IMG/VR virus record: IMGVR_UViG_3300025276_000005
Coordinates: 1 to 57,552 of that record
Strand: one strand, 5' to 3'
Source of the DNA: a virus
Taxonomy: Duplodnaviria; Caudoviricetes
Length of the DNA stretch: 57,552 nt
Part shown: piece after piece, positions 1 to 57,552 of the stretch
How positions within the stretch are numbered: the first letter of the stretch is position 1
Layout: every line of letters starts with the position of its first letter
Notes under the pieces: model-generated
The model's input: only the letters and a program-made list of their open reading frames with translations
What the model was told of the DNA's origin: nothing
The model's database searches: none
Made by a program: the position numbers and the translations under genes

Positions 1-127
1 CAAATAAAGGGTTCTCAAGTATACTATCTCTAGTCCCTACATTACCTTCGTTAATAGACTTTAAGTACCTATTGTCAAAAGATTTAGCAGCATCCTCGCC
101 AAACTTTTTCGTATCAAACTTATCAAT
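1..127. repeat. Terminal direct repeat, copy 1 (identical to 57426-57552); marks a circular or complete assembly
   Basis: CAAATAAAGGG...CTTATCAAT occurs at both ends of the window. It falls inside an ORF that reads through the junction. Confidence 0.97.
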
Positions 128-739
128 CTTTTGGTTTTGTTTATTCTGTAAGCTAAATATAGATGATATATCATTTGAGTCGGATGAAGGTACTCTTATC
201 TTACCACCCTTACCATCGTCTACCTCAATCATCTTTACAACAGAAAGCTGCCCCGTTATAGGGTCTATGACTATATCAGATGCTGATGGGTTTGAAAACT
301 CTTGTAGCTTAGCGTTATTACGAACCTCTAACTTAGATGCTATCGTACTAGCTCTAAGCATATCGTTTTCAAAGTTAGCGTTGAACTTCTTAGATATACC
401 AAACATATCGGTAGTACCCTGCTGAAGATTAGCACGCATAGCGTTATAATCCCTAAGCCTTATCTGTCCTGCTTTAAGTTTCTTATCTAGGTCAAGCATA
501 TATGTTGAAGCATTGTCTGCAAATGCAGCCATCCTTTGGTTGGCTCCTACGTTCTGACCTTGAGGAGTATCTTGTACTGTACGAAGATAATCGTTTGATG
601 CTTGGTCTATCTCAGCCTTTAAATCCTCACGTCTTTTAACTTCTTCATTTAACTTAGTGGTTAAGTCCGTACCTATCTGTCCCCAATTAATACCTTCAAC
701 AACAGGTCTTTTACTTTGTCCGTAGTATGATTTAGCCAT
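1..739 (-). CDS. N-terminal part of a ~688-aa probable internal virion protein that spans the contig junction (739->1, then 57425->56098)
   Basis: ATG at 739 (MAKSYYGQSKRPVVEGINWGQIG...). 739+1328=2067 nt, in frame with ORF 56098..57258, and no stop in 57259-57425. It lies between other virion genes. Confidence 0.85.
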   Translation of the reverse strand, partial: MAKSYYGQSKRPVVEGINWGQIGTDLTTKLNEEVKRREDLKAEIDQASNDYLRTVQDTPQGQNVGANQRMAAFADNASTYMLDLDKKLKAGQIRLRDYNAMRANLQQGTTDMFGISKKFNANFENDMLRASTIASKLEVRNNAKLQEFSNPSASDIVIDPITGQLSVVKMIEVDDGKGGKIRVPSSDSNDISSIFSLQNKQNQKIDKFDTKKFGEDAAKSFDNRYLKSINEGNVGTRDSILENPLF

Positions 740-741
740 TA

Positions 742-1503
742 TTAAAATTTTATAGGGTTACCATACATATCAACAGCGTCGGGCTGTTCATAAATATTAA
801 ATGAATTTTGTGGTAAAACTAGTTGATTCCCTGCTTGAGTGTTAAGACCCGCAGATGTTATGGGGTTTATTTGTGGAGCGTTATTAAATATATTAGGGTC
901 CATAATAGTCGGTAACATGCCTCCGGGATTTGGAGTGGCAGGATTCTGATTATACAATTCAGAGTTAGAAAGCATACTCATTCCGAAATCAGCAATACCT
1001 TGAACTCCTGCCGCTTTAGATTGGTTGGATGCATTCTGTGCCTGTGCTGATGCTATTCCTGCACCCTCAGCCTGTGCTAAAGATAAGTTAGCTCTTTCTG
1101 TTCCTAACCTCGAACCTTCAGTAGCCCCTAATTTATTTAAAGCCTCTAAGTCTTTAGTCTGTTGGTCTGTAATATTTTGCTGTGCTATGTTAGACTGAGC
1201 TAAAACCCTACCTGCAGTAGCAGCACCACCTCTCTGTGACTCACGACCAATCTCCATTGCTTGAGCTGCCTGCTGAGCTATAGCGTCTCTTTGGTTTTCA
1301 TATGGAGACTTACTGATACCAAGCTGCTCGAAGTAATTCACGTCAAGCTGAGCCTGAGCTTCTTTGAATGCTTTATCAGCGTCTCTCTGAGCCTCTTCAG
1401 CTAATCTTTTTTGCTTCCCTGCCTGTATAAATGAACCTCCTGCACTTAATGCTGAAACTCCTGCAGATATTGTTAACGCTGTTGCTGCGGTTATTACTCC
1501 CAT
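742..1503 (-). CDS. Probable internal virion (ejection/pilot) protein
   Basis: Hydrophobic Ala/Gly-rich N-terminus followed by Ala/Gln-rich helices, the typical pattern and position of podovirus ejection proteins. Confidence 0.6.
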   Translation of the reverse strand: MGVITAATALTISAGVSALSAGGSFIQAGKQKRLAEEAQRDADKAFKEAQAQLDVNYFEQLGISKSPYENQRDAIAQQAAQAMEIGRESQRGGAATAGRVLAQSNIAQQNITDQQTKDLEALNKLGATEGSRLGTERANLSLAQAEGAGIASAQAQNASNQSKAAGVQGIADFGMSMLSNSELYNQNPATPNPGGMLPTIMDPNIFNNAPQINPITSAGLNTQAGNQLVLPQNSFNIYEQPDAVDMYGNPIKF

Positions 1504-1504
1504 A

Positions 1505-1909
1505 TTATAATGCTTTAATCATTTCTTTATTGTATGAATCACCTGCCGTATAACCCTCTTGTTCATAAACACCAATAAGTCCGTTATGCTTTATTAAGGC
1601 ATAAGCGAACTTATTATCTAGGTTCTTTGCAACCGTGGTTAATGTCTGTATCAATATTGATAACGCTTCTTTACGTGATTCTTTATACTCCTTGTTTGAT
1701 ATAATCCAATCTACCCAAGCTACTTTTGAGTTGGTGTTGTATAGAAATCCTGCACATACAGGTGTATCACCATCCAAAACTATTATACCACCATTACCAT
1801 CCTGAGGTAAGAAGTCTCTGCTAGGAGCTTCCCATCCCCAATCCTTCCACCATCCCTTAAGGATGTTGTCGTAATCTTCGTGTGTAAGTGGTCTTGCAGT
1901 TAGATTCAT
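1505..1909 (-). CDS. GNAT-fold acetyltransferase-like protein in the virion module
   Basis: 134 aa with a GNAT-like pattern (GIIVLDGDTPVCAGFLY...YEQEGY). Located between tail and ejection genes, as T7 gp13-like genes are. Confidence 0.55.
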   Translation of the reverse strand: MNLTARPLTHEDYDNILKGWWKDWGWEAPSRDFLPQDGNGGIIVLDGDTPVCAGFLYNTNSKVAWVDWIISNKEYKESRKEALSILIQTLTTVAKNLDNKFAYALIKHNGLIGVYEQEGYTAGDSYNKEMIKAL

Positions 1910-1931
1910 CTAAAGGCAAAGATACTAAATT

Positions 1932-2726
1932 TTAAGGATAACTTTTCATTAGTTCCGACTCAATAGCAAATAGCTCACTTGCAGATGTTACTGTGCTAGG
2001 AAGTGTTAATGTTACGTCTGCGTAATGCCCCATAACACCAAGCGATTCAGCCTGTGCATCCTTGAAGTACATAACGAAATCATCTACTACCGGAGTATAT
2101 GACCCGCCTGATATATCTAGATTTATTTGGTTTTGAGTAGCGGTAACAGTAGTTGATGTTAATACACCAACAAACGAAAGCGTGCTTCCTGACCCTGCAT
2201 ATATTGAATCACCAACAGACATCTGACTGTTAAGCTGAATAGTCACTGCGAAAGATATTATACCAATACCACCACCACCTGTGAATGCAGTAGCCTCACC
2301 AACACCACCATTAGCTCGTGACTTAAAGTCAGACTCAGTTAACGCACCACCTGCAGTAGCACCATTGGTTCTAACGTAAGCAAAGTAGTTACCTTCTTTT
2401 TTTACAAACGATGTGTTATCTATAGAGCTTGACTGAGCCGCTACATCTGTAAGTAGTTCAGCAGACCACGCATCAGTAGACTCAAGGTTAAGCGTTTTAA
2501 ATAACTTATTATCTAAAGGACTTTCATTGATAACAGTCTTAATTATAGACGAATAAGTCGTTCCGTAATAACTGTTGCGAGTCTCGTTGGTGTTATGCCT
2601 GTATAACTGCCCATTTTTAAAGCTGTAAAGATAATTATTCATACCAATCATAAAATCAGGTACGTAGCTATAGAATGAAGGAAATCCTTTAGACCCTTCG
2701 CTGTATGTAAGTGTGTAGTTAGCCAT
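1932..2726 (-). CDS. Tail protein resembling the C-terminal part of crAss-like/P22 gp10-like tail stabilisation proteins
   Basis: TLTYSEGSKGFPSFYSY...YSFKNGQLYRH, KLFKTLNLES, FVKKEGNYFAY, GVMGHYADVTL and ELFAIES resemble motifs I recall from that region of the family. Confidence 0.6.
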   Translation of the reverse strand: MANYTLTYSEGSKGFPSFYSYVPDFMIGMNNYLYSFKNGQLYRHNTNETRNSYYGTTYSSIIKTVINESPLDNKLFKTLNLESTDAWSAELLTDVAAQSSSIDNTSFVKKEGNYFAYVRTNGATAGGALTESDFKSRANGGVGEATAFTGGGGIGIISFAVTIQLNSQMSVGDSIYAGSGSTLSFVGVLTSTTVTATQNQINLDISGGSYTPVVDDFVMYFKDAQAESLGVMGHYADVTLTLPSTVTSASELFAIESELMKSYP

Positions 2727-2727
2727 C

Positions 2728-3699
2728 TTAACAAGTTTGTATTTCAGTTACTACTCCGTCTTGAACTCTAAATGAGCCATTGTTTGCAGGGTCAACACCA
2801 CTTAAGTCTGCACCTGCAGCTTTATAATAACCATCAGGATAAAATGTACTTGCATTACTAGTTGAAAAAATCCAATCTTTTATAGATAAAACACCCGGTG
2901 TTGTTGATTTTACAGGTCCTATATAAGCAAGTCCTGATATTGAGGAACCACAAGCATTAGCGTGGCTATTTTGAGTACCTGACGTAGCTATTGATTGTAA
3001 TGTGGTTGGGCAGCCAATGGTTAGTAATGGTCCCGGACCACAAGGCAAGTCGAATTGAACATCAACTGAAGCAGGTCCGGGAGTGGCTTTGGGTATGTAT
3101 ACTACAAGGGTTCCTGCTGTGTATTGAGTAATGCCCGAAGATAATTGGTTAGCGTAAGACGATATGGTTGTTGTACCTGAATCATACCACACATCTAAAG
3201 TAGGGTTGTAATAAAAAATAGAGAAAGGATTACTTCCTCCACTATCCCAAGAACTACAAAAAGCTGTACCTCCTACACCCCAAAAATAACCTGTTTGAGA
3301 AGTGTTAGGAGCAGCTACCTGTGTAGGATAATTACTAGAAAGAGCAGTTGAAAAGTAATTATAATTATTACCTCCAAAAAGAAGGTTAACACCCGCAGGT
3401 CTTGAACCCACACCATTTAACACAACTCTAATAGCACCCGGACTATTTCCTGTAGTTACCGTAGCTCTAAGTGAACCTGAACCTTCAGTTAAAGAGAATA
3501 CAACATCTGTATCACAATCAACATTACACTCCGGGCAAGATACAGAAGGACCTAAACCCGCAGATGTTTGGTATCTATTGGATATACCGTCTGAATAATA
3601 ACCATCAGGGGCTAACGTAGTCATTTGTTGGTCTGTAAAAACTGCAGTAGCATTTGCTAACGTATCTGCGTTTATATAAAAATCTTCGAAATTTGCCAT
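2728..3699 (-). CDS. Putative tail-associated structural protein, Gly/Ser/Thr- and Cys-rich
   Basis: 323 aa, beta-rich composition, repeated PDGYY motif at both ends, located in the tail module. Confidence 0.55.
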   Translation of the reverse strand: MANFEDFYINADTLANATAVFTDQQMTTLAPDGYYSDGISNRYQTSAGLGPSVSCPECNVDCDTDVVFSLTEGSGSLRATVTTGNSPGAIRVVLNGVGSRPAGVNLLFGGNNYNYFSTALSSNYPTQVAAPNTSQTGYFWGVGGTAFCSSWDSGGSNPFSIFYYNPTLDVWYDSGTTTISSYANQLSSGITQYTAGTLVVYIPKATPGPASVDVQFDLPCGPGPLLTIGCPTTLQSIATSGTQNSHANACGSSISGLAYIGPVKSTTPGVLSIKDWIFSTSNASTFYPDGYYKAAGADLSGVDPANNGSFRVQDGVVTEIQTC

Positions 3700-3702
3700 A
3701 GT

Positions 3703-6700
3703 TTAACTGCAATCACAATTTGTTACTGTTATAGATACATTATTTGTTGAAGGGCTTATGTTAGGGTATGTCTGAGAACAAACACTAGCACCTCTTGACC
3801 CTCCTGCAAGAGTTTCACTAGCTGCACCACCACTTGTATTTGTGTATGATATTGTTATAGTTGTCTGACTATTATTTAGTATTTGATACTGTGTGTTTGT
3901 AGCTGAGCATCCACAATCACAACAAACAGCTTGTAAGTTTAAGGCAATTTGAGTACCCGCTTTTTGACATATCAAAGACAATGGCTTAAGCCTTAAATCC
4001 CAAACTAAATACAAGTAATCATAACTAGTTAAAGGTACTGTAAACGTAGCTGAACTAGTTATCCCCTGTGTTGATGGTATTAAAGTAGTGGTAGGAGCTT
4101 GTGTTTTAATTAAAGCTAACATTGCACTTAAGTCTGTCGAGTTATTACCATACAAAGTATTAGATGCTAGATACATAAACCTATCTGAAGACTCAATACT
4201 ATAGTTGTCAGTTGAATATGTATTAGAAATCATTGTCAACGTATTACCTTTTATTGGTATACCACCCTCACCTTGAAAACCATCTGATATTTGGTAGAAA
4301 GAAGAACCTACAATATCACTAGTATTATTGTTAAAATTAACAATTTGGTCAGGTGATGATGATTGACTAACACCTCCGAAGTACCTCCAATTATGATGTA
4401 TACTTTCTGTAGCATCATCATTGTTTGTTAAAACAATATCAACAACTTTTAATGGAGACCCTACAGGGCAGTTAGAAGTAATATTAAAGTCAGCATCAAG
4501 ACCTCCAATCTTAGTTAAAGTTACGTTATACTTAGATGGAGTCTGTTTGTTTTTAAAGAAAGTATTTACTCCTAAACCAAATATTGTTTGATTAATCTGC
4601 TCAATACCATCCCAACTTACAGTAAGATTTACAGGAGTTGCAACAGGTACTTCAGTATTTATATTGATATCACCAATTGCTAAAGGAGCTTCAACGCAAT
4701 AGCTAATACTATTTTCTTTTAAAATAAAAGACTGTCTCTGACCGCAGGGTATGCAATCCACTGTGGATGGTAATAACACATCATTACTAGATAAAACATA
4801 CTCATTCATATACGGGTCGTAACTACCTAACTTCTGTGTATTAAAGCTATCTTTAAATAAATCTCTAAACCAACTACGCATACCGTACTCTGATATAACG
4901 TTAAGTTGCTCTCTTGAATCATTACTACCTTTAAGCTGCAGTAAAGCACCTCTCTTAGCGTCAGTAAAAAACTTATCAACTCCGTATGCTACAAAACTTT
5001 CCGTATTATCACTAATACCAAAATCCTCAGTCCTAGCAACCTGTAATCCTAATACTTCGGGTACTGATGTAAGCACATTACCTCCTGAAGCATCTGATAA
5101 TAAGTTCTTACCCGTTAATACATATGAAATCTTATCCTCTTGAAGTACAAGTATATCAGTCTTACGAGCAAACATTTTATTTATAGGACCAAAAGAAGCT
5201 TCTACAGATTTAAAATTTAATAACCCTAAATTAAATTCATTAAGCCTATTTAAGTTAGTCTCGTCATTATAAATACCACTGTAAGTAATGTCACTATTTC
5301 TATACGCTTTCTTGTAATCTTGCTCTGAAACAGTAGTTACTCTATTACCTAAAGACATAGCCTTTCCTTTTATAGAGTCCCTTATTGTATAGCTTTCAAC
5401 ACCATTACCAAACGTGTAACAATTTGCAAAGTTTAAAAAAAGTTTAGCAGGTTGTGTGGCAGTCTGTGCTTGGTCAAAAGGACTAGCAAAATTACCACCA
5501 TCTAAATGGTGTCCCGTTGTCTTGTCTATTGGGTAAGAATCTTGACCTTCGTACCATACATCAGGTAATGATTCAGATGGCTCTGTTTCAAATGCCATTA
5601 TTTCGTTAGCTCTAAATATTTCAAAAGTAGCTCTTATCTGAGCATCACTACCGCTTCCCGAACAAGACTCTGTACCTGACATTAAGAATTTTAGCTCATT
5701 ATTGACTGTATCTTTAAACCATTGGTATCTATTTGTAGTAAATGAAGCTTGATTTTTAAATGAATTAACATTAGTTTGTAATTCACTATCATAAAAATTA
5801 TTAACATCTGAAGGAGTCCTTTCTCCTGTGTCAATGATGTCGCCTATATTCTCATCGTTCCACCATTCAATAATATTAGGATAAGAAGCAGGTGATGTAA
5901 ATTCTTTTTTTAACTTATAGCTTCTGTATTCACATCTATTTCCACGTTTATTTCTGTAAAAATCAAAATTTATTGTAATCCTAGAGCCTGCAGGTATATC
6001 GTATGCTGTATACGTACCACCATCAAAAGAGCCAAAACCCGTATACGAAAGAAATACATTATCTCCTCCTGAATTTTCTTCAGCATGTTTTTGACCGGGT
6101 AGTATTGCTGAGTCTACAGATGTAGCTGTAGAAAAATTATTAGCCAACATCTTCATGTAAACGCCTGACGGAGTATCTACACCTGATATAAATGTATCGC
6201 TTTGAGCTTTTTTCTCTAGTACTGTAGCAGACACACAACTAGGTAAAGGACCTGCTGAATCTTTTTTAACAGTATACACATCTCCTTCCTCAACTTTAGC
6301 TATATTCTCACCTTCTAATAAAAAGTAAGTATGGCTATCAGATGGGTCAGTAAAATAAAATCTAGTGTATATAGTCTCGTAATTCTCAGCATCAGGTTTT
6401 ATAACGAACTTATATCTAGTGGCAAAAGAAGGTGCAAGTTGAGGTATTGGTATTGTTAATTTTATTTTGTTTTGTGTAACGCTTGCTGCGCAAGGTATTC
6501 TTATTGTATTGTTAGGGCTAACTAAAGCTGTTGTAGCTCTATTAAAGTCATCCATATACACTATACCAACTTCGTAACCTCTATTACTATGCAAGCTTTG
6601 AGGGCTACTTATTGCCTGAAAAAAAGTTTCTACGTTAGTTACTTTATAATACTCATACACTGTGTTAACAGGTAGTGGATTGCTTGGTTCTGAAGTATAA

Positions 6701-8352
6701 GACATTGCAACAATAGTTATTTCTAAAGTTGTATCATTAATAACTGCGGCTAATATTGGTTGGTCTACAGCTGTTATTCCACTTTTATATTTAACATAAG
6801 GCTCTGCTCCATTGTTTTCTAAAGAAGCTAATAACGAGCAATTAAATGTATCAGTAAATGTTGTCCCAAGGCAAAATGTAGCTGAAGATGTCTTTATATT
6901 TGAAGGCTTACCAATCTTAGATTGAAAATCATTACTTTCAATTAACTCCGTAATACTGCTAAAGTTTTGAGGTAAAGTATAGCTAAACCCCATGTCTATA
7001 TTTTGATTGGAAGTGGATGGGTCCGGACTTGGGGTTCCTGAAAATTGAGACCCACTAACCCTAAAACTAAAACTTAATATAGAGCCTGTCTTTAAATCAG
7101 TATCTATATCTAATAAAGGTATTTGAATTTTACCTTCTGAAGTTACTGAGCCATCTATAGTATATGTTTTGTTAGATACACTCTCACCTGTTATCTCTGT
7201 AATACCAAGGTCGTTTTGTTCTAGTTCAGTAAAATAATCTAACCTAGTATTTACTCCATCTCTATTTAAATCATAACCATCTACATAGTTACCGTACATA
7301 ATACGGTTACCCATAAGCGTTTGTGTCTTAGACAATAATGGTACGTTATCATACAACCTTAATATTTCACCACTTGATAATATTGTAAATATTTTATTGT
7401 CAGTAAATGAATAGTTGTACAACTCATTATTTAAATAACCTAATTCTATTTTATTAAGTGACTCAATGATTTTTATCTGTGAAGAATCTGAATCTTTAAA
7501 TAATATTTCTATTTCAGTAACTCTTTTATTTCCTGAATTAAATAATATTGTAGCGTTATTAAATGAGTTAACCATACCTTCGTTAAGGTTTGTCTCAACA
7601 GATAAATTAAAAGGCTTGGTGTTAAATACGGGATTTGTAAATATAGACGTAGCAGAGTACTCATTGTCCTCATACTTATACCTATAACCAAAGCATAAAA
7701 ACTCATTCTCTAAAAAAGAATCACTACCCCCATTATTAATACCTGTAACTAAAGGTGCTTGATGTGGTGGCTTAACTATTACTAATAAATCATCAGAAGA
7801 AAATAAGTCGCTGTCCGCTAAACCTGCGGGATAAGCGTAACTTTTATTTACGTTTATTTTTCTAGGAGGATTATAATTATCTGTAAAAAATAATAAGTTA
7901 CCCACCTTATTAACCTCTGTAATTAAATAAGTAGGGTTAAAATTTAAAGTGGTATTAGTAACATCCTCAGCGTTTTTAAAACTTACAACGTGGTATTCTG
8001 AAGCTCTAGTCTTAGTATTAAATGATACTATCAAATCAGCCTTACCTGTAGATACAAGAGGTTGATTGCTATCGTGTATAAACCAATATATAGTCTCGTT
8101 AGCCCCGTCTTCAAAAGCACCTATACACCTAGCATCATTACTTAAGTCATATTCAGTAGTACCAAATACACCCAAGTTTACAGTTGTTAAAAGCTCATTA
8201 CCTTTTGAGTTTTCAACAGAACCAATCTCTGAATCCTCGGTAGACCCAAGGCGTACATTTAACGCATCAATGTACTGACCGTTAGGCACAAGTCTCTCAT
8301 CAAGAGACTTATTCATCTTACCCGCTATAAAATTTCTTTTACTATTAGCCAT
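3703..8352 (-). CDS. Tail stabilisation/nozzle ('muzzle'-like) protein, 1549 aa
   Basis: N-terminal GKMNKSLDERLVPNGQYIDALN, LLFFTDNYNPPRKIN, GNRIMYGNY and NGVESYTIRD motifs are typical of crAss-like stabilisation proteins. It follows the ring-protein genes. Confidence 0.75.
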   Translation of the reverse strand: MANSKRNFIAGKMNKSLDERLVPNGQYIDALNVRLGSTEDSEIGSVENSKGNELLTTVNLGVFGTTEYDLSNDARCIGAFEDGANETIYWFIHDSNQPLVSTGKADLIVSFNTKTRASEYHVVSFKNAEDVTNTTLNFNPTYLITEVNKVGNLLFFTDNYNPPRKINVNKSYAYPAGLADSDLFSSDDLLVIVKPPHQAPLVTGINNGGSDSFLENEFLCFGYRYKYEDNEYSATSIFTNPVFNTKPFNLSVETNLNEGMVNSFNNATILFNSGNKRVTEIEILFKDSDSSQIKIIESLNKIELGYLNNELYNYSFTDNKIFTILSSGEILRLYDNVPLLSKTQTLMGNRIMYGNYVDGYDLNRDGVNTRLDYFTELEQNDLGITEITGESVSNKTYTIDGSVTSEGKIQIPLLDIDTDLKTGSILSFSFRVSGSQFSGTPSPDPSTSNQNIDMGFSYTLPQNFSSITELIESNDFQSKIGKPSNIKTSSATFCLGTTFTDTFNCSLLASLENNGAEPYVKYKSGITAVDQPILAAVINDTTLEITIVAMSYTSEPSNPLPVNTVYEYYKVTNVETFFQAISSPQSLHSNRGYEVGIVYMDDFNRATTALVSPNNTIRIPCAASVTQNKIKLTIPIPQLAPSFATRYKFVIKPDAENYETIYTRFYFTDPSDSHTYFLLEGENIAKVEEGDVYTVKKDSAGPLPSCVSATVLEKKAQSDTFISGVDTPSGVYMKMLANNFSTATSVDSAILPGQKHAEENSGGDNVFLSYTGFGSFDGGTYTAYDIPAGSRITINFDFYRNKRGNRCEYRSYKLKKEFTSPASYPNIIEWWNDENIGDIIDTGERTPSDVNNFYDSELQTNVNSFKNQASFTTNRYQWFKDTVNNELKFLMSGTESCSGSGSDAQIRATFEIFRANEIMAFETEPSESLPDVWYEGQDSYPIDKTTGHHLDGGNFASPFDQAQTATQPAKLFLNFANCYTFGNGVESYTIRDSIKGKAMSLGNRVTTVSEQDYKKAYRNSDITYSGIYNDETNLNRLNEFNLGLLNFKSVEASFGPINKMFARKTDILVLQEDKISYVLTGKNLLSDASGGNVLTSVPEVLGLQVARTEDFGISDNTESFVAYGVDKFFTDAKRGALLQLKGSNDSREQLNVISEYGMRSWFRDLFKDSFNTQKLGSYDPYMNEYVLSSNDVLLPSTVDCIPCGQRQSFILKENSISYCVEAPLAIGDININTEVPVATPVNLTVSWDGIEQINQTIFGLGVNTFFKNKQTPSKYNVTLTKIGGLDADFNITSNCPVGSPLKVVDIVLTNNDDATESIHHNWRYFGGVSQSSSPDQIVNFNNNTSDIVGSSFYQISDGFQGEGGIPIKGNTLTMISNTYSTDNYSIESSDRFMYLASNTLYGNNSTDLSAMLALIKTQAPTTTLIPSTQGITSSATFTVPLTSYDYLYLVWDLRLKPLSLICQKAGTQIALNLQAVCCDCGCSATNTQYQILNNSQTTITISYTNTSGGAASETLAGGSRGASVCSQTYPNISPSTNNVSITVTNCDCS

Positions 8353-8353
8353 A

Positions 8354-9277
8354 CTACTTAATCCACTTGTTTTGTCCTCTTAGATTCATAAGCAATCTAC
8401 CCGGATGAATATTACTAATTCTTATCTTTGCGTTACGTAAAAGAGCAGCCTTCTTTTTCTTGGCTCTATTCACAACGTACTCCTGAACTCCTAACTTACT
8501 ATCTAATATAGAGTATTGTATGTATGCGTAAACGTACTCCTCAAACAATTTATTAACTGTTATAAGAGAATTATCACCACCCTCCATACCATCAGATACG
8601 TACTCTACTATCACACTCTTGCCTGACATTGTAGAATCAAAATTAATAACGCCTGCCTTAGCATCTATCCTAAAGGTAGGGTTAGCGTTAGCTGTCTCCG
8701 TGTTAAGCCCGTAGCGAGCTCCTATAGCAAAATCAAAGAACCAATTACCATCACAGCAGTAACCTTCTGCGTTATTATACGCACTATTGCTGTTTAAGTA
8801 TATACTCTTCTTAGTTCCTTTTATACGTGCAACATCAATTGGTGAGAATTCAGGCTTTAATACGCTTCCCGATTCATCAAACAATATATTTAAATTATTG
8901 TCCTGAAGATAAGCTTGTGCCGAAGTAAGTTGAATATTCTCTGTCATTGGTCTTAGTACACCATTCTCAAACAAAGATATACGAACCCAATTAACGTAGT
9001 CTGACGGCAATATAAATCGAACCGCATCGTTTACTGTTAGCTCTAACGCTTTAATCTCTTTAAACGCATCGTAGTTAAGCTCCTGAACTGCACGTTTAGC
9101 GTGAAACAGAATCTTATAACGCTCTTCGTTATTTATTAAAGAGTGGTTACCTTGGTACATTAACATAAAGTTGTTAACTATATCCTTCAAGCTAACGTAT
9201 TGGTACGAACCCCAATTAGCATCTTCAGGATTTGCTCCTGAGTTTTCATAGTACTGATACTGAGATATATATGCCAT
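8354..9277 (-). CDS. Tail ring/tubular structural protein
   Basis: 307 aa; HAKRAVQELNYD, LPSDYVNWVRIS and VEYVSDG motifs; adjacent to the nozzle gene. Confidence 0.65.
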   Translation of the reverse strand: MAYISQYQYYENSGANPEDANWGSYQYVSLKDIVNNFMLMYQGNHSLINNEERYKILFHAKRAVQELNYDAFKEIKALELTVNDAVRFILPSDYVNWVRISLFENGVLRPMTENIQLTSAQAYLQDNNLNILFDESGSVLKPEFSPIDVARIKGTKKSIYLNSNSAYNNAEGYCCDGNWFFDFAIGARYGLNTETANANPTFRIDAKAGVINFDSTMSGKSVIVEYVSDGMEGGDNSLITVNKLFEEYVYAYIQYSILDSKLGVQEYVVNRAKKKKAALLRNAKIRISNIHPGRLLMNLRGQNKWIK

Positions 9278-9981
9278 TATTGTTGTGTGTTATTTTGTTG
9301 TTCTTCTACCTGCGCAAACTGTACCACCGCTGATTCACGTATCTCTACGCCTGCGTATAGACATATCTTTATAACCAAGTCGTTTAAATTATCAAGCGGT
9401 AGCTCAAAGTCTTGGTAATCTACTGCTGATTGATTTAATACAGGTGCTTGCGAGCTTAGTGCTGCAAAGTAAGTCCATTTAGGTGTTAGTGGATACCGCA
9501 CGTACTGAGCTGATATATCACTAGCTCCTGTTATTGTAGTAGGGTACGCAGTCATTATAGACCCTTCAGTAGTATAAGCAGGAAATTCTTTACTTGGTGC
9601 TGTAATCATAGAGTTTAAAAGCATAGAAATCTTACCTTGATTAACACGCTCTACCTCTAAACCATTATACATAACCCTATTCATTAAATAATAATCAGAT
9701 GGCATTGTGTAGGTATTATCTGCGGCTGCCGTCTGAACTAATGGAGCTGTCTTTGAAAACAAGTCAATCACCTCAAGTATACCCTTGGATAAGTTAGCGT
9801 AATCAGTACCTGACCTACGAGCATTCTCTAGGTTAAGCTGTGTATTGTATTGGTAAAAGTAATCCTCAAATATCTCTAACTGAGCTTGTTGTGCGTACAA
9901 GTTAAAGTCTGATGGGGAAAGGTATCCGTAGTTATTCTTATTAAGTATAGCAAGGACCGTATTTCTTACTGCATCTATCAT
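9277..9981 (-). CDS. Head-tail connector/ring protein
   Basis: 234 aa; LNKNNYGYLSPSDFNLYAQQAQLEIF and YVRYPLTPKW...DFELP; position downstream of the capsid genes. Confidence 0.65.
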   Translation of the reverse strand: MIDAVRNTVLAILNKNNYGYLSPSDFNLYAQQAQLEIFEDYFYQYNTQLNLENARRSGTDYANLSKGILEVIDLFSKTAPLVQTAAADNTYTMPSDYYLMNRVMYNGLEVERVNQGKISMLLNSMITAPSKEFPAYTTEGSIMTAYPTTITGASDISAQYVRYPLTPKWTYFAALSSQAPVLNQSAVDYQDFELPLDNLNDLVIKICLYAGVEIRESAVVQFAQVEEQQNNTQQ

Positions 9982-10007
9982 CTTAAAATCTTTTCACAAA
10001 TATACGC

Positions 10008-10038
10008 AAAAAAAAAGAGCCCTATAAAAAGGCTCTTT
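10008..10038 (-). terminator. Intrinsic terminator downstream of the small paralog cluster
   Basis: AAAGAGCC-N9-GGCTCTTT hairpin followed by a poly-T run on the minus strand. Confidence 0.75.
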
Positions 10039-10059
10039 AGTAGTTTAATTATAATGCTA

Positions 10060-10365
10060 CTAATTTACATAGTAGTTTGTTATCTCTATAGGAGGAGTTA
10101 TATCAAGAACAAGAGACGTTGCATTTGCATTCTGTGCCTGTATCATTTTATCTTGAAAAAAGTTCCTCATTTGTTGAGGAAAAGTTTGATTACTTCCTGT
10201 AAAAAATAAATTTAAAACATCAGAGTTTGGGGCAGCAGACTTACCATAAGTTAATGTAATACTACTTACACCAATTTCAATAGCTGCTAAGTTATCTATA
10301 CCTACCAATAAATCTCTTTCACCTTCGCTTGTTTGAGAAGCTTTAAATTTTAAAAACTTTGCCAT
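10060..10365 (-). CDS. Small putative structural protein, paralog 4
   Basis: Begins MAKFLKF; resembles the three neighbouring ORFs. Confidence 0.6.
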   Translation of the reverse strand: MAKFLKFKASQTSEGERDLLVGIDNLAAIEIGVSSITLTYGKSAAPNSDVLNLFFTGSNQTFPQQMRNFFQDKMIQAQNANATSLVLDITPPIEITNYYVN

Positions 10366-10366
10366 A

Positions 10367-10912
10367 TTAAGTAAGTGTTATAGTTTTAATATAATAAGGA
10401 ACATTACTAGAGTTATTAAAAAACTCATTTAGTGGTATATCTAATCGGTTACTAGTAGCGTTAGTTACTAACAACCTCTCTAACCAACGTAGATATAGTT
10501 TAGTTAAAAAGGAATCTGTAACAGGAGTTCCTATTGGAGTGTACTGTTGCGTGTTAGCACTAAATCCGTGTGAAAAATCAACACTAAGGCTTCCTGCAAT
10601 ATCTCTAGCTACAATATACCCCTCTATAGACATCAACACGTTTCCACGAGTATCATCGTTAGGAGAGAATATTGAGTACCCTTGAGATACAACTAAGAAT
10701 ATACTACTAGATACACTTAATATACCAATTGAAATGTTTTCAATACTAGTAACAGTAGCCTGAGCCATTGTCGAAGTATTTACAACAATATCACCTACCT
10801 TAATACCATCGAATACATTTGCTGTAGTATCCTTCAATGTTAAGGACGGTGTTGTAGTACCATCACTAGTCCCGCTTGTTAATGCTATGGGTATTCCTAA
10901 ATACTTTGCCAT
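10367..10912 (-). CDS. Small putative structural protein, paralog 3, with an inserted domain
   Basis: Begins MAKYLGIP. The insert (TSGTSDGTT...LKDT...GDIVVN...ATVTSI...YSIFS) resembles the insert in ORF 27071..27547. Confidence 0.6.
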   Translation of the reverse strand: MAKYLGIPIALTSGTSDGTTTPSLTLKDTTANVFDGIKVGDIVVNTSTMAQATVTSIENISIGILSVSSSIFLVVSQGYSIFSPNDDTRGNVLMSIEGYIVARDIAGSLSVDFSHGFSANTQQYTPIGTPVTDSFLTKLYLRWLERLLVTNATSNRLDIPLNEFFNNSSNVPYYIKTITLT

Positions 10913-10916
10913 AAGC

Positions 10917-11189
10917 TTATGTTACTGCGATTGCAGATACTGCTACAGCCGGTGTAATAGCATCTTGATTATTTGTCCACGCCTTTTGATATAAATTAAC
11001 CATAGCGTTCTGTAGTTGACTCTCTAATAAAAAAGAAGCATCAGTAAGAGTAGTTAAAGTAGCTTTTGCTCCACCAAGATAATGAACAACTGTACTTGTA
11101 GTTCCGTTACCAATAATCATTTTTACATTAGACAAACTTAATGTCTCAATCCCTGAGCCTGTAACAGCTAATTTTATAAATTTTTCCAT
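10917..11189 (-). CDS. Small putative structural protein, paralog 2
   Basis: MEKFIKL...SLSNV...STVVHYLGGAKATLT...AM...AWT aligns by eye with 11200..11475. Confidence 0.65.
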   Translation of the reverse strand: MEKFIKLAVTGSGIETLSLSNVKMIIGNGTTSTVVHYLGGAKATLTTLTDASFLLESQLQNAMVNLYQKAWTNNQDAITPAVAVSAIAVT

Positions 11190-11199
11190 TTCCGTAAGT

Positions 11200-11475
11200 T
11201 TATACTAATGTTATTGCTGATGCCACTTTTGGCATATCTACTAAAAATTCTACTTGAGTCCAAGAAGTTTGTCTTGCTGCTATCATAGCAGCAGATAAAG
11301 CATCTCTTACATCAAAAGCAACTGCCGCAGCGTGAGTTATGGTCGCAGTTGTACCGTCAGTGTAATCTACTCTAGTTGAAGTTGCTGTTGCAGTTGAAGA
11401 TGCAACGTGGGCTACATTTGAACAAGAGACTAGTTGAGTTCTTGTAGATGCAGGTATTTTTAAATATTTTTCCAT
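11200..11475 (-). CDS. Small putative structural protein, paralog 1
   Basis: MEKYLKIP...SCSNV...STRVDYTDGTTATIT...AM...SWT; has its own TATATTTG box at 11506-11513. Confidence 0.65.
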   Translation of the reverse strand: MEKYLKIPASTRTQLVSCSNVAHVASSTATATSTRVDYTDGTTATITHAAAVAFDVRDALSAAMIAARQTSWTQVEFLVDMPKVASAITLV

Positions 11476-11515
11476 CGTTAAAAAATTAGATGATTAATAA
11501 TATTACAAATATAGC

Positions 11516-11544
11516 AAAAAAAAAGGAAGCTTTTCAGCCTCCTT
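11516..11544 (-). terminator. Intrinsic terminator downstream of ORF 11551..12303
   Basis: Imperfect AAGGAGGCTG/AGCTTCCTT hairpin followed by a T run on the minus strand. Confidence 0.6.
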
Positions 11545-11550
11545 ATTTTA

Positions 11551-12303
11551 CTACTTAGTCTCTGCGACTTTCTCTAGAAACTCTAGAATCTCAATACCCT
11601 CATCACTCTGAAGGTAAGACGATACCACATACAGTGGGTCCTCTCCAAACGGAATAGATAGCATCCGCTTCTTGTTAGTCGGAGTATTAAAGAATACTTC
11701 CTTCTTATTCTTTCTAAAGGTTAAGATACTCTTATCAAAGAATGACTGAACTAATGAGTCAATCATAAGAGTAGAATCTCCTAGTATATTAAGAAAACCT
11801 TGTGGCTCTGCTTGAGCAAACAAAAGAATGTCTCTACGTAACTCTGTTGAAGTTACCGAACTTGGGTCAGTCCCAAACGCTACACGAGTGATAGCTTCTA
11901 CTTGGTCTATTGTAAGCTCACGTGCTGCTATTAAAGCATCCACCTCAGTGTTAAGGTCTTTAACTATCTCACTAGCTTCCTTAGCCTTATCTATAACAGA
12001 ATACTTAACATCCTTTGCAGGGTGTAAGTCTAAAAATTTTTGTAATGATTGATTATTTTTTGGAACCGATAAGAACCCATCCTCAAATACGATTGGTTCT
12101 AGTATTGCGTTTCCGTCTTGCTCGTCCTCAAACGGACTCTGTTGGTTTCTTGCGTATCGAAGTGCTCTTTGTTCTCCCTTCTCCTCATCAAACCATAGTA
12201 ATGGAAATCTTCTTGAATTTCTTGATGCAAGCATAAAAGATAAAGGAGATTCTTCTCCTAGTAATTTATACTGCTTATCTACGTACTCTACTTTGTTTTT
12301 CAT
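11551..12303 (-). CDS. Conserved-looking protein immediately downstream of the major capsid gene (probable virion protein)
   Basis: 250-aa ORF with normal codon usage; assignment from position only. Confidence 0.55.
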   Translation of the reverse strand: MKNKVEYVDKQYKLLGEESPLSFMLASRNSRRFPLLWFDEEKGEQRALRYARNQQSPFEDEQDGNAILEPIVFEDGFLSVPKNNQSLQKFLDLHPAKDVKYSVIDKAKEASEIVKDLNTEVDALIAARELTIDQVEAITRVAFGTDPSSVTSTELRRDILLFAQAEPQGFLNILGDSTLMIDSLVQSFFDKSILTFRKNKKEVFFNTPTNKKRMLSIPFGEDPLYVVSSYLQSDEGIEILEFLEKVAETK

Positions 12304-12322
12304 TTGAATTTAATTTGAATTT

Positions 12323-12358
12323 AAAAAAAATAAAAGGAGTCCGCTTACACGGACTCCT
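12323..12358 (-). terminator. Intrinsic terminator of the major capsid gene
   Basis: AGGAGTCCG-CTTACA-CGGACTCCT perfect 9-bp stem plus T-rich tail on the minus strand, 12 nt after the MCP stop. Confidence 0.85.
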
Positions 12359-12370
12359 AATATCAATAAA

Positions 12371-13804
12371 CTATTCTTCGAATATGAAGAAGTTATTTGC
12401 ACCTAATGTACATACTGCTCTTTCTGACAAGAAGTTAACCTCCATTGCATCTAAAGATGAAGTCTGTGCACCACCTGCTGAACCTGTAATCCAAGTCTTG
12501 TAACGTCTGTCTTCAGTCTCTGAAGCTCTGTAACGAACGTGTAAGAAAGGACGCTTAGCGTTCTTACCTAAGATTTGGTCATATACAGATGTTGAACCTG
12601 CAGGAACTAAAAGTCCATTGATTCTACCTGAACCTGAACCTTGTGGTAAACCACCACGCATAGTTGGGTCATTTAAGTACTTCCAATCAGACTTGTAGAA
12701 GTCATAACCTCTACGGAATCCTGTGAATCCTAAGTTCAATGCCATCTCTTCGTCATTGTCAAATAGACCGTATGAAGTACCACCTGCTCCGTAAGAGTTT
12801 TGTGCTGCTAACATATCATCTATATCAAATCCAAACTGTCGGTCAACGAAGATTACATTCTCCTCAATCGCACCTTGCTTATCAAGACGTTGAATGATTG
12901 AATCAAAGTCACCCAATACATTCGGGTTACCACCTGACCATACATTACCTCTGTTGTTTACAACATAGAATACACCTTCTGAACCTGCGCCTGTTGGAGC
13001 ATTTGCTACTCCCGTGCCATTCCCTATCGCTGCTGATGCACCTGAACCTACTATTGCAGGAACTGCTTCCAACATAGCTGTCTCTAAGTAATCATCAAAA
13101 CGTAAACGAGTCTCGTGCTCTGACTTTAAGTACCAAAGGTATCCTGTCGCACCATTCTCAGTTTGAACTTCAACCCATCCAATTTGAGCCATATCAGAAC
13201 CCGATACTGCGTAACGGTCTTTAAGGATAATTGGTTTATTCTCAAAGAATACGTCATCAGCCTCTAAAGAACCTTCCATTCCCGGACTTCCTTTCTTAAA
13301 TTCTGAACCGTAGATAAACATTGTGTATTCTTCTGCAGCTACACCTGTATGGTTTGCTCCATAGTAAGCAAGAGTAACTGTACCTGCTGCTGTATCTACT
13401 ACCGTAACTAAAGCTTTAAGATTAGCACCACCTGTGTTTCTAGTCAACATAACTGTTTGACCAACACGAACTGCAATACTTCCACCACCCGGTATTAAAG
13501 TATCACCAATAGTCCATACTGCTGTCGCAGCAGCTCCTACTGCACAAGTTACTTTTGTATACTTAGTATGTAAACGTCCTTGCTCTGCCCATTTAATAAG
13601 GTCAGAGTTAGAAGGCATCTCTGCACCAACTAAACGTAAAAAAGATGCTACGGTACGATTACCATAACGCTCAAATTCTTTCTCGTAAGTATCAGGTAGA
13701 TACTGATTTAAGAAATCAAAATTTGTAATATAGTTGCTACTTAAAGCAACCTGTTCCGAACTTGGCTGTAAGTCAAATCCGTTTCCTGTAATAGCTCCTG
13801 CCAT
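12371..13804 (-). CDS. Major capsid protein
   Basis: 477 aa, strongly biased codons, follows portal and scaffold, has its own terminator; motifs WAEQGRLH, VSGSDMAQIGWVE, GFRRGYDFYKSDWKYLND. Confidence 0.85.
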   Translation of the reverse strand: MAGAITGNGFDLQPSSEQVALSSNYITNFDFLNQYLPDTYEKEFERYGNRTVASFLRLVGAEMPSNSDLIKWAEQGRLHTKYTKVTCAVGAAATAVWTIGDTLIPGGGSIAVRVGQTVMLTRNTGGANLKALVTVVDTAAGTVTLAYYGANHTGVAAEEYTMFIYGSEFKKGSPGMEGSLEADDVFFENKPIILKDRYAVSGSDMAQIGWVEVQTENGATGYLWYLKSEHETRLRFDDYLETAMLEAVPAIVGSGASAAIGNGTGVANAPTGAGSEGVFYVVNNRGNVWSGGNPNVLGDFDSIIQRLDKQGAIEENVIFVDRQFGFDIDDMLAAQNSYGAGGTSYGLFDNDEEMALNLGFTGFRRGYDFYKSDWKYLNDPTMRGGLPQGSGSGRINGLLVPAGSTSVYDQILGKNAKRPFLHVRYRASETEDRRYKTWITGSAGGAQTSSLDAMEVNFLSERAVCTLGANNFFIFEE

Positions 13805-13822
13805 TTTTTCTAGTTTTTAAAT

Positions 13823-14887
13823 TTATTTTCTTTTAATACTTCTAATCTTTAAACCACGACCTGAGTCGTTATTTAAAGACTTAAACTGTGTTCCTGATTT
13901 AGACGATACTTCAGGTGTGTTACGAGTTGTCATATTAATGTTCTTAGTCTTCCTCATAACATCCTCTGTTGCATTCGACTTACCCTGCTCATAAAAATAC
14001 TGAGCAAACTTCTCAGGGTTCATTGCAACTGCTAACGCTTTATGGTAACCCGCAGCGTCCTTCATAAGACCTTTATCATCTAAGTACTTGTTAACAAAGT
14101 TCATAGGTGATAGATGTGCCTTCTTAGTGTCTTCTGCATTACCGGGACTATACGTAACTTTGTCTTCTCCAATATTGAAATCAAAACCTTTGAAATTATT
14201 GTTAAAAACTTCGTCAGTCTTCTGTGTGAACCACTCAGACTTTCGTTTAGTCTCCTCTTGCTGCGTTGCAGCCTCACTTAAATATTGCTTATATGTTTCG
14301 TACTGTTCCTTATCGGCTTCAGGGATAGCATCCGACCTTGACTCAAGGGGTTGCTTGTACATCTCTTTTTCCTTTTCGAAATAGTTCTTCGCTTTAGCAA
14401 TAGCTTTTTTCTTTGCTACTTTGATTTTCTTAATGTCTGACTCGTCATCCAAGTCCTCATCGTAGGAGTACTCATCCATTAACGAATCTATGTCGTCATC
14501 GTCAAGAGCTGTCTCCGTAGTCTTAAGGTAATCTCGTAGCAAAGTATCAGGGTTTGCTTCATCAAAATCACGTTGTAATTTAACGTAATCATTAATTCCA
14601 CGACCTGTTTCTTTTTTATACTTAAAATAAGCAGCAACATCCTCAGGTAATTCTTCTTGAGCCTCACGCTCTGCAAAGATGTCATCTACTGATGTAAACT
14701 CCTTATTGTATCTTTCTTTAATATGTGAAAGAACTTGGTCTTCGGTTAAACCTTGTACCTCTTCTTGTGGTTGCTCGACTACAACCTTTTCTTCGAATTG
14801 CTCTTCGTGCTTTTGAAGTAACTCTTCTTCAACTTGTGCTGTAGATTTTACTTCTACATCATCGAGTGCTCTTACTTTAATATCCAT
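13823..14887 (-). CDS. Capsid scaffolding protein
   Basis: Very acidic and helical, 354 aa, directly upstream of the MCP; own TAACTTTG box at 14904-14911. Confidence 0.65.
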   Translation of the reverse strand: MDIKVRALDDVEVKSTAQVEEELLQKHEEQFEEKVVVEQPQEEVQGLTEDQVLSHIKERYNKEFTSVDDIFAEREAQEELPEDVAAYFKYKKETGRGINDYVKLQRDFDEANPDTLLRDYLKTTETALDDDDIDSLMDEYSYDEDLDDESDIKKIKVAKKKAIAKAKNYFEKEKEMYKQPLESRSDAIPEADKEQYETYKQYLSEAATQQEETKRKSEWFTQKTDEVFNNNFKGFDFNIGEDKVTYSPGNAEDTKKAHLSPMNFVNKYLDDKGLMKDAAGYHKALAVAMNPEKFAQYFYEQGKSNATEDVMRKTKNINMTTRNTPEVSSKSGTQFKSLNNDSGRGLKIRSIKRK

Positions 14888-14930
14888 TTGATTTGATTTT
14901 ATGCAAAGTTAAACAATTAATTAATACGAT

Positions 14931-15176
14931 TTAAGTATACCTAGACGTGACCTTGCCTGCCTTGGTATTAGACACAAACTGCTTAGTCCTTCCGCTTTTC
15001 TTTTTCTTTTTAGCTGTGGCAGCTCTCTCAGATTTAGACATACTATTAGCCTTAGCTAACGGTAAACATCTGTCAGGGTTCTTCTTATCCTTACTAGTAC
15101 CGCAGGCTCCCTTAATAGAACCATCAACTCCAATACGTACCCACTTCTCGTCTCTCCACTTTTTTAACTCACCCAT
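14931..15176 (-). CDS. Small basic protein
   Basis: 81 aa, Lys-rich (LKKWRDEKWV...CG...RCLPLAKA). Confidence 0.6.
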   Translation of the reverse strand: MGELKKWRDEKWVRIGVDGSIKGACGTSKDKKNPDRCLPLAKANSMSKSERAATAKKKKKSGRTKQFVSNTKAGKVTSRYT

Positions 15177-15322
15177 TAATACTTTGGTTTGGGTTTGTTT
15201 ACTTTATTTTTTTTAGGTTTTGTATGTGAGAATCCTCTTTTCTTTAAAGACAAGTGGTCTTTATTTGTAAGGGCTTTAATAGATTGCTCACCTTTGTACA
15301 TCATATGTATCTTGAATGCCAT
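15176..15322 (-). CDS. Small basic protein (start re-called at ATG 15322, MAFKIHMMYK...)
   Basis: This ATG lies just after the stop of the upstream ORF and has an A-rich leader. Confidence 0.55.
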   Translation of the reverse strand: MAFKIHMMYKGEQSIKALTNKDHLSLKKRGFSHTKPKKNKVNKPKPKY

Positions 15323-15326
15323 AGTT

Positions 15327-15482
15327 TTATTTTTTTGAGCCTTTAGCGTAGTTAGGGTCTTTGCAATATTTACTCGCAGCCATATTCGCATACGCTGATG
15401 GGTATCTATCGAATGTTCTTTTAGCCCAAGATATTCCTGCAGGGCATATCTTATTTCCTTTTGTTCTTCCTTTTGTTGCCAT
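15327..15482 (-). CDS. Small basic protein, 51 aa (MATKGRTKGNKICPAGISWAKRTFDRYPSAYANMAASKYCK...), absent from the ORF track
   Basis: Fills the gap between the portal stop and the next ORF exactly. Confidence 0.65.
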   Translation of the reverse strand: MATKGRTKGNKICPAGISWAKRTFDRYPSAYANMAASKYCKDPNYAKGSKK

Positions 15483-15484
15483 AT

Positions 15485-17920
15485 CTATCTAGGTGAAAAT
15501 TCAGATAAATCAAAACCATCTAAGCTATCCTCGTTAGATTCAAACGTCTGAGGAGGTAGGTTATTTTTTCTCTGAGTTATTAACTTACTCTGCTCTGTGT
15601 TCTGCTGACTTATACGTGCACTCTTAGCATCCTCACGCTGAGTCTCTCTACCCTGTAGTGCATTCTCAGATATATCTCTAAGACGCATATTAAATTCAAA
15701 TTCCTTATCCATAAGCACAGCCTTTAACTGAGCCTCGTTGTTCATCTTCTCAATATCAAACGCAACCTCTGCTTGCTTAATCTGCATCTTGGCTTGAGTC
15801 TCAGCCTGTATCTTCTGCATAGCTGTCTGAGCTGCAAGTTGTTGAGATTTAATCTGCTGCTGAGCTGTGATAGCCTGCTTCTGCATAGCCATCTTCTCAT
15901 CTCGCTCCTGCTTCTTAACACGTTTAACTTTAAGTAACTGATTAGCAACCTTAAGATTTCTAAGTTCTCTAATATCAATTGCATCCTCAAGGTTTATATC
16001 ACCCTTAGAAAGAGCCATTTGAATGTTCTGTTCTAACTGTGCTTTCTCCTCTTCGTCAGGTGACACTTCGATAAAGATACCGAAGTCATATATGTACAAG
16101 TCGTTTACATCCTGTAATATAGATACGTTGTACTTTCCTATCTGATTAGCAAACTCATCCTTAAAGTCGGCGTACTCTAAAACGTCAGATATTCTGTACG
16201 TTAAAGCCTCAGCTAAACTTCTATATATAAATAAACTAGCGTCTAGTATGTGCCTTGTAGCTGTGTTAGAGTTAAGTGCCGCTAACTTTTGTACACCAAC
16301 CAAAGAATTAGGGTCAGGACTAGAGCCGTCCCTCGCTTCATTTAAGCCTGTTACAGCACGTATCATACCTAAGTAATGGTTATAGTTACCGATAAGCATC
16401 TGAGTCTTACTAGCCCCTGAACTTGACGTTAACTGTGTAATAGGAACCTTGCCTTGATTGTAATCACCCTCTTGTGTATAGCTTCTACCAATTACACTAC
16501 CTGTTTGGAAATACAATCTCAAAGCATCCTCAGGGTTGTAAGCCTGACCTGTACCTAAATCAACCTCGTTTAATCCATCCGCATCTATAAATACACCGTC
16601 CGGAACAACCTTAGATATAACTTGCTGTAACTTTAAATGGGTCATCTGAATTAAATCAGCAAAAGGAATCATCCTTCTAACTAAAGACTCAATAACGCCC
16701 TTATACATTCTTGGTGCAACCGCCACGTAATTCGGTATAGCGTGTTGACTAGCTGACTTAGGACGAACCATATTCTCAGCTAACTCCCACTTAAGTATAA
16801 TGTTAGTACCCATAACCATAACGCCATCGTACCACACATCAATAGTTTTCTCAACCTTCTCGAAGTTACCTTCCTCCATCATATCTTCAGGGGGGTTGAA
16901 TTGGTCATCCTTCTCAATCATCTTAGAGCCACCGTTATCGTATATCTTTTTCTTGTATACAATCTTCTTTGTGGTCTTGTAGTTAAAGTACAATATCGTA
17001 GCTGAGTCTCTAGAAAATATATTATCTTGAAACATCTGAGCAGAGTTATAGTAGTCATACCAACTCTGACTGTACTTTGATATTTGCTCTAGGTCTTCGT
17101 TAGTCAATGAAGGATCAATCTTCATTAACTCTATTATAGGTAAGGTCTTAATCTCTCCCCAATAAAAGCAATCCTTAAAGTGAGGGTCCTCTGTGTAGCT
17201 ATACACTACATTTGCAGGGTCTACATAATTAATTTTAACGCCTGAACCCGGAAGAAACTCGTGTTTTGCTACACCAATCCCTAGTACAGTAAGGTCATAA
17301 TCAAATCTTTTACGTAGGTCTACATATTTATTTGAAGCAAACAATGTGTTAATAGCCTCTTCCTCAGCTATTTCAATTGCGGGCTTATATTTTAAATTCA
17401 TATACAAAGAAAGTTCCTCGTCATTCTCAGGCAAGTCACTTGGGTCCATAGTAAATGGGTTCATCCCTGTATTATCCTGAATGGTTGTTAGAACCTCCTT
17501 GGCTGCCATCTGACCCTGTATCATATCTTGATACTTACTCCTCTTTGATAGAGACATAGAATCCTCAGCGTAAGCATTTACCTTGAACAACCTACTAGAC
17601 ATACCGTTAACAACGATATCCACAAACTTAGGTAGTATAGGAACAGGCGTCCAATCTAAATTAAGGTAAGATAAATCACCGTCTACAGATAATTCGTTTT
17701 TATACTTTGCAATTGACTGTTCACCTCTTGCGTATAGACGTAGTCTTCTAAACTCTCTTTGTTGGTCGTAGAACTTACACGAACTAGAGTCTTTCTTAAA
17801 CCACTCGTACTGAATGGCTTGACCAATCTGCAATCCAAATTCATCCGTTGCTTTTTCAGCATCAGAAACAAATTGACTAGGAAAACCTGCAGCCGTAATA
17901 TTTATATTTATCTCTTTCAT
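15485..17920 (-). CDS. Portal protein
   Basis: 811 aa immediately after the terminase; LNLDWTPVPILPKFVDIVVNG, VTGLNEARDGS and a C-terminal Gln-rich coiled coil. Confidence 0.85.
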   Translation of the reverse strand: MKEININITAAGFPSQFVSDAEKATDEFGLQIGQAIQYEWFKKDSSSCKFYDQQREFRRLRLYARGEQSIAKYKNELSVDGDLSYLNLDWTPVPILPKFVDIVVNGMSSRLFKVNAYAEDSMSLSKRSKYQDMIQGQMAAKEVLTTIQDNTGMNPFTMDPSDLPENDEELSLYMNLKYKPAIEIAEEEAINTLFASNKYVDLRKRFDYDLTVLGIGVAKHEFLPGSGVKINYVDPANVVYSYTEDPHFKDCFYWGEIKTLPIIELMKIDPSLTNEDLEQISKYSQSWYDYYNSAQMFQDNIFSRDSATILYFNYKTTKKIVYKKKIYDNGGSKMIEKDDQFNPPEDMMEEGNFEKVEKTIDVWYDGVMVMGTNIILKWELAENMVRPKSASQHAIPNYVAVAPRMYKGVIESLVRRMIPFADLIQMTHLKLQQVISKVVPDGVFIDADGLNEVDLGTGQAYNPEDALRLYFQTGSVIGRSYTQEGDYNQGKVPITQLTSSSGASKTQMLIGNYNHYLGMIRAVTGLNEARDGSSPDPNSLVGVQKLAALNSNTATRHILDASLFIYRSLAEALTYRISDVLEYADFKDEFANQIGKYNVSILQDVNDLYIYDFGIFIEVSPDEEEKAQLEQNIQMALSKGDINLEDAIDIRELRNLKVANQLLKVKRVKKQERDEKMAMQKQAITAQQQIKSQQLAAQTAMQKIQAETQAKMQIKQAEVAFDIEKMNNEAQLKAVLMDKEFEFNMRLRDISENALQGRETQREDAKSARISQQNTEQSKLITQRKNNLPPQTFESNEDSLDGFDLSEFSPR

Positions 17921-20167
17921 CTATCTTAATAATTCACTGATTGACCCCTTGTTGTTATACTTGCCAAAGGTAATACTAATTTTTGACTGTTTTTGCTCCG
18001 GAAGGTATGTATGCTTTTGGTTTGCCATTATAGCTAGACCTGAACTTATAGAAGCATCAAACTTAGTTCTGTTGTTAATATCGAACCTAGCCCAATCTTC
18101 TAGAGTTTTAGGGAAAGGCATAGTACCCATTTCATCAGAATCTCTGTAAGCACCACTCATATCCAATCCAATATGTTTCTCAATATAAGACTCAATAGCT
18201 GATGCGTGTGACTGCTTAACGTCCTCAGACGAGTTAGGTATACCTCCTAGTTCTTTCTCTGTCTTCGATAGTTTATTAAACTGCTTATCAGGTCTGTTCA
18301 TAGAATACCCTCTGTACCCTCTATTCTTAAAGTGGTATAGTAACCTAGGTTTGTTGTTCTCGCAAAGTATTGGCATACCATAGAATATACAAGCCATAAG
18401 AACCTCCTCAAAGAATATCTCAGCCGTCTGTGGTCTAGCTATGTACTCTAAAAAGAACTCACTACTAGGTGCGTCATCCATATTAAACTTAGTAAGCCCA
18501 TGAAGAGAACCGTTAGACCCTTTACCACCAACTGTACCGGAGATGTCGTATGAATCGCAACCAAACGAACCTATGTGCTCATTACCCGGATACTTCATAC
18601 CTCTCTTTGTTATTACGTTGTTCTGTAGATTCTTATTAGGAACCCAACTTACCAAAAACCTTCCCCGTGTGTCAGGGCTAAATATAACCTCAGAATCTTT
18701 TTGACCATCCTTCCAATGAAACGAACCCTGAGTAATATAGTGCTCTTTTATAGTTGAGTCATTATAGTCTATCTGTTGGTATATCTTAGTAAGGTTAAAT
18801 AACGATGATTTGCTCTCGTCTCTAAATGCATGAGACTCAGTACGTGGGAACTGTCTGTAAAATTCATTCAACGCATCAGCATCACTCTTAAGTGAATCCA
18901 CCTCAGCAGTCCAATAGTCTACAGCCCCGTTAGTAATCATCTCATCATCAACACCAAGAATAGCCTTAGTAGGTTTATGAAATACAGGCATCCCGTATCT
19001 ATCTATAAAACCTTCCATATTCCATTCCATTGGAATAAATAAAGAGTACATACCACTCTTGGTTTGACCGTTAGCGTTTCTGTTACTTACATCTGAATCT
19101 TCGTATAGCTTCTTGTAGTTACTACCACCCTTTGATAAAGCGTTTGATGTTGAACCCATCATACACTTACCAATTATCTTACTACCTAAACGTAAACAAG
19201 TTTTAGTAACACGCCAATTGTTTAATATATTGTTTGGTTTAATCCACTTACCACTCTCATCGTGTACAAGAAGTAACAACTTCTCACCATCATACGAGTT
19301 ATCGTCCGTGTTTTTCCAATCTATTGTTGTATCTAATCCTTCAAGTTCATCTGCAGCAACTTCGTGCATATTCTTCTTTGTAATCTTAGACGCAGGAATC
19401 CTAAAGGCTAACTCAGTCTTAGGTTTATCCATACCGTCCTGTATAGGCTTGAAGAAAAAAGGCAACCTATTTGATATTGGTACAACCTTGTCGGTGAACA
19501 TCTTCTTAGCATCCGAACCCGTCTTAGATAGTATACCTACCCTAGAATCTTTTGCTAGTGTACCTGAGTTTACAGCTTCTGACGAACCCATAAATGAGAA
19601 CCCTGAACGTCTAATCTTTAAGTAAGTCATCCCAAACGAACGCTTATCTGCTTTACACGCTTCCCAAAAAATAAAAAATATTCTGTTAGCTTCTCGATAA
19701 TCAGGGTAACCAACATCAATACTCGTCCATTGAAGATACATATAGTGAGAACCCGTTATATAGGTTGGGTCTCCTTGATTCATAAACCAATAGCCCTCTT
19801 CTCTCCTATCAAACTCAGCCTCAATGTAATCAACCCACCTATCCTTAAAGTTAGTAGGCATTTCGTTCCATTGGAATATAGATGGTATTTTTTGAAGCTC
19901 TTTAGGGAACTCTTCACGCTCCCAATACTGTTGTGATTTTGTGGGGTGTCTCTGAGGTGTGACTTCAGGTCGCTTAGGCAGACCTATCTTTATCCCTGAT
20001 ATTTCAACTACCTCGCCAATCTGACCGGTCTTAGATATATTTACAAAGTCGTATTGTTCGTTATAACCATACAACCAACTGTGACTGCTATTCTTTTTAG
20101 ATAGCGGTCCTTTAGGGATATAGTCAGGAACTACACGATATAAATTATTTTGACCTTCGTTCAGCAA
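17921..20167 (-). CDS. terL: Terminase large subunit
   Basis: Walker A-like LKIRRSGFS, Walker B LLVHDE, GSTSN motif, and nuclease-domain acidic motifs FGCDSYD, LCENN and FDASISSG. Confidence 0.9.
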   Translation of the reverse strand: MLNEGQNNLYRVVPDYIPKGPLSKKNSSHSWLYGYNEQYDFVNISKTGQIGEVVEISGIKIGLPKRPEVTPQRHPTKSQQYWEREEFPKELQKIPSIFQWNEMPTNFKDRWVDYIEAEFDRREEGYWFMNQGDPTYITGSHYMYLQWTSIDVGYPDYREANRIFFIFWEACKADKRSFGMTYLKIRRSGFSFMGSSEAVNSGTLAKDSRVGILSKTGSDAKKMFTDKVVPISNRLPFFFKPIQDGMDKPKTELAFRIPASKITKKNMHEVAADELEGLDTTIDWKNTDDNSYDGEKLLLLVHDESGKWIKPNNILNNWRVTKTCLRLGSKIIGKCMMGSTSNALSKGGSNYKKLYEDSDVSNRNANGQTKSGMYSLFIPMEWNMEGFIDRYGMPVFHKPTKAILGVDDEMITNGAVDYWTAEVDSLKSDADALNEFYRQFPRTESHAFRDESKSSLFNLTKIYQQIDYNDSTIKEHYITQGSFHWKDGQKDSEVIFSPDTRGRFLVSWVPNKNLQNNVITKRGMKYPGNEHIGSFGCDSYDISGTVGGKGSNGSLHGLTKFNMDDAPSSEFFLEYIARPQTAEIFFEEVLMACIFYGMPILCENNKPRLLYHFKNRGYRGYSMNRPDKQFNKLSKTEKELGGIPNSSEDVKQSHASAIESYIEKHIGLDMSGAYRDSDEMGTMPFPKTLEDWARFDINNRTKFDASISSGLAIMANQKHTYLPEQKQSKISITFGKYNNKGSISELLR

Positions 20168-20426
20168 ATCCTTGTTTTGTATCAGTTCTGTTAGGTCCTT
20201 GAGACTCTAACTTAATGTTATCTTTCTCATTATCAATACGCTTAAGTATTTCAAACGCATCAAATATAGATAACTTCTTTGATGCTGCTGCATTCTTTAA
20301 CTTGTCTGCAGCTAACTCATCCTCAGGGTCGGGCTTGATAATCTCCTCCTTAGCAACCTTTATTAGTTGCTTCACAGCTTTATATCCTGCCTCTATTATT
20401 TCTTTTCTTAATTCTGTAGAGTCCAT
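20145..20426 (-). CDS. Possible terminase small subunit
   Basis: 93-aa helical protein overlapping the terL start; assignment from position. Confidence 0.45.
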   Translation of the reverse strand: MDSTELRKEIIEAGYKAVKQLIKVAKEEIIKPDPEDELAADKLKNAAASKKLSIFDAFEILKRIDNEKDNIKLESQGPNRTDTKQGFAERRSK

Positions 20427-20887
20427 TATATTTCCTTTAAAAATATTACTTGAACTAACCTCGCCTCATCACCCACTCCAAAGTTTTCTTTTATATTTCT
20501 AGAATGTAATTCTTTAGAGTCGAACCAACACATTCTATTAAACTTATAATCAATAACTTTTATACCATCAGGAATATAGACTGTTGTTCCTGCACCTTCA
20601 GGGTAATTTTCATTTAAGTAAAAAAGAACCGTAACATCACCCATCATCTCATCAGTATGTAAATAGTTTGGTTCCCCTTGTAAGTACGATGATTGACGGA
20701 TAAAATTAAAAGCTACTTTATAACTTTTAAATATACTTAATACTTTTTTTTCAAACTCATCATTATCTCTAGGCTGTATACCTTTAAATATACTAACCCC
20801 ATCAGAAACATCTACAAAAGAGTTACTTAAAACTTCTCTCACATAATCTTTAGGATTAGATAGCACGTTGTCAATTAAACCAAACAT
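20426..20887 (-). CDS. 2OG-Fe(II) oxygenase superfamily protein
   Basis: HTD...VLFYLN...GAGT...FNRMCWFDSKELHSR...RLVQVIF gives the HxD...H...R signature. Confidence 0.75.
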   Translation of the reverse strand: MFGLIDNVLSNPKDYVREVLSNSFVDVSDGVSIFKGIQPRDNDEFEKKVLSIFKSYKVAFNFIRQSSYLQGEPNYLHTDEMMGDVTVLFYLNENYPEGAGTTVYIPDGIKVIDYKFNRMCWFDSKELHSRNIKENFGVGDEARLVQVIFLKEI

Positions 20888-21450
20888 TAAGCCTTCATAG
20901 TTACCTGATGGTCAAACACCCTGTAAAGAGTCTCTCCATCTACTGTAAATTCATACTCGCTATCGGGAGTAAAGTATATCCTATCACCCTCATTAATCCC
21001 TTGGGATTTAAGGTACTCATTTGGATACACCATATCCCCCATAAGTGGCTCGTACTTACAAGACTTATCAATAAAACTATCTAGTACATCTATAGGTTTA
21101 ACAAAACAAAACCTGTCGTGACTATTCCATTTACCGTCTTGCTTATATAAATAAAATTGGTCGTTATCTACAAAGAATAAATCCTCCTTAAAGAAACTCT
21201 TACCACTCTTTCGGTTACCCTTAATATCGTTATAAAACTTAAACACGTTATGGTGTACCAATATGGTAGCTCCTATGTTTATAGGACCGTCATACCCTAC
21301 AGGAGTCTCAACTACTGTAGCTTGCCTATTAGAGAACTTATGCTCTTCCTCTGAGGTGTTAACGATAAATTCCATACCACCGATAGTCTTGGTGTTATTA
21401 TATCGCTTACCCTCAATAGGTCTTACTATAAAATTAAAAGGGGACTTCAT
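20887..21450 (-). CDS. GroES-like protein, apparently two tandem GroES-like domains (start re-called at 21450)
   Basis: FIVRP...ATVVETP...IGATILVHH followed by CFVKP...GINEGDRIYF...EFTVDGETLYRV. Confidence 0.55.
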   Translation of the reverse strand: MKSPFNFIVRPIEGKRYNNTKTIGGMEFIVNTSEEEHKFSNRQATVVETPVGYDGPINIGATILVHHNVFKFYNDIKGNRKSGKSFFKEDLFFVDNDQFYLYKQDGKWNSHDRFCFVKPIDVLDSFIDKSCKYEPLMGDMVYPNEYLKSQGINEGDRIYFTPDSEYEFTVDGETLYRVFDHQVTMKA

Positions 21451-21599
21451 TAAGAGCCACAAGCTTCACAATCCTCATCGTCTATATTGCACGTTTCGGG
21501 TTGGTCTTGTTCTTCAAGGTCTACTATCCAAGAATCCCAAGTGTTCCTTGCAGCCTCTTCAGCTTGCTTTTTTAAAGCTTCTGCTTTTTCGTTGCTCAT
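21450..21599 (-). CDS. 49-aa acidic peptide ending TCNIDDEDCEACGS, absent from the ORF track
   Basis: ATG at 21599 directly follows the upstream stop, and its TAA overlaps the next ATG (TAATG). Confidence 0.7.
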   Translation of the reverse strand: MSNEKAEALKKQAEEAARNTWDSWIVDLEEQDQPETCNIDDEDCEACGS

Positions 21600-21600
21600 A

Positions 21601-21825
21601 CTAGAAGTTTATATTGTATTCGATTGAAATTGGAATATTAGAGTTGAACTCCTTCCACAAAACTATAACATCCTCACGCTGAATCCAAATCTTATAAGAT
21701 AAGATTTCTCTATCGTACTGAATTAAATGTATCTTGTGTGACGCTCCTAGAATATCTTGACCTACAATGTAGTGCATCGCACCTGACTTGTAGTCCGGAC
21801 CTACAGATATTTTACGAATATCCAT
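21601..21825 (-). CDS. Hypothetical protein
   Basis: 74 aa, tightly packed in the operon. Confidence 0.65.
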   Translation of the reverse strand: MDIRKISVGPDYKSGAMHYIVGQDILGASHKIHLIQYDREILSYKIWIQREDVIVLWKEFNSNIPISIEYNINF

Positions 21826-21826
21826 T

Positions 21827-22432
21827 TTAATGAGCTTTTGAAATTCTTATTTGTGCAGAAGGTCCCAAATTAAGTGTTATGCCTGAACCAAAACTACTAA
21901 GTCCAAAGTTGGTAGGACACTCTGCTTTAACCTGCATTACATCTGATGCACTTGCCTGATACAAAAATGTGTTATTTAATGTATCAAGGTCAGATGCAGT
22001 TGTACCTGCCGTATATATTACTCTATTAACTTGAGTGTAATTTATTTGAACTCCTCCTACAAAAACACCGTAATATATAGCTCCCGTTTCACCTGCGCCT
22101 GAAGGGTTTAAAATTCCACCTGATAAATTTAACTCTACAAGGTAATCACCTGCTGTATTAAAAATAATTTCATTTGAAGCACTAAGACTTACGTCAGTAT
22201 TAGTTTGTGCTGCCCCAAATGAAACATCTAAAGGAGTATTATATCCTAAACCCAATTGTACAGCATCAGTTGCTGCATCTAAAGATAACGTAAAAGCGTT
22301 AGAGCTTGGGCTTAATAATAAAACATCTGATATAGTAAAATTCTTAGTAGCAGAGTTATCATTAGTGTCTGTACCTATTAACTTGTCTGTTAACGCAGGT
22401 GCTGTTGTTGTATACGAACTTATCTTTGGCAT
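21827..22432 (-). CDS. Short tail or head fibre-like protein
   Basis: N-terminal DKLIGTD...TKNFTISD attachment-like motif and a C1q/BclA-like beta C-terminus (IIFNTAGDYLVELNL). Confidence 0.55.
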   Translation of the reverse strand: MPKISSYTTTAPALTDKLIGTDTNDNSATKNFTISDVLLLSPSSNAFTLSLDAATDAVQLGLGYNTPLDVSFGAAQTNTDVSLSASNEIIFNTAGDYLVELNLSGGILNPSGAGETGAIYYGVFVGGVQINYTQVNRVIYTAGTTASDLDTLNNTFLYQASASDVMQVKAECPTNFGLSSFGSGITLNLGPSAQIRISKAH

Positions 22433-22435
22433 AGC

Positions 22436-22669
22436 TTATTTTTCTTCAGGTGGCTTTATCTCCCCCGTCTCAATGTTGATGACAGAGTCCTTACCGTATT
22501 TATCTATTAACTTTCTCTCTTGCTCAGCAGACTCCTCACGAAGACCCGCCATCTTACTCATAAGAGCCTGTTGCTGTAGGACTGTTTCACCTAGTTGCAT
22601 CTTGCACTTATTAAATTCTTTTAATGAACCTTGAAGAGTATCTAGCTCCTCGCTTGTTAAATTTGCCAT
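22436..22669 (-). CDS. Small coiled-coil protein
   Basis: 77 aa ending KYGKDSVINIETGEI; own TATATTTG box at 22691-22698. Confidence 0.55.
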   Translation of the reverse strand: MANLTSEELDTLQGSLKEFNKCKMQLGETVLQQQALMSKMAGLREESAEQERKLIDKYGKDSVINIETGEIKPPEEK

Positions 22670-22703
22670 TTGATTAGATTTAGTTTCCTACAAATATAGG
22701 GAA

Positions 22704-23093
22704 TTATTTCTTAGATGAACCACCAAAGAAAAAGTCAACAATAGTGTTTACTTTACTTGACATAGCTCCAAACACAGTACTTATAAAACCTATCTCGTAA
22801 TCAGATAACTGTATAGTGTTCATTACAAAATACTCGAACATAGTATACGATAAAAAGAAATAAGCCGATGTAAATATTATAGCTAGTATCTTCTGTATAT
22901 AACTATCGTCTTTGAAAAGTCCTCTCGCACTTTTTCTATCCTCAACTTCAAGAGCGTACATATCCCTTTCGTGATTCTGTACAACCTCTTTAAACTGTTT
23001 CTTAAGCTGCTCTCTTTCCTCATCCGTTGTAACTACCTCGTCAATAATCTCTGATGCTTGACCTATAAGTTTTCCTATTATGTTTTTAAACAT
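22704..23093 (-). CDS. Holin-like membrane protein (start re-called at ATG 23093)
   Basis: EVEDRKSAR motif, two hydrophobic segments and C-terminal FFFGGS; adjacent to the endolysin. Confidence 0.7.
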   Translation of the reverse strand: MFKNIIGKLIGQASEIIDEVVTTDEEREQLKKQFKEVVQNHERDMYALEVEDRKSARGLFKDDSYIQKILAIIFTSAYFFLSYTMFEYFVMNTIQLSDYEIGFISTVFGAMSSKVNTIVDFFFGGSSKK

Positions 23094-23541
23094 CTGCGTA
23101 CCTGTATTTAGTGTCACCGTCCTCGTCTTTAAACGCCTCAAGTACCTGCATTCTATTTCCTTTCTTTACTAAAGATACATGTATCCAAGAAAAATCAAAC
23201 TCGTTTATCATTTGGTCAAACTCTATGCCTGAATCTAAAATCCAATCGTATATAGCCTTATTGTTCATCTCCCCCATCTCCCAAAACTGCAGGTCCAATG
23301 CCTCACCTTTGCAGTGCTGCGAAGAACGACTGCCACCAATAGCACGATTGAGCGACGGGTTGCGATAACCACTACTAATCCTGATAGGACCAACAGCGTC
23401 ACGAAGAGGCTGTAAAAGAAAATCAACAGTACGTTGCAAGTTACGTAAGTGTTTTTTAGTCGGCTCATTATCTATATCTAATCTTTTAGCTGTACTACTA
23501 TTTGTAAACTCAGATAATAAAAAGTTTTTACTTACCCTCAT
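23086..23541 (-). CDS. Endolysin, peptidase M15 family
   Basis: ISSGYR...LNRAIGGS..SQHCKGEALD...WIHVS Zn-peptidase motifs. Confidence 0.9.
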   Translation of the reverse strand: MRVSKNFLLSEFTNSSTAKRLDIDNEPTKKHLRNLQRTVDFLLQPLRDAVGPIRISSGYRNPSLNRAIGGSRSSQHCKGEALDLQFWEMGEMNNKAIYDWILDSGIEFDQMINEFDFSWIHVSLVKKGNRMQVLEAFKDEDGDTKYRYADV

Positions 23542-23689
23542 TCTTCTTGTATGCTACGTGAAAATTATATATAGTGTAAGCAAGACCTATAATTAAAGCT
23601 GCTAACCTTAAAGCTTGCTCTAACTGTGTAAAGCTCATTCCTATAGCCGCACCGTTTACTGCTAGGTTTTTAATTACGTCTTTATCCAT
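23528..23689 (-). CDS. 53-aa membrane peptide, possible second holin or antiholin, absent from the ORF track
   Basis: MDKDVIKNLAVNGAAIGMSFTQLEQALRLAALIIGLAYTIYNFHVAYKKNEGK; overlaps the endolysin start. Confidence 0.55.
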   Translation of the reverse strand: MDKDVIKNLAVNGAAIGMSFTQLEQALRLAALIIGLAYTIYNFHVAYKKNEGK

Positions 23690-23743
23690 CTTTCACTATG
23701 CTTAGCATTGCTTCTAACCACTGTCTAACTACCTTCTTCATAA

Positions 23744-24037
23744 TTACCATTTTGTTTTGTCTGCCCAATACGCAGCAGAACATTTACCTTTAGCTATATT
23801 CTTTGCATGACGTGCCTTGAACGAACGTCTCTTTGCGCTCATCTTTGAGCCCTCACCTTTCTTAGGAGCCCCGGCTGTACTCGCACCCTGCTCACCAAAT
23901 CGTATTGTCTTTATCTTACCTTTACAATTGGTTACTACAATATGCGATTTCTTTGGATGGCTAGGAGTTCTCTTTGGCTTATTAAGACCTGAGACACCTG
24001 AGTTTTTTATAGCTGATGCTTTTCTTTTGCTGTCCAT
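23744..24037 (-). CDS. Small very basic protein
   Basis: 97 aa; NKPKRTPSHPKKSH...IRFGEQG...SFKARH...SAAYWADKTKW. Confidence 0.65.
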   Translation of the reverse strand: MDSKRKASAIKNSGVSGLNKPKRTPSHPKKSHIVVTNCKGKIKTIRFGEQGASTAGAPKKGEGSKMSAKRRSFKARHAKNIAKGKCSAAYWADKTKW

Positions 24038-24058
24038 ACGTACTTTATATTTGCACCG

Positions 24059-24424
24059 TTAAATGTTGCTGTCGTTGTCCACATCATTATCTTGAATAAA
24101 TTTAGCCGCTTCTGTACGTGTCATTAAGGAGTTTTTAGGATAAGCTTTATTCTTTCCAAGGTTAAGTAAAGAACTCAATTCACCATTAAGCCAACTAGCT
24201 TCGAGTTGAATAATATAAAACTTAGATTTGCCTATTTTTACCATAGGATTTATACCAAATTTTCTACGATTGTATTCTCCAAGCTCTTTAAAGGTTGGAT
24301 GTGTTACACCGTTTTGAACACCCTCTTCATCGTACTCAGGTATTCCGTAAGTACCTACCAATTCGTTTGGGATTAGCTTATTGAATGTTGTGTTATCTAA
24401 ACACAGAAATACATTTCCTCTCAT
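24059..24424 (-). CDS. Hypothetical protein
   Basis: 121-aa ORF packed in the operon. Confidence 0.6.
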   Translation of the reverse strand: MRGNVFLCLDNTTFNKLIPNELVGTYGIPEYDEEGVQNGVTHPTFKELGEYNRRKFGINPMVKIGKSKFYIIQLEASWLNGELSSLLNLGKNKAYPKNSLMTRTEAAKFIQDNDVDNDSNI

Positions 24425-24426
24425 AT

Positions 24427-24771
24427 TTACGATATTTTAACTGTTCCTCTATCGTTCCATAAAAAACCCGCATCTCTAGGCACTCTTGTTGGTAGACTAG
24501 AAACTGTTGTTGTATTATCTATTGAAACAGGAGCGTTGTCGTCAGTTGTATTTGAAACTGACTTTACAAGTATATGGCAAAAAGCTCTTAAGCTTTGTGC
24601 AGTTATATCACCCTCTCCTGTACTTTGAAATATCTCTTCAATAATATCAAGAAGCTCTGCTCTAGCTCTTTTTTCATCAGAAGAAACATCAACCTTAGTT
24701 AATGATTGACTTCTAACTTTTAACTTGTAAGAGTCTTTTATGTCTGTTGCTCTGAAATCTTCTTTTGCCAT
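24427..24771 (-). CDS. Hypothetical protein with a fibre-like C-terminus
   Basis: Ends LPTRVP..AGFLWNDRGTVKIS. Confidence 0.55.
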   Translation of the reverse strand: MAKEDFRATDIKDSYKLKVRSQSLTKVDVSSDEKRARAELLDIIEEIFQSTGEGDITAQSLRAFCHILVKSVSNTTDDNAPVSIDNTTTVSSLPTRVPRDAGFLWNDRGTVKIS

Positions 24772-24787
24772 TTTTGTTTATTTATTT

Positions 24788-27067
24788 TTATCCTCCAAAA
24801 TCACTTCCAAAATCACCGCTAAATGATGAGCTATTTGAATGTGAAGCTTTTCCAACATTAAAATTCTGTTTAACTTCAGACTGAGTTAAAGCTCTGTTAT
24901 ATAGTCTTGATTCGCCTATTAGGTTACTGTAAAATCTAGTAGATAATGAATCTCTACCTATATACTTTACTAGACTATTCGTAATATTAGCATTAGTTGT
25001 TCTTGTTTCAGTCTGAGCTACAGAATCAACGTACATAGAGCATAGCCCTGAATCTCTAGTAATAACTACGTGATACCAATCACCTGAATTAAATACATCG
25101 TTTGAGTAGAAAGGTAGACTACCAACGTACCCGGCTAATTTACTAGTATTATTAAAAACTCCAATACCTGCAGAACCTGCATCTGTCATGCGTCCTCCTA
25201 AAGCGATTATAGAATTTAAACTACTACCTTGAGATAAGTAACTAGCCTTAACCCAAGTTTCAATAGTAAAATTTCCTGTACCGAAGTCGAGCGAATTGGC
25301 ATCAGCCACCTCAGCATAACCACTTGCATATATATTAAACGAGTTTTCTCTTAATCTTACAGAAGTTCCTAAAATATCTTGACTTGGATTGTTTGGGTTT
25401 GCTACTAAAGTAACCTCATCCGATAAAGGAGTACTAATTGAATAGTCAAGCAAACCTAATTGTAGTATCCTAGGCTCTTGTTTTACATAAGTTGCACCAT
25501 CTATAATCCCTACTAAAACTTCTTTTACTGAGACATTGTCTATTTTTAAAGTAGTTGCAACACCTGTTCTTTTTACACTAAATGAAGATTGACCTGTAAA
25601 TGTTATTGTATGAGTTCCGTTTGTTGAAGGTATTGAAACATTACCATTCACTAAAGCTAATCCGCCTGAAACATAATCTGATATAGTATATGTTGCTTTA
25701 TAAATTAAGGTACTCGTTAAAGATGCATCCGAAGTTAGTGTTGAATTTGCGGGTGAATTTGAATTATCTAAAAAAGCTGCATCGCTAACTATACTCCAAT
25801 CCGAACCATGAGTCCAACGTGCAAAACCCGATGTAAAATCACCATTTTCCACTAACTCAGAGCCTAATCCAACTGCACTATTATAAGCGTAATCACCTTG
25901 CCCCTCTGTTAAAGCCCAATAGCCTTTTAAATTAGATAAAGCAATCGATGTACCATCTCTATCAGTTACTAAGTTTTGTGGGTTTGCGTAATCATATGCA
26001 ACATCATTGACCGTCCACTCATAATCATAAACTTGAATATTTGACATCTTACCTTCAAAATGGTCTGAAGTTCCTCCACCATCCCACTCTTGTCCGAAAT
26101 CAAATAAAGCAACATTATCCCAAAGAGGATTGCATTTAGCTACAAGAGTACCAATAGAACTACCATCAACATAAAATGTTAAATCTTGATTGCCACTTCC
26201 TGCTACTCTTGCAACTACAAGTCTGTGCCATTCGCCATCGTTGTAATTAACACCACCACTTAAAGGTATAGTGCTATTATATAAGCTTTGTGAATCATCA
26301 AAATATATACCACCTACATTGGCTCCACTTGTTTGTGGATTTACCCCAATTTTAAAAATATTTGTAAATTGTGCGGGACCACCTGAGCTTATTAAAATAT
26401 TTCTAAAAAAGTCAGTTGCAGGAGTCTTATCAGAATTAAACCATATAGCAAAGGTAAAAGCATCGCCTGTACTTAATGCACCTGCAAAACTATTTACACT
26501 TACATAATCAGTTGACCCATTAAAATCAAGAGCCTTACCTGAAAACAACTTAGCTTCGTTACAGTTATTTGATTTGTCAGGAATAAATTGAGCTACCTCT
26601 TTTACTGATACGTTTGAAATTTGAGCTAAAGTTGTTCCACCTGAATTTGAAGCTACTAACAAAAATCCATCAGTAGATACAGCTGTAATAGTTTTTATTA
26701 TATTACCTGTTGCTACCGAAAAATTACTAAGGTTAACACCTCCAACAGTAGCCCTTAGACCACTCCCTGAAGCACTATCTACGTAATACTCAACATCGTA
26801 TCTATTCCCAATAGTTAAAGATAAGTTTGTGCTTGTCAAGTTAGTCGTTCCTGCTACAGACGTATCAACACTAGCCACGCCACCTGAAATAGTCCAACCT
26901 GCTTGCTTAGTCCAATCTGTATCAGTAGCGAAGTTACCGTTAATCACCAACTCACACCCTAAAATGTTAGACTTCTTAAAATCTAACCACATTTTTAAAC
27001 CTAGTCTTACAATAGACCTACCTACTAGACGTGCTACTAGAATTGCATTTGCTATAGATATTTGCAT
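24788..27067 (-). CDS. LamG/concanavalin A-like lectin fibre (candidate receptor-binding protein)
   Basis: Two LamG-like units (FTFAIWF...WHRLVV...FYVDG; FTIETWVK...WYHVV...MYVDS...RLYNRALT) and two carbohydrate-binding-like repeats (LGxELVxNGxF...IxNVSVKEV). Confidence 0.8.
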   Translation of the reverse strand: MQISIANAILVARLVGRSIVRLGLKMWLDFKKSNILGCELVINGNFATDTDWTKQAGWTISGGVASVDTSVAGTTNLTSTNLSLTIGNRYDVEYYVDSASGSGLRATVGGVNLSNFSVATGNIIKTITAVSTDGFLLVASNSGGTTLAQISNVSVKEVAQFIPDKSNNCNEAKLFSGKALDFNGSTDYVSVNSFAGALSTGDAFTFAIWFNSDKTPATDFFRNILISSGGPAQFTNIFKIGVNPQTSGANVGGIYFDDSQSLYNSTIPLSGGVNYNDGEWHRLVVARVAGSGNQDLTFYVDGSSIGTLVAKCNPLWDNVALFDFGQEWDGGGTSDHFEGKMSNIQVYDYEWTVNDVAYDYANPQNLVTDRDGTSIALSNLKGYWALTEGQGDYAYNSAVGLGSELVENGDFTSGFARWTHGSDWSIVSDAAFLDNSNSPANSTLTSDASLTSTLIYKATYTISDYVSGGLALVNGNVSIPSTNGTHTITFTGQSSFSVKRTGVATTLKIDNVSVKEVLVGIIDGATYVKQEPRILQLGLLDYSISTPLSDEVTLVANPNNPSQDILGTSVRLRENSFNIYASGYAEVADANSLDFGTGNFTIETWVKASYLSQGSSLNSIIALGGRMTDAGSAGIGVFNNTSKLAGYVGSLPFYSNDVFNSGDWYHVVITRDSGLCSMYVDSVAQTETRTTNANITNSLVKYIGRDSLSTRFYSNLIGESRLYNRALTQSEVKQNFNVGKASHSNSSSFSGDFGSDFGG

Positions 27068-27070
27068 ATT

Positions 27071-27547
27071 TTACCAAAGGGCTACAATGTTAGTCGCTAT
27101 CGTTCCCGTAACGACACTTGCATTTACTTTAAGAACTTGAACAGGGATAAATAATCCTGCAGGAACTCCTACAAATTCAACCGTATCACCACCCACTGTA
27201 ACAACGCTTATCGTTCCTTCACCACCACAGTATAATACACATCCATTCTGAGGGTTATTTGCCTGTGAGTAGATAGTATACGCTGTATTAATTGGTATAG
27301 TTGCTGACGTACTAAGTATAGTAGAACTATCAATAGCAGTTACTGTTGCTACAACCGTACCCGCATATATAATATCACCTATAGCAACTCTTTTATTTAT
27401 AAAGTCACCACCTGTGTCAGTTAATTTATCTGTCGTACCTGCTGTTGTTGTACCTGATGCAGACACAGCCGCTATGTTAGGTATATTAACTGTATCGCTT
27501 GGGATTACCGCTAATGCTCTACCCGCTTGTAGTTTTTGATATGCCAT
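27071..27547 (-). CDS. Spike-base/decoration-like structural protein
   Basis: ALAVIPSD...LYCGGEG...VPAGLFIPVQVLKV...TIATNIVALW pattern, directly upstream of the lectin fibre. Confidence 0.55.
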   Translation of the reverse strand: MAYQKLQAGRALAVIPSDTVNIPNIAAVSASGTTTAGTTDKLTDTGGDFINKRVAIGDIIYAGTVVATVTAIDSSTILSTSATIPINTAYTIYSQANNPQNGCVLYCGGEGTISVVTVGGDTVEFVGVPAGLFIPVQVLKVNASVVTGTIATNIVALW

Positions 27548-27711
27548 TATTTCTTGTCTTTATTGTATGGGAAAACCCTGTTTAACGTATCCTTTCTTTG
27601 ACCACACCCGCAATCCTTGCCGGCAGCCTTAGCCACCTTATCAACGACAGCCTTTATTCCTGTAGCCTTAGTAAATTTCTCTACAGTGTCTCCTAATCCT
27701 TTTGATTCCAT
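27547..27711 (-). CDS. 54-aa protein (MESKGLGDTVEKFTKATGIK...DCGCGQRKDTLN), absent from the ORF track
   Basis: Fills the gap between two ORFs exactly; contains a CGC motif. Confidence 0.7.
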   Translation of the reverse strand: MESKGLGDTVEKFTKATGIKAVVDKVAKAAGKDCGCGQRKDTLNRVFPYNKDKK

Positions 27712-27948
27712 CTATCTAGCTTTTAAATCTCCTCTGTAGACAGAGTTCTTTCTATCCCAAGTATAGGTAATACCATTTTTAGTAAAGGGTTTTTTACCCG
27801 GCTCCATCTTTGGACCCGACTTCTTAGGCTTGTTACCATCAGACTTAAGGACCCCAAATGATTTCTTTTTCTTAGGTGGGTCTCCAAACGTAGATGCTAA
27901 TGGTTTACTTAAATCTCTTTTGTGCATAGTATTATTTTTTACATCCAA
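27712..27948 (-). CDS. Small basic protein (true start possibly ATG 27927)
   Basis: Lys/Pro-rich ORF in the operon. Confidence 0.5.
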   Translation of the reverse strand: MDVKNNTMHKRDLSKPLASTFGDPPKKKKSFGVLKSDGNKPKKSGPKMEPGKKPFTKNGITYTWDRKNSVYRGDLKAR

Positions 27949-28129
27949 AGTTTTTAGCGTAGTTAGCCATCTTGACTACACGCTCAGTGTATTTTCCTGT
28001 ATTCTTCATAACTGAACTAGCCGCACTACAAGTACTCTTAAAGCCATTGTTCTTAGCCCAAGACGTAAACTTGCCTTCGTTCTTCTCTTTAATCTGAGGG
28101 AACTTTTTTGTACGCCCACTAGCAGCCAT
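27932..28129 (-). CDS. Small basic protein
   Basis: 65 aa; IKEKNEGKFTSWAK...KMANYAKN. Confidence 0.6.
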   Translation of the reverse strand: MAASGRTKKFPQIKEKNEGKFTSWAKNNGFKSTCSAASSVMKNTGKYTERVVKMANYAKNFGCKK

Positions 28130-28347
28130 TACTTACGAATGATTGAAGTTAAGTGAGGACCTACTTTACCGTCCTTAATACACTTATGCTCGTATGACAT
28201 AGACTTGTCTCCACCATAAGAGTGACCTGAATCTTTCTTAGACATAGCCTTCGACTCATCTCTTCTAGATTTCATTGACTGACTCTTGTTGCCATTTCTT
28301 GCTCCCATAGATTCATCTAATCGGGAATTGTAACCTTGCTTTTTCAT
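28129..28347 (-). CDS. Small basic protein
   Basis: 72 aa; first gene after the TATCTTTG box at 28366-28373. Confidence 0.6.
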   Translation of the reverse strand: MKKQGYNSRLDESMGARNGNKSQSMKSRRDESKAMSKKDSGHSYGGDKSMSYEHKCIKDGKVGPHLTSIIRK

Positions 28348-28365
28348 AATATTGTTTTGTTTCTA

Positions 28366-28397
28366 CAAAGATAGTAAATTATTTTGTGCTACTTTTG
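28366..28397. promoter_or_regulatory. Back-to-back Bacteroidota-type -7 boxes (minus strand TATCTTTG 28373-28366; plus strand TACTTTTG 28390-28397)
   Basis: Both match TAnnTTTG and lie between divergent genes. Confidence 0.6.
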
Positions 28398-28425
28398 TTA
28401 CTACAAATCTACAAAATTTAATCTA

Positions 28426-28860
28426 ATGAATGAGGACTACCTAAAGTATTGGAGAGTTATACGCTACTTCGTAAAAGCAAAGTACAACCTAAGCCAAGGT
28501 GAGCTAGATGTTTTAATGTTCCTAAACTCAGAAGGGCATTTTGGTCAAGAAAAATTTGACGAGTTCAATGAATTGCTTAGTTGGGATAAGCATAGGTTTA
28601 AGAGGTTGTTAAGGGATGGGTGGATACAGGTGTTCAGAAAAAGGTGCGGTCCCACTAAAACGCTTTACATACTATCCTATAAGAGTAAGAGACTTATTCT
28701 CTCTATATATAAAAAACTAAGCGGGGAAGAAATCCCCACTAGCTTGTCAGGCAACCCTATGTTTGCCAAGAATGTAAAGTACACCGATAAGGTGTATCGA
28801 AATTTTATTATAGAGATGAACGCATTTATACGACAACAACGACATCGTGCTCCTGAATAA
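28426..28860 (+). CDS. Winged-helix (MarR-like) DNA-binding protein (start re-called at ATG 28426)
   Basis: YNLSQGELDVLMFL...FKRLLRDGWIQVFR...LYILSYKSKRLI. It is the only convincing plus-strand gene in the late arm. Confidence 0.6.
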   Translation: MNEDYLKYWRVIRYFVKAKYNLSQGELDVLMFLNSEGHFGQEKFDEFNELLSWDKHRFKRLLRDGWIQVFRKRCGPTKTLYILSYKSKRLILSIYKKLSGEEIPTSLSGNPMFAKNVKYTDKVYRNFIIEMNAFIRQQRHRAPE

Positions 28861-29083
28861 TCGTAAACTGCTCATTCTCAATGAACATAGAGTAACCCGC
28901 ACGGCTATCGTAATATATTGTGTCACTCTTGCTGATTACCTCAACCGATGTTCCGGGCTCAGCAACTATGGCTTTCTTGTATCTTATACCATCGACATCA
29001 TCACCTGATAAAAGTAGCCCTGACTTAGTCTTGACCTCTTCCTTAATTTCTTTGATTGCTATGTATTTTCCTATTGGTTTCAT
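28826..29083 (-). CDS. groES: Co-chaperonin GroES
   Basis: MKPIGKYIAI...KTKSGLLL...IVAEPG...IIQEHDVVVV. Confidence 0.85.
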   Translation of the reverse strand: MKPIGKYIAIKEIKEEVKTKSGLLLSGDDVDGIRYKKAIVAEPGTSVEVISKSDTIYYDSRAGYSMFIENEQFTIIQEHDVVVVV

Positions 29084-29740
29084 CTAGTATCCTGTTAAAA
29101 GTTTTAGTACGTCATCTATTGCTTTGTGTCTGTGGTTATCCTCTAGGATTACCTTAAACACGTGATTGCTATCCTTAATCTTGTGAACGTCATCAATCGC
29201 AGAGTTTAGCGATGAGGACAAGTCAATCTGTTGGTTATCTCCACAAAAAATCATCATCGAGTTTTTACCTAGTCTACCCAACGCCATACGTAATTGAGGC
29301 TTGGTTAAGTTTTGAAACTCATCTATTATAACAACAGCGTTGTCAAAAGTTCGTCCACGGAAGTGAGCTAGGGATACCAACTCAATCTCCTCGTTCTCAA
29401 CCATCTTCTGAATCTTCTCAGGCTTGTTGTACACCTTACGCATATTGGACATAATAGGAATAAGCCAAGGCTCTAGCTTCTCCTTCTCATCTCCGGGCAG
29501 GAAACCATTGTCCTCCGTAGCGACAGTAGGACGAGTAATAATTACCCTGTCGTACTCTCGCTTGAAGAACATATCGAGAGCCACCTGTACGGCTAAAAGA
29601 GTCTTACCTGAGCCTGCTTTGCCGACTATAAAACTGAAGGCGTGGTTTAGTATGTTCTCCTTTGCTCTTTTTTGCTCGTCTGATAAAGTTATATTAAACT
29701 TTACCTCTCCCCTAGGTGTCCTCTTTTCCTTATTAGCCAT
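29084..29740 (-). CDS. phoH: PhoH-like ATPase
   Basis: GKAGSGKT, ITRP, GFLPG, RGRTFDNAVVIIDEFQN, GDNQQIDL. Confidence 0.92.
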   Translation of the reverse strand: MANKEKRTPRGEVKFNITLSDEQKRAKENILNHAFSFIVGKAGSGKTLLAVQVALDMFFKREYDRVIITRPTVATEDNGFLPGDEKEKLEPWLIPIMSNMRKVYNKPEKIQKMVENEEIELVSLAHFRGRTFDNAVVIIDEFQNLTKPQLRMALGRLGKNSMMIFCGDNQQIDLSSSLNSAIDDVHKIKDSNHVFKVILEDNHRHKAIDDVLKLLTGY

Positions 29741-29823
29741 TACTTGTCTCTTACTTGGAAAGCACTAATGATAACTATTAAAGCTAACATTGTTATCACC
29801 ATTATTACCACGTTTACAACCAT
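29740..29823 (-). CDS. 27-aa single-pass membrane peptide
   Basis: MVVNVVIMVITMLALIVIISAFQVRDK; its TAA overlaps the phoH ATG. Confidence 0.45.
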   Translation of the reverse strand: MVVNVVIMVITMLALIVIISAFQVRDK

Positions 29824-29843
29824 AATAGTTTTCCTTGTTTTAG

Positions 29844-31451
29844 TTACTTTGTCTCGTAGCTACGTGCCATCGTTACAATCGCATTAGTGCTAAGAAGCGT
29901 GACAGCTACTGACACAGCATTTTGAAGTGCGTTCTTTGTAACCTTCATCGGGTCAATAACACCCATTGACATCAGCTTACCTCTCTTATCATTCTTTACG
30001 TCATAACCAAAACCTCTTGGCGTGTCATCGCTATACAAGTCATCATACATCAAGCCTGCGTTTGATAGTATAGTTTTAATCGGCGAGAGTAAAGACTCTC
30101 TAAGTATGTTATAAGCAGTCTTCTTCTCATCAGACCAACTTTCACTTATCGTCATAAACCTCGCTATGTTCTCAAGCGCCAATCCACCACCGGGTAGTAT
30201 ACCCTCAAGTGTAGCTGAACGTACCGCACATACAGCGTCATCAACCCTGTCAAACAACTCCTTGTGCTCTAGGTCAGTATTTCCACCAACGTATATAACA
30301 CCAACACCACCGGTAAGTGATGCTACCCTTGATAGGATAAACTCACGCTCAGTCTTTGTGCTTGAAGCAGCGTGCGCTCCGTGCAATTGCTCAACTCTCT
30401 CGTCTATATCCTCTTGAGAAACAACGTCATCGTCCTTTAATATAATCGTTGAAGCACGACCAACTATAACCTTGTTAGCTTTACCCAAGTCACTTGGCAT
30501 TATTAAGCTCAAGTCATCGCCCGTCTTCTCACTAAAGTAAGTAGCCCCAACCGATAAAGCAATGTCGTTCATTAGCTCGTGCTGCTTGTAACCAAAGTTA
30601 GGCGGCTGTATACAACATATCTTCAAGCCGTTCTTCATCACGTTTGCCGATAAGGTGTTAATCACGTTTGTCGAGCAAGGCGCAATAATCAATAGCTTAC
30701 CACCCTCTTGGATGATTGGCTTCAATACATTCTCAATCTGTAGTATGTTAGTTATCTCAGCGTCACTAACTAAAACACTAGCACCGTCAAAGATACACTC
30801 GTCCTTCTTGTGGTTGTTAATAAACAAGTTAGATGAGTATCCTCTGTCTACCTTAATACCCATTGTAGTCTCAAAGTGTGTGTCGGATGTTTGTGAACGC
30901 TCAACTGTAACGATACCATTAACGCCAACCTCTTTATACACGTTAGCTATTATGTTACCAATACTTGAGTCGTTGTTCGCTGATATAGTAGCTACACTTA
31001 CTAGAGTTTTATCTGTAACAGGTTTGCTCATCTTCTTAAGACTCTTAACAACCTCGTCAGTACCCTTTACAAGCTCTCTAAGGACCGCTGTCTTATTATG
31101 CTTATCAGTAATCATCTCGTCTCCATTTCGTACTAAGGCGTTAGATAACACGATAGCCGTTGTCGTACCATCACCGGCAGACAATGCAGTCTTCTCCGCT
31201 GCCTCTTTTACAATTCTGACTGCAAGATTCTCCACAGGGTCAAGCAAGCTAATAGATTTAGCCACCGTGACTCCATCCTTAGTAACCGTCATTCCCGATA
31301 AATGTTCTTCTGATTCGATAAGCACTGTATGACCTTGAGGACCAAGGGTGCTCTTTACTGCATTTGTAATCTTCTCTAGACCTTTGAATAATTTTACTCT
31401 ACCTTCTTGAGAGAAATGCAATTCTTTAGGAGTGTAACCTGATTGATTCAT
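29844..31451 (-). CDS. groEL: Chaperonin GroEL (phage type, no GGM tail)
   Basis: STLGPQG, VTKDGVTVAKSI, AGDGTTTA, ATISAN, EGILPGGG, GVIDPMKV. Confidence 0.95.
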   Translation of the reverse strand: MNQSGYTPKELHFSQEGRVKLFKGLEKITNAVKSTLGPQGHTVLIESEEHLSGMTVTKDGVTVAKSISLLDPVENLAVRIVKEAAEKTALSAGDGTTTAIVLSNALVRNGDEMITDKHNKTAVLRELVKGTDEVVKSLKKMSKPVTDKTLVSVATISANNDSSIGNIIANVYKEVGVNGIVTVERSQTSDTHFETTMGIKVDRGYSSNLFINNHKKDECIFDGASVLVSDAEITNILQIENVLKPIIQEGGKLLIIAPCSTNVINTLSANVMKNGLKICCIQPPNFGYKQHELMNDIALSVGATYFSEKTGDDLSLIMPSDLGKANKVIVGRASTIILKDDDVVSQEDIDERVEQLHGAHAASSTKTEREFILSRVASLTGGVGVIYVGGNTDLEHKELFDRVDDAVCAVRSATLEGILPGGGLALENIARFMTISESWSDEKKTAYNILRESLLSPIKTILSNAGLMYDDLYSDDTPRGFGYDVKNDKRGKLMSMGVIDPMKVTKNALQNAVSVAVTLLSTNAIVTMARSYETK

Positions 31452-31474
31452 TTTGTATTTGATTTGATTTGATG

Positions 31475-31482
31475 CAAATATA
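31475..31482 (-). promoter_or_regulatory. Bacteroidota -7 box for groEL; equivalent boxes at 1917, 9997, 11506, 14904, 22691 and 28366
   Basis: TAnnTTTG on the minus strand, 8-31 nt upstream of the respective start codons. Confidence 0.65.
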
Positions 31483-31505
31483 GTATTTTATATTTAATTA
31501 TAACA

Positions 31506-31680
31506 CAATGTTGGTTGTCAAGATTCTGACGCTCTCTATATATATATATATTTTTACTCTCTCTTTATATATTTATTTCACTTCAAACTAAAGTTAAAGT
31601 TAACATTGTTGTCAAAGTAATTAATAATCAAATAGTTAATATATTTATTTCAACATAAAGTCAACATAAAGTTAACATTA
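31506..31680. repeat. AT-rich element, copy A (candidate replication origin)
   Basis: Non-coding; (TA)n tract and repeated AAAGTYAACAT; shares ordered motifs with 41767-41940. Confidence 0.5.
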
Positions 31681-31695
31681 AATGTCGAGTTAAAT

Positions 31696-31721
31696 AAAAA
31701 AAAGAGGGAATTAACCCTCTT
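31696..31721 (-). terminator. Intrinsic terminator downstream of ORF 31772..31960
   Basis: AAGAGGG-AATTAA-CCCTCTT stem plus a T run on the minus strand. Confidence 0.75.
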
Positions 31722-31771
31722 CCCGAACTGAAGAACACTACTACTTCAACTCAACCATCAAACACAATGAC

Positions 31772-31960
31772 TTATCTATTAAAATAATCCTTCATATCTT
31801 TTCGCATCTCAGCTCTTTCAATACCGTCTGCTATTATATTGGTCTTCTCGTTACGCTTCATCATTTGGCGTATCTCTGCAGCTTCCTCTAAACCACTTTT
31901 GCCTACCGGACGGTCATTAATTAACCTGCCGTCTTTTACTTTTAATCCGCTGAAATCCAT
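31772..31960 (-). CDS. Hypothetical protein
   Basis: 62-aa ORF followed by a terminator. Confidence 0.6.
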   Translation of the reverse strand: MDFSGLKVKDGRLINDRPVGKSGLEEAAEIRQMMKRNEKTNIIADGIERAEMRKDMKDYFNR

Positions 31961-31961
31961 A

Positions 31962-32102
31962 TCACTTTGTTTTTATGTGTAAACTAATTAATCCTAAATA
32001 AATTATGTACTCAGTGTAGTCAAACTCCTCGTCTAAAGGGAATACAGAGAAACCTAAAACAAATCCTACACGTATTCTATTCTGTAATTCTATCTCGTAC
32101 AT
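31962..32102 (-). CDS. 46-aa hydrophobic protein (MYEIELQNRIRVGFVLGFSVFPLDEEFDYTEYIIYLGLISLHIKTK), absent from the ORF track
   Basis: Abuts the next ORF; first gene of the leftward arm. Confidence 0.55.
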   Translation of the reverse strand: MYEIELQNRIRVGFVLGFSVFPLDEEFDYTEYIIYLGLISLHIKTK

Positions 32103-32636
32103 TGGGTAAAGATACAAAAATTATTAGATACATAGAGGTGGGAGGTTATATGTCATGTGAGGCAGCTTAGCCCTCGACAGAAACCGATTTTTTTCTTGGG
32201 GGTGGGGGTTGCCTTTTCATATTTTCATATCTATTTTTTTGGCTATTTAGATACGTGCATGTACCACCCTTCAGTTGCGCGTACACATATACCTACCTAC
32301 ATTCATCTGCTCATCACATCTTAATTCATCTAGCAATCTACATAGGTATCTAGTTAGTGATTGTGTTCCACTATATACAATGTCCGCTCAAGCGGATAGC
32401 CTTAGCTAAGGCATATGCATTCATTTTAAGCGCTTCCAGGAAACGCTATTTTTGACATCCTAGCAAAACAAAGGCATACAGAGGTATGACGTTATAACTG
32501 CCCTACACAATTTACCCATAAATAATCCCTAAACCTATTCCTCCCGCAATCCCTTTGCTAGTCAGATATTGAGAGAGTGAATGTCTAAACGTCAAAATAA
32601 ACTTTACATTAATATGCAAATTAGTTATGAATTAGT

Positions 32637-32666
32637 TTTGTACTACGGATTAATCGTCTATCTTTG
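32637..32666 (+). promoter_or_regulatory. Main early promoter, Bacteroidota sigma-A type
   Basis: TTTG (32637-32640), 18-nt spacer, TATCTTTG (32659-32666), at the start of the plus-strand arm. Confidence 0.75.
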
Positions 32667-32825
32667 CTTCAGCAATGGGAAGTATTGCTCGTTCTTTTCT
32701 TACTAACTAACTGATTATCAGATGATTGTCCTCTAAAAGCCCCACGAGATGGGAAGGAAGACAAGAATATCCCTTTATTTCCTAGGGTTTCTGCTGATTA
32801 GGGTGAGAGACATAATGTGAGAGGA

Positions 32826-32886
32826 TATCGTAATGCAGCCAAGGTGGTCACAAGCCCACAACCAAAAAGGGATGCAGAGTGAGATA
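32826..32886 (+). ncRNA. Twister self-cleaving ribozyme (type P1), copy 1; predicted cut U32831/A32832
   Basis: P1 TATC/GATA; U^AA; P2 TGCA/TGCA; GC; P4 GTGG/CCAC enclosing loop TCACAAGC; GAGT. Both pseudoknots (AC/GT, GC/GC) can form. Confidence 0.88.
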
Positions 32887-32903
32887 ACAATTAAACCAAG
32901 ATT

Positions 32904-33032
32904 ATGAAAGAAAAAGATGAGTTTCCTGAAATGGAATTGTATGAACACTATTCTTTTTATGTAGAGAATTGTGTAGACGAAGATAAGGGAGAAATACCTT
33001 TAGGCTTTGACGAATGGAAAATAAACCAATAA
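32904..33032 (+). CDS. 42-aa acidic early peptide, absent from the ORF track
   Basis: MKEKDEFPEMELYEHYSFYVENCVDEDKGEIPLGFDEWKINQ, preceded by the recurring AAACCAAGATTATG start context. Confidence 0.55.
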   Translation: MKEKDEFPEMELYEHYSFYVENCVDEDKGEIPLGFDEWKINQ

Positions 33033-33053
33033 ACCAACTAAACAATAGAAATT

Positions 33054-33761
33054 ATGCCAAATCATTGCAGTAATCATTTAGAAGTAAGCGGAAGTGTAAA
33101 AGAAATGAAAAAGTTTTACGACCATTTATCATTTATCCCTGAGCAAGATCAAGAAAGTTACAATTTTGACTTTAACGACTTTATACCTATGCCTAAAAGC
33201 TTAGATATAATAGCAGGCTCTAGGGTTAATCGCGCTGTTGAAGTTTTAAACGGAGAAGCCAACATGGGTCCAGGAGGAGATTACCCTAACATTACACCTG
33301 AAGATATTGAGTTAGGTAAAACATACCTAAGCAATATGAAGAAGTACGGACATGGAGACTGGTACAGCTGGTCTAACGCTAACTGGGGAACCAAATGGAA
33401 CGCCTATGACGGTTATGCTAATTCAGTAGAAGACGACTATTTTGGAGTTGGCTTTTCTACGGCTTGGTCTCCACCAATGCCTTTATTAGCAAAAATCTGT
33501 GAGCTTTTTCCTAACCTAACTATACAAATGGAATACCAAGAAGAAGGTATGGGATTCGCTGGAGTCGCAGGATCTAATCCAGGAGAAGAGCCTTACGACA
33601 ACGAAGGTGAAATAGTTTACCTAAGTAGCTGTTGTAATAAAGATGTAAACGAAGAAGTTCACATGCAGGAGTGTGAGGACAGCGACTTAGAGAATTGGGA
33701 AATTTGCCCTAAGTGTAAAGAGGAATGCGAATCAATTAGTGAAGTAATTTATAACAACTAA
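33054..33761 (+). CDS. YubB/DUF1281-like ferredoxin-fold early protein with a Cys-rich C-terminus
   Basis: MPNHCSNHL, FNDFIPMP, WYSWSNANWGTKWNA, FSTAWSPP, YQEEGMGFAG. Confidence 0.75.
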   Translation: MPNHCSNHLEVSGSVKEMKKFYDHLSFIPEQDQESYNFDFNDFIPMPKSLDIIAGSRVNRAVEVLNGEANMGPGGDYPNITPEDIELGKTYLSNMKKYGHGDWYSWSNANWGTKWNAYDGYANSVEDDYFGVGFSTAWSPPMPLLAKICELFPNLTIQMEYQEEGMGFAGVAGSNPGEEPYDNEGEIVYLSSCCNKDVNEEVHMQECEDSDLENWEICPKCKEECESISEVIYNN

Positions 33762-33771
33762 AACCAAGATT

Positions 33772-34458
33772 ATGAACAAATTCAACGAATTATTAGCAGC
33801 AAAAAGTGGTGTAAACATCAAGAAAGTTAATACCATTAAGGGACAGATTAACAAGCTAGAGTCTAACAAGTTTGACAAGCAGATTGAGTTATCAAGAATC
33901 TGCTGCTCAGCGGAACAATGGTTTAAGTTAGCAGAAACCAAGCAACATATGAAAGATGCAGAGATTGAGATGACGATGGACAAGTTTGGAAATGATACGT
34001 TTGGATTCAAAAGAAGCCAATGGTCATTGTATAGACAAGTGGGTAACTTACTTACTGAGAAAGAAGAATTACTTGCAACATTCATCGCTGATAGAGAAGA
34101 AAAGGTAGCTAACAATGAAACCCCAAACAAATCATTAAAGGCCTTAAAGGATTGGATGATTAATGATGGTGTAGAGGAAGCAGAAGCAGAAGCAGAAGCA
34201 GAAGCAGAAGAGGAAGCAGAAGCAGAAGCAGAAGCAGAAGAAAAGACTAACTACATTGTTAGTTTTGCTATCAAAGGAGAGCATTTTGAAGATGGCAAAG
34301 GAGTTAGTATTAGAATAGCTGAAAGCGGAATTGTAGAGGGAGACATTGAAAAGATACCAAGTGGATTGAGAAAAGAGTTAGCGAAGTTATCATCTCAGAT
34401 AGCTTTAAAGCAACCAAATGCGATTGTGGAAACCAAAGGTAAGAGTGAATCAAAATAA
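33772..34458 (+). CDS. Early protein with an acidic (EA)n linker
   Basis: 228 aa; GAAGCA tandem repeats. Confidence 0.7.
   Translation: MNKFNELLAAKSGVNIKKVNTIKGQINKLESNKFDKQIELSRICCSAEQWFKLAETKQHMKDAEIEMTMDKFGNDTFGFKRSQWSLYRQVGNLLTEKEELLATFIADREEKVANNETPNKSLKALKDWMINDGVEEAEAEAEAEAEEEAEAEAEAEEKTNYIVSFAIKGEHFEDGKGVSIRIAESGIVEGDIEKIPSGLRKELAKLSSQIALKQPNAIVETKGKSESK
34174..34242 (+). repeat. In-frame hexamer tandem repeat (GAAGCA)n in two blocks
   Basis: Encodes EEAEAEAEAEAEEEAEAEAEAEE. Confidence 0.9.
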
Positions 34459-34464
34459 TCTAAG

Positions 34465-34492
34465 ATGGATGTCCGCTTAAGCGGATGTCCAT
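34465..34492 (+). repeat. Conserved hairpin family TCCGYT(N2)ARCGGA; other copies at 32381, 34827, 35641, 36533, 37579, 38688, 41344 and 48220
   Basis: ATGGATGTCCGCTTAAGCGGATGTCCAT. All copies lie in gaps between convincing genes. Confidence 0.9.
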
Positions 34493-34544
34493 TCCGTATA
34501 CAAGTGAGTGCTTGTACTGATGAGACTAAAAGGTTGAAACGGGA
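34492..34544 (+). ncRNA. Hammerhead self-cleaving ribozyme (type III); predicted cut after GUA at 34498
   Basis: Stem III TTCCGT/ACGGGA; stem I TACAAG/CTTGTA; core CTGATGA (34517-34523); stem II GAC/GTT; GAAA (34536-34539). Confidence 0.85.
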
Positions 34545-34566
34545 AATTAACTTAATACTGAGTGAT

Positions 34567-34818
34567 ATGGAAATTAAAAGAATTGTAGTAGTAATGGATG
34601 TTATTACTGAGGAAAAAACCACATTATATAATGCGTTATCTCTAGAGGATAATTTAATATCTACTATCATAACTTTAACAGAAGATAGCAGGAAAATAAT
34701 GGAATTTGCGTATAGGAATAAGGTATCAATAGACGCAAAGATTGAGAGTATACAATCAAAAAATGGTAGTATTAAAGCATATAGTCAAGCATTCGACATG
34801 ATTGCTTACGAAGGATAA
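34567..34818 (+). CDS. Early hypothetical protein (start re-called at ATG 34567)
   Basis: The longer ORF-track version would run through the hairpin and the hammerhead. Confidence 0.6.
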   Translation: MEIKRIVVVMDVITEEKTTLYNALSLEDNLISTIITLTEDSRKIMEFAYRNKVSIDAKIESIQSKNGSIKAYSQAFDMIAYEG

Positions 34819-34870
34819 AATTAACTAATGGATGTCCGCTTAAGCGGATGTCCATTTAAAACAAAGCATT

Positions 34871-35041
34871 ATGATTACGACAAAACACAGAATTACATAC
34901 GCTAGATGCATTGACTCGGGGATGAGCAGTGCGTTACAGATAGCTACCATCTTTAAGATGGTGTATGACATCACAGATGGTAAAGCATTAAAGCTAACGA
35001 TGGCTTGTGCTGATTACTACAATGAAACACTAACTAAATAA
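34871..35041 (+). CDS. 56-aa early protein, absent from the ORF track
   Basis: MITTKHRITYARCIDSG...; A-rich leader after the hairpin. Confidence 0.5.
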   Translation: MITTKHRITYARCIDSGMSSALQIATIFKMVYDITDGKALKLTMACADYYNETLTK

Positions 35042-35050
35042 GCAGAAATT

Positions 35051-35200
35051 ATGAGCAAATTTACTTTAACAATCATCACAATCTTAGCTACTACGCTAAC
35101 GATTATGGTGTACACAATGTCCAATTGCCTAGAGATTAAACTTCTAATTACGCTAATGGACTTACCGATTATTTTACTGATTGCAAACGAGTTAAACTAA
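35051..35200 (+). CDS. 49-aa hydrophobic (two-segment) early protein, absent from the ORF track
   Basis: MSKFTLTIITILATTLTIMVYTMSNCLEIKLLITLMDLPIILLIANELN. Confidence 0.5.
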   Translation: MSKFTLTIITILATTLTIMVYTMSNCLEIKLLITLMDLPIILLIANELN

Positions 35201-35205
35201 AAGTT

Positions 35206-35583
35206 ATGAAAAAGCGAGTAATTAACTTAGTAATAGATGCGTGTTATCTCATAGACAAAAAACGTGGTGTATTAAAGAATTACGAATATGAGACTGCGCC
35301 ATATTGTGGTCATCATAGGAGTGGAACAGATGGGGTTCTGTATAGTTCTTCTTACGCAGAAGGCGATGGTGGAGAGTCTGCCCATATAATTGGCTTTAGG
35401 TTTACTAAAAGCACAGATGATGAGTATTGGTGGAGTTTTAGATACAAGGTAGTGCGAGAGGTGTTTAACGATGGGTTATTTATAGCAGAGTCAAAATACA
35501 CCACATTCTTAAATGAGTTAAAGGCAGTATTCTTTTACCACAAACACGGATTCAGCCTTAGGTACAGAATAAAAACAAAATAA
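35206..35583 (+). CDS. Early hypothetical protein
   Basis: 125-aa ORF. Confidence 0.6.
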   Translation: MKKRVINLVIDACYLIDKKRGVLKNYEYETAPYCGHHRSGTDGVLYSSSYAEGDGGESAHIIGFRFTKSTDDEYWWSFRYKVVREVFNDGLFIAESKYTTFLNELKAVFFYHKHGFSLRYRIKTK

Positions 35584-35616
35584 ATTAGGTTATGTCTAAT
35601 TTATAATGTATATTTG
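35582..35616 (+). promoter_or_regulatory. Operator/promoter unit 1
   Basis: AAATTAG-N7-CTAATTT, 6 nt, then TATATTTG. Confidence 0.75.
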
Positions 35617-35684
35617 ACTAATTAATAACTAATAACCTATTAGATGTCCGCTTAAGCGGATGTCTGATAATTAAAACCAAGAAG

Positions 35685-36026
35685 ATGAACACGATTTTAG
35701 AAAGAAAAGTGCAATTTAGTGATGATGTAGAAGACACAATGTACACGTCTGATATAATGAGTTACTACAAGATAGACGCAGACACTCAGTTTATAAAGGA
35801 CTTTGATAATTGGATGAAAGAAGGTGGAGGAATAAACAGAGCCACATATAACCTAATTATAAGCAAGAGGGATATAGGCTTGTTTTGTTTAGGAATGAAG
35901 CCAAACGCACAATGGAGACTGAAAGACCTTAAGGCTTACTTTGGAATAAAAGGCAATAAGGAAAAGTGCAAAGAGTTGATAGAGGTATTAACAGAATTAT
36001 TTATACCACAGAGCAATGAAGGGTAA
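35685..36026 (+). CDS. Early hypothetical protein
   Basis: 113-aa ORF following the promoter and hairpin. Confidence 0.65.
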   Translation: MNTILERKVQFSDDVEDTMYTSDIMSYYKIDADTQFIKDFDNWMKEGGGINRATYNLIISKRDIGLFCLGMKPNAQWRLKDLKAYFGIKGNKEKCKELIEVLTELFIPQSNEG

Positions 36027-36156
36027 GGCGATAGTAATAGATGGTCACTTAGTTAAGCTAGATAAAGAGGGTAACTTCTTTAGGCTTAACGGAAGTGGTG
36101 TATGGGTGCAGATAAGTAATCAAGAACTTTTTAAAATTATAAGCGATGAAGTATAA
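36016..36156 (+). CDS. 46-aa early protein, absent from the ORF track
   Basis: MKGKAIVIDGHLVKLDKEGNFFRLNGSGVWVQI...; overlaps each neighbour by 11 nt. Confidence 0.5.
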   Translation: MKGKAIVIDGHLVKLDKEGNFFRLNGSGVWVQISNQELFKIISDEV

Positions 36157-36457
36157 AGGATGGACAAACAGAGCGACTTGGTTATTCAATGTTTACTATG
36201 GAGACAAAATAAATAACGAGGACGACTTCAACAGAGAAAAAAACCAATGCGAAGAAGATCACGAGAACCTAGTGAACACTATAGGCACTTGTATATGGTC
36301 TGATATGATTGATATTAGAGAGATAAACTTTGTCGAGTTATTTGAGACGATGAGTTCAGATTGGGATGAGTTTAAATGCGAGATGTGTGAAGAGTCAATG
36401 ACTGAGGAAGACCATCACTTTTGTGATATATGTGGAGATTGCCGGGATGGGGAATAA
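36146..36457 (+). CDS. Early acidic protein with a C-terminal Cys cluster
   Basis: YKGWTNRATW N-terminus; CEMC...CDICGDC. Confidence 0.65.
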   Translation: MKYKGWTNRATWLFNVYYGDKINNEDDFNREKNQCEEDHENLVNTIGTCIWSDMIDIREINFVELFETMSSDWDEFKCEMCEESMTEEDHHFCDICGDCRDGE

Positions 36458-36470
36458 AATAAGTTAAAAT

Positions 36471-36505
36471 AAATTAGGTCATGTCTAATTCATAACTTAT
36501 ATTTG
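36471..36505 (+). promoter_or_regulatory. Operator/promoter unit 2
   Basis: AAATTAG-N7-CTAATTC, 6 nt, then TATATTTG. Confidence 0.75.
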
Positions 36506-36566
36506 CCTAATCAATAACTAATTAACTAACAATGTCCGTTCAAGCGGACTTATTAAAACCAAGATT

Positions 36567-36767
36567 ATGGCGCAGAAGACAATAAAGAAAGGTGAGGGCT
36601 ACGAGGTAGTCGCTCACTACACCAACAATGAGTTTGGACTTGAGGTCACATCAGTTGACTACGAGTGTAGTGTAACTAATTGTGTGGTTCCTATAGATAC
36701 CTTCCTATACGATTTCCTAAGTGTAGGAGCAATTAACGAAATGGAAGACAAACTAAAACAAGACTAA
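36567..36767 (+). CDS. Early hypothetical protein
   Basis: 66 aa; AAAACCAAGATTATG start context. Confidence 0.6.
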   Translation: MAQKTIKKGEGYEVVAHYTNNEFGLEVTSVDYECSVTNCVVPIDTFLYDFLSVGAINEMEDKLKQD

Positions 36768-36771
36768 GATT

Positions 36772-36939
36772 ATGGGACAGATGAAAGAATTATTTATCTC
36801 AATGCAAGAAGGACTTATGCAAGGGATAACAATCACAAACGCTCAGCGTGAGCGTGACTTACAAGAGGAAGAGCAAGGAGAGTCGGGCAAGGTAGGAATT
36901 ATTAACACACCTAAAGACAATAGCGATGAAGAACAATAA
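36772..36939 (+). CDS. 55-aa early protein, absent from the ORF track
   Basis: MGQMKELFISMQEG...; fills the gap between two ORFs. Confidence 0.5.
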   Translation: MGQMKELFISMQEGLMQGITITNAQRERDLQEEEQGESGKVGIINTPKDNSDEEQ

Positions 36940-37210
36940 ACTTATAGCAGAATTTATGGGGTTGAAAGAGCATAAAGGCTCATACTACATACCACTTTAT
37001 AATAGTGGGGATTGGGTTCCCGATGTTGAGTTAGATTATCACACCTCTTGGGATTGGCTTATGCCTGTGGTAATGAAAATATCAGGCAAACTAAATAAAC
37101 CTCTTGATGAGATTATTTCACTCCTTACGGAGGTTAATAGCGATAATATATGGGATATTAAGTCTTTGTATAGTGCAGTAGTAGAATTTATTAAAAACCA
37201 AACCAACTAG
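36926..37210 (+). CDS. Early hypothetical protein
   Basis: NNKLIAEFMG...YHTSWDWLMPVV...YSAVVEFIK, a pattern I recall from Bacteroidota phages. Confidence 0.65.
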   Translation: MKNNKLIAEFMGLKEHKGSYYIPLYNSGDWVPDVELDYHTSWDWLMPVVMKISGKLNKPLDEIISLLTEVNSDNIWDIKSLYSAVVEFIKNQTN

Positions 37211-37215
37211 AAATT

Positions 37216-37572
37216 ATGAGTAAAGAAAGAAGTTTTACAAAGGATGACGTAGTTAATGCTATGGTAACAGAGTTACGAAAAAAGTCAATATTCGTAACCT
37301 ACAAAGGTAGAAAAATGCTACCTCAAATATCTCACCACATCCCAAAGAGTATGATTAAATCAGACAACCCAATATACCTTAGATGCTACAAGAGGCTTTG
37401 GAAAGAAAGCAGAAAGATAGATAACCCAATAGAGGTTAAAGAGCCTAAAGTTAGTCCATCTGTTATTCAAAGAGAGCGTATCGTTAAATCTTCTAGCAAG
37501 GTGGTTATAAACATGAAGGATAGAGTCATTACAATAGAGGATGGCAAAGACATCAACATAAGTTATAGATAA
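37216..37572 (+). CDS. Early basic hypothetical protein
   Basis: 118-aa ORF. Confidence 0.6.
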   Translation: MSKERSFTKDDVVNAMVTELRKKSIFVTYKGRKMLPQISHHIPKSMIKSDNPIYLRCYKRLWKESRKIDNPIEVKEPKVSPSVIQRERIVKSSSKVVINMKDRVITIEDGKDINISYR

Positions 37573-37601
37573 AACAACAGAGTCCGTTCGAACGGACTCT
37601 T

Positions 37602-37665
37602 TCTTTAATGTCACTAAGGTGGTCACAAGTCCATCAATCTAAGAGTTAGAGAGACAGAGTGGAGA
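37602..37665 (+). ncRNA. Twister self-cleaving ribozyme (type P1), copy 2; predicted cut U37606/A37607
   Basis: P1 TCTT/GAGA; U^AA; P2 TGTC/GACA; AC; P4 GGTGG/CCATC enclosing loop TCACAAGT; P5 TCTAA/TTAGA; GAGT. Compensatory changes relative to copy 1. Confidence 0.9.
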
Positions 37666-37692
37666 TAATTAAAAAACAAAACAACTAAAATT

Positions 37693-38025
37693 ATGGGATA
37701 CAGAAGCGAAGTTTACATAGCAATACCAAAGGCAGATGAGTTAGAATTAGATGCTATATTAATAGAGCACCATTTATTTGGTGGAGATTACTTTACTAAA
37801 ACTAATTATTTAGGGTACGTAACCTATCATTGCCCACATCTTAAATGGCATAGTCACTATAATGATGTAAGAGCAGTAAATGATTTTATATCAGAAATCC
37901 CTCTAGATAATTTCCCAAAAGAAGGTAGATGCTTGGTGTGTGTTGGAGAGGATGATAGGATACACTCAGATATAGGAGAATATCAAGAGGTATTCAATAT
38001 ATATACTAAAGTAGAACTACAATAG
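37693..38025 (+). CDS. Early hypothetical protein
   Basis: MGYRSEVYIAI...LKW...VGED. Confidence 0.65.
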   Translation: MGYRSEVYIAIPKADELELDAILIEHHLFGGDYFTKTNYLGYVTYHCPHLKWHSHYNDVRAVNDFISEIPLDNFPKEGRCLVCVGEDDRIHSDIGEYQEVFNIYTKVELQ

Positions 38026-38148
38026 AAAACGAGAGTACCAAGCGTGAGTTGGGCATATAGTAAAAAGTCCTAACAGGGGTGTTAGGCAAAAGTCAGTGTC
38101 GGAAGGGGGCTTTCCTCCCCTTTCCTTCATAACTAAAACAAGACTAAG

Positions 38149-38304
38149 ATGGACTTACGAGATATTACGATAAAGATAGAGGCATACGCCAACCAAAGAG
38201 TAATAGAGGAGTTGGAGGAGTTACTAAGAAGAGCTGAAGGTAGTGGTAGAAATATAACTAATGTTGAATTATCTTTAATAATCAAATATCTAAAACAAGA
38301 CTAA
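38149..38304 (+). CDS. 51-aa early protein, absent from the ORF track
   Basis: MDLRDITIKIEAYANQRVIEELEELL...; AAAACAAGACTAAGATG start context. Confidence 0.5.
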   Translation: MDLRDITIKIEAYANQRVIEELEELLRRAEGSGRNITNVELSLIIKYLKQD

Positions 38305-38305
38305 G

Positions 38306-38524
38306 ATGCCTGCAGCAAGACAAGAGTATGTAAAAAGTAAATATCAAGGAGTATCAGGGGTTATGACTAAAGGCGTAGTTAAATGGCGTGTAAACATCGC
38401 AGGAGTAGGACGTGCTAATTTAGCTTCTGAAAGAGAATGTGCTATTGCAGTAGATAAAATTAAAATAAGTCAAGGTAAAGAACCCGTTAATATACTAAAG
38501 AGAGTTAAAATAATTAGTCTATGA
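38306..38524 (+). CDS. AP2-like DNA-binding protein
   Basis: SKYQGV...KWRVNI...SERECAIAVD resembles the AP2 domain pattern. Confidence 0.6.
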   Translation: MPAARQEYVKSKYQGVSGVMTKGVVKWRVNIAGVGRANLASERECAIAVDKIKISQGKEPVNILKRVKIISL

Positions 38525-38545
38525 CTAATTTATAACTTATATTTA
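38511..38545 (+). promoter_or_regulatory. Operator/promoter unit 3
   Basis: AATTAGTC-TAT-GACTAATT followed at the same spacing by TATATTTA (one mismatch to the -7 box). Confidence 0.6.
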
Positions 38546-38556
38546 CATAATTATTA

Positions 38557-38682
38557 GTGGTCAACTTGGTTTCTCCGATGTCTTGGGGACTGAAGGATTG
38601 TCTGCTTATGGTTAATAGTCGTGACCACGTGGGTGTTTTTAATGCTTCACCTATTCATAACGACAAAGACAGTCAAAGACAT
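38557..38682 (+). ncRNA. Unassigned structured RNA (long interrupted hairpin with a possible pseudoknot)
   Basis: Nested stems ATGTCTT/AAGACAT, GACTG/CAGTC, TTGTC/GACAA, TTATG/CATAA, GTGGGTG/CACCTAT, plus GTGGTCA/TGACCAC. Confidence 0.55.
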
Positions 38683-38729
38683 TAATTGGATGTCCGCTTA
38701 GGCGGACATCTACTTTAAACTAAAAACAT

Positions 38730-39086
38730 ATGACAAGTAGATTAAAAGAAAGTATAGTAAACGATATTCGGGCAGAGAAACTTTGCTCTACTCCGGATAA
38801 ACACCACATACAGAGGTGTCAGAAAATACTAGATAACCTAGAGAGTCTAACTTACGAGCAGTTTATTAATACCGGACACATAATGCCTAAGAGGCATATT
38901 ATAGATAGGTATCCTCATAGAAAGCTGAAGGAAAATACCAAGACAGTTTGTAGGTATGTAGGTGGTTTCTGTATTGAATTTATAGGAAAGGATGACTTTT
39001 TTTGGGGCTACCATAAAGACAAAGACTTTAAGCACGTTGAGATGACGTTGTATAACCACGTAAAGAACACAATAGATGAGCGATAA
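38730..39086 (+). CDS. Hypothetical protein
   Basis: 118-aa ORF. Confidence 0.6.
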   Translation: MTSRLKESIVNDIRAEKLCSTPDKHHIQRCQKILDNLESLTYEQFINTGHIMPKRHIIDRYPHRKLKENTKTVCRYVGGFCIEFIGKDDFFWGYHKDKDFKHVEMTLYNHVKNTIDER

Positions 39087-39360
39087 ATCGAGAGAGTATC
39101 AGATTAAAAAGTACACTAACAAGATACAAGAGATGTTAATTAGTAAAAACAAAGCGTATGGGAGTTCTGCTCTTGAGCCTCTGAATGTATTCAGTAAGGG
39201 TAGACCTTCCGACTCTTTGTGTGCAAGGATAGACGATAAGTTAGCAAGGATAAAGAACGTAGGTATATCAGACAAGACAGAGGATACAGTCTTCGACTTG
39301 ATAGGTTACCTTATATTATTAATGATTTCACTAGAAGACGATGAAGAAAGCAATATTTAA
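39076..39360 (+). CDS. DUF1599/nucleotide-modification-associated (all-alpha NTP-PPase-like) protein
   Basis: KNKAYGSS...RIDDKLARI...EDTVFDLIGYLIL. Confidence 0.65.
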   Translation: MSDKSREYQIKKYTNKIQEMLISKNKAYGSSALEPLNVFSKGRPSDSLCARIDDKLARIKNVGISDKTEDTVFDLIGYLILLMISLEDDEESNI

Positions 39361-39640
39361 TCAGTATGCGGATGAGATATCAAGATTATTCTCAATAGAC
39401 CAAAAAGAAATATTCAGTAAAGGTAAACGAAGAGATTTAGTTAGTGCTAGGCACATACTATTTTACCTTTGCTACAACAGACCAATGCGAGGTACTGAGA
39501 TTCAATACTATATGGGGTTGCGTGGGTATAAAATAAACCACTCCTCAATTATGTACGGTATAAGGTCTGTCAACGAACTTATTACAAACGATAAAGACTA
39601 CGCATCTGTTGTTAAAAAAGTATCGATATGCGTGGACTAG
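39341..39640 (+). CDS. DnaA domain IV-like HTH protein
   Basis: KRRDLVSARHILFYL...EI...NHSSIMYGIRSV. Confidence 0.7.
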   Translation: MKKAIFNQYADEISRLFSIDQKEIFSKGKRRDLVSARHILFYLCYNRPMRGTEIQYYMGLRGYKINHSSIMYGIRSVNELITNDKDYASVVKKVSICVD

Positions 39641-40047
39641 AATCAGTATTTGAAGAAGCCAAGCTAGACGAATACTCAGGAGTTTTAGATAGTAGGGGAG
39701 TTGAGGCTAGAATTGTACTTGCGATAAAGATTACACGAGACAGAGAAAGTGGTGATGTTGAGATACTTAACACCTCTAAAGGAGGGGATTACTACAAAGA
39801 AATATCTAAAGATGAGTACGAATTATTCATCAAAAAAGGTTGGAGATATGGAGTTTATGTCTTATATTTGTCTAATTGCCGACTAAAACTTAACTCAATT
39901 GAGATTAGAATTAACGAGCATATACAAGAGAGCATCAATACTACGTTAGAGATGTTGCAGACAAGGAGAAAAGTAATACTAAACAATTACGCAAAAGTTA
40001 AAAATAAATTAAATCAAATCAACAATGAACAAGAACACTTACAGTAA
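39628..40047 (+). CDS. Hypothetical protein
   Basis: 139-aa ORF overlapping its neighbours. Confidence 0.6.
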   Translation: MRGLESVFEEAKLDEYSGVLDSRGVEARIVLAIKITRDRESGDVEILNTSKGGDYYKEISKDEYELFIKKGWRYGVYVLYLSNCRLKLNSIEIRINEHIQESINTTLEMLQTRRKVILNNYAKVKNKLNQINNEQEHLQ

Positions 40048-40609
40048 ATTAGCATCGCTCCATATCAAGGATAAAGTTGAGCGTAAAGGAAAGATGGATT
40101 ACCTATCGTGGGCAAATGCTTGGCATATGCTTAAGACTGAGCATCCAAACGCACAAAGAAAGGTGTACGAATCAGAGCATACGGGATTAAACTTCTTCAC
40201 TGATGGTTCAACTGCGTACGTTAAGGTTGGGATTATAGTAGACGAGTTAGAGCATATTGATTACTTACCGGTAATGGATTTTAGAAACAAGTCTGTGTCT
40301 TTAGAGAACGTAACATCTATGGACATCAATAAAACCATTCAGCGTTCAACAGCTAAGGCTATTGCAATGCACGGTCTAGGATTGTCTTTATGGACGGGAG
40401 AGGATGTGCCTGAGTTAACTACAACTACTAAGATAGTAGATAAAGCGCCTAAGATGATGGCGCTAGAGATTGGTGATGAGAATTGGGCTAAGGTTATGAA
40501 GTACATAACAGCTAATAAGAGTCTAGGTCTTACAAAAATCATATCAAACTTAGGTGCTAAGTACAGCATAAAGGCTTCTGTAAAGAAGGAGATAGAAAAA
40601 GCTATGTAG
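40025..40609 (+). CDS. Sak3/DUF1071-like (Rad52-fold) single-strand annealing protein
   Basis: DYLSWANAW...LPVMDFRNK...DINKTIQRSTAKAIAMHGLGLSLWTGED. Confidence 0.8.
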   Translation: MNKNTYSKLASLHIKDKVERKGKMDYLSWANAWHMLKTEHPNAQRKVYESEHTGLNFFTDGSTAYVKVGIIVDELEHIDYLPVMDFRNKSVSLENVTSMDINKTIQRSTAKAIAMHGLGLSLWTGEDVPELTTTTKIVDKAPKMMALEIGDENWAKVMKYITANKSLGLTKIISNLGAKYSIKASVKKEIEKAM

Positions 40610-40610
40610 T

Positions 40611-41345
40611 ATGAAGGATGTATTAGAGAAGCTACGAGACGATGCTGAGTATTACGGAGGGGTAGGTAAGAACTACCTCTCTAACTCAGACATACAAGCG
40701 TTGCTAGGAAACATAAAAGAATTCCGTGTACCACGTGCAGACAATCCGGTATTCGCTAAGGGAAGGTTATTCCATCAACTTATACTAGAGCCTGAGAAGG
40801 CATCTGAGGTTGTTTCATTAGATATTGGCTCAAGGAATACCAAAGCGTATAAAGACTTTGTAGTAGATAACGAATTAGAGTTCTGTCTGCTAGATAAAGA
40901 GGTTAACGATATTAAGTCTTGGGTATCCTCAATGATGTCTAATATGGACTTCTTCGATATGATTACTGAGGAAGGAAATCAATATGAAATACCTAGCATA
41001 CGAGAGATTAAGGGCGTGATGTGGAAAGGTAAGGCTGACATCATAGGTAACGAATGCCTAATGGATTTAAAGACTACCGGAGACATTAAGAAATTTAAGA
41101 GGTCTGCTAGTCTATACAACTACGATAGTCAGGCATACATATACCAAGAGTTATTTGGTAAGCCACTTATATTCTTAGTGATAGATAAGACTACGCATCA
41201 GCTTGGAATATTCAGACCATCTGAGGACTTCATTAAGAGAGGAGAGCGTAAGGTAGAGAAAGCAGTAGAGGTTTACCATAACTTCTTCTCAGACAGTGCT
41301 GAAAAAAGCATTGAAGATTTCTACATTGAAGAGTACATTGATTAG
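40611..41345 (+). CDS. PD-(D/E)XK exonuclease (RecE/DUF3799-like)
   Basis: LSNSDI, GRLFHQLILEP, KGKADII, DLKTT, YNYDSQAYIY. Confidence 0.8.
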   Translation: MKDVLEKLRDDAEYYGGVGKNYLSNSDIQALLGNIKEFRVPRADNPVFAKGRLFHQLILEPEKASEVVSLDIGSRNTKAYKDFVVDNELEFCLLDKEVNDIKSWVSSMMSNMDFFDMITEEGNQYEIPSIREIKGVMWKGKADIIGNECLMDLKTTGDIKKFKRSASLYNYDSQAYIYQELFGKPLIFLVIDKTTHQLGIFRPSEDFIKRGERKVEKAVEVYHNFFSDSAEKSIEDFYIEEYID

Positions 41346-41433
41346 TCTGTTCGAACAGACTCACACAGATGGCAATTCGTGATGCTTCCCTAGTTACGAT
41401 GAGCCTTTTTTAAAAGGGAATTAAATTTATATT

Positions 41434-41706
41434 ATGTCAAAAGAAAAAATCTTTGCAGACGGATTCTCGTTCTCAACGAGAGACAATCAACCTGACTTCG
41501 TTGTTGGGAGAGTATCAGTGAAAATTGAGGATGCTATACCATTCTTAAAAGAACACGGGGCTAAGCGTGGATGGGTGAACCTCAACGTGTTAGTAGGAAG
41601 AAGTGGTAACCCATACGTGGAGCTTGATACCTTTGAACCAAAAGCAAGTAACTTGAAATTCTCTACACCTGCTGCACCTGCAGAAGATGAGAACTTACCT
41701 TTCTAA
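41434..41706 (+). CDS. Probable single-stranded DNA-binding protein
   Basis: 90 aa, beta-rich, acidic tail EDENLPF, next to the annealase and exonuclease. Confidence 0.65.
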   Translation: MSKEKIFADGFSFSTRDNQPDFVVGRVSVKIEDAIPFLKEHGAKRGWVNLNVLVGRSGNPYVELDTFEPKASNLKFSTPAAPAEDENLPF

Positions 41707-41730
41707 TTCCCCCCGCAAATTAGATTATAG

Positions 41731-41764
41731 AGTGGATAGGCGTAAAAGTCTATCCACTTTTTTT
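41731..41764 (+). terminator. Intrinsic terminator downstream of the SSB gene
   Basis: AGTGGATAGGC-GTAAAA-GTCTATCCACT followed by a T run. Confidence 0.85.
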
Positions 41765-41766
41765 AC

Positions 41767-41940
41767 CAATGTTAACTGACGATTTTATTTTCCTATATAC
41801 TATTATATATTTTTATACTATTTATTATTTTTTTTTATCTACATTTGAAGGATAAAGTTAACATTATTAACACTACTATTGATAATCAAAGTGTTACCTT
41901 TTAATTTTTAACATAAAACAAACACAATGTCAACATTAAA
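41767..41940. repeat. AT-rich element, copy B (candidate replication origin) upstream of the primase-helicase
   Basis: Same ordered motifs as 31506-31680. Confidence 0.5.
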
Positions 41941-44314
41941 CGTCACGATATTTAAAAATATCAAGGAAACTGCGACTCCATTCTACAGGGAAGTCAGTGT
42001 AGTACTACAAAGAATTAAGGAAGGGGCATCTAAAGACTTAGTAAAAAGTATACGGTCAGAGAAAGATAAGCCACAACGAAACGAACTTAAGAAATTACTT
42101 CCTGCAATATGTTTCTCAGGTACATTCACAAAAAGAAACGACACATCACTAACAGAACATAGTGGTTTAATATGCTTAGACTTTGATGGCTACCCTAAGA
42201 TGAAGGATATGCTAGAAGAGAAAGAGAGGTTGAGTAAGAACAGATACATATACTCTGTGTTTATATCGCCATCGGGTAATGGTTTAAAAGCTTTAGTTAA
42301 AGTACCACAAGATGCCGACAACCACGTAAACTACTTCAATTCTTTAGAGAAGCACTTCAACTCAGAGTTCTTTGATAAGACCTGTAAGAATATATCAAGA
42401 GTTTGTTACGAATCGTATGACCCTTTGGTTTACGTTAACGAGACATCTTCTTTATGGGATACGATAGAGGATTTAGAGTACAAGGAGATTTCAATAATCA
42501 GAGATGCTCCTACGATACCAATTACAGACGAGAATAAAATAGTTGAGATACTCGTTAAGTGGTGGACAAAGAAATACCCAATGGCTGAGGGTCAGAGAAA
42601 TCAGAATGCTTTTATTCTAGCTATGGCTTTCAATGACTACGGGGTTAATAAGAGTTTATCTTCTTACGTTCTTAACGGATACGCAAACGAAAGCTTTAAC
42701 TTGAATGAGATTGAGAGAACAATTGACTCTGCTTATGCGAACACTCAAAACTTTGGGAGTAAGTACTACGAGGATGAGGAGAGAGTTAACAACATCAAGT
42801 CTCAGTTCAGAAGAGGTGCGACAAAAAAAGAAATCCGTCAAGAATTAGAGGACTCGAATCTAGACGGAGCAGTTATCGAGTCAGTAATGACCAAAGTCTT
42901 AGACGAGAATGCTCTTAAGCAGTTTTGGACAAAGAGCGATAAGGGTGCTATTAAAATAGTTCACATCCTTTTTAAGACGTTCTTAGAGGATAACGGCTTC
43001 TATAAGTATTGTCCGGAGGGAGGAAAGAACTACGTCTTTGTAAGGGTCACAAACAACCTCATAGACCACACGTCAGAGAAGGAGATAAAGGACTTTATAT
43101 TAGGTCACTTAATTTCTCTAGAGGATTTGAGTATATATAACTACTTCGCAGATAACACTAGGTTGTTTAGAGAGGAATTCCTTACACTACTATCTACGAT
43201 TGACATCTACTTCATATCAGATACCAAAGACTCAGCTTACTTGTACTATAAGAATTGTGCAGTACAGATAACTAAGGATGGTGTTAAAGCAATTGACTAC
43301 TTAGACTTGGGTGGTTACGTTTGGAGTGACCACGTTATAGATAGGAACTTTAACATATGTGATGTAGGTAATTGTGATTACAAGACATTCATAAGTAACG
43401 TAAGTGGTAGAGACCCTAAAAGAGTCCTTACAATGGAGAGTACGATAGGGTTTATGCTACACGCACATAAGAACTTAGCTTACTGCCCTGCTATCATACT
43501 AAACGATGAGGTTATATCAGACAATCCTGAAGGTGGTACGGGTAAAGGTTTATTTATGAATGCCCTATCTAAGATGAAGAAGGTTGTTACGATTGACGGT
43601 AAGTCATTCACGTTTGAGCGTTCGTTTGCGTACCAACTTGTATCGGCTGACACTCAGATACTTGTATTTGATGACGTTAAGAAACACTTTGACTTCGAGA
43701 GATTGTTCAGTGTAGTTACAGAAGGTTTGACTTTAGAGAAGAAGAATAAGGATGCTATTAAAATTCCGTTCAGCAAATCTCCAAAGGTTGCTATAACAAC
43801 TAACTACGCGATTAAAGGTTCGGGTAATTCATTTGCTAGACGTAAATGGGAGCTAGAACTATGTCAGTACTACAGCAAAGACTTTACTCCTTTAGACGAG
43901 TTCGGAAAGTTAATGTTCGGAGATTGGGGCGATGACGAGTGGTGTGGTTTTGATAACTATATGATTGGATGCCTTCAAGAGTATTTACTTAATGGGTTAC
44001 AGTTTAGTGAGTCCACAAACGGACCGACCAAGATACTATCACAAACAACTAACCACGAGTTTATTGAATGGTGTGGTCTTGTAGAAGGTGTGGAGGGCTC
44101 AGCGTATCTACCGGTAGATGTTAAGTTGAATTGTCAGCAGTTATACTATGACTTTATGGAGGAGTATCCGCAATACTCAAAAGGCAACGGAAACACTTTA
44201 TCAAAAGCAGCGTTCTATAAGTTCTTAGTTGAGTACGCTAAGTTTAAAGAAGGTGTTAAGCCTGATGTTGGTAGAGATGTACAAGGAAGATTTATGGTAA
44301 TTAAAACAAAATAA
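41927..44314 (+). CDS. Primase (VirE-N/BT4734-like, plus PriCT) fused to an SF3-type helicase
   Basis: KKLLPAICFSGTF, HSGLICLDFD, FISPSGNGLK, RVCYESYDP; EGQRNQNAF; Walker A GGTGKG, FDDV, ITTNY. Confidence 0.85.
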   Translation: MSTLNVTIFKNIKETATPFYREVSVVLQRIKEGASKDLVKSIRSEKDKPQRNELKKLLPAICFSGTFTKRNDTSLTEHSGLICLDFDGYPKMKDMLEEKERLSKNRYIYSVFISPSGNGLKALVKVPQDADNHVNYFNSLEKHFNSEFFDKTCKNISRVCYESYDPLVYVNETSSLWDTIEDLEYKEISIIRDAPTIPITDENKIVEILVKWWTKKYPMAEGQRNQNAFILAMAFNDYGVNKSLSSYVLNGYANESFNLNEIERTIDSAYANTQNFGSKYYEDEERVNNIKSQFRRGATKKEIRQELEDSNLDGAVIESVMTKVLDENALKQFWTKSDKGAIKIVHILFKTFLEDNGFYKYCPEGGKNYVFVRVTNNLIDHTSEKEIKDFILGHLISLEDLSIYNYFADNTRLFREEFLTLLSTIDIYFISDTKDSAYLYYKNCAVQITKDGVKAIDYLDLGGYVWSDHVIDRNFNICDVGNCDYKTFISNVSGRDPKRVLTMESTIGFMLHAHKNLAYCPAIILNDEVISDNPEGGTGKGLFMNALSKMKKVVTIDGKSFTFERSFAYQLVSADTQILVFDDVKKHFDFERLFSVVTEGLTLEKKNKDAIKIPFSKSPKVAITTNYAIKGSGNSFARRKWELELCQYYSKDFTPLDEFGKLMFGDWGDDEWCGFDNYMIGCLQEYLLNGLQFSESTNGPTKILSQTTNHEFIEWCGLVEGVEGSAYLPVDVKLNCQQLYYDFMEEYPQYSKGNGNTLSKAAFYKFLVEYAKFKEGVKPDVGRDVQGRFMVIKTK

Positions 44315-44574
44315 TGAAAACACAAGAAACACTACTAGATTTCCTAGTCTACAACTATAGAGAGGAAACATTCCTAAAGGCTGATGGATTTGATTCTGCC
44401 TGTATAGGATTTGATTATAAGACAAGACGATTGATATACTCAACAAGCAAGTGCATCAAAATACTTGTAGATGATGGTATGGATTACGAAGAGGCTTGCG
44501 AGTACTTTCAGTTCAATATATTAGAGGCTTACGTTGGAGAGAAGACACCAATCTTTGCCATAGACGAATGGTAG
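44314..44574 (+). CDS. Hypothetical phage protein
   Basis: ADGFDSACIG...YEEACEYFQFNILEAYVGEKTPIF. Confidence 0.65.
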   Translation: MKTQETLLDFLVYNYREETFLKADGFDSACIGFDYKTRRLIYSTSKCIKILVDDGMDYEEACEYFQFNILEAYVGEKTPIFAIDEW

Positions 44575-45812
44575 AAACTGTTCAGTGGAGAGAATACCAA
44601 TCGGATATAATTGGTAGAGCCACAAACATACTGAAGACCAAGAACTTCGTGTACCTAGCAATGGAAGTTAGGACGGGAAAGACTTTAACAAGTCTTGGTA
44701 TATGTGAGAAAATGGAGGCTCAGAATGTTCTGTTCCTAACTAAAAAGAAAGCGGTGCAGTCAATTAGCGATGACTACGACAAGTTATGCCCTATTCGATT
44801 CACTTTGTTTACAATCAACTACGAATCAATGCACAAGGCTCCTAACTTAAAGTGGGACTTAATTATATGTGACGAGGCTCATAGTCTTGGAGCGTTTCCT
44901 AAACCAAATAACAGGTCAAAAGCTGTAAGGGATTTAATATTAAAGACTAAGGCAAAGGTTATACTCTTATCAGGGACACCAACTCCTGAGTCTTATAGTC
45001 AGATGTACCATCAGATATATGGAATCAAGGGAAACCCGTTTGCTAACTTTAAGAACTTCTATAGGTTCTGCGATAGGTTTGTAGATGTAAGAGAGAGAAA
45101 GATAAACGGTCTAATGATTAGAGATTACTCAAAAGGTAGACAAGAGATATTGGATGCGGTTAAACCATTCACTATAAGCTTAACTCAGAAGGAAGCCGGT
45201 TTTGTAACTGAGACCACAGAAGAAGTTCTTGAGGTGAAGATGCTCGATACCACGTACAACCTAGCCAAGAAGCTAAAGAAAGATTTAGTTGTTGAAGGTT
45301 CAGACGAGGTTGTGTTAGCAGACACTCCGGTAAAGTTGATGATGAAGTTACATCAGATATACTCAGGCAGTGTGAAGTTTGAGAGTGGTAACTCAAAGAT
45401 ACTTGACTACTCTAAGGCTGAATTTATTAAGGAGCATTTCAAAGGTAAGAAGATTGGTATCTTCTATAAGTTCAAGGAAGAGTTGAACGCCTTAAAGCAA
45501 GTGTTTGGTGATGAGTTAGTAACTGAGCTTAGTCCGTTCGAGCGGACTAATAAGAATATAGCCCTTCAGATTGTATCAGGACGTGAGGGCATCTCACTGA
45601 GACACGCTGACTGTTTGGTTTACTACAACATTGACTTCAGTGCTACAAGCTATTGGCAGTCAAAGGATAGGATGACAACCAAAGAGCGTCTTAAAAACAA
45701 GGTCTATTGGATATTTGCCAAGGGAGGTATTGAGACTGAGATATATAAGGCGGTTACAAAGAAGAAGGATTATACACTAAGACACTTTAAAAGAGATTTA
45801 TTATCTTTATAG
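44568..45812 (+). CDS. SF2 (SNF2-like) helicase (start re-called at ATG 44568)
   Basis: REYQ, MEVRTGKT, DEAH, LSGTP, SGREGISL, QSKDR. Confidence 0.85.
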   Translation: MVETVQWREYQSDIIGRATNILKTKNFVYLAMEVRTGKTLTSLGICEKMEAQNVLFLTKKKAVQSISDDYDKLCPIRFTLFTINYESMHKAPNLKWDLIICDEAHSLGAFPKPNNRSKAVRDLILKTKAKVILLSGTPTPESYSQMYHQIYGIKGNPFANFKNFYRFCDRFVDVRERKINGLMIRDYSKGRQEILDAVKPFTISLTQKEAGFVTETTEEVLEVKMLDTTYNLAKKLKKDLVVEGSDEVVLADTPVKLMMKLHQIYSGSVKFESGNSKILDYSKAEFIKEHFKGKKIGIFYKFKEELNALKQVFGDELVTELSPFERTNKNIALQIVSGREGISLRHADCLVYYNIDFSATSYWQSKDRMTTKERLKNKVYWIFAKGGIETEIYKAVTKKKDYTLRHFKRDLLSL

Positions 45813-45813
45813 A

Positions 45814-46065
45814 ATGACAGAGCAACAGATACAATCAAAGAGAATCAAGCAGTTAGAATCCGAGGGCTATTATGTCTTGAAGTTAGTAAAGACTAATAAG
45901 AATGGGATTCCTGACTTGGTTGCCTTTAAACCAAACGCTGACGTGCTATTCAGTGAAGTGAAGAGACCTACAGGTGTGGTATCTAAGTTACAGGAGTATA
46001 GACTTAAAGAATTAGAAGGGTATGGATTCAGAACAGAAGTCTACAGAGGGGAAGAAGACGCTTAG
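45814..46065 (+). CDS. VRR-NUC domain nuclease
   Basis: EQQIQ...NGIPDL...FSEVKRPTG..SKLQEYR. Confidence 0.85.
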   Translation: MTEQQIQSKRIKQLESEGYYVLKLVKTNKNGIPDLVAFKPNADVLFSEVKRPTGVVSKLQEYRLKELEGYGFRTEVYRGEEDA

Positions 46066-46354
46066 ATTTGATGCTGCGTTTATGGATTACCTATCAGACT
46101 TTTACGAGGATGAGCAGGACGATATAATCAAGCAGTTAATATTTAACGATGACATTCTACCTAAGCAAGACGATTACACTCAGCATTTAGGGGGTAGGCT
46201 GAATAATAATAAGGTTTACTTTATACTAGAGTTTATAAATGAGACCCATTACGAAAGCCCTATCTATTTAGATGTTGAGGAGATAACACTAGACGAGTAT
46301 TTAGATTTAATGATTAAAAAAGAAACACTACAAAGAGATGAAGACGGGATTTAG
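46022..46354 (+). CDS. Acidic hypothetical protein
   Basis: 110-aa ORF. Confidence 0.55.
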   Translation: MDSEQKSTEGKKTLRFDAAFMDYLSDFYEDEQDDIIKQLIFNDDILPKQDDYTQHLGGRLNNNKVYFILEFINETHYESPIYLDVEEITLDEYLDLMIKKETLQRDEDGI

Positions 46355-46874
46355 AGAAGAGACAATACTAGAGAAAAGCGATAGACTATTATCTATCGTT
46401 GAGTCAGTTTACAGTTTAGACTTAAAAATAAAGAGCAGAAAGAGGGAGTATGTATCAGCTAGAATTTCATACTGCGTAATGCTTAGGGATTTAGGTTTTG
46501 GGTACGCTAAAATTGGAAAGATTGTGGGTAAGTGCCACGCTACAATAATCTACTACTATAATTTGTTTGATGCTTACGAGAAGACTGATAATAGATTTAG
46601 AAAGTTTCACGAAAAAATACTTTATCAATTCCATAAAGATGACGTTACTATTTTTGATGTGGAAAAGTTAGAGTTAGAAAGTAAAGTTAATATTTTGAAT
46701 TTAAGGGTAAAAGAATTAGATTCGCACAACGCAAATCTCACATCTAAACTTGAAAGAATAGAGGAGTACAATAAAAAGAACGAGTCTATGCACAGGTTAA
46801 TAAACCAAAAGGTTACACCTGCAACAGAAAAAGAAATAGAGTTAAAGTTAAATAGGTTTTTCAATGGGCTATAG
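46338..46874 (+). CDS. DnaA domain IV-like HTH protein with a C-terminal coiled coil
   Basis: KSRKREYVSAR...LGFGYAKIGKIVGKCHATIIY. Confidence 0.7.
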   Translation: MKTGFREETILEKSDRLLSIVESVYSLDLKIKSRKREYVSARISYCVMLRDLGFGYAKIGKIVGKCHATIIYYYNLFDAYEKTDNRFRKFHEKILYQFHKDDVTIFDVEKLELESKVNILNLRVKELDSHNANLTSKLERIEEYNKKNESMHRLINQKVTPATEKEIELKLNRFFNGL

Positions 46875-47100
46875 TAAAGATAATTTAGAGGAGTTAATGG
46901 GCGTAAGTTCTTTAACCACTAAGCAGAAAATAGATGAGCTACTACGTATAGATTGTAAGATGTATACCAACCTAGGTTCAGACTCTACAGCTAAAGAAGT
47001 TAGCTTAGTTAAGACGTTATCTAAAAAGATATACAAACACATAAAGGTATTAGACCCAACTATGGGTAAAACTTTTCTAACCGCAATAGACTCAAAGTAA
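46864..47100 (+). CDS. Hypothetical protein
   Basis: 78-aa ORF. Confidence 0.6.
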   Translation: MGYSKDNLEELMGVSSLTTKQKIDELLRIDCKMYTNLGSDSTAKEVSLVKTLSKKIYKHIKVLDPTMGKTFLTAIDSK

Positions 47101-47101
47101 A

Positions 47102-47290
47102 ATGTCGTTAACATACTATCAACAATCAAGATTAAAGAATATAAACCTGTTGATGGATGAGATACACGACTCTACTAATAAGGTCTACGAACACTTAGCT
47201 GACAAGGAAAGTAAAGAGGCTAAGGCAGAGGTTAGAGCATTGATTAAGAAGCTAGATAATTTAATAAGCTCCTTAGAGGATGAGTCTTAA
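47102..47290 (+). CDS. Small coiled-coil protein
   Basis: 62-aa ORF. Confidence 0.55.
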   Translation: MSLTYYQQSRLKNINLLMDEIHDSTNKVYEHLADKESKEAKAEVRALIKKLDNLISSLEDES

Positions 47291-47666
47291 AGTTTGCACC
47301 GACTGTAAGGAAGAGAGACCGCCAAATTATTATTGGTCAGCCGGAGTTAAGAACGGTAAGAAGTACTACAGAAATGTGTGCAAGATTTGCTACAATACCA
47401 CTAAGCATAGCTACAAGCATAAGATAAAGGCTTGGTTTAAAGATTATAAACAAAGCTTAGAGTGCTTAAAGTGTGGGTACTCTAAGAAGACACACAAGAC
47501 ATTTAATGTTAAAGCTCTAGAGTTTCATCATACAGATGAAAACAAGGAGTTCTCTGTGTCTGAGGGAGTTTGTGATGGGTTAGCAATCAAGAGGATAATT
47601 AAAGAAATAAAAAAGTGTCAGGTACTTTGTGCTCGATGTCACGCAGAGCACCACTATGAGGTTTGA
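47280..47666 (+). CDS. HNH-family endonuclease with Zn-binding CxxC motifs
   Basis: CTDC, CKIC, CLKCG...LEFHH...KCQVLCARCHAEHH. Confidence 0.8.
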   Translation: MSLKVCTDCKEERPPNYYWSAGVKNGKKYYRNVCKICYNTTKHSYKHKIKAWFKDYKQSLECLKCGYSKKTHKTFNVKALEFHHTDENKEFSVSEGVCDGLAIKRIIKEIKKCQVLCARCHAEHHYEV

Positions 47667-48066
47667 AAATAAAGCTGACTTAATAAGAGAGGAGCAGGCT
47701 ATACAAAAGTTTGTTGATATTTTCGGTGGTAGCTTCAAGAAGTTAGGACCGAACGATATCGATTACAGAGTGTTTAATAGCAGCAAAGAACTCATTGCTT
47801 ATGTTGAGGTTAAAGGAAGGTTAAGACCCCTTAAAGAAGCTTATCCTCTACCTGTTTCGGCTAGTAAGATAGTCAGGCTATGCGATAAGAGGTTGAATCC
47901 TGTAATGATATGGGCGTGTGAGGATGGCATCATCTACGCTAAGGTTTCGGAAATACAGGGCGATGTTAGGTGGGGCGGTAGAAAGCCAAGGGCTAGCTCA
48001 GTTAATGACGAGGAGCTAATGATTTATTATAACCAACAAAAAGGATTTAAGTATGTACGATTCTGA
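47656..48066 (+). CDS. PD-(D/E)XK nuclease-like protein (start probably ATG 47656)
   Basis: DIDYRV...IAYVEVKGR. Confidence 0.65.
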   Translation: MRFENKADLIREEQAIQKFVDIFGGSFKKLGPNDIDYRVFNSSKELIAYVEVKGRLRPLKEAYPLPVSASKIVRLCDKRLNPVMIWACEDGIIYAKVSEIQGDVRWGGRKPRASSVNDEELMIYYNQQKGFKYVRF

Positions 48067-48219
48067 GACACCTGACATCAAAGAGTTTATCTTTGCAGTC
48101 GTTGTAAATGCAATAATTCTTTATACAATATACTACTATATATAAAAAGTATTAGTATATTTGCTCTGACTATTGTACTAAATGAGTTGAACTTGACGTT
48201 GACATGTGTAGTTCTATTG

Positions 48220-48251
48220 GAGAGTCCGTGTGAACGGACTCTCTTTTTTTT
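48220..48251 (+). terminator. Terminator between the two converging arms
   Basis: GAGAGTCCGT-GTGA-ACGGACTCTC followed by T8. Confidence 0.85.
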
Positions 48252-51200
48252 ATCTACCACTAAATTTTCCTTTGTTTCTTATACCTCTCTTAGTAGACTT
48301 ACTTTTTTTCTTCTTCTTCTTGTAATTATATAGAGCGTCCTTTTCAGCTTGCTTAGCTTTTCGTTCTATAGCCTTAGCTTTTTTCTCAGCAACTCTATCT
48401 AAGTATCCTTCAGATTCAGGACCGAATGTCTTACGCCATAGTGCTTTGTCATAACGCTTCATATCAGTCTCACTATTATACTGACCTAGCTTATCTTTCT
48501 TTATCTGAGTTTCTGATGTACCTTTAGGTCTATAAGATGAGCTTACACCAAGTACATCATACATATTTTCCTCACTAAAATCTCCTTGGAAAGCATTCGC
48601 AAGTCCAATAAACGGGTCGAACTGAACACCTAAACCAATCTCGGTTAGAGTTCTTACAGCACTACCTATTGCTTTAGATTCACCATTTTCCTTATCTTCC
48701 TTTGATAGCTTAGCTAGTTTAGTAAACTTTCGAGACACAGAACTAAACGGATTTACTACGCTATCTATTGGTCTACTACTGTTACCTCTCATCTTATTGA
48801 CTGCTTCCTCAGCAGATGCACCGAAGTAAGGAATCTGATATATAAGATTAAGACCCATCATTGCATCTTTCATCTTATCTAAAGCCTCCTCTCTATCCTC
48901 ATCCTCGCCCTTAATAAACTTAGCTATGTTAGCCGCAAGTGCGAACATAACATTTGCGACTCCAAGGTTTAATACAAGACCTCTAACACTTTTAGCTGAG
49001 GGTTTCTCGCCCTGACTTACCGACCTAAGTATGTTAGTGGTAGACTGCATCACCTTGTTCATCTGTAAAAAAACAGTACTACCGAACATAGTAAAACCAC
49101 GAACTAAGGAGTTGCTATCCATTTGTAGAGGTATCTTATCTGTACTTCTTCTTGATTGCTGAGTAGTGTTATAGTCCTCAAACTTTGCAACAGCATCAGC
49201 TTCACTCATACCATTAGCAATATCTCTATTGAAGTTAATCATATACCCCATAACACCAAGTACATCACCAAGAACAGTTGGGCTACCTGCAGCAGCTTTT
49301 AACATCCTAAAGGCTTTACTTTTCTGAGATTGAGACGCAGGTTTATATGTTACTGAGCCTGTCTCAAGACCATACACATCACCCTCTAGTCCTTTAAGTA
49401 GACGCTCTTGAAACATAGGTGATAAATTCCAAGCCTTTTTTATTTGTGAAGGCATAGTCGCTATAACTTTAGCTCCATCAACCATAAACATTAATAAGTC
49501 AAGCCCCGGTACTTTTGACTTACCCTTACCTCTGTACGAGTAATCTTCAAAAGCATTTACAAAAGAAGTGGACTGCTTAAGAATCTGAACAGCCTTGAAT
49601 GCTAGAGCAAAACCTGTGTACTTAGTCATTAACTTATCAACAAGGTTTGACTGAATAGCAGCCTTACCACCGTTAGGATTAACAGCGTAGTTGATTGCAT
49701 TCTTTACAGCCTTACCAAGACCTGTCTCAGTCAATAAGGTATTAACAGATTTGAACTTAAATATAGCATTCATCTTCTTAACCCCCTTAGCGTAACCCTT
49801 ATACCTCTCGATAGTTTCAAAGTGGTCTTGAAGAGTAGAGGTAAAATCTGAACCTCTAAGGTCTACATCACCCGTTAAATCAACCCTTTCTTTTAAGGCA
49901 GGAGCAGTCTGTGCATTAAACACACCACTAAAATCACCGTTCTCTAATAGGTCAGCGTTAACTTTAGTCTGAATAGTTTGAGTTGGAAAGTAATTATCAA
50001 CATACCCTAGGTTTACGTTGTTGACATCAGAATAAACCTCATTAGTATTCTCGAAGTACTCGGTACTTAAATACTCTACTGTCTTATCTACAAACTCAAC
50101 AACCTCTTTACCTAAGATAGATTCAATCTCTTTCAGCTTTGAATCAGTAAGACCCTGAGCGAGTAGCTTATCACGTTGAACCTTATTCTTACTAAGAGCG
50201 TAGAGTCTCATAAGTTGGTCTGCATTGAAAGAATCGCTAGATAACACACCGCCCTTAGAAGTTTTTAATCCTGTAATCTTATGAACTCCTGTGGCAAGTT
50301 TTTTCTTAATGTCCTTGTAGCTATCTATACCGTCAATGGTTTTAGCTATCTCATCCATCTTAGTACGAGTATTCTGAAGACCTTTAGTATATACACTCTC
50401 CATCTTATTAAGAGCGTTGTACACGTTTTCTGTAAAGAAAGAACCAACCTTATCAAGACCATTAGTAAGAGTACCTAGGTGCTTTAAGTTATTACCTATA
50501 GCTTGAAGCATTTTACCTACGTTGGTGTAGCTAAACTCCTTAGCGTATTTATTTATAGCCTCACCTAACCCCTTACCAAATAACTCAATACGTCTATCAT
50601 CTCTGTCAGAGTCTAGTTGATTTTTATCCTTAGGTTTACCGTCTTCAAAAAGCTCTGAGTAACCATCCTCAATGTCCTTATCAGCTTGATTCTTAGTCTC
50701 TTTAACCTCAGCTCTGAACGCATCAAGTTTTTTCTTAAGCTCCATACGACCACCTTCTTGACCTCGTTTAATATCTTCAAGTAGTTGTTCAACCTGCTCA
50801 AGACTCATATCTCTGAGCCCATCTACAGACTCGAATATCTCTGAGGCATATAGCTGAGACTTTTCTTTGTTGGTTAACTCTGAAAATTCTTTTTGCAGTA
50901 TGGTATCAATATCAGGGAATAAGGATTTCTTTATATCATCAGCATCAATCTTTACAGGCTTACCATCTATCGTTGCAAGGACTTTATTAAGTACAGCCTC
51001 CATAACCTCAAAGAACTGCTGACTATCAGCATCTACAGATTTAGTTTTCTTTGCAGACTTAGATACTCTTTTACGAATTTCAGATATTAAAGTCTTCTTA
51101 TATTTATCTTCAGACTTATTGTATACGTTAGCCATATAATCCATAAAGCTATCTATAGACACCTCGTTTAGAACATCTACCTTCGCAAACCTATTTAATA

Positions 51201-54200
51201 TCCTCTGTGCCTGACCGTTTGTTATAGAGCCTTTCTTAACTAGAGCCTTAACATTCTCAGTTATTAACTTACTAGACTCTTGTATAGCTTGCTGTGCAGT
51301 CTTAGCACCTTCTTGCAAATCTTTTAATCTCTTAGCGTATAGCTTCTTATCTGTAGTTGTTATCTCCTTACCGAAGTTGCTGTCAAGAGTTGCTTTAGAT
51401 GGTGAGGACTTTTCTTTTAGAGAAAGTTTCTTACGAACACCACGAACTAATTCCTCACGAACAACGTCTGAAGCTCTTTCATATAAAGGTGTAGACTTTA
51501 AATACTCTATAGCATTTTTAAGCAGAATTTCCTGACTAACCTTTGGTGTAATATTCTTAGGACCTTTGTTGTTGTTTTTCTTATTAGCTCTATCTTGAGT
51601 TCTCTTTATAATATCATCAATAGCGTTCTCAACCTTCTTAGAACCCGGTACTAAATCCTCGGTAACCTTAGCTTTAGGTGCTGATTTTTTATTGGTAGCT
51701 AAAACCTCTGATATTAAGTTTGATTCTACACCTTTTTGTTTAAGTAGCTCACCTATAACCACCTCAGAGTATCCAAGACCACGTAGTTTTTCTACAGCAG
51801 ACTTTACCGCTTTTTTATTAGAAGAGTCTCCTAACTCAAACCTAGCCTTGGATGCTTGAGCCTCAGCCTTTGCATCGAATTTGGTTTTAGATTTAGCATC
51901 TAAAGGTTTACCACTAAACAAGTCAGCAAGACCTGTGTTAATAAATTCATCAAGCGTTAGATTCTCTATGTCCTTTATATTGCCTTTAAACAATTCATCA
52001 GACGTAGTAAAGTTTTGTTTTATGTATTTAAAGGTAGCATTCATCCACTCCTTAAACTTAGACTTCTGAGCAGCATTAGTGATAGTCTCACCTTTAGTAG
52101 CCATAAGTTCTACTAAGGCTTCTTCTCTAGCTAACTTCGTATCACCATACTTTTCAATCGCAGCTTTTAAGGCATCAGTACCTTCAACTAATTTTAAACC
52201 ACGAGCCAAAAGAGCTGTACCTTTTTTACCTGAAGCATCTGAACGTAAGAAATCAGTCCATATATGACCGAACTCGTGTATTGGTGTAGCTAAAGAATCA
52301 AATGCAGGGTTTATAAATATCTTACCATCCTTAGTTAGACCAAGGATAGTTTTACCATTAGATTCTTGAGTTCTAACACCGGGTTGGTCTAGTATAGCAT
52401 CAAACTCAACCTGACTTGTTGCTACATTAACTGATGGGAATGCAAACTTTAATTTACCTATAAGTATGTCAAGGTTTGATTGCTTCGTTTTAGCAGGGTC
52501 AGATTGAAAAACCTTATCGTTAAAGAAAGCCCCACCAACTTGCTGTGCTGTGGCTTCTTTAGTAGGGAACTCACCTTTTTTATTTCTCTTAAAAACTCTA
52601 CTAGCCTTAGCTTTCCAAGTTGAGAATACGTCAATACCGTGTTTTGGTTTAGAGATTAAAGCTATCGCTTTACCTTTAGGTCCGAATCCATAGTTATCGT
52701 GAGAAACTTTTGTAACACCGCCTTTATCTGTAACGTCAATACCAACAACAGCAACTATATCTCCGTGTGCTCCCTTAATCATTGAAGGTTCTCCTATTGC
52801 TTTGTATATATTATCAGCAAAGAAAGCGTCTACATTAAACTTAGGGTTTCCTTCAGCTAAAGATTTTATTACAGCCCTATTATTTTTTTTAGCTCCCGGA
52901 GGATATATGATTGATTCAAACAATAACTTCCTATCATCAAGAGTTAAGGTATTCATATCACCCTTAGCTCTTTGGTTTGCTTGTTTAACAACTAAATCAG
53001 CTAACTGCCCTAGGGTTTTAATCTTATTCTTCTTAATAAATTCTTGTAGCTTAATAGCTGCAGCCACTTTCTTCTTCCCTACTGTAGATTTTTGAGAAGA
53101 AGTCTTAGCTTTATCTAAACTAACTTGTAAATCAGCTAAAGCCTTTACTTGATTCTTTTTTGGGGCAGACTTTATTGCCGGGCTTACATATCTGAATATA
53201 GCTTCATTAGAATTAATAGCACTATCAGACATTCTAGCTATAGCCATAGGTACGTGACCTTGAGGTAATTTTCCGTCATCCCATAGCTTATCAAACAACA
53301 CTTTGTTTTCTTCATATAATCTTACAGCGTTGTCAAATTGAGTTTTAGCACCATCTTCATTTACACCTGCCCAAGCGGCTTCTGTATTCTTACCTAGTAT
53401 ATTAAACATTATGCCCCCGTCAACATCCATATTGTTTCCTTGAGCATCTTTAACTGTACCGGAAGCGAGGATGTCTGACATACCTGTTAACATTGGTATA
53501 CCATCAAAGAAGTCAAGAGGCTTAAGCAAATCGTTCTCACTCTTAACACCTATAAAGTCTAGAGCTTTTTGAGTAATCTTTTTAATCGAGTTACTTTCTT
53601 TTATTGGGTTAACTTCATAATCCCTAGAAGCTCCTGATGCTTTAAACTCAATCTCATTCTTATCCATCTTATTCATCTCCTCAGTAATAGCAGATGTTTC
53701 TTGGTCTTGAGTTTCTAATCCATCTAATCTAAACCTAGGAGTAGATTCCTCTGCAACAACCTCTTCCGTTGGAGTGATTGCATCAAGCTCAGACAAGTCT
53801 ATTCTCTCGTCTGCTTCAATCGCATCTACCTCAGCTTGGACTTCCGGGCTGACATCAGATTCTTGAACTTCTTGTGTAGTCTCTGTGGTAAGTTCGCTGA
53901 CTTCGGAGTCTCCCTCTCCCACTGTTTGGCTATCTCCGGCTTGTTCTTGTACATCCACCGTCTCTGTGCTTGGCTCTTGAATGGCATCGGCTTGTTCTTT
54001 TAAAATTTGTTGTTGTTTTTCTGATATCTGCTCAGGTGTTGGGTTTATAACACCCTCCTCTGCTAATTTTTTAGCAGCAAACTCTTCAGTCACTACATTA
54101 GTTGTAGTACTAACATCGTCACCATCAACTGTAATGTCAGTCTCTCTAGCCTCACCTTCTGTGATAGGATTCTCTTGGAGATTCTTTATCTCCTCTTTAA

Positions 54201-56085
54201 TTACCTTAGCTCTATCTTTTGCAGGCTGAGTCTCGTTTGACTTTAAGTTATCCAACTCTACCTGTAGCTTTGTTATCGCATCAAGTGTTGGCTTGTTCAT
54301 GTCAGGACTAACTTTCTTTATATCTTCACTAACTATAGCTTCCTTATACTTCTCATCGTATATAGACTGAAGCTCATTGTCATTTACAATATTGACCTCA
54401 GCTTTAATTAAATCCTGAGGTGAAGCCTCTCTAATAAATTTAGCCATATCAGGACCTGTAACTCTAGCATCCTTACCCGTACCATTGATGGAGTATTTTG
54501 GTGCTTTATATAAACCATAACCCACCGTTAGTGGTGCTGTTGCTGTACCTGCGATACCTTCAAAACCAATCTCAGCAATATCCATCTCCTGACCTGCAAC
54601 CAATCGTCCACCAACCTCACCAAGCGAACCACCAACAGCTTCAACTGCACCACCTGCCGCACCTGCTAAAAGTTTACGACCTGTCATTCCTGCTACCTTA
54701 CCAACAACTTTAGTTGCTATCCCACCTGAGATAGCGTCAATAGCTCCAATAGTAAGACCACGTCCAACAGCCTTAAAACGGATGTTGTTCATCTTCTCTT
54801 GATTCCCTAAAATTTCTCTAATATTTTCTTCAGTCATCTCCTTCCCGCCAAGTTCCTCTTGTAGTAACTCAGCGTATGTAAGACCCGTCTCAAGTGTAGT
54901 ACCTGCCATTCCCATCGCACCAATAAGAGCACCTGCAGGACCTGCGATTGCTGCACCTGCCGCAGCACCACCTGCTGCACCTGCCAAGGTAGCCGGTGTA
55001 GCCATAGCACTTACTGAGGATACAAATAATTGTGGTATAACTGTAGGGTTTGCGATAACACCCTTAATGAATCCTAACCAACCTCCACCATCAGCTTGGT
55101 ATATCTTCTGAAAGTCACGCATCTCATCTGACTCACCCATAGACTGCATACGTTTCTGTGCTGCAATGAAGTCATCAATATCTTCTTGAGAAGCGTCTGA
55201 GCCTTTAGCAAACAACTCAAGTGCTTCATCTACTGAACCACCCTGTGCTTGACCTGCTGCACCCGCTCTATATAAGTCACCAAATAAATCTGTGATTTCA
55301 TTCTTACCAAATACTCTCTCAATCAAAGTGTCTTTCTCTCCCGCAACATCCTCTGTTCCTTTTGAGAAGTCAATAACTTCAGGAGTAAAGTCTGTTGGAA
55401 CAGACTCTTCGATAACACTTAAGGCTTCTTCTTTTGTTATACCGGTATCGTCAGGGTTAATACCTGTAGCTTCCATATAATCAGACTTCCAACGAGTAGG
55501 ATGGTCTTTTGATTTCAAATCTACTCCACCCTCGCCTTTACTTCCCCAATGATACATACCATCAACTTCATTAGTTTGAGGTATAATGCCTGCCTTCCAA
55601 GCACCACGATAGTCGTAGTTTGAATTGTCAATTTGAGGTTCCTCACTATAGGCTTGCTTAAACTCTTCTCTCCAAGCTACAACATTTGGGTCTGTAGCCA
55701 TCCAATTTTGAAACTCAATCTCTTCCTGCTCTGTTAGTGTAAAGTCCGTTGGAACAGACTCTTCAGTAACTTCAGGAGTAAAGTCTATTGCAACAGGCTC
55801 CTCAACTTCTTGAGTAGAAGACTCCAATAATACAGGTTCCTCCTGCTCTGTTGGTGTAATGGATTCCGTAACGTCCTCTTGAATAGTGGAAACGGATTCG
55901 TCTTTTTTTTTTAATGTAAAGTTTTCTAGAGAACCAATATCATACCCCTCTTCATTAAAGAAAGAATATAACTCCTCTCTCTTTACGTCATCAGTTAATG
56001 CAGATATAAAATTATTTAAGTCACCTAAATCGTAACCCTCTTGATTGAAAAAATCAAATAACTCTTGAGCTTTAATCTCGTCCAT
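48250..56085 (-). CDS. Giant (2611 aa) probable virion-injected multidomain protein with a zincin-like HExxH motif
   Basis: Acidic N-terminus, Gly/Ala-rich membrane-like segment, GKIFINP...TPIHEFGHIW...EEAL, long helical C-terminus; last gene of the virion arm. Confidence 0.7.
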   Translation of the reverse strand: MDEIKAQELFDFFNQEGYDLGDLNNFISALTDDVKREELYSFFNEEGYDIGSLENFTLKKKDESVSTIQEDVTESITPTEQEEPVLLESSTQEVEEPVAIDFTPEVTEESVPTDFTLTEQEEIEFQNWMATDPNVVAWREEFKQAYSEEPQIDNSNYDYRGAWKAGIIPQTNEVDGMYHWGSKGEGGVDLKSKDHPTRWKSDYMEATGINPDDTGITKEEALSVIEESVPTDFTPEVIDFSKGTEDVAGEKDTLIERVFGKNEITDLFGDLYRAGAAGQAQGGSVDEALELFAKGSDASQEDIDDFIAAQKRMQSMGESDEMRDFQKIYQADGGGWLGFIKGVIANPTVIPQLFVSSVSAMATPATLAGAAGGAAAGAAIAGPAGALIGAMGMAGTTLETGLTYAELLQEELGGKEMTEENIREILGNQEKMNNIRFKAVGRGLTIGAIDAISGGIATKVVGKVAGMTGRKLLAGAAGGAVEAVGGSLGEVGGRLVAGQEMDIAEIGFEGIAGTATAPLTVGYGLYKAPKYSINGTGKDARVTGPDMAKFIREASPQDLIKAEVNIVNDNELQSIYDEKYKEAIVSEDIKKVSPDMNKPTLDAITKLQVELDNLKSNETQPAKDRAKVIKEEIKNLQENPITEGEARETDITVDGDDVSTTTNVVTEEFAAKKLAEEGVINPTPEQISEKQQQILKEQADAIQEPSTETVDVQEQAGDSQTVGEGDSEVSELTTETTQEVQESDVSPEVQAEVDAIEADERIDLSELDAITPTEEVVAEESTPRFRLDGLETQDQETSAITEEMNKMDKNEIEFKASGASRDYEVNPIKESNSIKKITQKALDFIGVKSENDLLKPLDFFDGIPMLTGMSDILASGTVKDAQGNNMDVDGGIMFNILGKNTEAAWAGVNEDGAKTQFDNAVRLYEENKVLFDKLWDDGKLPQGHVPMAIARMSDSAINSNEAIFRYVSPAIKSAPKKNQVKALADLQVSLDKAKTSSQKSTVGKKKVAAAIKLQEFIKKNKIKTLGQLADLVVKQANQRAKGDMNTLTLDDRKLLFESIIYPPGAKKNNRAVIKSLAEGNPKFNVDAFFADNIYKAIGEPSMIKGAHGDIVAVVGIDVTDKGGVTKVSHDNYGFGPKGKAIALISKPKHGIDVFSTWKAKASRVFKRNKKGEFPTKEATAQQVGGAFFNDKVFQSDPAKTKQSNLDILIGKLKFAFPSVNVATSQVEFDAILDQPGVRTQESNGKTILGLTKDGKIFINPAFDSLATPIHEFGHIWTDFLRSDASGKKGTALLARGLKLVEGTDALKAAIEKYGDTKLAREEALVELMATKGETITNAAQKSKFKEWMNATFKYIKQNFTTSDELFKGNIKDIENLTLDEFINTGLADLFSGKPLDAKSKTKFDAKAEAQASKARFELGDSSNKKAVKSAVEKLRGLGYSEVVIGELLKQKGVESNLISEVLATNKKSAPKAKVTEDLVPGSKKVENAIDDIIKRTQDRANKKNNNKGPKNITPKVSQEILLKNAIEYLKSTPLYERASDVVREELVRGVRKKLSLKEKSSPSKATLDSNFGKEITTTDKKLYAKRLKDLQEGAKTAQQAIQESSKLITENVKALVKKGSITNGQAQRILNRFAKVDVLNEVSIDSFMDYMANVYNKSEDKYKKTLISEIRKRVSKSAKKTKSVDADSQQFFEVMEAVLNKVLATIDGKPVKIDADDIKKSLFPDIDTILQKEFSELTNKEKSQLYASEIFESVDGLRDMSLEQVEQLLEDIKRGQEGGRMELKKKLDAFRAEVKETKNQADKDIEDGYSELFEDGKPKDKNQLDSDRDDRRIELFGKGLGEAINKYAKEFSYTNVGKMLQAIGNNLKHLGTLTNGLDKVGSFFTENVYNALNKMESVYTKGLQNTRTKMDEIAKTIDGIDSYKDIKKKLATGVHKITGLKTSKGGVLSSDSFNADQLMRLYALSKNKVQRDKLLAQGLTDSKLKEIESILGKEVVEFVDKTVEYLSTEYFENTNEVYSDVNNVNLGYVDNYFPTQTIQTKVNADLLENGDFSGVFNAQTAPALKERVDLTGDVDLRGSDFTSTLQDHFETIERYKGYAKGVKKMNAIFKFKSVNTLLTETGLGKAVKNAINYAVNPNGGKAAIQSNLVDKLMTKYTGFALAFKAVQILKQSTSFVNAFEDYSYRGKGKSKVPGLDLLMFMVDGAKVIATMPSQIKKAWNLSPMFQERLLKGLEGDVYGLETGSVTYKPASQSQKSKAFRMLKAAAGSPTVLGDVLGVMGYMINFNRDIANGMSEADAVAKFEDYNTTQQSRRSTDKIPLQMDSNSLVRGFTMFGSTVFLQMNKVMQSTTNILRSVSQGEKPSAKSVRGLVLNLGVANVMFALAANIAKFIKGEDEDREEALDKMKDAMMGLNLIYQIPYFGASAEEAVNKMRGNSSRPIDSVVNPFSSVSRKFTKLAKLSKEDKENGESKAIGSAVRTLTEIGLGVQFDPFIGLANAFQGDFSEENMYDVLGVSSSYRPKGTSETQIKKDKLGQYNSETDMKRYDKALWRKTFGPESEGYLDRVAEKKAKAIERKAKQAEKDALYNYKKKKKKSKSTKRGIRNKGKFSGR

Positions 56086-56097
56086 AATCTAGTCTTG

Positions 56098-57425
56098 TTA
56101 TATTGAAATAGGTGTTTTTTTCTTTGGAGTGCTACTTGGTGTAGGCTTATTAGATATGCTGCCTGTAAAATCTTCTAGGTTTAAGTCTGTAACTCTAGTA
56201 ATAAAATCCTTCATTGCCTTCTTGTTAGAGTCAACCTTGTTACCTGTAAACATTTGAGGTCTTATAGTAAGAGATATCTCATTGCCATCACTATCTTCCA
56301 CGCCATCTTTTCCTACAGTTATTTTAATTGTACCGTCACGTGAAACAGATGACTCCAATCCTAGGCTTGCAAAATCGGAGTTAGGTCCAAAGTTTTTATT
56401 GAAATAATCTTGAGATGACTCTTCATCCTTCCCTATTCTACTCTGTGGTTTAATAAATAAACCATCAGTTACAGAATCATTAATAAAGGTGTCACGAATT
56501 ATTATTTTTTCGTCATTAGTTTCAGTTATACCCTTATCAACTTGATACTCAGCGTCATTATCTATATCTAATTCATCTAAGTATTGAGCTACATTGTACT
56601 CTTGAGCTACCTCACCCATTACAGCTTCAATAAATCCTTTCTTAGTATTAGCGTTAATTTTCTTAGAAGTCTCTAAGCCATCACCATCTAATCTAATTAT
56701 AGTAAGACCATCCTTAGTCCTTATAATATCTTCTATCGTTGAGTCTAAACTACGAACAAAACTGATAGCGTCATCTATAGTAGCATCACTACCCTCCTCT
56801 ATATTAAATAAGTTACCAACCTTAGCTACAGAGTTTCTTATAACTGCTTTACTTTCTTCTTTGACATCCTCCCACTGCTTAGGTTTTTTAGCGTTTTTAA
56901 CCTGAACTGCTAGAAGTAAATTTCTTTGATTAAGATTCTCTTTATAGTATACAGCCTCGACCTGTGCCTTTTCCTCTTTAGTCGTAGCAGCCTTCATATC
57001 AGCATTGTGTTTTTCTTTACCTTGCTTTATGTCTTGCTCAATTTTATCAACCGATAAATTTGCTAATTCAGTTCTATTGTCTAGTGTATCTTTCTTATAA
57101 TCTATCTCAAGTCCTTTTAACTCATTAGCCTTAGTTAAAGCATCTCTTTTTGCTTGACTCTCTGTAGTCTCAGAAAAACCTAAACGAGCCATAAACTGCT
57201 CATTAAGGATATCGTAAGCCTCATCTTTTTGGTCCTTTGTTAAGTCAGGTACTAGCACACCGCTATTAGGATTGTTAGGGTCAGGTATAAGAACTATAAT
57301 ACCTTCCTTCCCTTTGTCCTCTATATTCTCAGAGTACTCATAATCACCACTTCCATCAGCTAATATACTTTGAGCTGCGTACGTAGGCTGAAGTGCTGCT
57401 TTTATATAATTCTCTTTAGCACTTG
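56098..57425 (-). CDS. C-terminal part of the junction-spanning probable internal virion protein
   Basis: The frame of ORF 56098..57258 stays open to the terminal repeat; charged, coiled-coil-like sequence. Confidence 0.85.
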
Positions 57426-57552
57426 CAAATAAAGGGTTCTCAAGTATACTATCTCTAGTCCCTACATTACCTTCGTTAATAGACTTTAAGTACCTATTGT
57501 CAAAAGATTTAGCAGCATCCTCGCCAAACTTTTTCGTATCAAACTTATCAAT
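57426..57552. repeat. Terminal direct repeat, copy 2
   Basis: Exact 127-bp match to positions 1-127. Confidence 0.97.

What the first reader, a model, noticed from the sequence alone, without database searches (positions are those of the whole stretch)
37602..37665. Twister ribozyme 2 covaries with copy 1
Relative to copy 1, P2 changes from TGCA/TGCA to TGTC/GACA, the pseudoknot pair changes from GC..GC to AC..GT, P4 changes from GTGG/CCAC to GGTGG/CCATC, and a clear P5 (TCTAA/TTAGA) appears. UAA, TCACAAG and GAGTG are invariant. Covariation within one genome argues for selection on the fold rather than a neutral repeat.
Basis: partly seen in the sequence, partly recalled or inferred. Interest (0 to 1): 0.85.

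Follow-up and report, generated by a model that had tools for sequence, protein, structure and literature searches.

The report
Second twister ribozyme in marine phage
The stretch is a genuine-looking second copy of the known twister self-cutting RNA in an uncultured marine phage. It forms one unit with an upstream hairpin, and related phages carry that unit in front of different genes.

Summary
Window 37602-37665 (+) and 32827-32885 (+) both match Rfam twister-P1 (RF03160). Both score below its gathering score of 67.2 bits: 28.3 and 36.3 bits, with genome-wide E-values of 1.4e-5 and 6.8e-8.

Copy 2 keeps UAA, the L4 and L1 cores, a 4-bp P2, P4, and both pseudoknots. Its departures from the consensus are complementary: T1 is CAC/GUG and T2 is AC/GU. 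The covariance model does not score either pseudoknot.

Eleven of 14 related metagenome loci carry an orthologue. All 32 proposed pairs are kept in 6 distinct versions. There are two compensatory changes, one in P5 and one in the upstream hairpin.

The hairpin at 37579-37600 sits where twister's known optional P0 lies. Hairpin, twister and A-rich leader form a discrete block of about 96 nt. Related strains carry this block before different genes, and one strain lacks it.

The most likely role is self-cleavage at U37606/A37607, which would cut the early polycistronic mRNA between cistrons.

Twisters near phage genes are already in print, and this scan has noted phage twisters on much other DNA. 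This is therefore a new member of a known kind. Cleavage itself is untested.

The parts
37579..37600 (+). Perfect 9-bp hairpin AGAGUCCGU-UCGA-ACGGACUCU, 1 nt before P1. It occupies the position of twister's optional P0/L0 and is one member of the window's TCCG..CGGA hairpin family. It is predicted to cap the 3' end of the upstream cleavage product.
   Evidence: Flagged as terminator-like on both strands. Conserved together with the twister in 11 related loci. C-G to U-A compensatory change at one pair. P0/L0 is described in section 32 of the CHiTA preprint. Hairpin family shown.
37602..37665 (+). Twister ribozyme copy 2, type P1, with no P3 and with P5. Predicted cut between U37606 and A37607. 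Parts: P1 37602-05/37662-65; P2 37609-12/37653-56; T2 37613-14/37629-30; P4 37618-22/37631-35; T1 37624-26/37659-61; P5 37638-42/37646-50.
   Evidence: Rfam RF03160 28.3 bits. R1 27.0 bits, E 6.4e-6. Pair counts. The minimum-free-energy fold reproduces P1, P2, P4 and P5.
37666..37692 (+). A-rich, Shine-Dalgarno-less leader between the twister and ATG 37693. Its first 9-11 letters (UAAUUAAAA) belong to the conserved block and are shared with other gene leaders in the window.
   Evidence: The 11-letter overlap at joint 37663->35666 is.
37693..38025 (+). 110-aa gene immediately downstream of copy 2. It has relatives in other viral contigs, where no twister precedes it.
37216..37572 (+). 118-aa gene whose mRNA 3' end would be defined by the hairpin and the cut.
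   Evidence: Homologous DNA lies upstream of the module in L139 and L140.
32827..32885 (+). Twister ribozyme copy 1, type P1, with no P3 and a 2-bp vestige of P5. Predicted cut between U32831 and A32832. It lies in the leader of the + strand small-gene block, 18 nt before ATG 32904.
   Evidence: Rfam RF03160 36.3 bits, E 2.9e-4 on the whole window and 6.8e-8 on the genome. R1 46.4 bits, E 3.1e-12.

Best explanation
The window is a complete 57.5-kb uncultured marine phage. Its terminase relatives infect Flavobacteriaceae.

Positions 37602-37665 encode a type-P1 twister self-cleaving ribozyme that lacks P3 and carries P5. It forms one unit with the hairpin at 37579-37600, which sits in the P0 position. 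A second twister lies at 32827-32885. Both are sense-oriented in the block of small + strand genes.

Shown:
- family-level match to twister;
- all defining stems and both pseudoknots present;
- pair-preserving variation among orthologues;
- hairpin, twister and leader behave as one discrete block across strains.

Inferred:
- The transcript cuts itself between U37606 and A37607, and for copy 1 between U32831 and A32832.
- The upstream mRNA would end in the hairpin plus UUUCUUU with a 2',3'-cyclic phosphate.
- The downstream mRNA would begin with a 5'-OH, the compact ribozyme fold, and a 27-nt A-rich leader before ATG 37693.
- Neighbouring cistrons would thus be uncoupled in stability and translation.

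Whether the cut stabilises or destabilises the downstream message is unknown.
For: - Rfam twister-P1 is the best clan member for both sites: 36.3 and 28.3 bits, genome E 6.8e-8 and 1.4e-5.
- R1 was built from 7 viral twisters without the window copies. It finds exactly these two sites (46.4 and 27.0 bits). The next hit scores 15.4 bits and lacks P4/L4.
- T1 (CAC/GUG) and T2 (AC/GU) depart from the consensus in complementary fashion. No model used here scores either pseudoknot.
- On 31 viral twister hits, 94.6% of cells pair and 13 of 17 pairs show double changes. 0 of 500 shuffles reach this, and slid controls pair 21-44%.
- 11 of 14 related metagenome loci hold an orthologue. In 6 distinct versions, 32 of 32 pairs are 100% paired. 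There are 2 compensatory and 3 wobble-preserving changes, and the only unpaired variable letter is in the P5 loop.
- G-U pairs in P1, P4 and T2 make the fold specific to the + strand.
- blastn homology to relatives covers only window 37579(70)-37674, flanked by different genes. One strain has the same downstream gene with no module.
- Both copies end 18 and 27 nt before start codons.
- In print: the defining features of twister (PMC5408937, passages read). 94% of natural twisters tested cleaved, stems tolerate imperfections, and all P5-bearing twisters had f_cleaved above 0.80 (bioRxiv 10.1101/2024.07.11.603121, abstract and sections 31-32 read). Processing of polycistronic transcripts and a phage link have been suggested (PMC6765202, passages read).
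Against: - Both copies are far below Rfam's gathering score of 67.2 bits. Copy 2 was missed in the whole-window E-value scan.
- The minimum free energy of copy 2 alone is no better than shuffles: z = -0.27, and 73 of 200 shuffles fold as well. Copy 1 gives z = -0.11.
- Copy 2 departs from consensus letters outside the pseudoknots. The third letter of GCC is U, and the UAAA junction reads GAGA.
- P1 has only 4 pairs, one of them U-G.
- P0-bearing twisters cleaved less in vitro, mean 0.40 against 0.85.
- No cleavage or RNA evidence exists.
- The nearest phages lack twisters. None was found in 13 viral loci around homologues of the flanking genes. None was found in two deposited relatives. The element is therefore dispensable.
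- R1's seed sequences were picked with a 14-letter pattern taken from the window. Its score for those 14 letters is not independent.
- The orthologue set is shallow: 6 distinct rows, and 5 of 500 shuffles reach the covariation score.
Confidence: 0.7

Rival explanations
1. The sequence descends from a twister but no longer cleaves, or cleaves negligibly. Together with the conserved hairpin it would serve another RNA role, such as a protein-binding site, a terminator/antiterminator element, or a 5'-end stabiliser.
For: - The score is well below the gathering score.
- There are consensus departures at the GCC third letter and the UAAA junction.
- P0 goes with lower cleavage in vitro.
- The hairpin belongs to a family of 10 matches with a conserved TCCG..CGGA sequence, most of them not followed by a ribozyme. 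That suggests a sequence-specific binder.
Against: - All letters in L1 and L4 are kept, or changed only in complementary pairs.
- Both pseudoknots are preserved in the window and in relatives. An inactive relic would not be expected to keep them.
- 94% of natural candidates tested in the CHiTA preprint were active (abstract read).
Confidence: 0.13
2. The block is kept mainly at the DNA level. It would be a short conserved linker at which related phages recombine to swap gene cassettes, and any RNA activity would be incidental.
For: - Homology to relatives starts and stops at the block edges.
- Contigs of 3 runs join 37663 to 35666 with 11 shared letters. One run skips 32893-33760 with 16 shared letters.
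- The same block precedes three different downstream genes.
Against: - A DNA linker needs no RNA fold. Yet every paired variable position keeps pairing, including G-U pairs that are mismatches on the other strand.
- The recombination joints map to the shared A-rich leader, which other genes have without any twister.
- This rival is not exclusive of the best explanation.
Confidence: 0.08
3. The two ribozymes act together. Cutting at both sites would release the 4.8-kb RNA 32832-37606 with 5'-OH and 2',3'-cyclic phosphate ends. A host RtcB-type ligase could join these ends into a circle.
For: - Two or more twisters lie within 0.6-4.8 kb on one strand in the window and in 7 other viral loci: L018, L036, L039, L059, L071, L074 and L104.
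- The end chemistry of twister products fits RtcB substrates. This point is recalled knowledge with no call behind it.
Against: - Nothing in any call shows a joined RNA.
- Relatives carry copy 2 without any copy-1-like element within up to 6 kb upstream (L146).
- No RNA run holds the stretch.
Confidence: 0.04
4. The resemblance is chance, or a neutral repeat without function.
For: The thermodynamic z-scores are not significant.
Against: - The E-values are 1e-5 to 1e-12.
- The motif expectation is 0.01.
- The block is conserved in 11 loci from several metagenomes with pair-preserving changes only.
Confidence: 0.02

Closest known systems
Twister self-cleaving ribozyme, type P1 (Rfam RF03160). 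Consensus as reviewed in PMC5408937.
   Same: - The order P1-UAA-P2-L2-P4/L4-P2'-L1-P1'.
- A 4-bp P2.
- A 3-bp T1 between L4 and L1.
- A 2-bp T2 between L2 and L4.
- Optional P0 and P5 present, optional P3 absent. P3 is absent in about 20% of known twisters.
   Different: - It scores 28-36 bits against a gathering score of 67.2.
- The middle pair of T1 is A-U, not C-G.
- In copy 2, T2 is A-U/C-G where the consensus has the conserved GC.
- The third letter of GCC is U.
- The junction before P2' reads GA after P5.
Twister and hammerhead ribozymes associated with phage genes and with each other (Weinberg et al. 2015, as cited in PMC4604425 and PMC6765202).
   Same: - Sense-oriented, intergenic position among small phage genes.
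- More than one ribozyme within a few kb.
- Polycistronic processing as the proposed role.
   Different: - Here the host group is probably Flavobacteriaceae.
- The unit with its hairpin can be followed as a block across strains.
- I could not read the two primary papers, because PMC3867598 and PMC4509812 are not held. Overlap with their data sets is therefore unknown.
Synthetic ribozyme insulators such as RiboJ (recalled, no call behind it).
   Same: A self-cleaving ribozyme placed just upstream of a gene's leader removes upstream RNA context.
   Different: RiboJ is an engineered hammerhead with a downstream hairpin. This element is natural, is a twister, and has its hairpin upstream.
Rho-independent terminator.
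   Same: The hairpin at 37579-37600 followed by UUUCUUU matches the terminator scan.
   Different: - The U-tract is at the same time the P1 5' strand and the cleavage site.
- Other members of the hairpin family lack a U-tract.

Membership tests
Twister ribozyme (type P1) | [quoted passage not shown] | tested here: met
   The covariance-model alignments place all three stems. The minimum-free-energy fold reproduces them. They are 100% paired in 6 distinct orthologous versions.
Twister ribozyme (type P1) | Scissile N-A step (usually U-A) in the junction between P1 and P2, with a highly conserved A | tested here: met
   UAA at 37606-08 and at 32831-33 aligns to the consensus UAA. It is invariant in all 12 rows of A4.
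Twister ribozyme (type P1) | Pseudoknot T1: three Watson-Crick pairs between L4 and L1 | tested here: met
   CAC 37624-26 pairs with GUG 37659-61. In A3 the three pairs are 100% paired. One other locus has C-G at the middle pair.
Twister ribozyme (type P1) | Pseudoknot T2: a dinucleotide in L2 (conserved GC) pairs with two L4 letters | tested here: met
   AC 37613-14 pairs with GU 37629-30. Relatives have GC with GU, a G-U wobble. In A3 the pair is G-C 20, A-U 4, G-U 2, none unpaired. The letter G is not conserved, but the pair is.
Twister ribozyme (type P1) | At least ten strongly conserved letters in L1 and L4 | tested here: inconclusive
   GGUC-CAAG-CC and GAG-G match the Rfam consensus capitals. 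The departures are the paired T1 and T2 letters, the GCC third letter, and 2 of 4 letters of UAAA. I did not see the published per-position conservation table.
Twister ribozyme (type P1) | Rfam RF03160 gathering score of 67.2 bits | tested here: not met
   The scores are 28.3 bits (copy 2) and 36.3 bits (copy 1). The model expects P3, which both copies lack, and it penalises the covarying pseudoknot letters.
Twister ribozyme (type P1) | Site-specific self-cleavage giving 2',3'-cyclic phosphate and 5'-OH ends | not testable with these tools
Twister optional stem P0/L0 | Stem-loop immediately upstream of the 5' end of the ribozyme, with or without a linker (CHiTA preprint, section 32) | tested here: met
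   The hairpin at 37579-37600 ends 1 nt before P1. It is conserved with the ribozyme and shows one compensatory change.

The most novel reading that the evidence does not exclude
Hairpin (P0), twister and A-rich leader together form a self-contained, portable intercistronic punctuation cassette of about 96 nt. Its P0 hairpin exists to cap the 3' end that self-cleavage creates. The ribozyme fold and leader give the next gene a context-free 5' end. The cassette spreads among phage genes by recombination at shared leaders and hairpins. If general, this would explain why twisters and hammerheads cluster near phage genes, and what P0 is for.
Probability: 0.3. Interest if true: 0.6.

Novelty: new member of a known kind. 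Interest (0 to 1): 0.35.

Why it matters
Standard annotation would miss both ribozymes, because there is no Rfam hit at the gathering score. A mechanical ORF on the opposite strand (37360-37626) overlaps copy 2.

The biological role of bacterial and phage twisters is still open (PMC6765202). This phage offers a compact natural test case:
- two twisters, and a possible hammerhead, in one block of small genes;
- one twister fused to a conserved hairpin;
- natural strains that carry the block before different genes, or lack it.

Comparing expression between such strains, or between cleavage-dead mutants, could show what the cut does. The gain is modest, because the family, its optional stems and its phage association are already known.

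Tried and rejected
- Rfam at gathering score over the window gave 0 hits.
- The whole-window E-value scan found copy 1 only. Copy 2 appeared only on a 151-nt stretch.
- blastn (distant mode) of 32001-40000 against deposited phages gave no match.
- I looked for syntenic orthologues through flanking genes in viral contigs. Six loci (63% aa identity to ORF 33054-33761) and 10 loci (29-53% to ORF 37693-38025) were found. R1 with default filters on all 16 gave 0 hits. R1 with filters off on 13 of the 16 (L121-L133) gave nothing above 12.1 bits. Rfam at E<=1 on 5 of the 16 gave 0 hits.
- Reading L127 and L129 shows a short leader without a twister.
- R1 on the two deposited relatives MW202828.1 and MT497068.1 gave 0 hits. 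The tool warns that an empty answer shows little.
- Exact 21-letter scans of viral contigs for each copy gave 0 hits.
- No RNA holder was listed for 32500-38100. The four runs laid were DNA contigs, so they say nothing about RNA ends.
- Thermodynamic z-scores for the bare ribozymes are not significant.
- The Bacteroidota-type -7 motif TANNTTTG is not enriched: 80 matches against 65.9 expected, with 8 of 100 shuffles reaching 80. I place no promoter.
- The hammerhead candidate at 34497-34539 scores only 13.4 bits, E = 3 on 161 nt. I did not take it further.
- Papers PMC3867598 (Roth 2014) and PMC4509812 (Weinberg 2015) are not held. What I say of them comes from passages in PMC6765202, PMC5408937 and PMC4604425. 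Their supplements might already list these or similar phage twisters, and I could not see them.
- The CHiTA preprint has no occurrence of phage, viral or metagenom.
- I ran no literature search for a twister-plus-hairpin block as a recombination module, so I make no claim that it is not in print.
- Calls with format errors, corrected and resent: 4 (gap too wide), 11 (8001 bases), 38 and 81 (terms under 3 characters).

Full report
**What the window is.**
The window is a complete IMG/VR virus record of 57,552 bp with direct terminal repeats. It has no tRNA genes and 33-40% G+C. It encodes a large terminase, a portal protein, a primase/helicase, a Sak-like annealing protein, a GroEL and a PhoH.

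Its terminase is 75% identical to that of an uncultured podovirus record. It is 45% identical to those of Flavobacterium, Cellulophaga and Tenacibaculum phages. The host is therefore probably a marine member of the Flavobacteriaceae. This is an inference.

Near-identical DNA is held by 20 runs from 9 studies of marine water, sediment, sponge and invertebrate metagenomes. One of those studies holds the sample that may be the source of this DNA.

**The observation.**
Rfam has no hit at gathering score anywhere in the window. With E-value reporting, twister-P1 (RF03160) matches in two places:
- 32827-32885 (+): 36.3 bits.
- 37602-37665 (+): 28.3 bits, seen when a short stretch was searched.

On the whole genome the E-values are 6.8e-8 and 1.4e-5. 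The gathering score is 67.2 bits. Both copies lack the optional P3 that the model expects.

The shared motif GGTCACAAG-N5-35-GAGTG occurs twice, against 0.01 expected.

**An independent model.**
Most are chance matches. A descriptor requiring UAA and a complementary 4-bp P2 picked out 26 stretches in the viral loci besides the two window copies, two of them duplicates. At least three of the 26 (L021, L072, L105) looked like chance matches and were left out of the alignments.

I built model R1 from seven of these that lack P3, and I left the window copies out. With filters off, R1 scores copy 1 at 46.4 bits (E 3.1e-12) and copy 2 at 27.0 bits (E 6.4e-6). The next hit scores 15.4 bits and lacks P4/L4. 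There are therefore two twisters in this genome and no third.

One caveat applies. The seeds were chosen by a 14-letter pattern from the window, so only the remaining positions are independent.

**Fit to the family definition.**
The review PMC5408937 (passages read) gives these features:
- P1, P2 and P4 are essential.
- P0, P3 and P5 are optional. P3 is absent in about 20% of twisters.
- P2 has four pairs.
- The U-A cleavage step lies between P1 and P2.
- T1 is three Watson-Crick pairs between L4 and L1.
- T2 pairs the conserved GC of L2 with two L4 letters.

Copy 2 has all of these. Its departures from the consensus in the pseudoknots are complementary:
- The middle pair of T1 is A-U in both copies, against C-G in the consensus.
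- T2 is A-U plus C-G in copy 2, against G-C plus C-G in copy 1.

The covariance models used here do not score pseudoknots. This agreement therefore counts as additional evidence.

Compared with copy 1, copy 2 has two double changes in P2, one in T2, and a different P1. Copy 1 also has a 2-bp counterpart of P5, between the same AA...GA junction letters.

**Covariation across phage twisters.**
R1 found 31 hits in 22 viral loci plus the window. I counted the nested structure plus T1 and T2 on that alignment:

| Measure | Result |
|---|---|
| Cells paired | 94.6% (shuffles 76.9%; slid partners 21-44%) |
| Pairs with double changes | 13 of 17 |
| Shuffles reaching any measure | 0 of 500 |
| T2 pair | G-C 20, A-U 4, G-U 2, none unpaired |

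The alignment is fitted to the nested stems, so those counts lean towards the structure. The pseudoknot counts do not.

T1 is fixed by the selecting pattern in most rows. However, the second copy in L104 reads CCC/GGG, and L074:3094 reads CGC with GCG.

**Orthologues of copy 2.**
Homologues of the flanking genes in viral contigs carry no twister. Contigs from four runs then showed joints from the 3' end of copy 2 (37663, 37674 and 37687) back to 35666-35961. That led me to ORF 35685-36026.

Its relatives in metagenome contigs gave 14 loci. Eleven hold a copy-2 orthologue at 24.7-28.1 bits. In ten of these it lies 17 nt before the homologue of ORF 35685. In L145 it lies before another small ORF. 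Only in the window does it precede ORF 37693.

blastn shows homology confined to window 37579 (or 37570) to 37674, at 88-95% identity. Different genes lie on either side. L149 has the same downstream gene at 96.8% identity, preceded by the bare leader and no module. In the window itself that gene is preceded by a hairpin only.

In the 104-column alignment (12 rows, 6 distinct), all 32 pairs of hairpin, P1, P2, T2, P4, T1 and P5 are paired in every row. The changes are:
- U-A to C-G at the closing pair of P5.
- C-G to U-A in the hairpin.
- A-U to G-U in T2.
- Two wobble changes in P1.
- One change in the P5 loop.

No core letter varies. With so few distinct rows the shuffle control is modest: 5 of 500 reach the score.

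**The hairpin.**
The stem-loop at 37579-37600 ends one base before P1, and its U-tract is the P1 5' strand. The CHiTA preprint (section 32 read) describes an optional P0/L0 immediately upstream of the 5' end in about 10% of twisters. Those twisters cleaved less in vitro (0.40 against 0.85), while all P5-bearing twisters cleaved above 0.80.

Among the 31 viral hits, 13 have an upstream 36-nt window whose folding energy is in the lowest 5% of windows from the same locus. About 1.6 would be expected. Some of those rows are close relatives, so this count is rough.

The window's hairpin also belongs to a family, TCCGYTYRARCGGA, with 10 matches against 0.04 expected. Nine of the 10 lie between 32383 and 48238. 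Most members are not followed by a ribozyme.

**Mechanism.**
Shown:
- Both twisters are sense-oriented and intergenic.
- They end 18 and 27 nt before start codons.
- In other viral loci, twisters likewise sit between same-strand small ORFs. Roughly 11 of 25 lie 12-27 nt before the next mechanical ORF start (my count).

Inferred:
- Self-cleavage at U37606/A37607 leaves the upstream message ending in the hairpin plus UUUCUUU with a cyclic phosphate.
- The downstream message then begins with a 5'-OH, the folded ribozyme, and an A-rich leader without a Shine-Dalgarno sequence.

Processing of polycistronic transcripts has been suggested for bacterial twisters and hammerheads, and a phage role was thought likely (PMC6765202, passages read). 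Whether the cut stabilises or destabilises the downstream RNA cannot be decided here. The same review notes that glmS cleavage lowers expression.

**Evidence against the reading.**
- The scores are well under the gathering score.
- Thermodynamic z-scores of the bare ribozymes are not significant (-0.27 and -0.11). With the hairpin included, z = -2.31.
- There are two consensus departures outside the pseudoknots.
- There is no RNA evidence.
- The element is absent from the nearest phages, so it is dispensable.

**Comparison and novelty.**
This is a twister of type P1 with P0 and P5 and without P3. The association of twisters with phage genes and with other ribozymes is in print (PMC4604425 and PMC6765202, passages read). 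This scan has noted phage twisters on much other DNA: 932 notes in at least 626 genomes. One of those notes reads them as gene-cassette joints.

What is specific here:
- A Flavobacteriaceae-type phage.
- A variant that standard annotation misses.
- A clean natural series: block before gene A, block before gene B, hairpin only, or nothing.

I rate it a new member of a known kind, of moderate interest.

Noticed in passing
window 34466-34544 (+): A hairpin of the same family (34466-34489) is directly followed by a hammerhead-like sequence with CUGAUGA and GAAA cores and a GUA triplet. Rfam Hammerhead_3 gives only 13.4 bits, E = 3 on 161 nt. It lies inside the mechanical ORF 34465-34818. If real, it would be a second case of a hairpin followed by a ribozyme.
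   Followed up: partly
window 12340, 32383, 34472, 34835, 35647, 36535, 37583, 38693, 45533, 48225: A family of hairpins matches TCCGYTYRARCGGA, with 10 matches against 0.04 expected. Nine of them lie between 32383 and 48238. Some contain G-U pairs that work only on the + strand RNA (35644-35665). The conserved sequence suggests a specific binding partner.
   Followed up: partly
window 32886-32906, 33750-33774, 35666-35687, 37664-37695: A-rich gene leaders of the type (G)ATAA..TTAAAACCAAGA(T/A)(T/G)ATG recur before several small genes. They coincide with strain-to-strain joints. One run skips 32893-33760 with 16 shared letters. Three runs join 37663 to 35666 with 11 shared letters.
   Followed up: partly
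L018, L036, L039, L059, L071, L074, L104 (viral contigs): Seven other viral loci carry two twisters 0.6-3.1 kb apart on one strand. In L104 one copy has T1 CAC/GUG and the other CCC/GGG. L074:3094-3147 has CGC with GCG.
   Followed up: partly
L149:730-895: A strain with a 96.8% identical homologue of ORF 35685-36026 has neither hairpin nor twister before it. Only the bare leader is present, so the block is a presence/absence polymorphism.
   Followed up: yes
window 48250-56085 (-) and 3703-8352 (-): Giant ORFs of 2611 and 1549 aa have no Pfam match at E<=0.001.
   Followed up: no
window 29844-31451 (-) and 29084-29740 (-): The phage encodes a GroEL-type chaperonin (PHROG 5725, E 2.8e-130) and a PhoH-like protein (Pfam PF02562, E 2.1e-54), side by side next to the divergent region that precedes twister 1.
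   Followed up: no
window 37360-37626 (-): A mechanical 88-aa GTG ORF on the opposite strand overlaps the hairpin and the 5' part of twister 2. A gene caller might report it and hide the RNA element.
   Followed up: no

Follow-up and report, generated by a model that had tools for sequence, protein, structure and literature searches.

A conserved, pseudoknotted, phage-borne non-coding RNA family without a match among catalogued families

The stretch of DNA analysed here (the window) is a phage record of 57,552 bases that represents a complete virus, with direct terminal repeats, a G+C content of 37% and a gene content that includes a crAss muzzle-like domain, GroEL/GroES, PhoH, a Sak/exonuclease/primase-helicase module and a 2611-aa ORF. 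The stretch is present in marine and marine-sediment DNA runs (24 public runs are listed, none of them RNA). Between ORF 38306-38524 and ORF 38730-39086, two + strand members of a series of small rightward genes, is a gap of 205 nt that holds a structured RNA, of which a covariance model (CM) search finds a single copy in the window. The features of the region are:

32827-32885, + strand: twister-P1-like motif (36.3 bits, E 5e-5; gathering score 67.2)
37576-37634, + strand: permuted Twister-P5-like motif (19.6 bits; gathering score 37.6)
38506-38556, + strand: promoter/operator unit 3, with a palindrome TTAGTCTATGACTAA at 38514-38528 and a -7-like box TATATTTA at 38538-38545
38557-38682, + strand: the structured RNA, ~125-130 nt, delimited by covariation among homologues
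38688-38711, + strand: hairpin of the GTCCGY..RCGGAC family, 9-10 bp, with a weak T tail CTACTTTAAAC; it belongs to repeats D3/D4 and is part of the minimum free energy (MFE) fold
38730-39086, + strand: P118, an orphan 118-aa gene downstream of the RNA, syntenic in the window's clade

A 63-nt direct repeat (family D1) has copies starting at 35577 and 36466 and, for the third time, in unit 3, and it holds the palindrome together with a TATATTTG/A box; the box in these promoter-like units follows TAnnTTTG, which we take to be the Bacteroidota -7 consensus. Units 1 and 2 contain TATATTTG, and each stands immediately before a gene: after ~20 nt there is a GTCCGY..RCGGAC hairpin and then a start codon, with no RNA. 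Unit 3 has the same order, with ~125 nt (the RNA) inserted between the promoter-like box and the hairpin, and the start codon of P118 follows 19 nt after the hairpin. The hairpin family has 7 copies in the phage, with compensatory changes in their stems (D3), and because it stands between promoter and gene in the RNA-less units 1 and 2, it is a general element of this phage.

Homologues of the RNA amount to 51 distinct sequences, drawn from phage and marine metagenome contigs and one prophage. A motif-free nhmmer search recovered the RNA in 4 of the 22 loci fetched via the Sak protein, while blastn of 38400-38800 against the phage GenBank collection gave no match. The most conserved hairpin was also used for exact-pattern scans, which yielded 42 loci from viruses, 116 from metagenomes and 47 from genomes; many of these are expected by chance, and a covariance model built from 13 sequences separated the true loci from the chance ones. 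With this model, 12 of 42 viral loci reached 29.9 bits or more and 62 of 116 metagenomic loci reached 44 bits or more, while of the 47 genomic loci one, in a prophage-like region of a Draconibacterium MAG, scored 43.5 bits; matches below ~29 bits in pattern loci were counted as chance matches to the search motif. Among the 72 CM hits there are 50 distinct sequences, to which two relaxed patterns added three further loop variants (48-51 bits); L145, whose copy is truncated after P1′, and the weak L203 (28.7 bits) did not enter the alignments. Since the homologues were seeded mostly by exact motifs, both the invariance of hairpin A and the breadth of the family are biased by sampling.

In a sample of 151 genomes from the class to which the prophage host belongs, only the host itself has the RNA, which is essentially phage-borne and near-absent from cellular genomes. 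Its carriers are lytic marine phages whose hosts are probably Bacteroidota. The RNA can also be missing from otherwise similar loci; in L004, the upstream ORF is 85% identical to the window's, and only the first 11 bases of the RNA are kept. Separately, the Draconibacterium prophage copy has a reverse transcriptase and an Rfam RT-17 RNA 1.3 kb away, a link to diversity-generating retroelements (DGR) that was judged incidental because the window contains no reverse transcriptase.

Covariation was evaluated on a MAFFT alignment of 44 sequences, built blind to structure, and on a CM-based alignment of 48 sequences. On the MAFFT alignment, 93.2% of 1391 cells hold standard pairs, compared to 81.8% in shuffles, and 147 cells have changed on both sides, compared to 36.1 in shuffles (none of 500 shuffles reached the observed value) and 12-47 when the partners were slid; the CM alignment (n = 48) agrees with this picture. 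RNAalifold, applied to the MAFFT alignment, independently predicted hairpin A, an 8-bp P2, P3 and Px. The elements of the fold are:

38557-38563, + strand: 5′ strand of P1 (GUGGUCA), partner 38622-38628
38572-38576/38585-38589, + strand: stem of hairpin A, with the loop GAUGUCUU at 38577-38584; 98% of cells paired
38578-38584 with 38676-38682, + strand: PK, hairpin-A loop with 3′ tail, core GUCUU/AAGAC
38596-38603 with 38667-38674, + strand: P2, found by covariation, 8 bp by RNAalifold
38604-38612, + strand: P3, small hairpin GCU-UAU-GGU (38604-38606/38610-38612); 99-100% of cells paired
38618-38621, + strand: 5′ strand of Px (GUCG), partner 38661-38664, abutting the 3′ strand of P1
38622-38628, + strand: 3′ strand of P1 (UGACCAC), partner 38557-38563
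38629-38654, + strand: P4, a variable hairpin (38629-38635/38648-38654) that the initial annotation saw as a cap; a hairpin in most versions
38655-38660, + strand: junction UCAUAA from P4 to Px, whose A and U are the invariant columns A104 and T105 of alignment A3
38661-38682, + strand: 3′ strands of Px (38661-38664), P2 (38667-38674) and PK (38676-38682), with an AAA junction after Px

P1 and PK were not included in the covariance model, so the covariation of P1 is an independent test of that helix. Its cells are paired at 85-86% (86.3% on the MAFFT alignment) and 6 of its 7 pairs have changed on both sides, as in L010, where P1 reads GACUCCC/GGGAGUC; the 7-bp complementarity at the 5′ end, which had been put forward as a pseudoknot or an alternative fold, is therefore a real pseudoknot. 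In PK, the five core pairs are kept in all 48 sequences, with 8 changes from G-C to G-U, and the three variants from the relaxed patterns combine a GCCUU loop with an AAGGC tail, replacing U38581-A38679 by C-G. The loop of hairpin A and the tail are the most conserved segments of the RNA, and one pair of hairpin A varies among U-G, U-A and C-G; the invariance of this hairpin is partly an artefact, because the search patterns contained the motif. Further, 33 columns of alignment A3 are invariant, and some 15 of these, at junction nucleotides, were not fixed by the search patterns.

The remaining helices vary in ways that maintain their pairing. The central 6 pairs of P2 are paired in 100% of cells (MAFFT) and all six have changed on both sides; all four pairs of Px have done so as well, and its cells are paired at 88.6% (MAFFT) and 97.9% (CM). 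P3 shows G-U/G-C and U-G/C-G changes and has a loop of variable length, which extends to ~27 nt in L050 and becomes a long hairpin in L061. Of 25 distinct P4 segments, unrelated in sequence, 21 form a hairpin of 4 bp or more, and the hairpin is missing in the L162 type. P2, P3 and Px meet in a three-way junction that P2 closes. Two H-type pseudoknots are interleaved in the fold, because P1 crosses both P2 and Px and the PK pairing crosses hairpin A. Overall, the covariation shows that the predicted fold surrounds a three-way junction with two interleaved pseudoknots. Px, P1′ and P4 follow one another on a single uninterrupted strand (38618-38635), and P2′ and PK′ share another (38667-38682), an arrangement from which we infer coaxial stacking of Px, P1 and P4 and of the P2′ and PK′ strands.

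The initial annotation had instead described a rod of four nested helices capped by a hairpin, and all of its complementarities are indeed present in the sequence. Its outermost helix (38578-38584/38676-38682) and its cap are retained in the present fold; its three inner helices (2-4) are not, being paired in 74%, 68% and at most 69% of cells on the 48-sequence alignment, with 74.5% for the whole rod, and their place is taken, in other registers, by P2 (99-100% paired) and Px (89-98% paired). The MFE fold of 38557-38711 on the + strand likewise contains the 7-bp GUGGUCA/UGACCAC pairing and the cap hairpin, not the rod. Its energy is -49.1 kcal/mol (z = -2.73), which 3 of 200 shuffles equalled or bettered; when the 3′ hairpin was excluded (38550-38686), z was -1.01 and 32 of 200 shuffles folded as well. 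The signal thus comes mostly from the hairpin at 38688-38711, and folding energy alone gives no support to the RNA. A folding energy no better than shuffled controls had been named beforehand as evidence against the RNA, and taken alone this result counts against it; the covariation in homologues, named in the same place, outweighs it, and the RNA is accepted as real despite its ordinary energy. The proposal of a structured, conserved and non-coding RNA is accordingly upheld. The minus strand folds at z = -3.62, and the RNA is placed on the + strand because of its frequent G-U pairs, which would mismatch on the other strand (at four pairs, G-U is found in 28, 35, 43 and 37 of 44 sequences).

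The RNA had been reported to match no known class, and the scans bear this out. Rfam 15 (4227 covariance models) gave no hits at gathering score across the whole window, a best score of 17.2 bits against a gathering score of 55 on 38530-38730, and no overlap with the element at E up to 5 in 14 homologue loci. In particular, the models of twister, twister-sister, pistol, hatchet and hammerhead ribozymes do not match the RNA in the window or the homologue loci. ARAGORN calls no tRNA or tmRNA genes in the window and none overlapping the element in 9 homologue loci, and the Rfam tRNA model matches only the flanks in L049/L237. A small protein gene in ORF 38557-38685 (42 aa, GTG start) was also considered and rejected, as its frame is open in only 14 of 48 homologues; P4 varies in length by indels that are not divisible by three, which shifts the frame. 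A literature search found no description of this RNA, nor did the part of the PMC10690425 supplements that was covered contain a match. Judged against Rfam 15 and this literature, the family is uncatalogued, and it may sit among the unnamed candidates of screens such as PMC10690425, whose supplements were covered in part. The RNA is thus a conserved, pseudoknotted, non-coding and phage-borne family that matches no catalogued family.

The genomic context of the RNA differs between the window and most of its relatives. In the window and in the near-identical L080 and L140, a promoter unit stands in front of the RNA and a weak hairpin behind it, and these are the only copies located directly before a gene. 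The initial annotation had given the RNA its own promoter, and the repeated promoter-like unit is present; this applies to window-like copies only, as none of the 48 homologues has a strict TAnnTTTG in the 22 nt ahead of P1 and 7 have a relaxed match. A hairpin with a T-run right after the tail is found in 37 of the 48 by a lenient script that also counts the window's weak tail; the window's hairpin at 38688-38711 is absent from the results of a more stringent terminator scan. Further, a promoter-like TAnnTTTG box lies within 130 nt downstream of the RNA's end in 30 of the 48, and 15 of those have TTTG at -33 spacing. With terminator-like hairpins behind it, boxes further downstream and no box upstream, the RNA appears to be the last element of its transcription unit in most phages. 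Conservation begins abruptly at (U)AG-P1, and in the L008 type the UAG just before P1 appears to be the stop codon of the preceding ORF, in a frame common to L008 and L163. Other copies are associated with tRNAs: the L237 copy has tRNA genes on both sides, the next one starting 22 nt after it; the L239 copy is followed by a tRNA after ~250 nt; and in L202 and L264, a T-arm-like sequence abuts the RNA, where ARAGORN calls no tRNA.

The neighbouring gene provides a second line of context. By tblastn, P118 lies downstream of the RNA in 22 loci, while a pattern-based search for loci with P118 yielded no relative. Among the Sak-anchored relatives, the RNA and P118 are both present in L007-L010 and both missing from the equally close L006 and L012; a single deletion could explain this joint absence. 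Two small ORFs separate P118 from the RNA in L008 and L009, and in L129 the P118 match starts ~100 nt past the examined stretch that holds the TAnnTTTG box. The P118 family has 91 representatives at E <= 1e-3. P118 has no Pfam or PHROG match, and 16 of 18 family members compared to Pfam have no hit, the remainder having sub-threshold hits only. Its AF2 model has a pLDDT of 92; Foldseek found nothing in the PDB at E <= 0.001, and the best fold match in a wide structure comparison, to an SH2-like fold, has a Z of 4.9 and is not meaningful. A profile search near the other RNA subtypes found no P118-like gene, their downstream genes being unrelated or tRNAs. Therefore, the link between the RNA and P118 is suggestive and confined to one clade.

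These observations are best explained, with somewhat better than even confidence, by 38557-38682 (+) being the gene for a compact, stable, trans-acting small RNA of a new family. The RNA would be released as a discrete particle of ~130-165 nt. For the window copy, the transcript would start from promoter unit 3 and either end near the hairpin at 38688-38711 or read through it; in most relatives, the RNA would be the last in its operon, before an intrinsic terminator, and some copies would be released from within a tRNA array. The RNA would then act in trans via its tertiary fold, binding a phage or host protein or a small ligand, and in the window's clade the partner could be the 118-aa protein P118. 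Neither regulation of the downstream gene nor simple antisense pairing would be involved.

The proposed action through the fold draws on a resemblance to other complex orphan RNAs. Weinberg et al. (2017, PMC5737381) describe drum, skipping-rope, DUF3800-I and FuFi-1 as complex, conserved orphan motifs that end in Rho-independent terminators and are rarely found in 5′ UTRs, and suppose a demanding biochemical job for them. They are the nearest described kind: the phage RNA shares their many conserved nucleotides, elaborate fold, terminator (37 of 48 here) and location outside 5′ UTRs. It falls within this descriptive group of terminator-ended complex orphan non-coding RNAs and belongs to none of the four named families, all of which are in Rfam; there is no sequence or CM similarity to them, and its helices and pseudoknots are different. 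The four associate with particular protein domains, whereas the phage RNA has only its clade-limited link to P118.

A second comparison concerns size and location. GOLLD and ROOL are phage- or prophage-borne RNAs that are often found next to tRNA genes. Like the phage RNA, they are ornate and orphans in function (10.1101/2024.12.08.627333), and they are five to six times larger and share no similarity with it. As pure speculation by analogy, the self-complementary loop and tail could pair between molecules to form GOLLD/ROOL-like multimers.

An alternative that we consider unlikely, while granting it an appreciable chance, is a new class of self-cleaving ribozyme that frees itself, for example at the 5′ edge of P1, from an early polycistronic transcript or from tRNA arrays, as the twister motifs would. 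The initial annotation had pointed to neighbouring ribozymes, and two twister-like motifs are indeed found upstream of the RNA, within its rightward early region, with the conserved twister segments kept in their alignments; both nevertheless score below their gathering scores (36.3 and 19.6 bits, see above). Twister ribozymes (Rfam CL00120) are thus neighbours of an RNA that itself has no twister features or model match. Neighbourhoods of twisters were used earlier for finding new ribozymes (PMC5737381). The compact double pseudoknot with invariant junction nucleotides would also suit a ribozyme, as would a processed 5′ end, which is plausible in most relatives because the strict promoter box is absent before the RNA in all 48 and conservation starts abruptly. 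Copies in tRNA arrays point the same way, and small ribozymes in such arrays are known to help processing (PMC10879173).

The same evidence has to be set against several contrary findings. No Rfam ribozyme model matches the RNA, no cleavage site can be named, and the window copy has a promoter unit immediately upstream, leaving almost nothing to cut off. Moreover, the terminator directly after the RNA is at odds with self-cleavage by the reasoning of PMC5737381, which judged a terminator right after a motif to be contrary to self-cleavage and reported that three comparable motifs did not cleave.

The topology of the RNA invites a specific comparison within this alternative. HDV-like ribozymes form a nested double pseudoknot with the strand order P1-P2-P3-P1′-P4-P2′, in which the 3′ strand of P3 abuts P1′ and L3 forms the 2-bp P1.1. 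The covarying helices of the phage RNA have the same order (P1, P2, P3, P1′, P4, P2′), with the extra Px and a second pseudoknot; P1 is 6-7 bp long and mostly begins with G at the 5′ edge of conservation, and P4 is variable and dispensable. Two hallmarks are absent from the phage RNA, namely the abutment of P3 on P1′ and the L3/P1.1 pairing: the strand that precedes P1′ is instead taken up by Px (all 4 pairs covarying), whose other side is the junction following P4, and the dinucleotide that follows P1′ varies (GU, GA, CA, GG and UG occur). The UCAU after P4 is conserved, and its C, which would be compared to the catalytic C in J4/2 of HDV-like ribozymes, is not invariant and lies 8-11 nt from P2′. 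The phage RNA also differs by its extra invariant hairpin, its second pseudoknot, its long junction between P4 and P2′, its terminator and the lack of a match to the HDV model. The minimal theta ribozymes of phages (PMC10879173) are HDV-like and, as the phage RNA is, phage-borne and sometimes found beside tRNAs.

A cis-acting leader, in which the RNA would be a riboswitch or attenuator controlling P118 through the hairpin at 38688-38711, is improbable as an explanation of the family, although the window reads as one would expect of it: promoter unit, RNA, hairpin, and a start codon 19 nt on. The window copy itself could be a 5′ leader, since its hairpin lacks a proper T-run and P118 starts so close behind. 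The tail (AAGACAU) could pair with either the hairpin-A loop or the GAUGUC in the 5′ arm of the hairpin, and P118 follows the RNA in 22 loci. However, the alternative pairing is not conserved, the L095-type terminator lacking GUCU, and the hairpin is a general element of the phage. In the relatives, a strong terminator ends the RNA, and terminator-like hairpins (37 of 48) together with downstream TAnnTTTG boxes (30 of 48) make a cis switch unlikely; the P118 match in L129 lies beyond the box stretch, two ORFs intervene in L008 and L009, and other subtypes precede unrelated genes or tRNAs. The 48 copies do not show the consistent 5′ UTR location with an overlapping expression platform by which riboswitches are judged. 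A cis-regulatory role is possible in window-like copies only.

The window's gene order also resembles that of a toxin-antitoxin system. Type III antitoxin RNAs (ToxI type) consist of tandem short repeats upstream of an endoribonuclease toxin gene, and the window has a comparable order of promoter, pseudoknotted RNA, leaky hairpin and small protein gene. The phage RNA differs in being a single unit instead of a tandem array, in its strong terminator in relatives, and in the two ORFs that intervene in L008 and L009; the P118 model gave no ToxN-like match, and none of its fold matches reaches a Z of 5.

It is highly improbable that the RNA acts by base pairing or as a decoy, with the GAUGUCUU loop or the AAGACA tail pairing to phage or host RNAs such as ..CAAGACUAAG AUG leaders or GAUGUC-flanked hairpins. 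The loop and tail are the most conserved parts of the RNA, the leader CTAAAACAAGACTAAGATG occurs 3 times in the phage (D8), and GATGTC flanks several copies of the hairpin (D4), all of which would fit. However, loop and tail are complementary to each other and co-change in three variants, which argues for intramolecular pairing, and the motifs are invariant over phages whose leaders differ.

Viral xrRNAs are the model for a further analogy, in which the RNA would stall exoribonucleases or stabilise transcripts at the 3′ end of an operon and leave a stable decay product. The RNA ends transcription units in most relatives, its 5′ end is locked in a junction, and a pseudoknot ties its hairpin loop to its tail; this reasoning is purely topological, the window copy and the tRNA-array copies are unsuited to a role in a 3′ UTR, and we give the proposal only a very slim chance. 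That the locus is non-functional or encodes the 42-aa protein of ORF 38557-38685 has a negligible chance despite the z of -1.01 and the GTG-start ORF, as the covariation far exceeds its controls and rules out chance complementarity on both alignments, and the ORF is open in 14 of 48 homologues with a frame that varies with P4 length.

It is rather unlikely that the RNA founds a new class of catalytic RNAs and processes itself alongside the twister motifs, cutting the early polycistronic transcript and tRNA arrays; if true, a double-pseudoknot core unlike that of any known ribozyme would cut the early transcript to defined, stable pieces. An equally bold alternative is that the RNA may be a free-standing aptamer that sequesters a signalling nucleotide of the host.

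To our knowledge, RNAs with such conserved tertiary architecture are nearly always ribozymes, riboswitch-type ligand binders or the cores of RNA-protein machines. For the trans-acting small RNA that we favour, its size of ~125 nt is small enough for probing, crystallography and cryo-EM, and P118 is a candidate protein partner for testing. Because the RNA is phage-borne, is located in the early region near twister-like motifs or in tRNA arrays, and is near-absent from cells, it probably performs a task that is specific to infection and previously undescribed.

The early, rightward-transcribed block of small genes carries repeated promoter/operator-like units, the third of which lies directly 5′ of the structured, pseudoknotted RNA (38557-38682, + strand). 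Each unit combines the palindrome TTAGNNTATNNCTAA with a TATATTTG/A box:
35577-35639, promoter/operator-like unit 1
36466-36528, promoter/operator-like unit 2
38506-38568, promoter/operator-like unit 3

The palindrome occupies the expected place of a -33 element, and a fourth, weak copy is found at 39831. These palindrome-bearing sequences suggest that the three early units would be under one common repressor. Further, the block contains three copies of a leader, CTAAAACAAGACTAAG, each immediately 5′ of an ATG (36749-36771, 38129-38151 and 38286-38308), whose AAGAC is the same as the tail motif of the RNA. At the borders of the block are two AT-rich gaps (31452-31771 and 41707-41926) with common repeats (D5) ending in AAAGTTAACATT; these gaps may act as divergent promoters or as an origin.

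A second repeat family is the hairpin GTCCGYTNRRGCGGAC, present in seven copies (at 32377, 34466, 34829, 35641, 36529, 37577 and 38687) that are often flanked by GATGTC. Among these copies, the stems change between C-G, U-G and U-A pairs, and the loops vary. In promoter units 1-3, the hairpin is positioned after the promoter-like box and before the start codon. Its role may be to stabilise the 5′ UTR or to serve as a processing site, and not to terminate transcription. Moreover, the window has two twister-like motifs, both of which score under the Rfam gathering thresholds:
32827-32885, + strand, type P1 lacking the optional stem (36.3 bits, E 5e-5), overlapping a doubtful minus-strand ORF (32775-32948)
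37576-37634, + strand, permuted type P5 (19.6 bits), in which the phage's GTCCG..CGGAC hairpin recurs as one of the stems

Elsewhere in the genome, a run of 12-nt repeats (GAAGCAGAAGCA..; 34161-34252) within the ORF at 33772-34458 codes for an acidic, Glu/Ala-rich stretch, and phage-encoded GroES-like and GroEL-like chaperonins (28826-31451, - strand) adjoin PhoH.

The 118-aa gene 3′ of the RNA (P118, 38730-39086, + strand) belongs to an orphan protein family with 91 representative relatives and the conserved motif C(R/K)YxGGxCIxF. Its predicted fold is alpha/beta, from a confident model, with no look-alike among solved structures. Synteny between P118 and the RNA is found in one clade.

In related loci, the RNA has other neighbours. 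In L237, it is surrounded by a phage tRNA array (4600-8100), where several tRNAs have abnormal anticodon loops, given as tRNA-??? by ARAGORN, and where a 135-nt match to the tRNA model may have an intron inside; the array also has an abiF RNA match (8495-8530). In a Draconibacterium prophage (L240, 7336-9750, - strand), a retroelement cassette lies downstream of the RNA, made up of two phrog_11581 proteins, an RT-17 RNA (Rfam) and a reverse transcriptase. On its upstream side, the RNA is preceded by the 3′ part of a tRNA, which may be the attachment site.

A close relative (L004, 2700-2745) retains just the 5′-most 11 bases of the RNA (GTGGTCAAC..), followed by another gene, and the copy in L145 breaks off directly after the 3′ strand of P1, the pairing of 38557-63 with 38622-28. 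Judged from these sequences, gain and loss of the RNA element occur block-wise.
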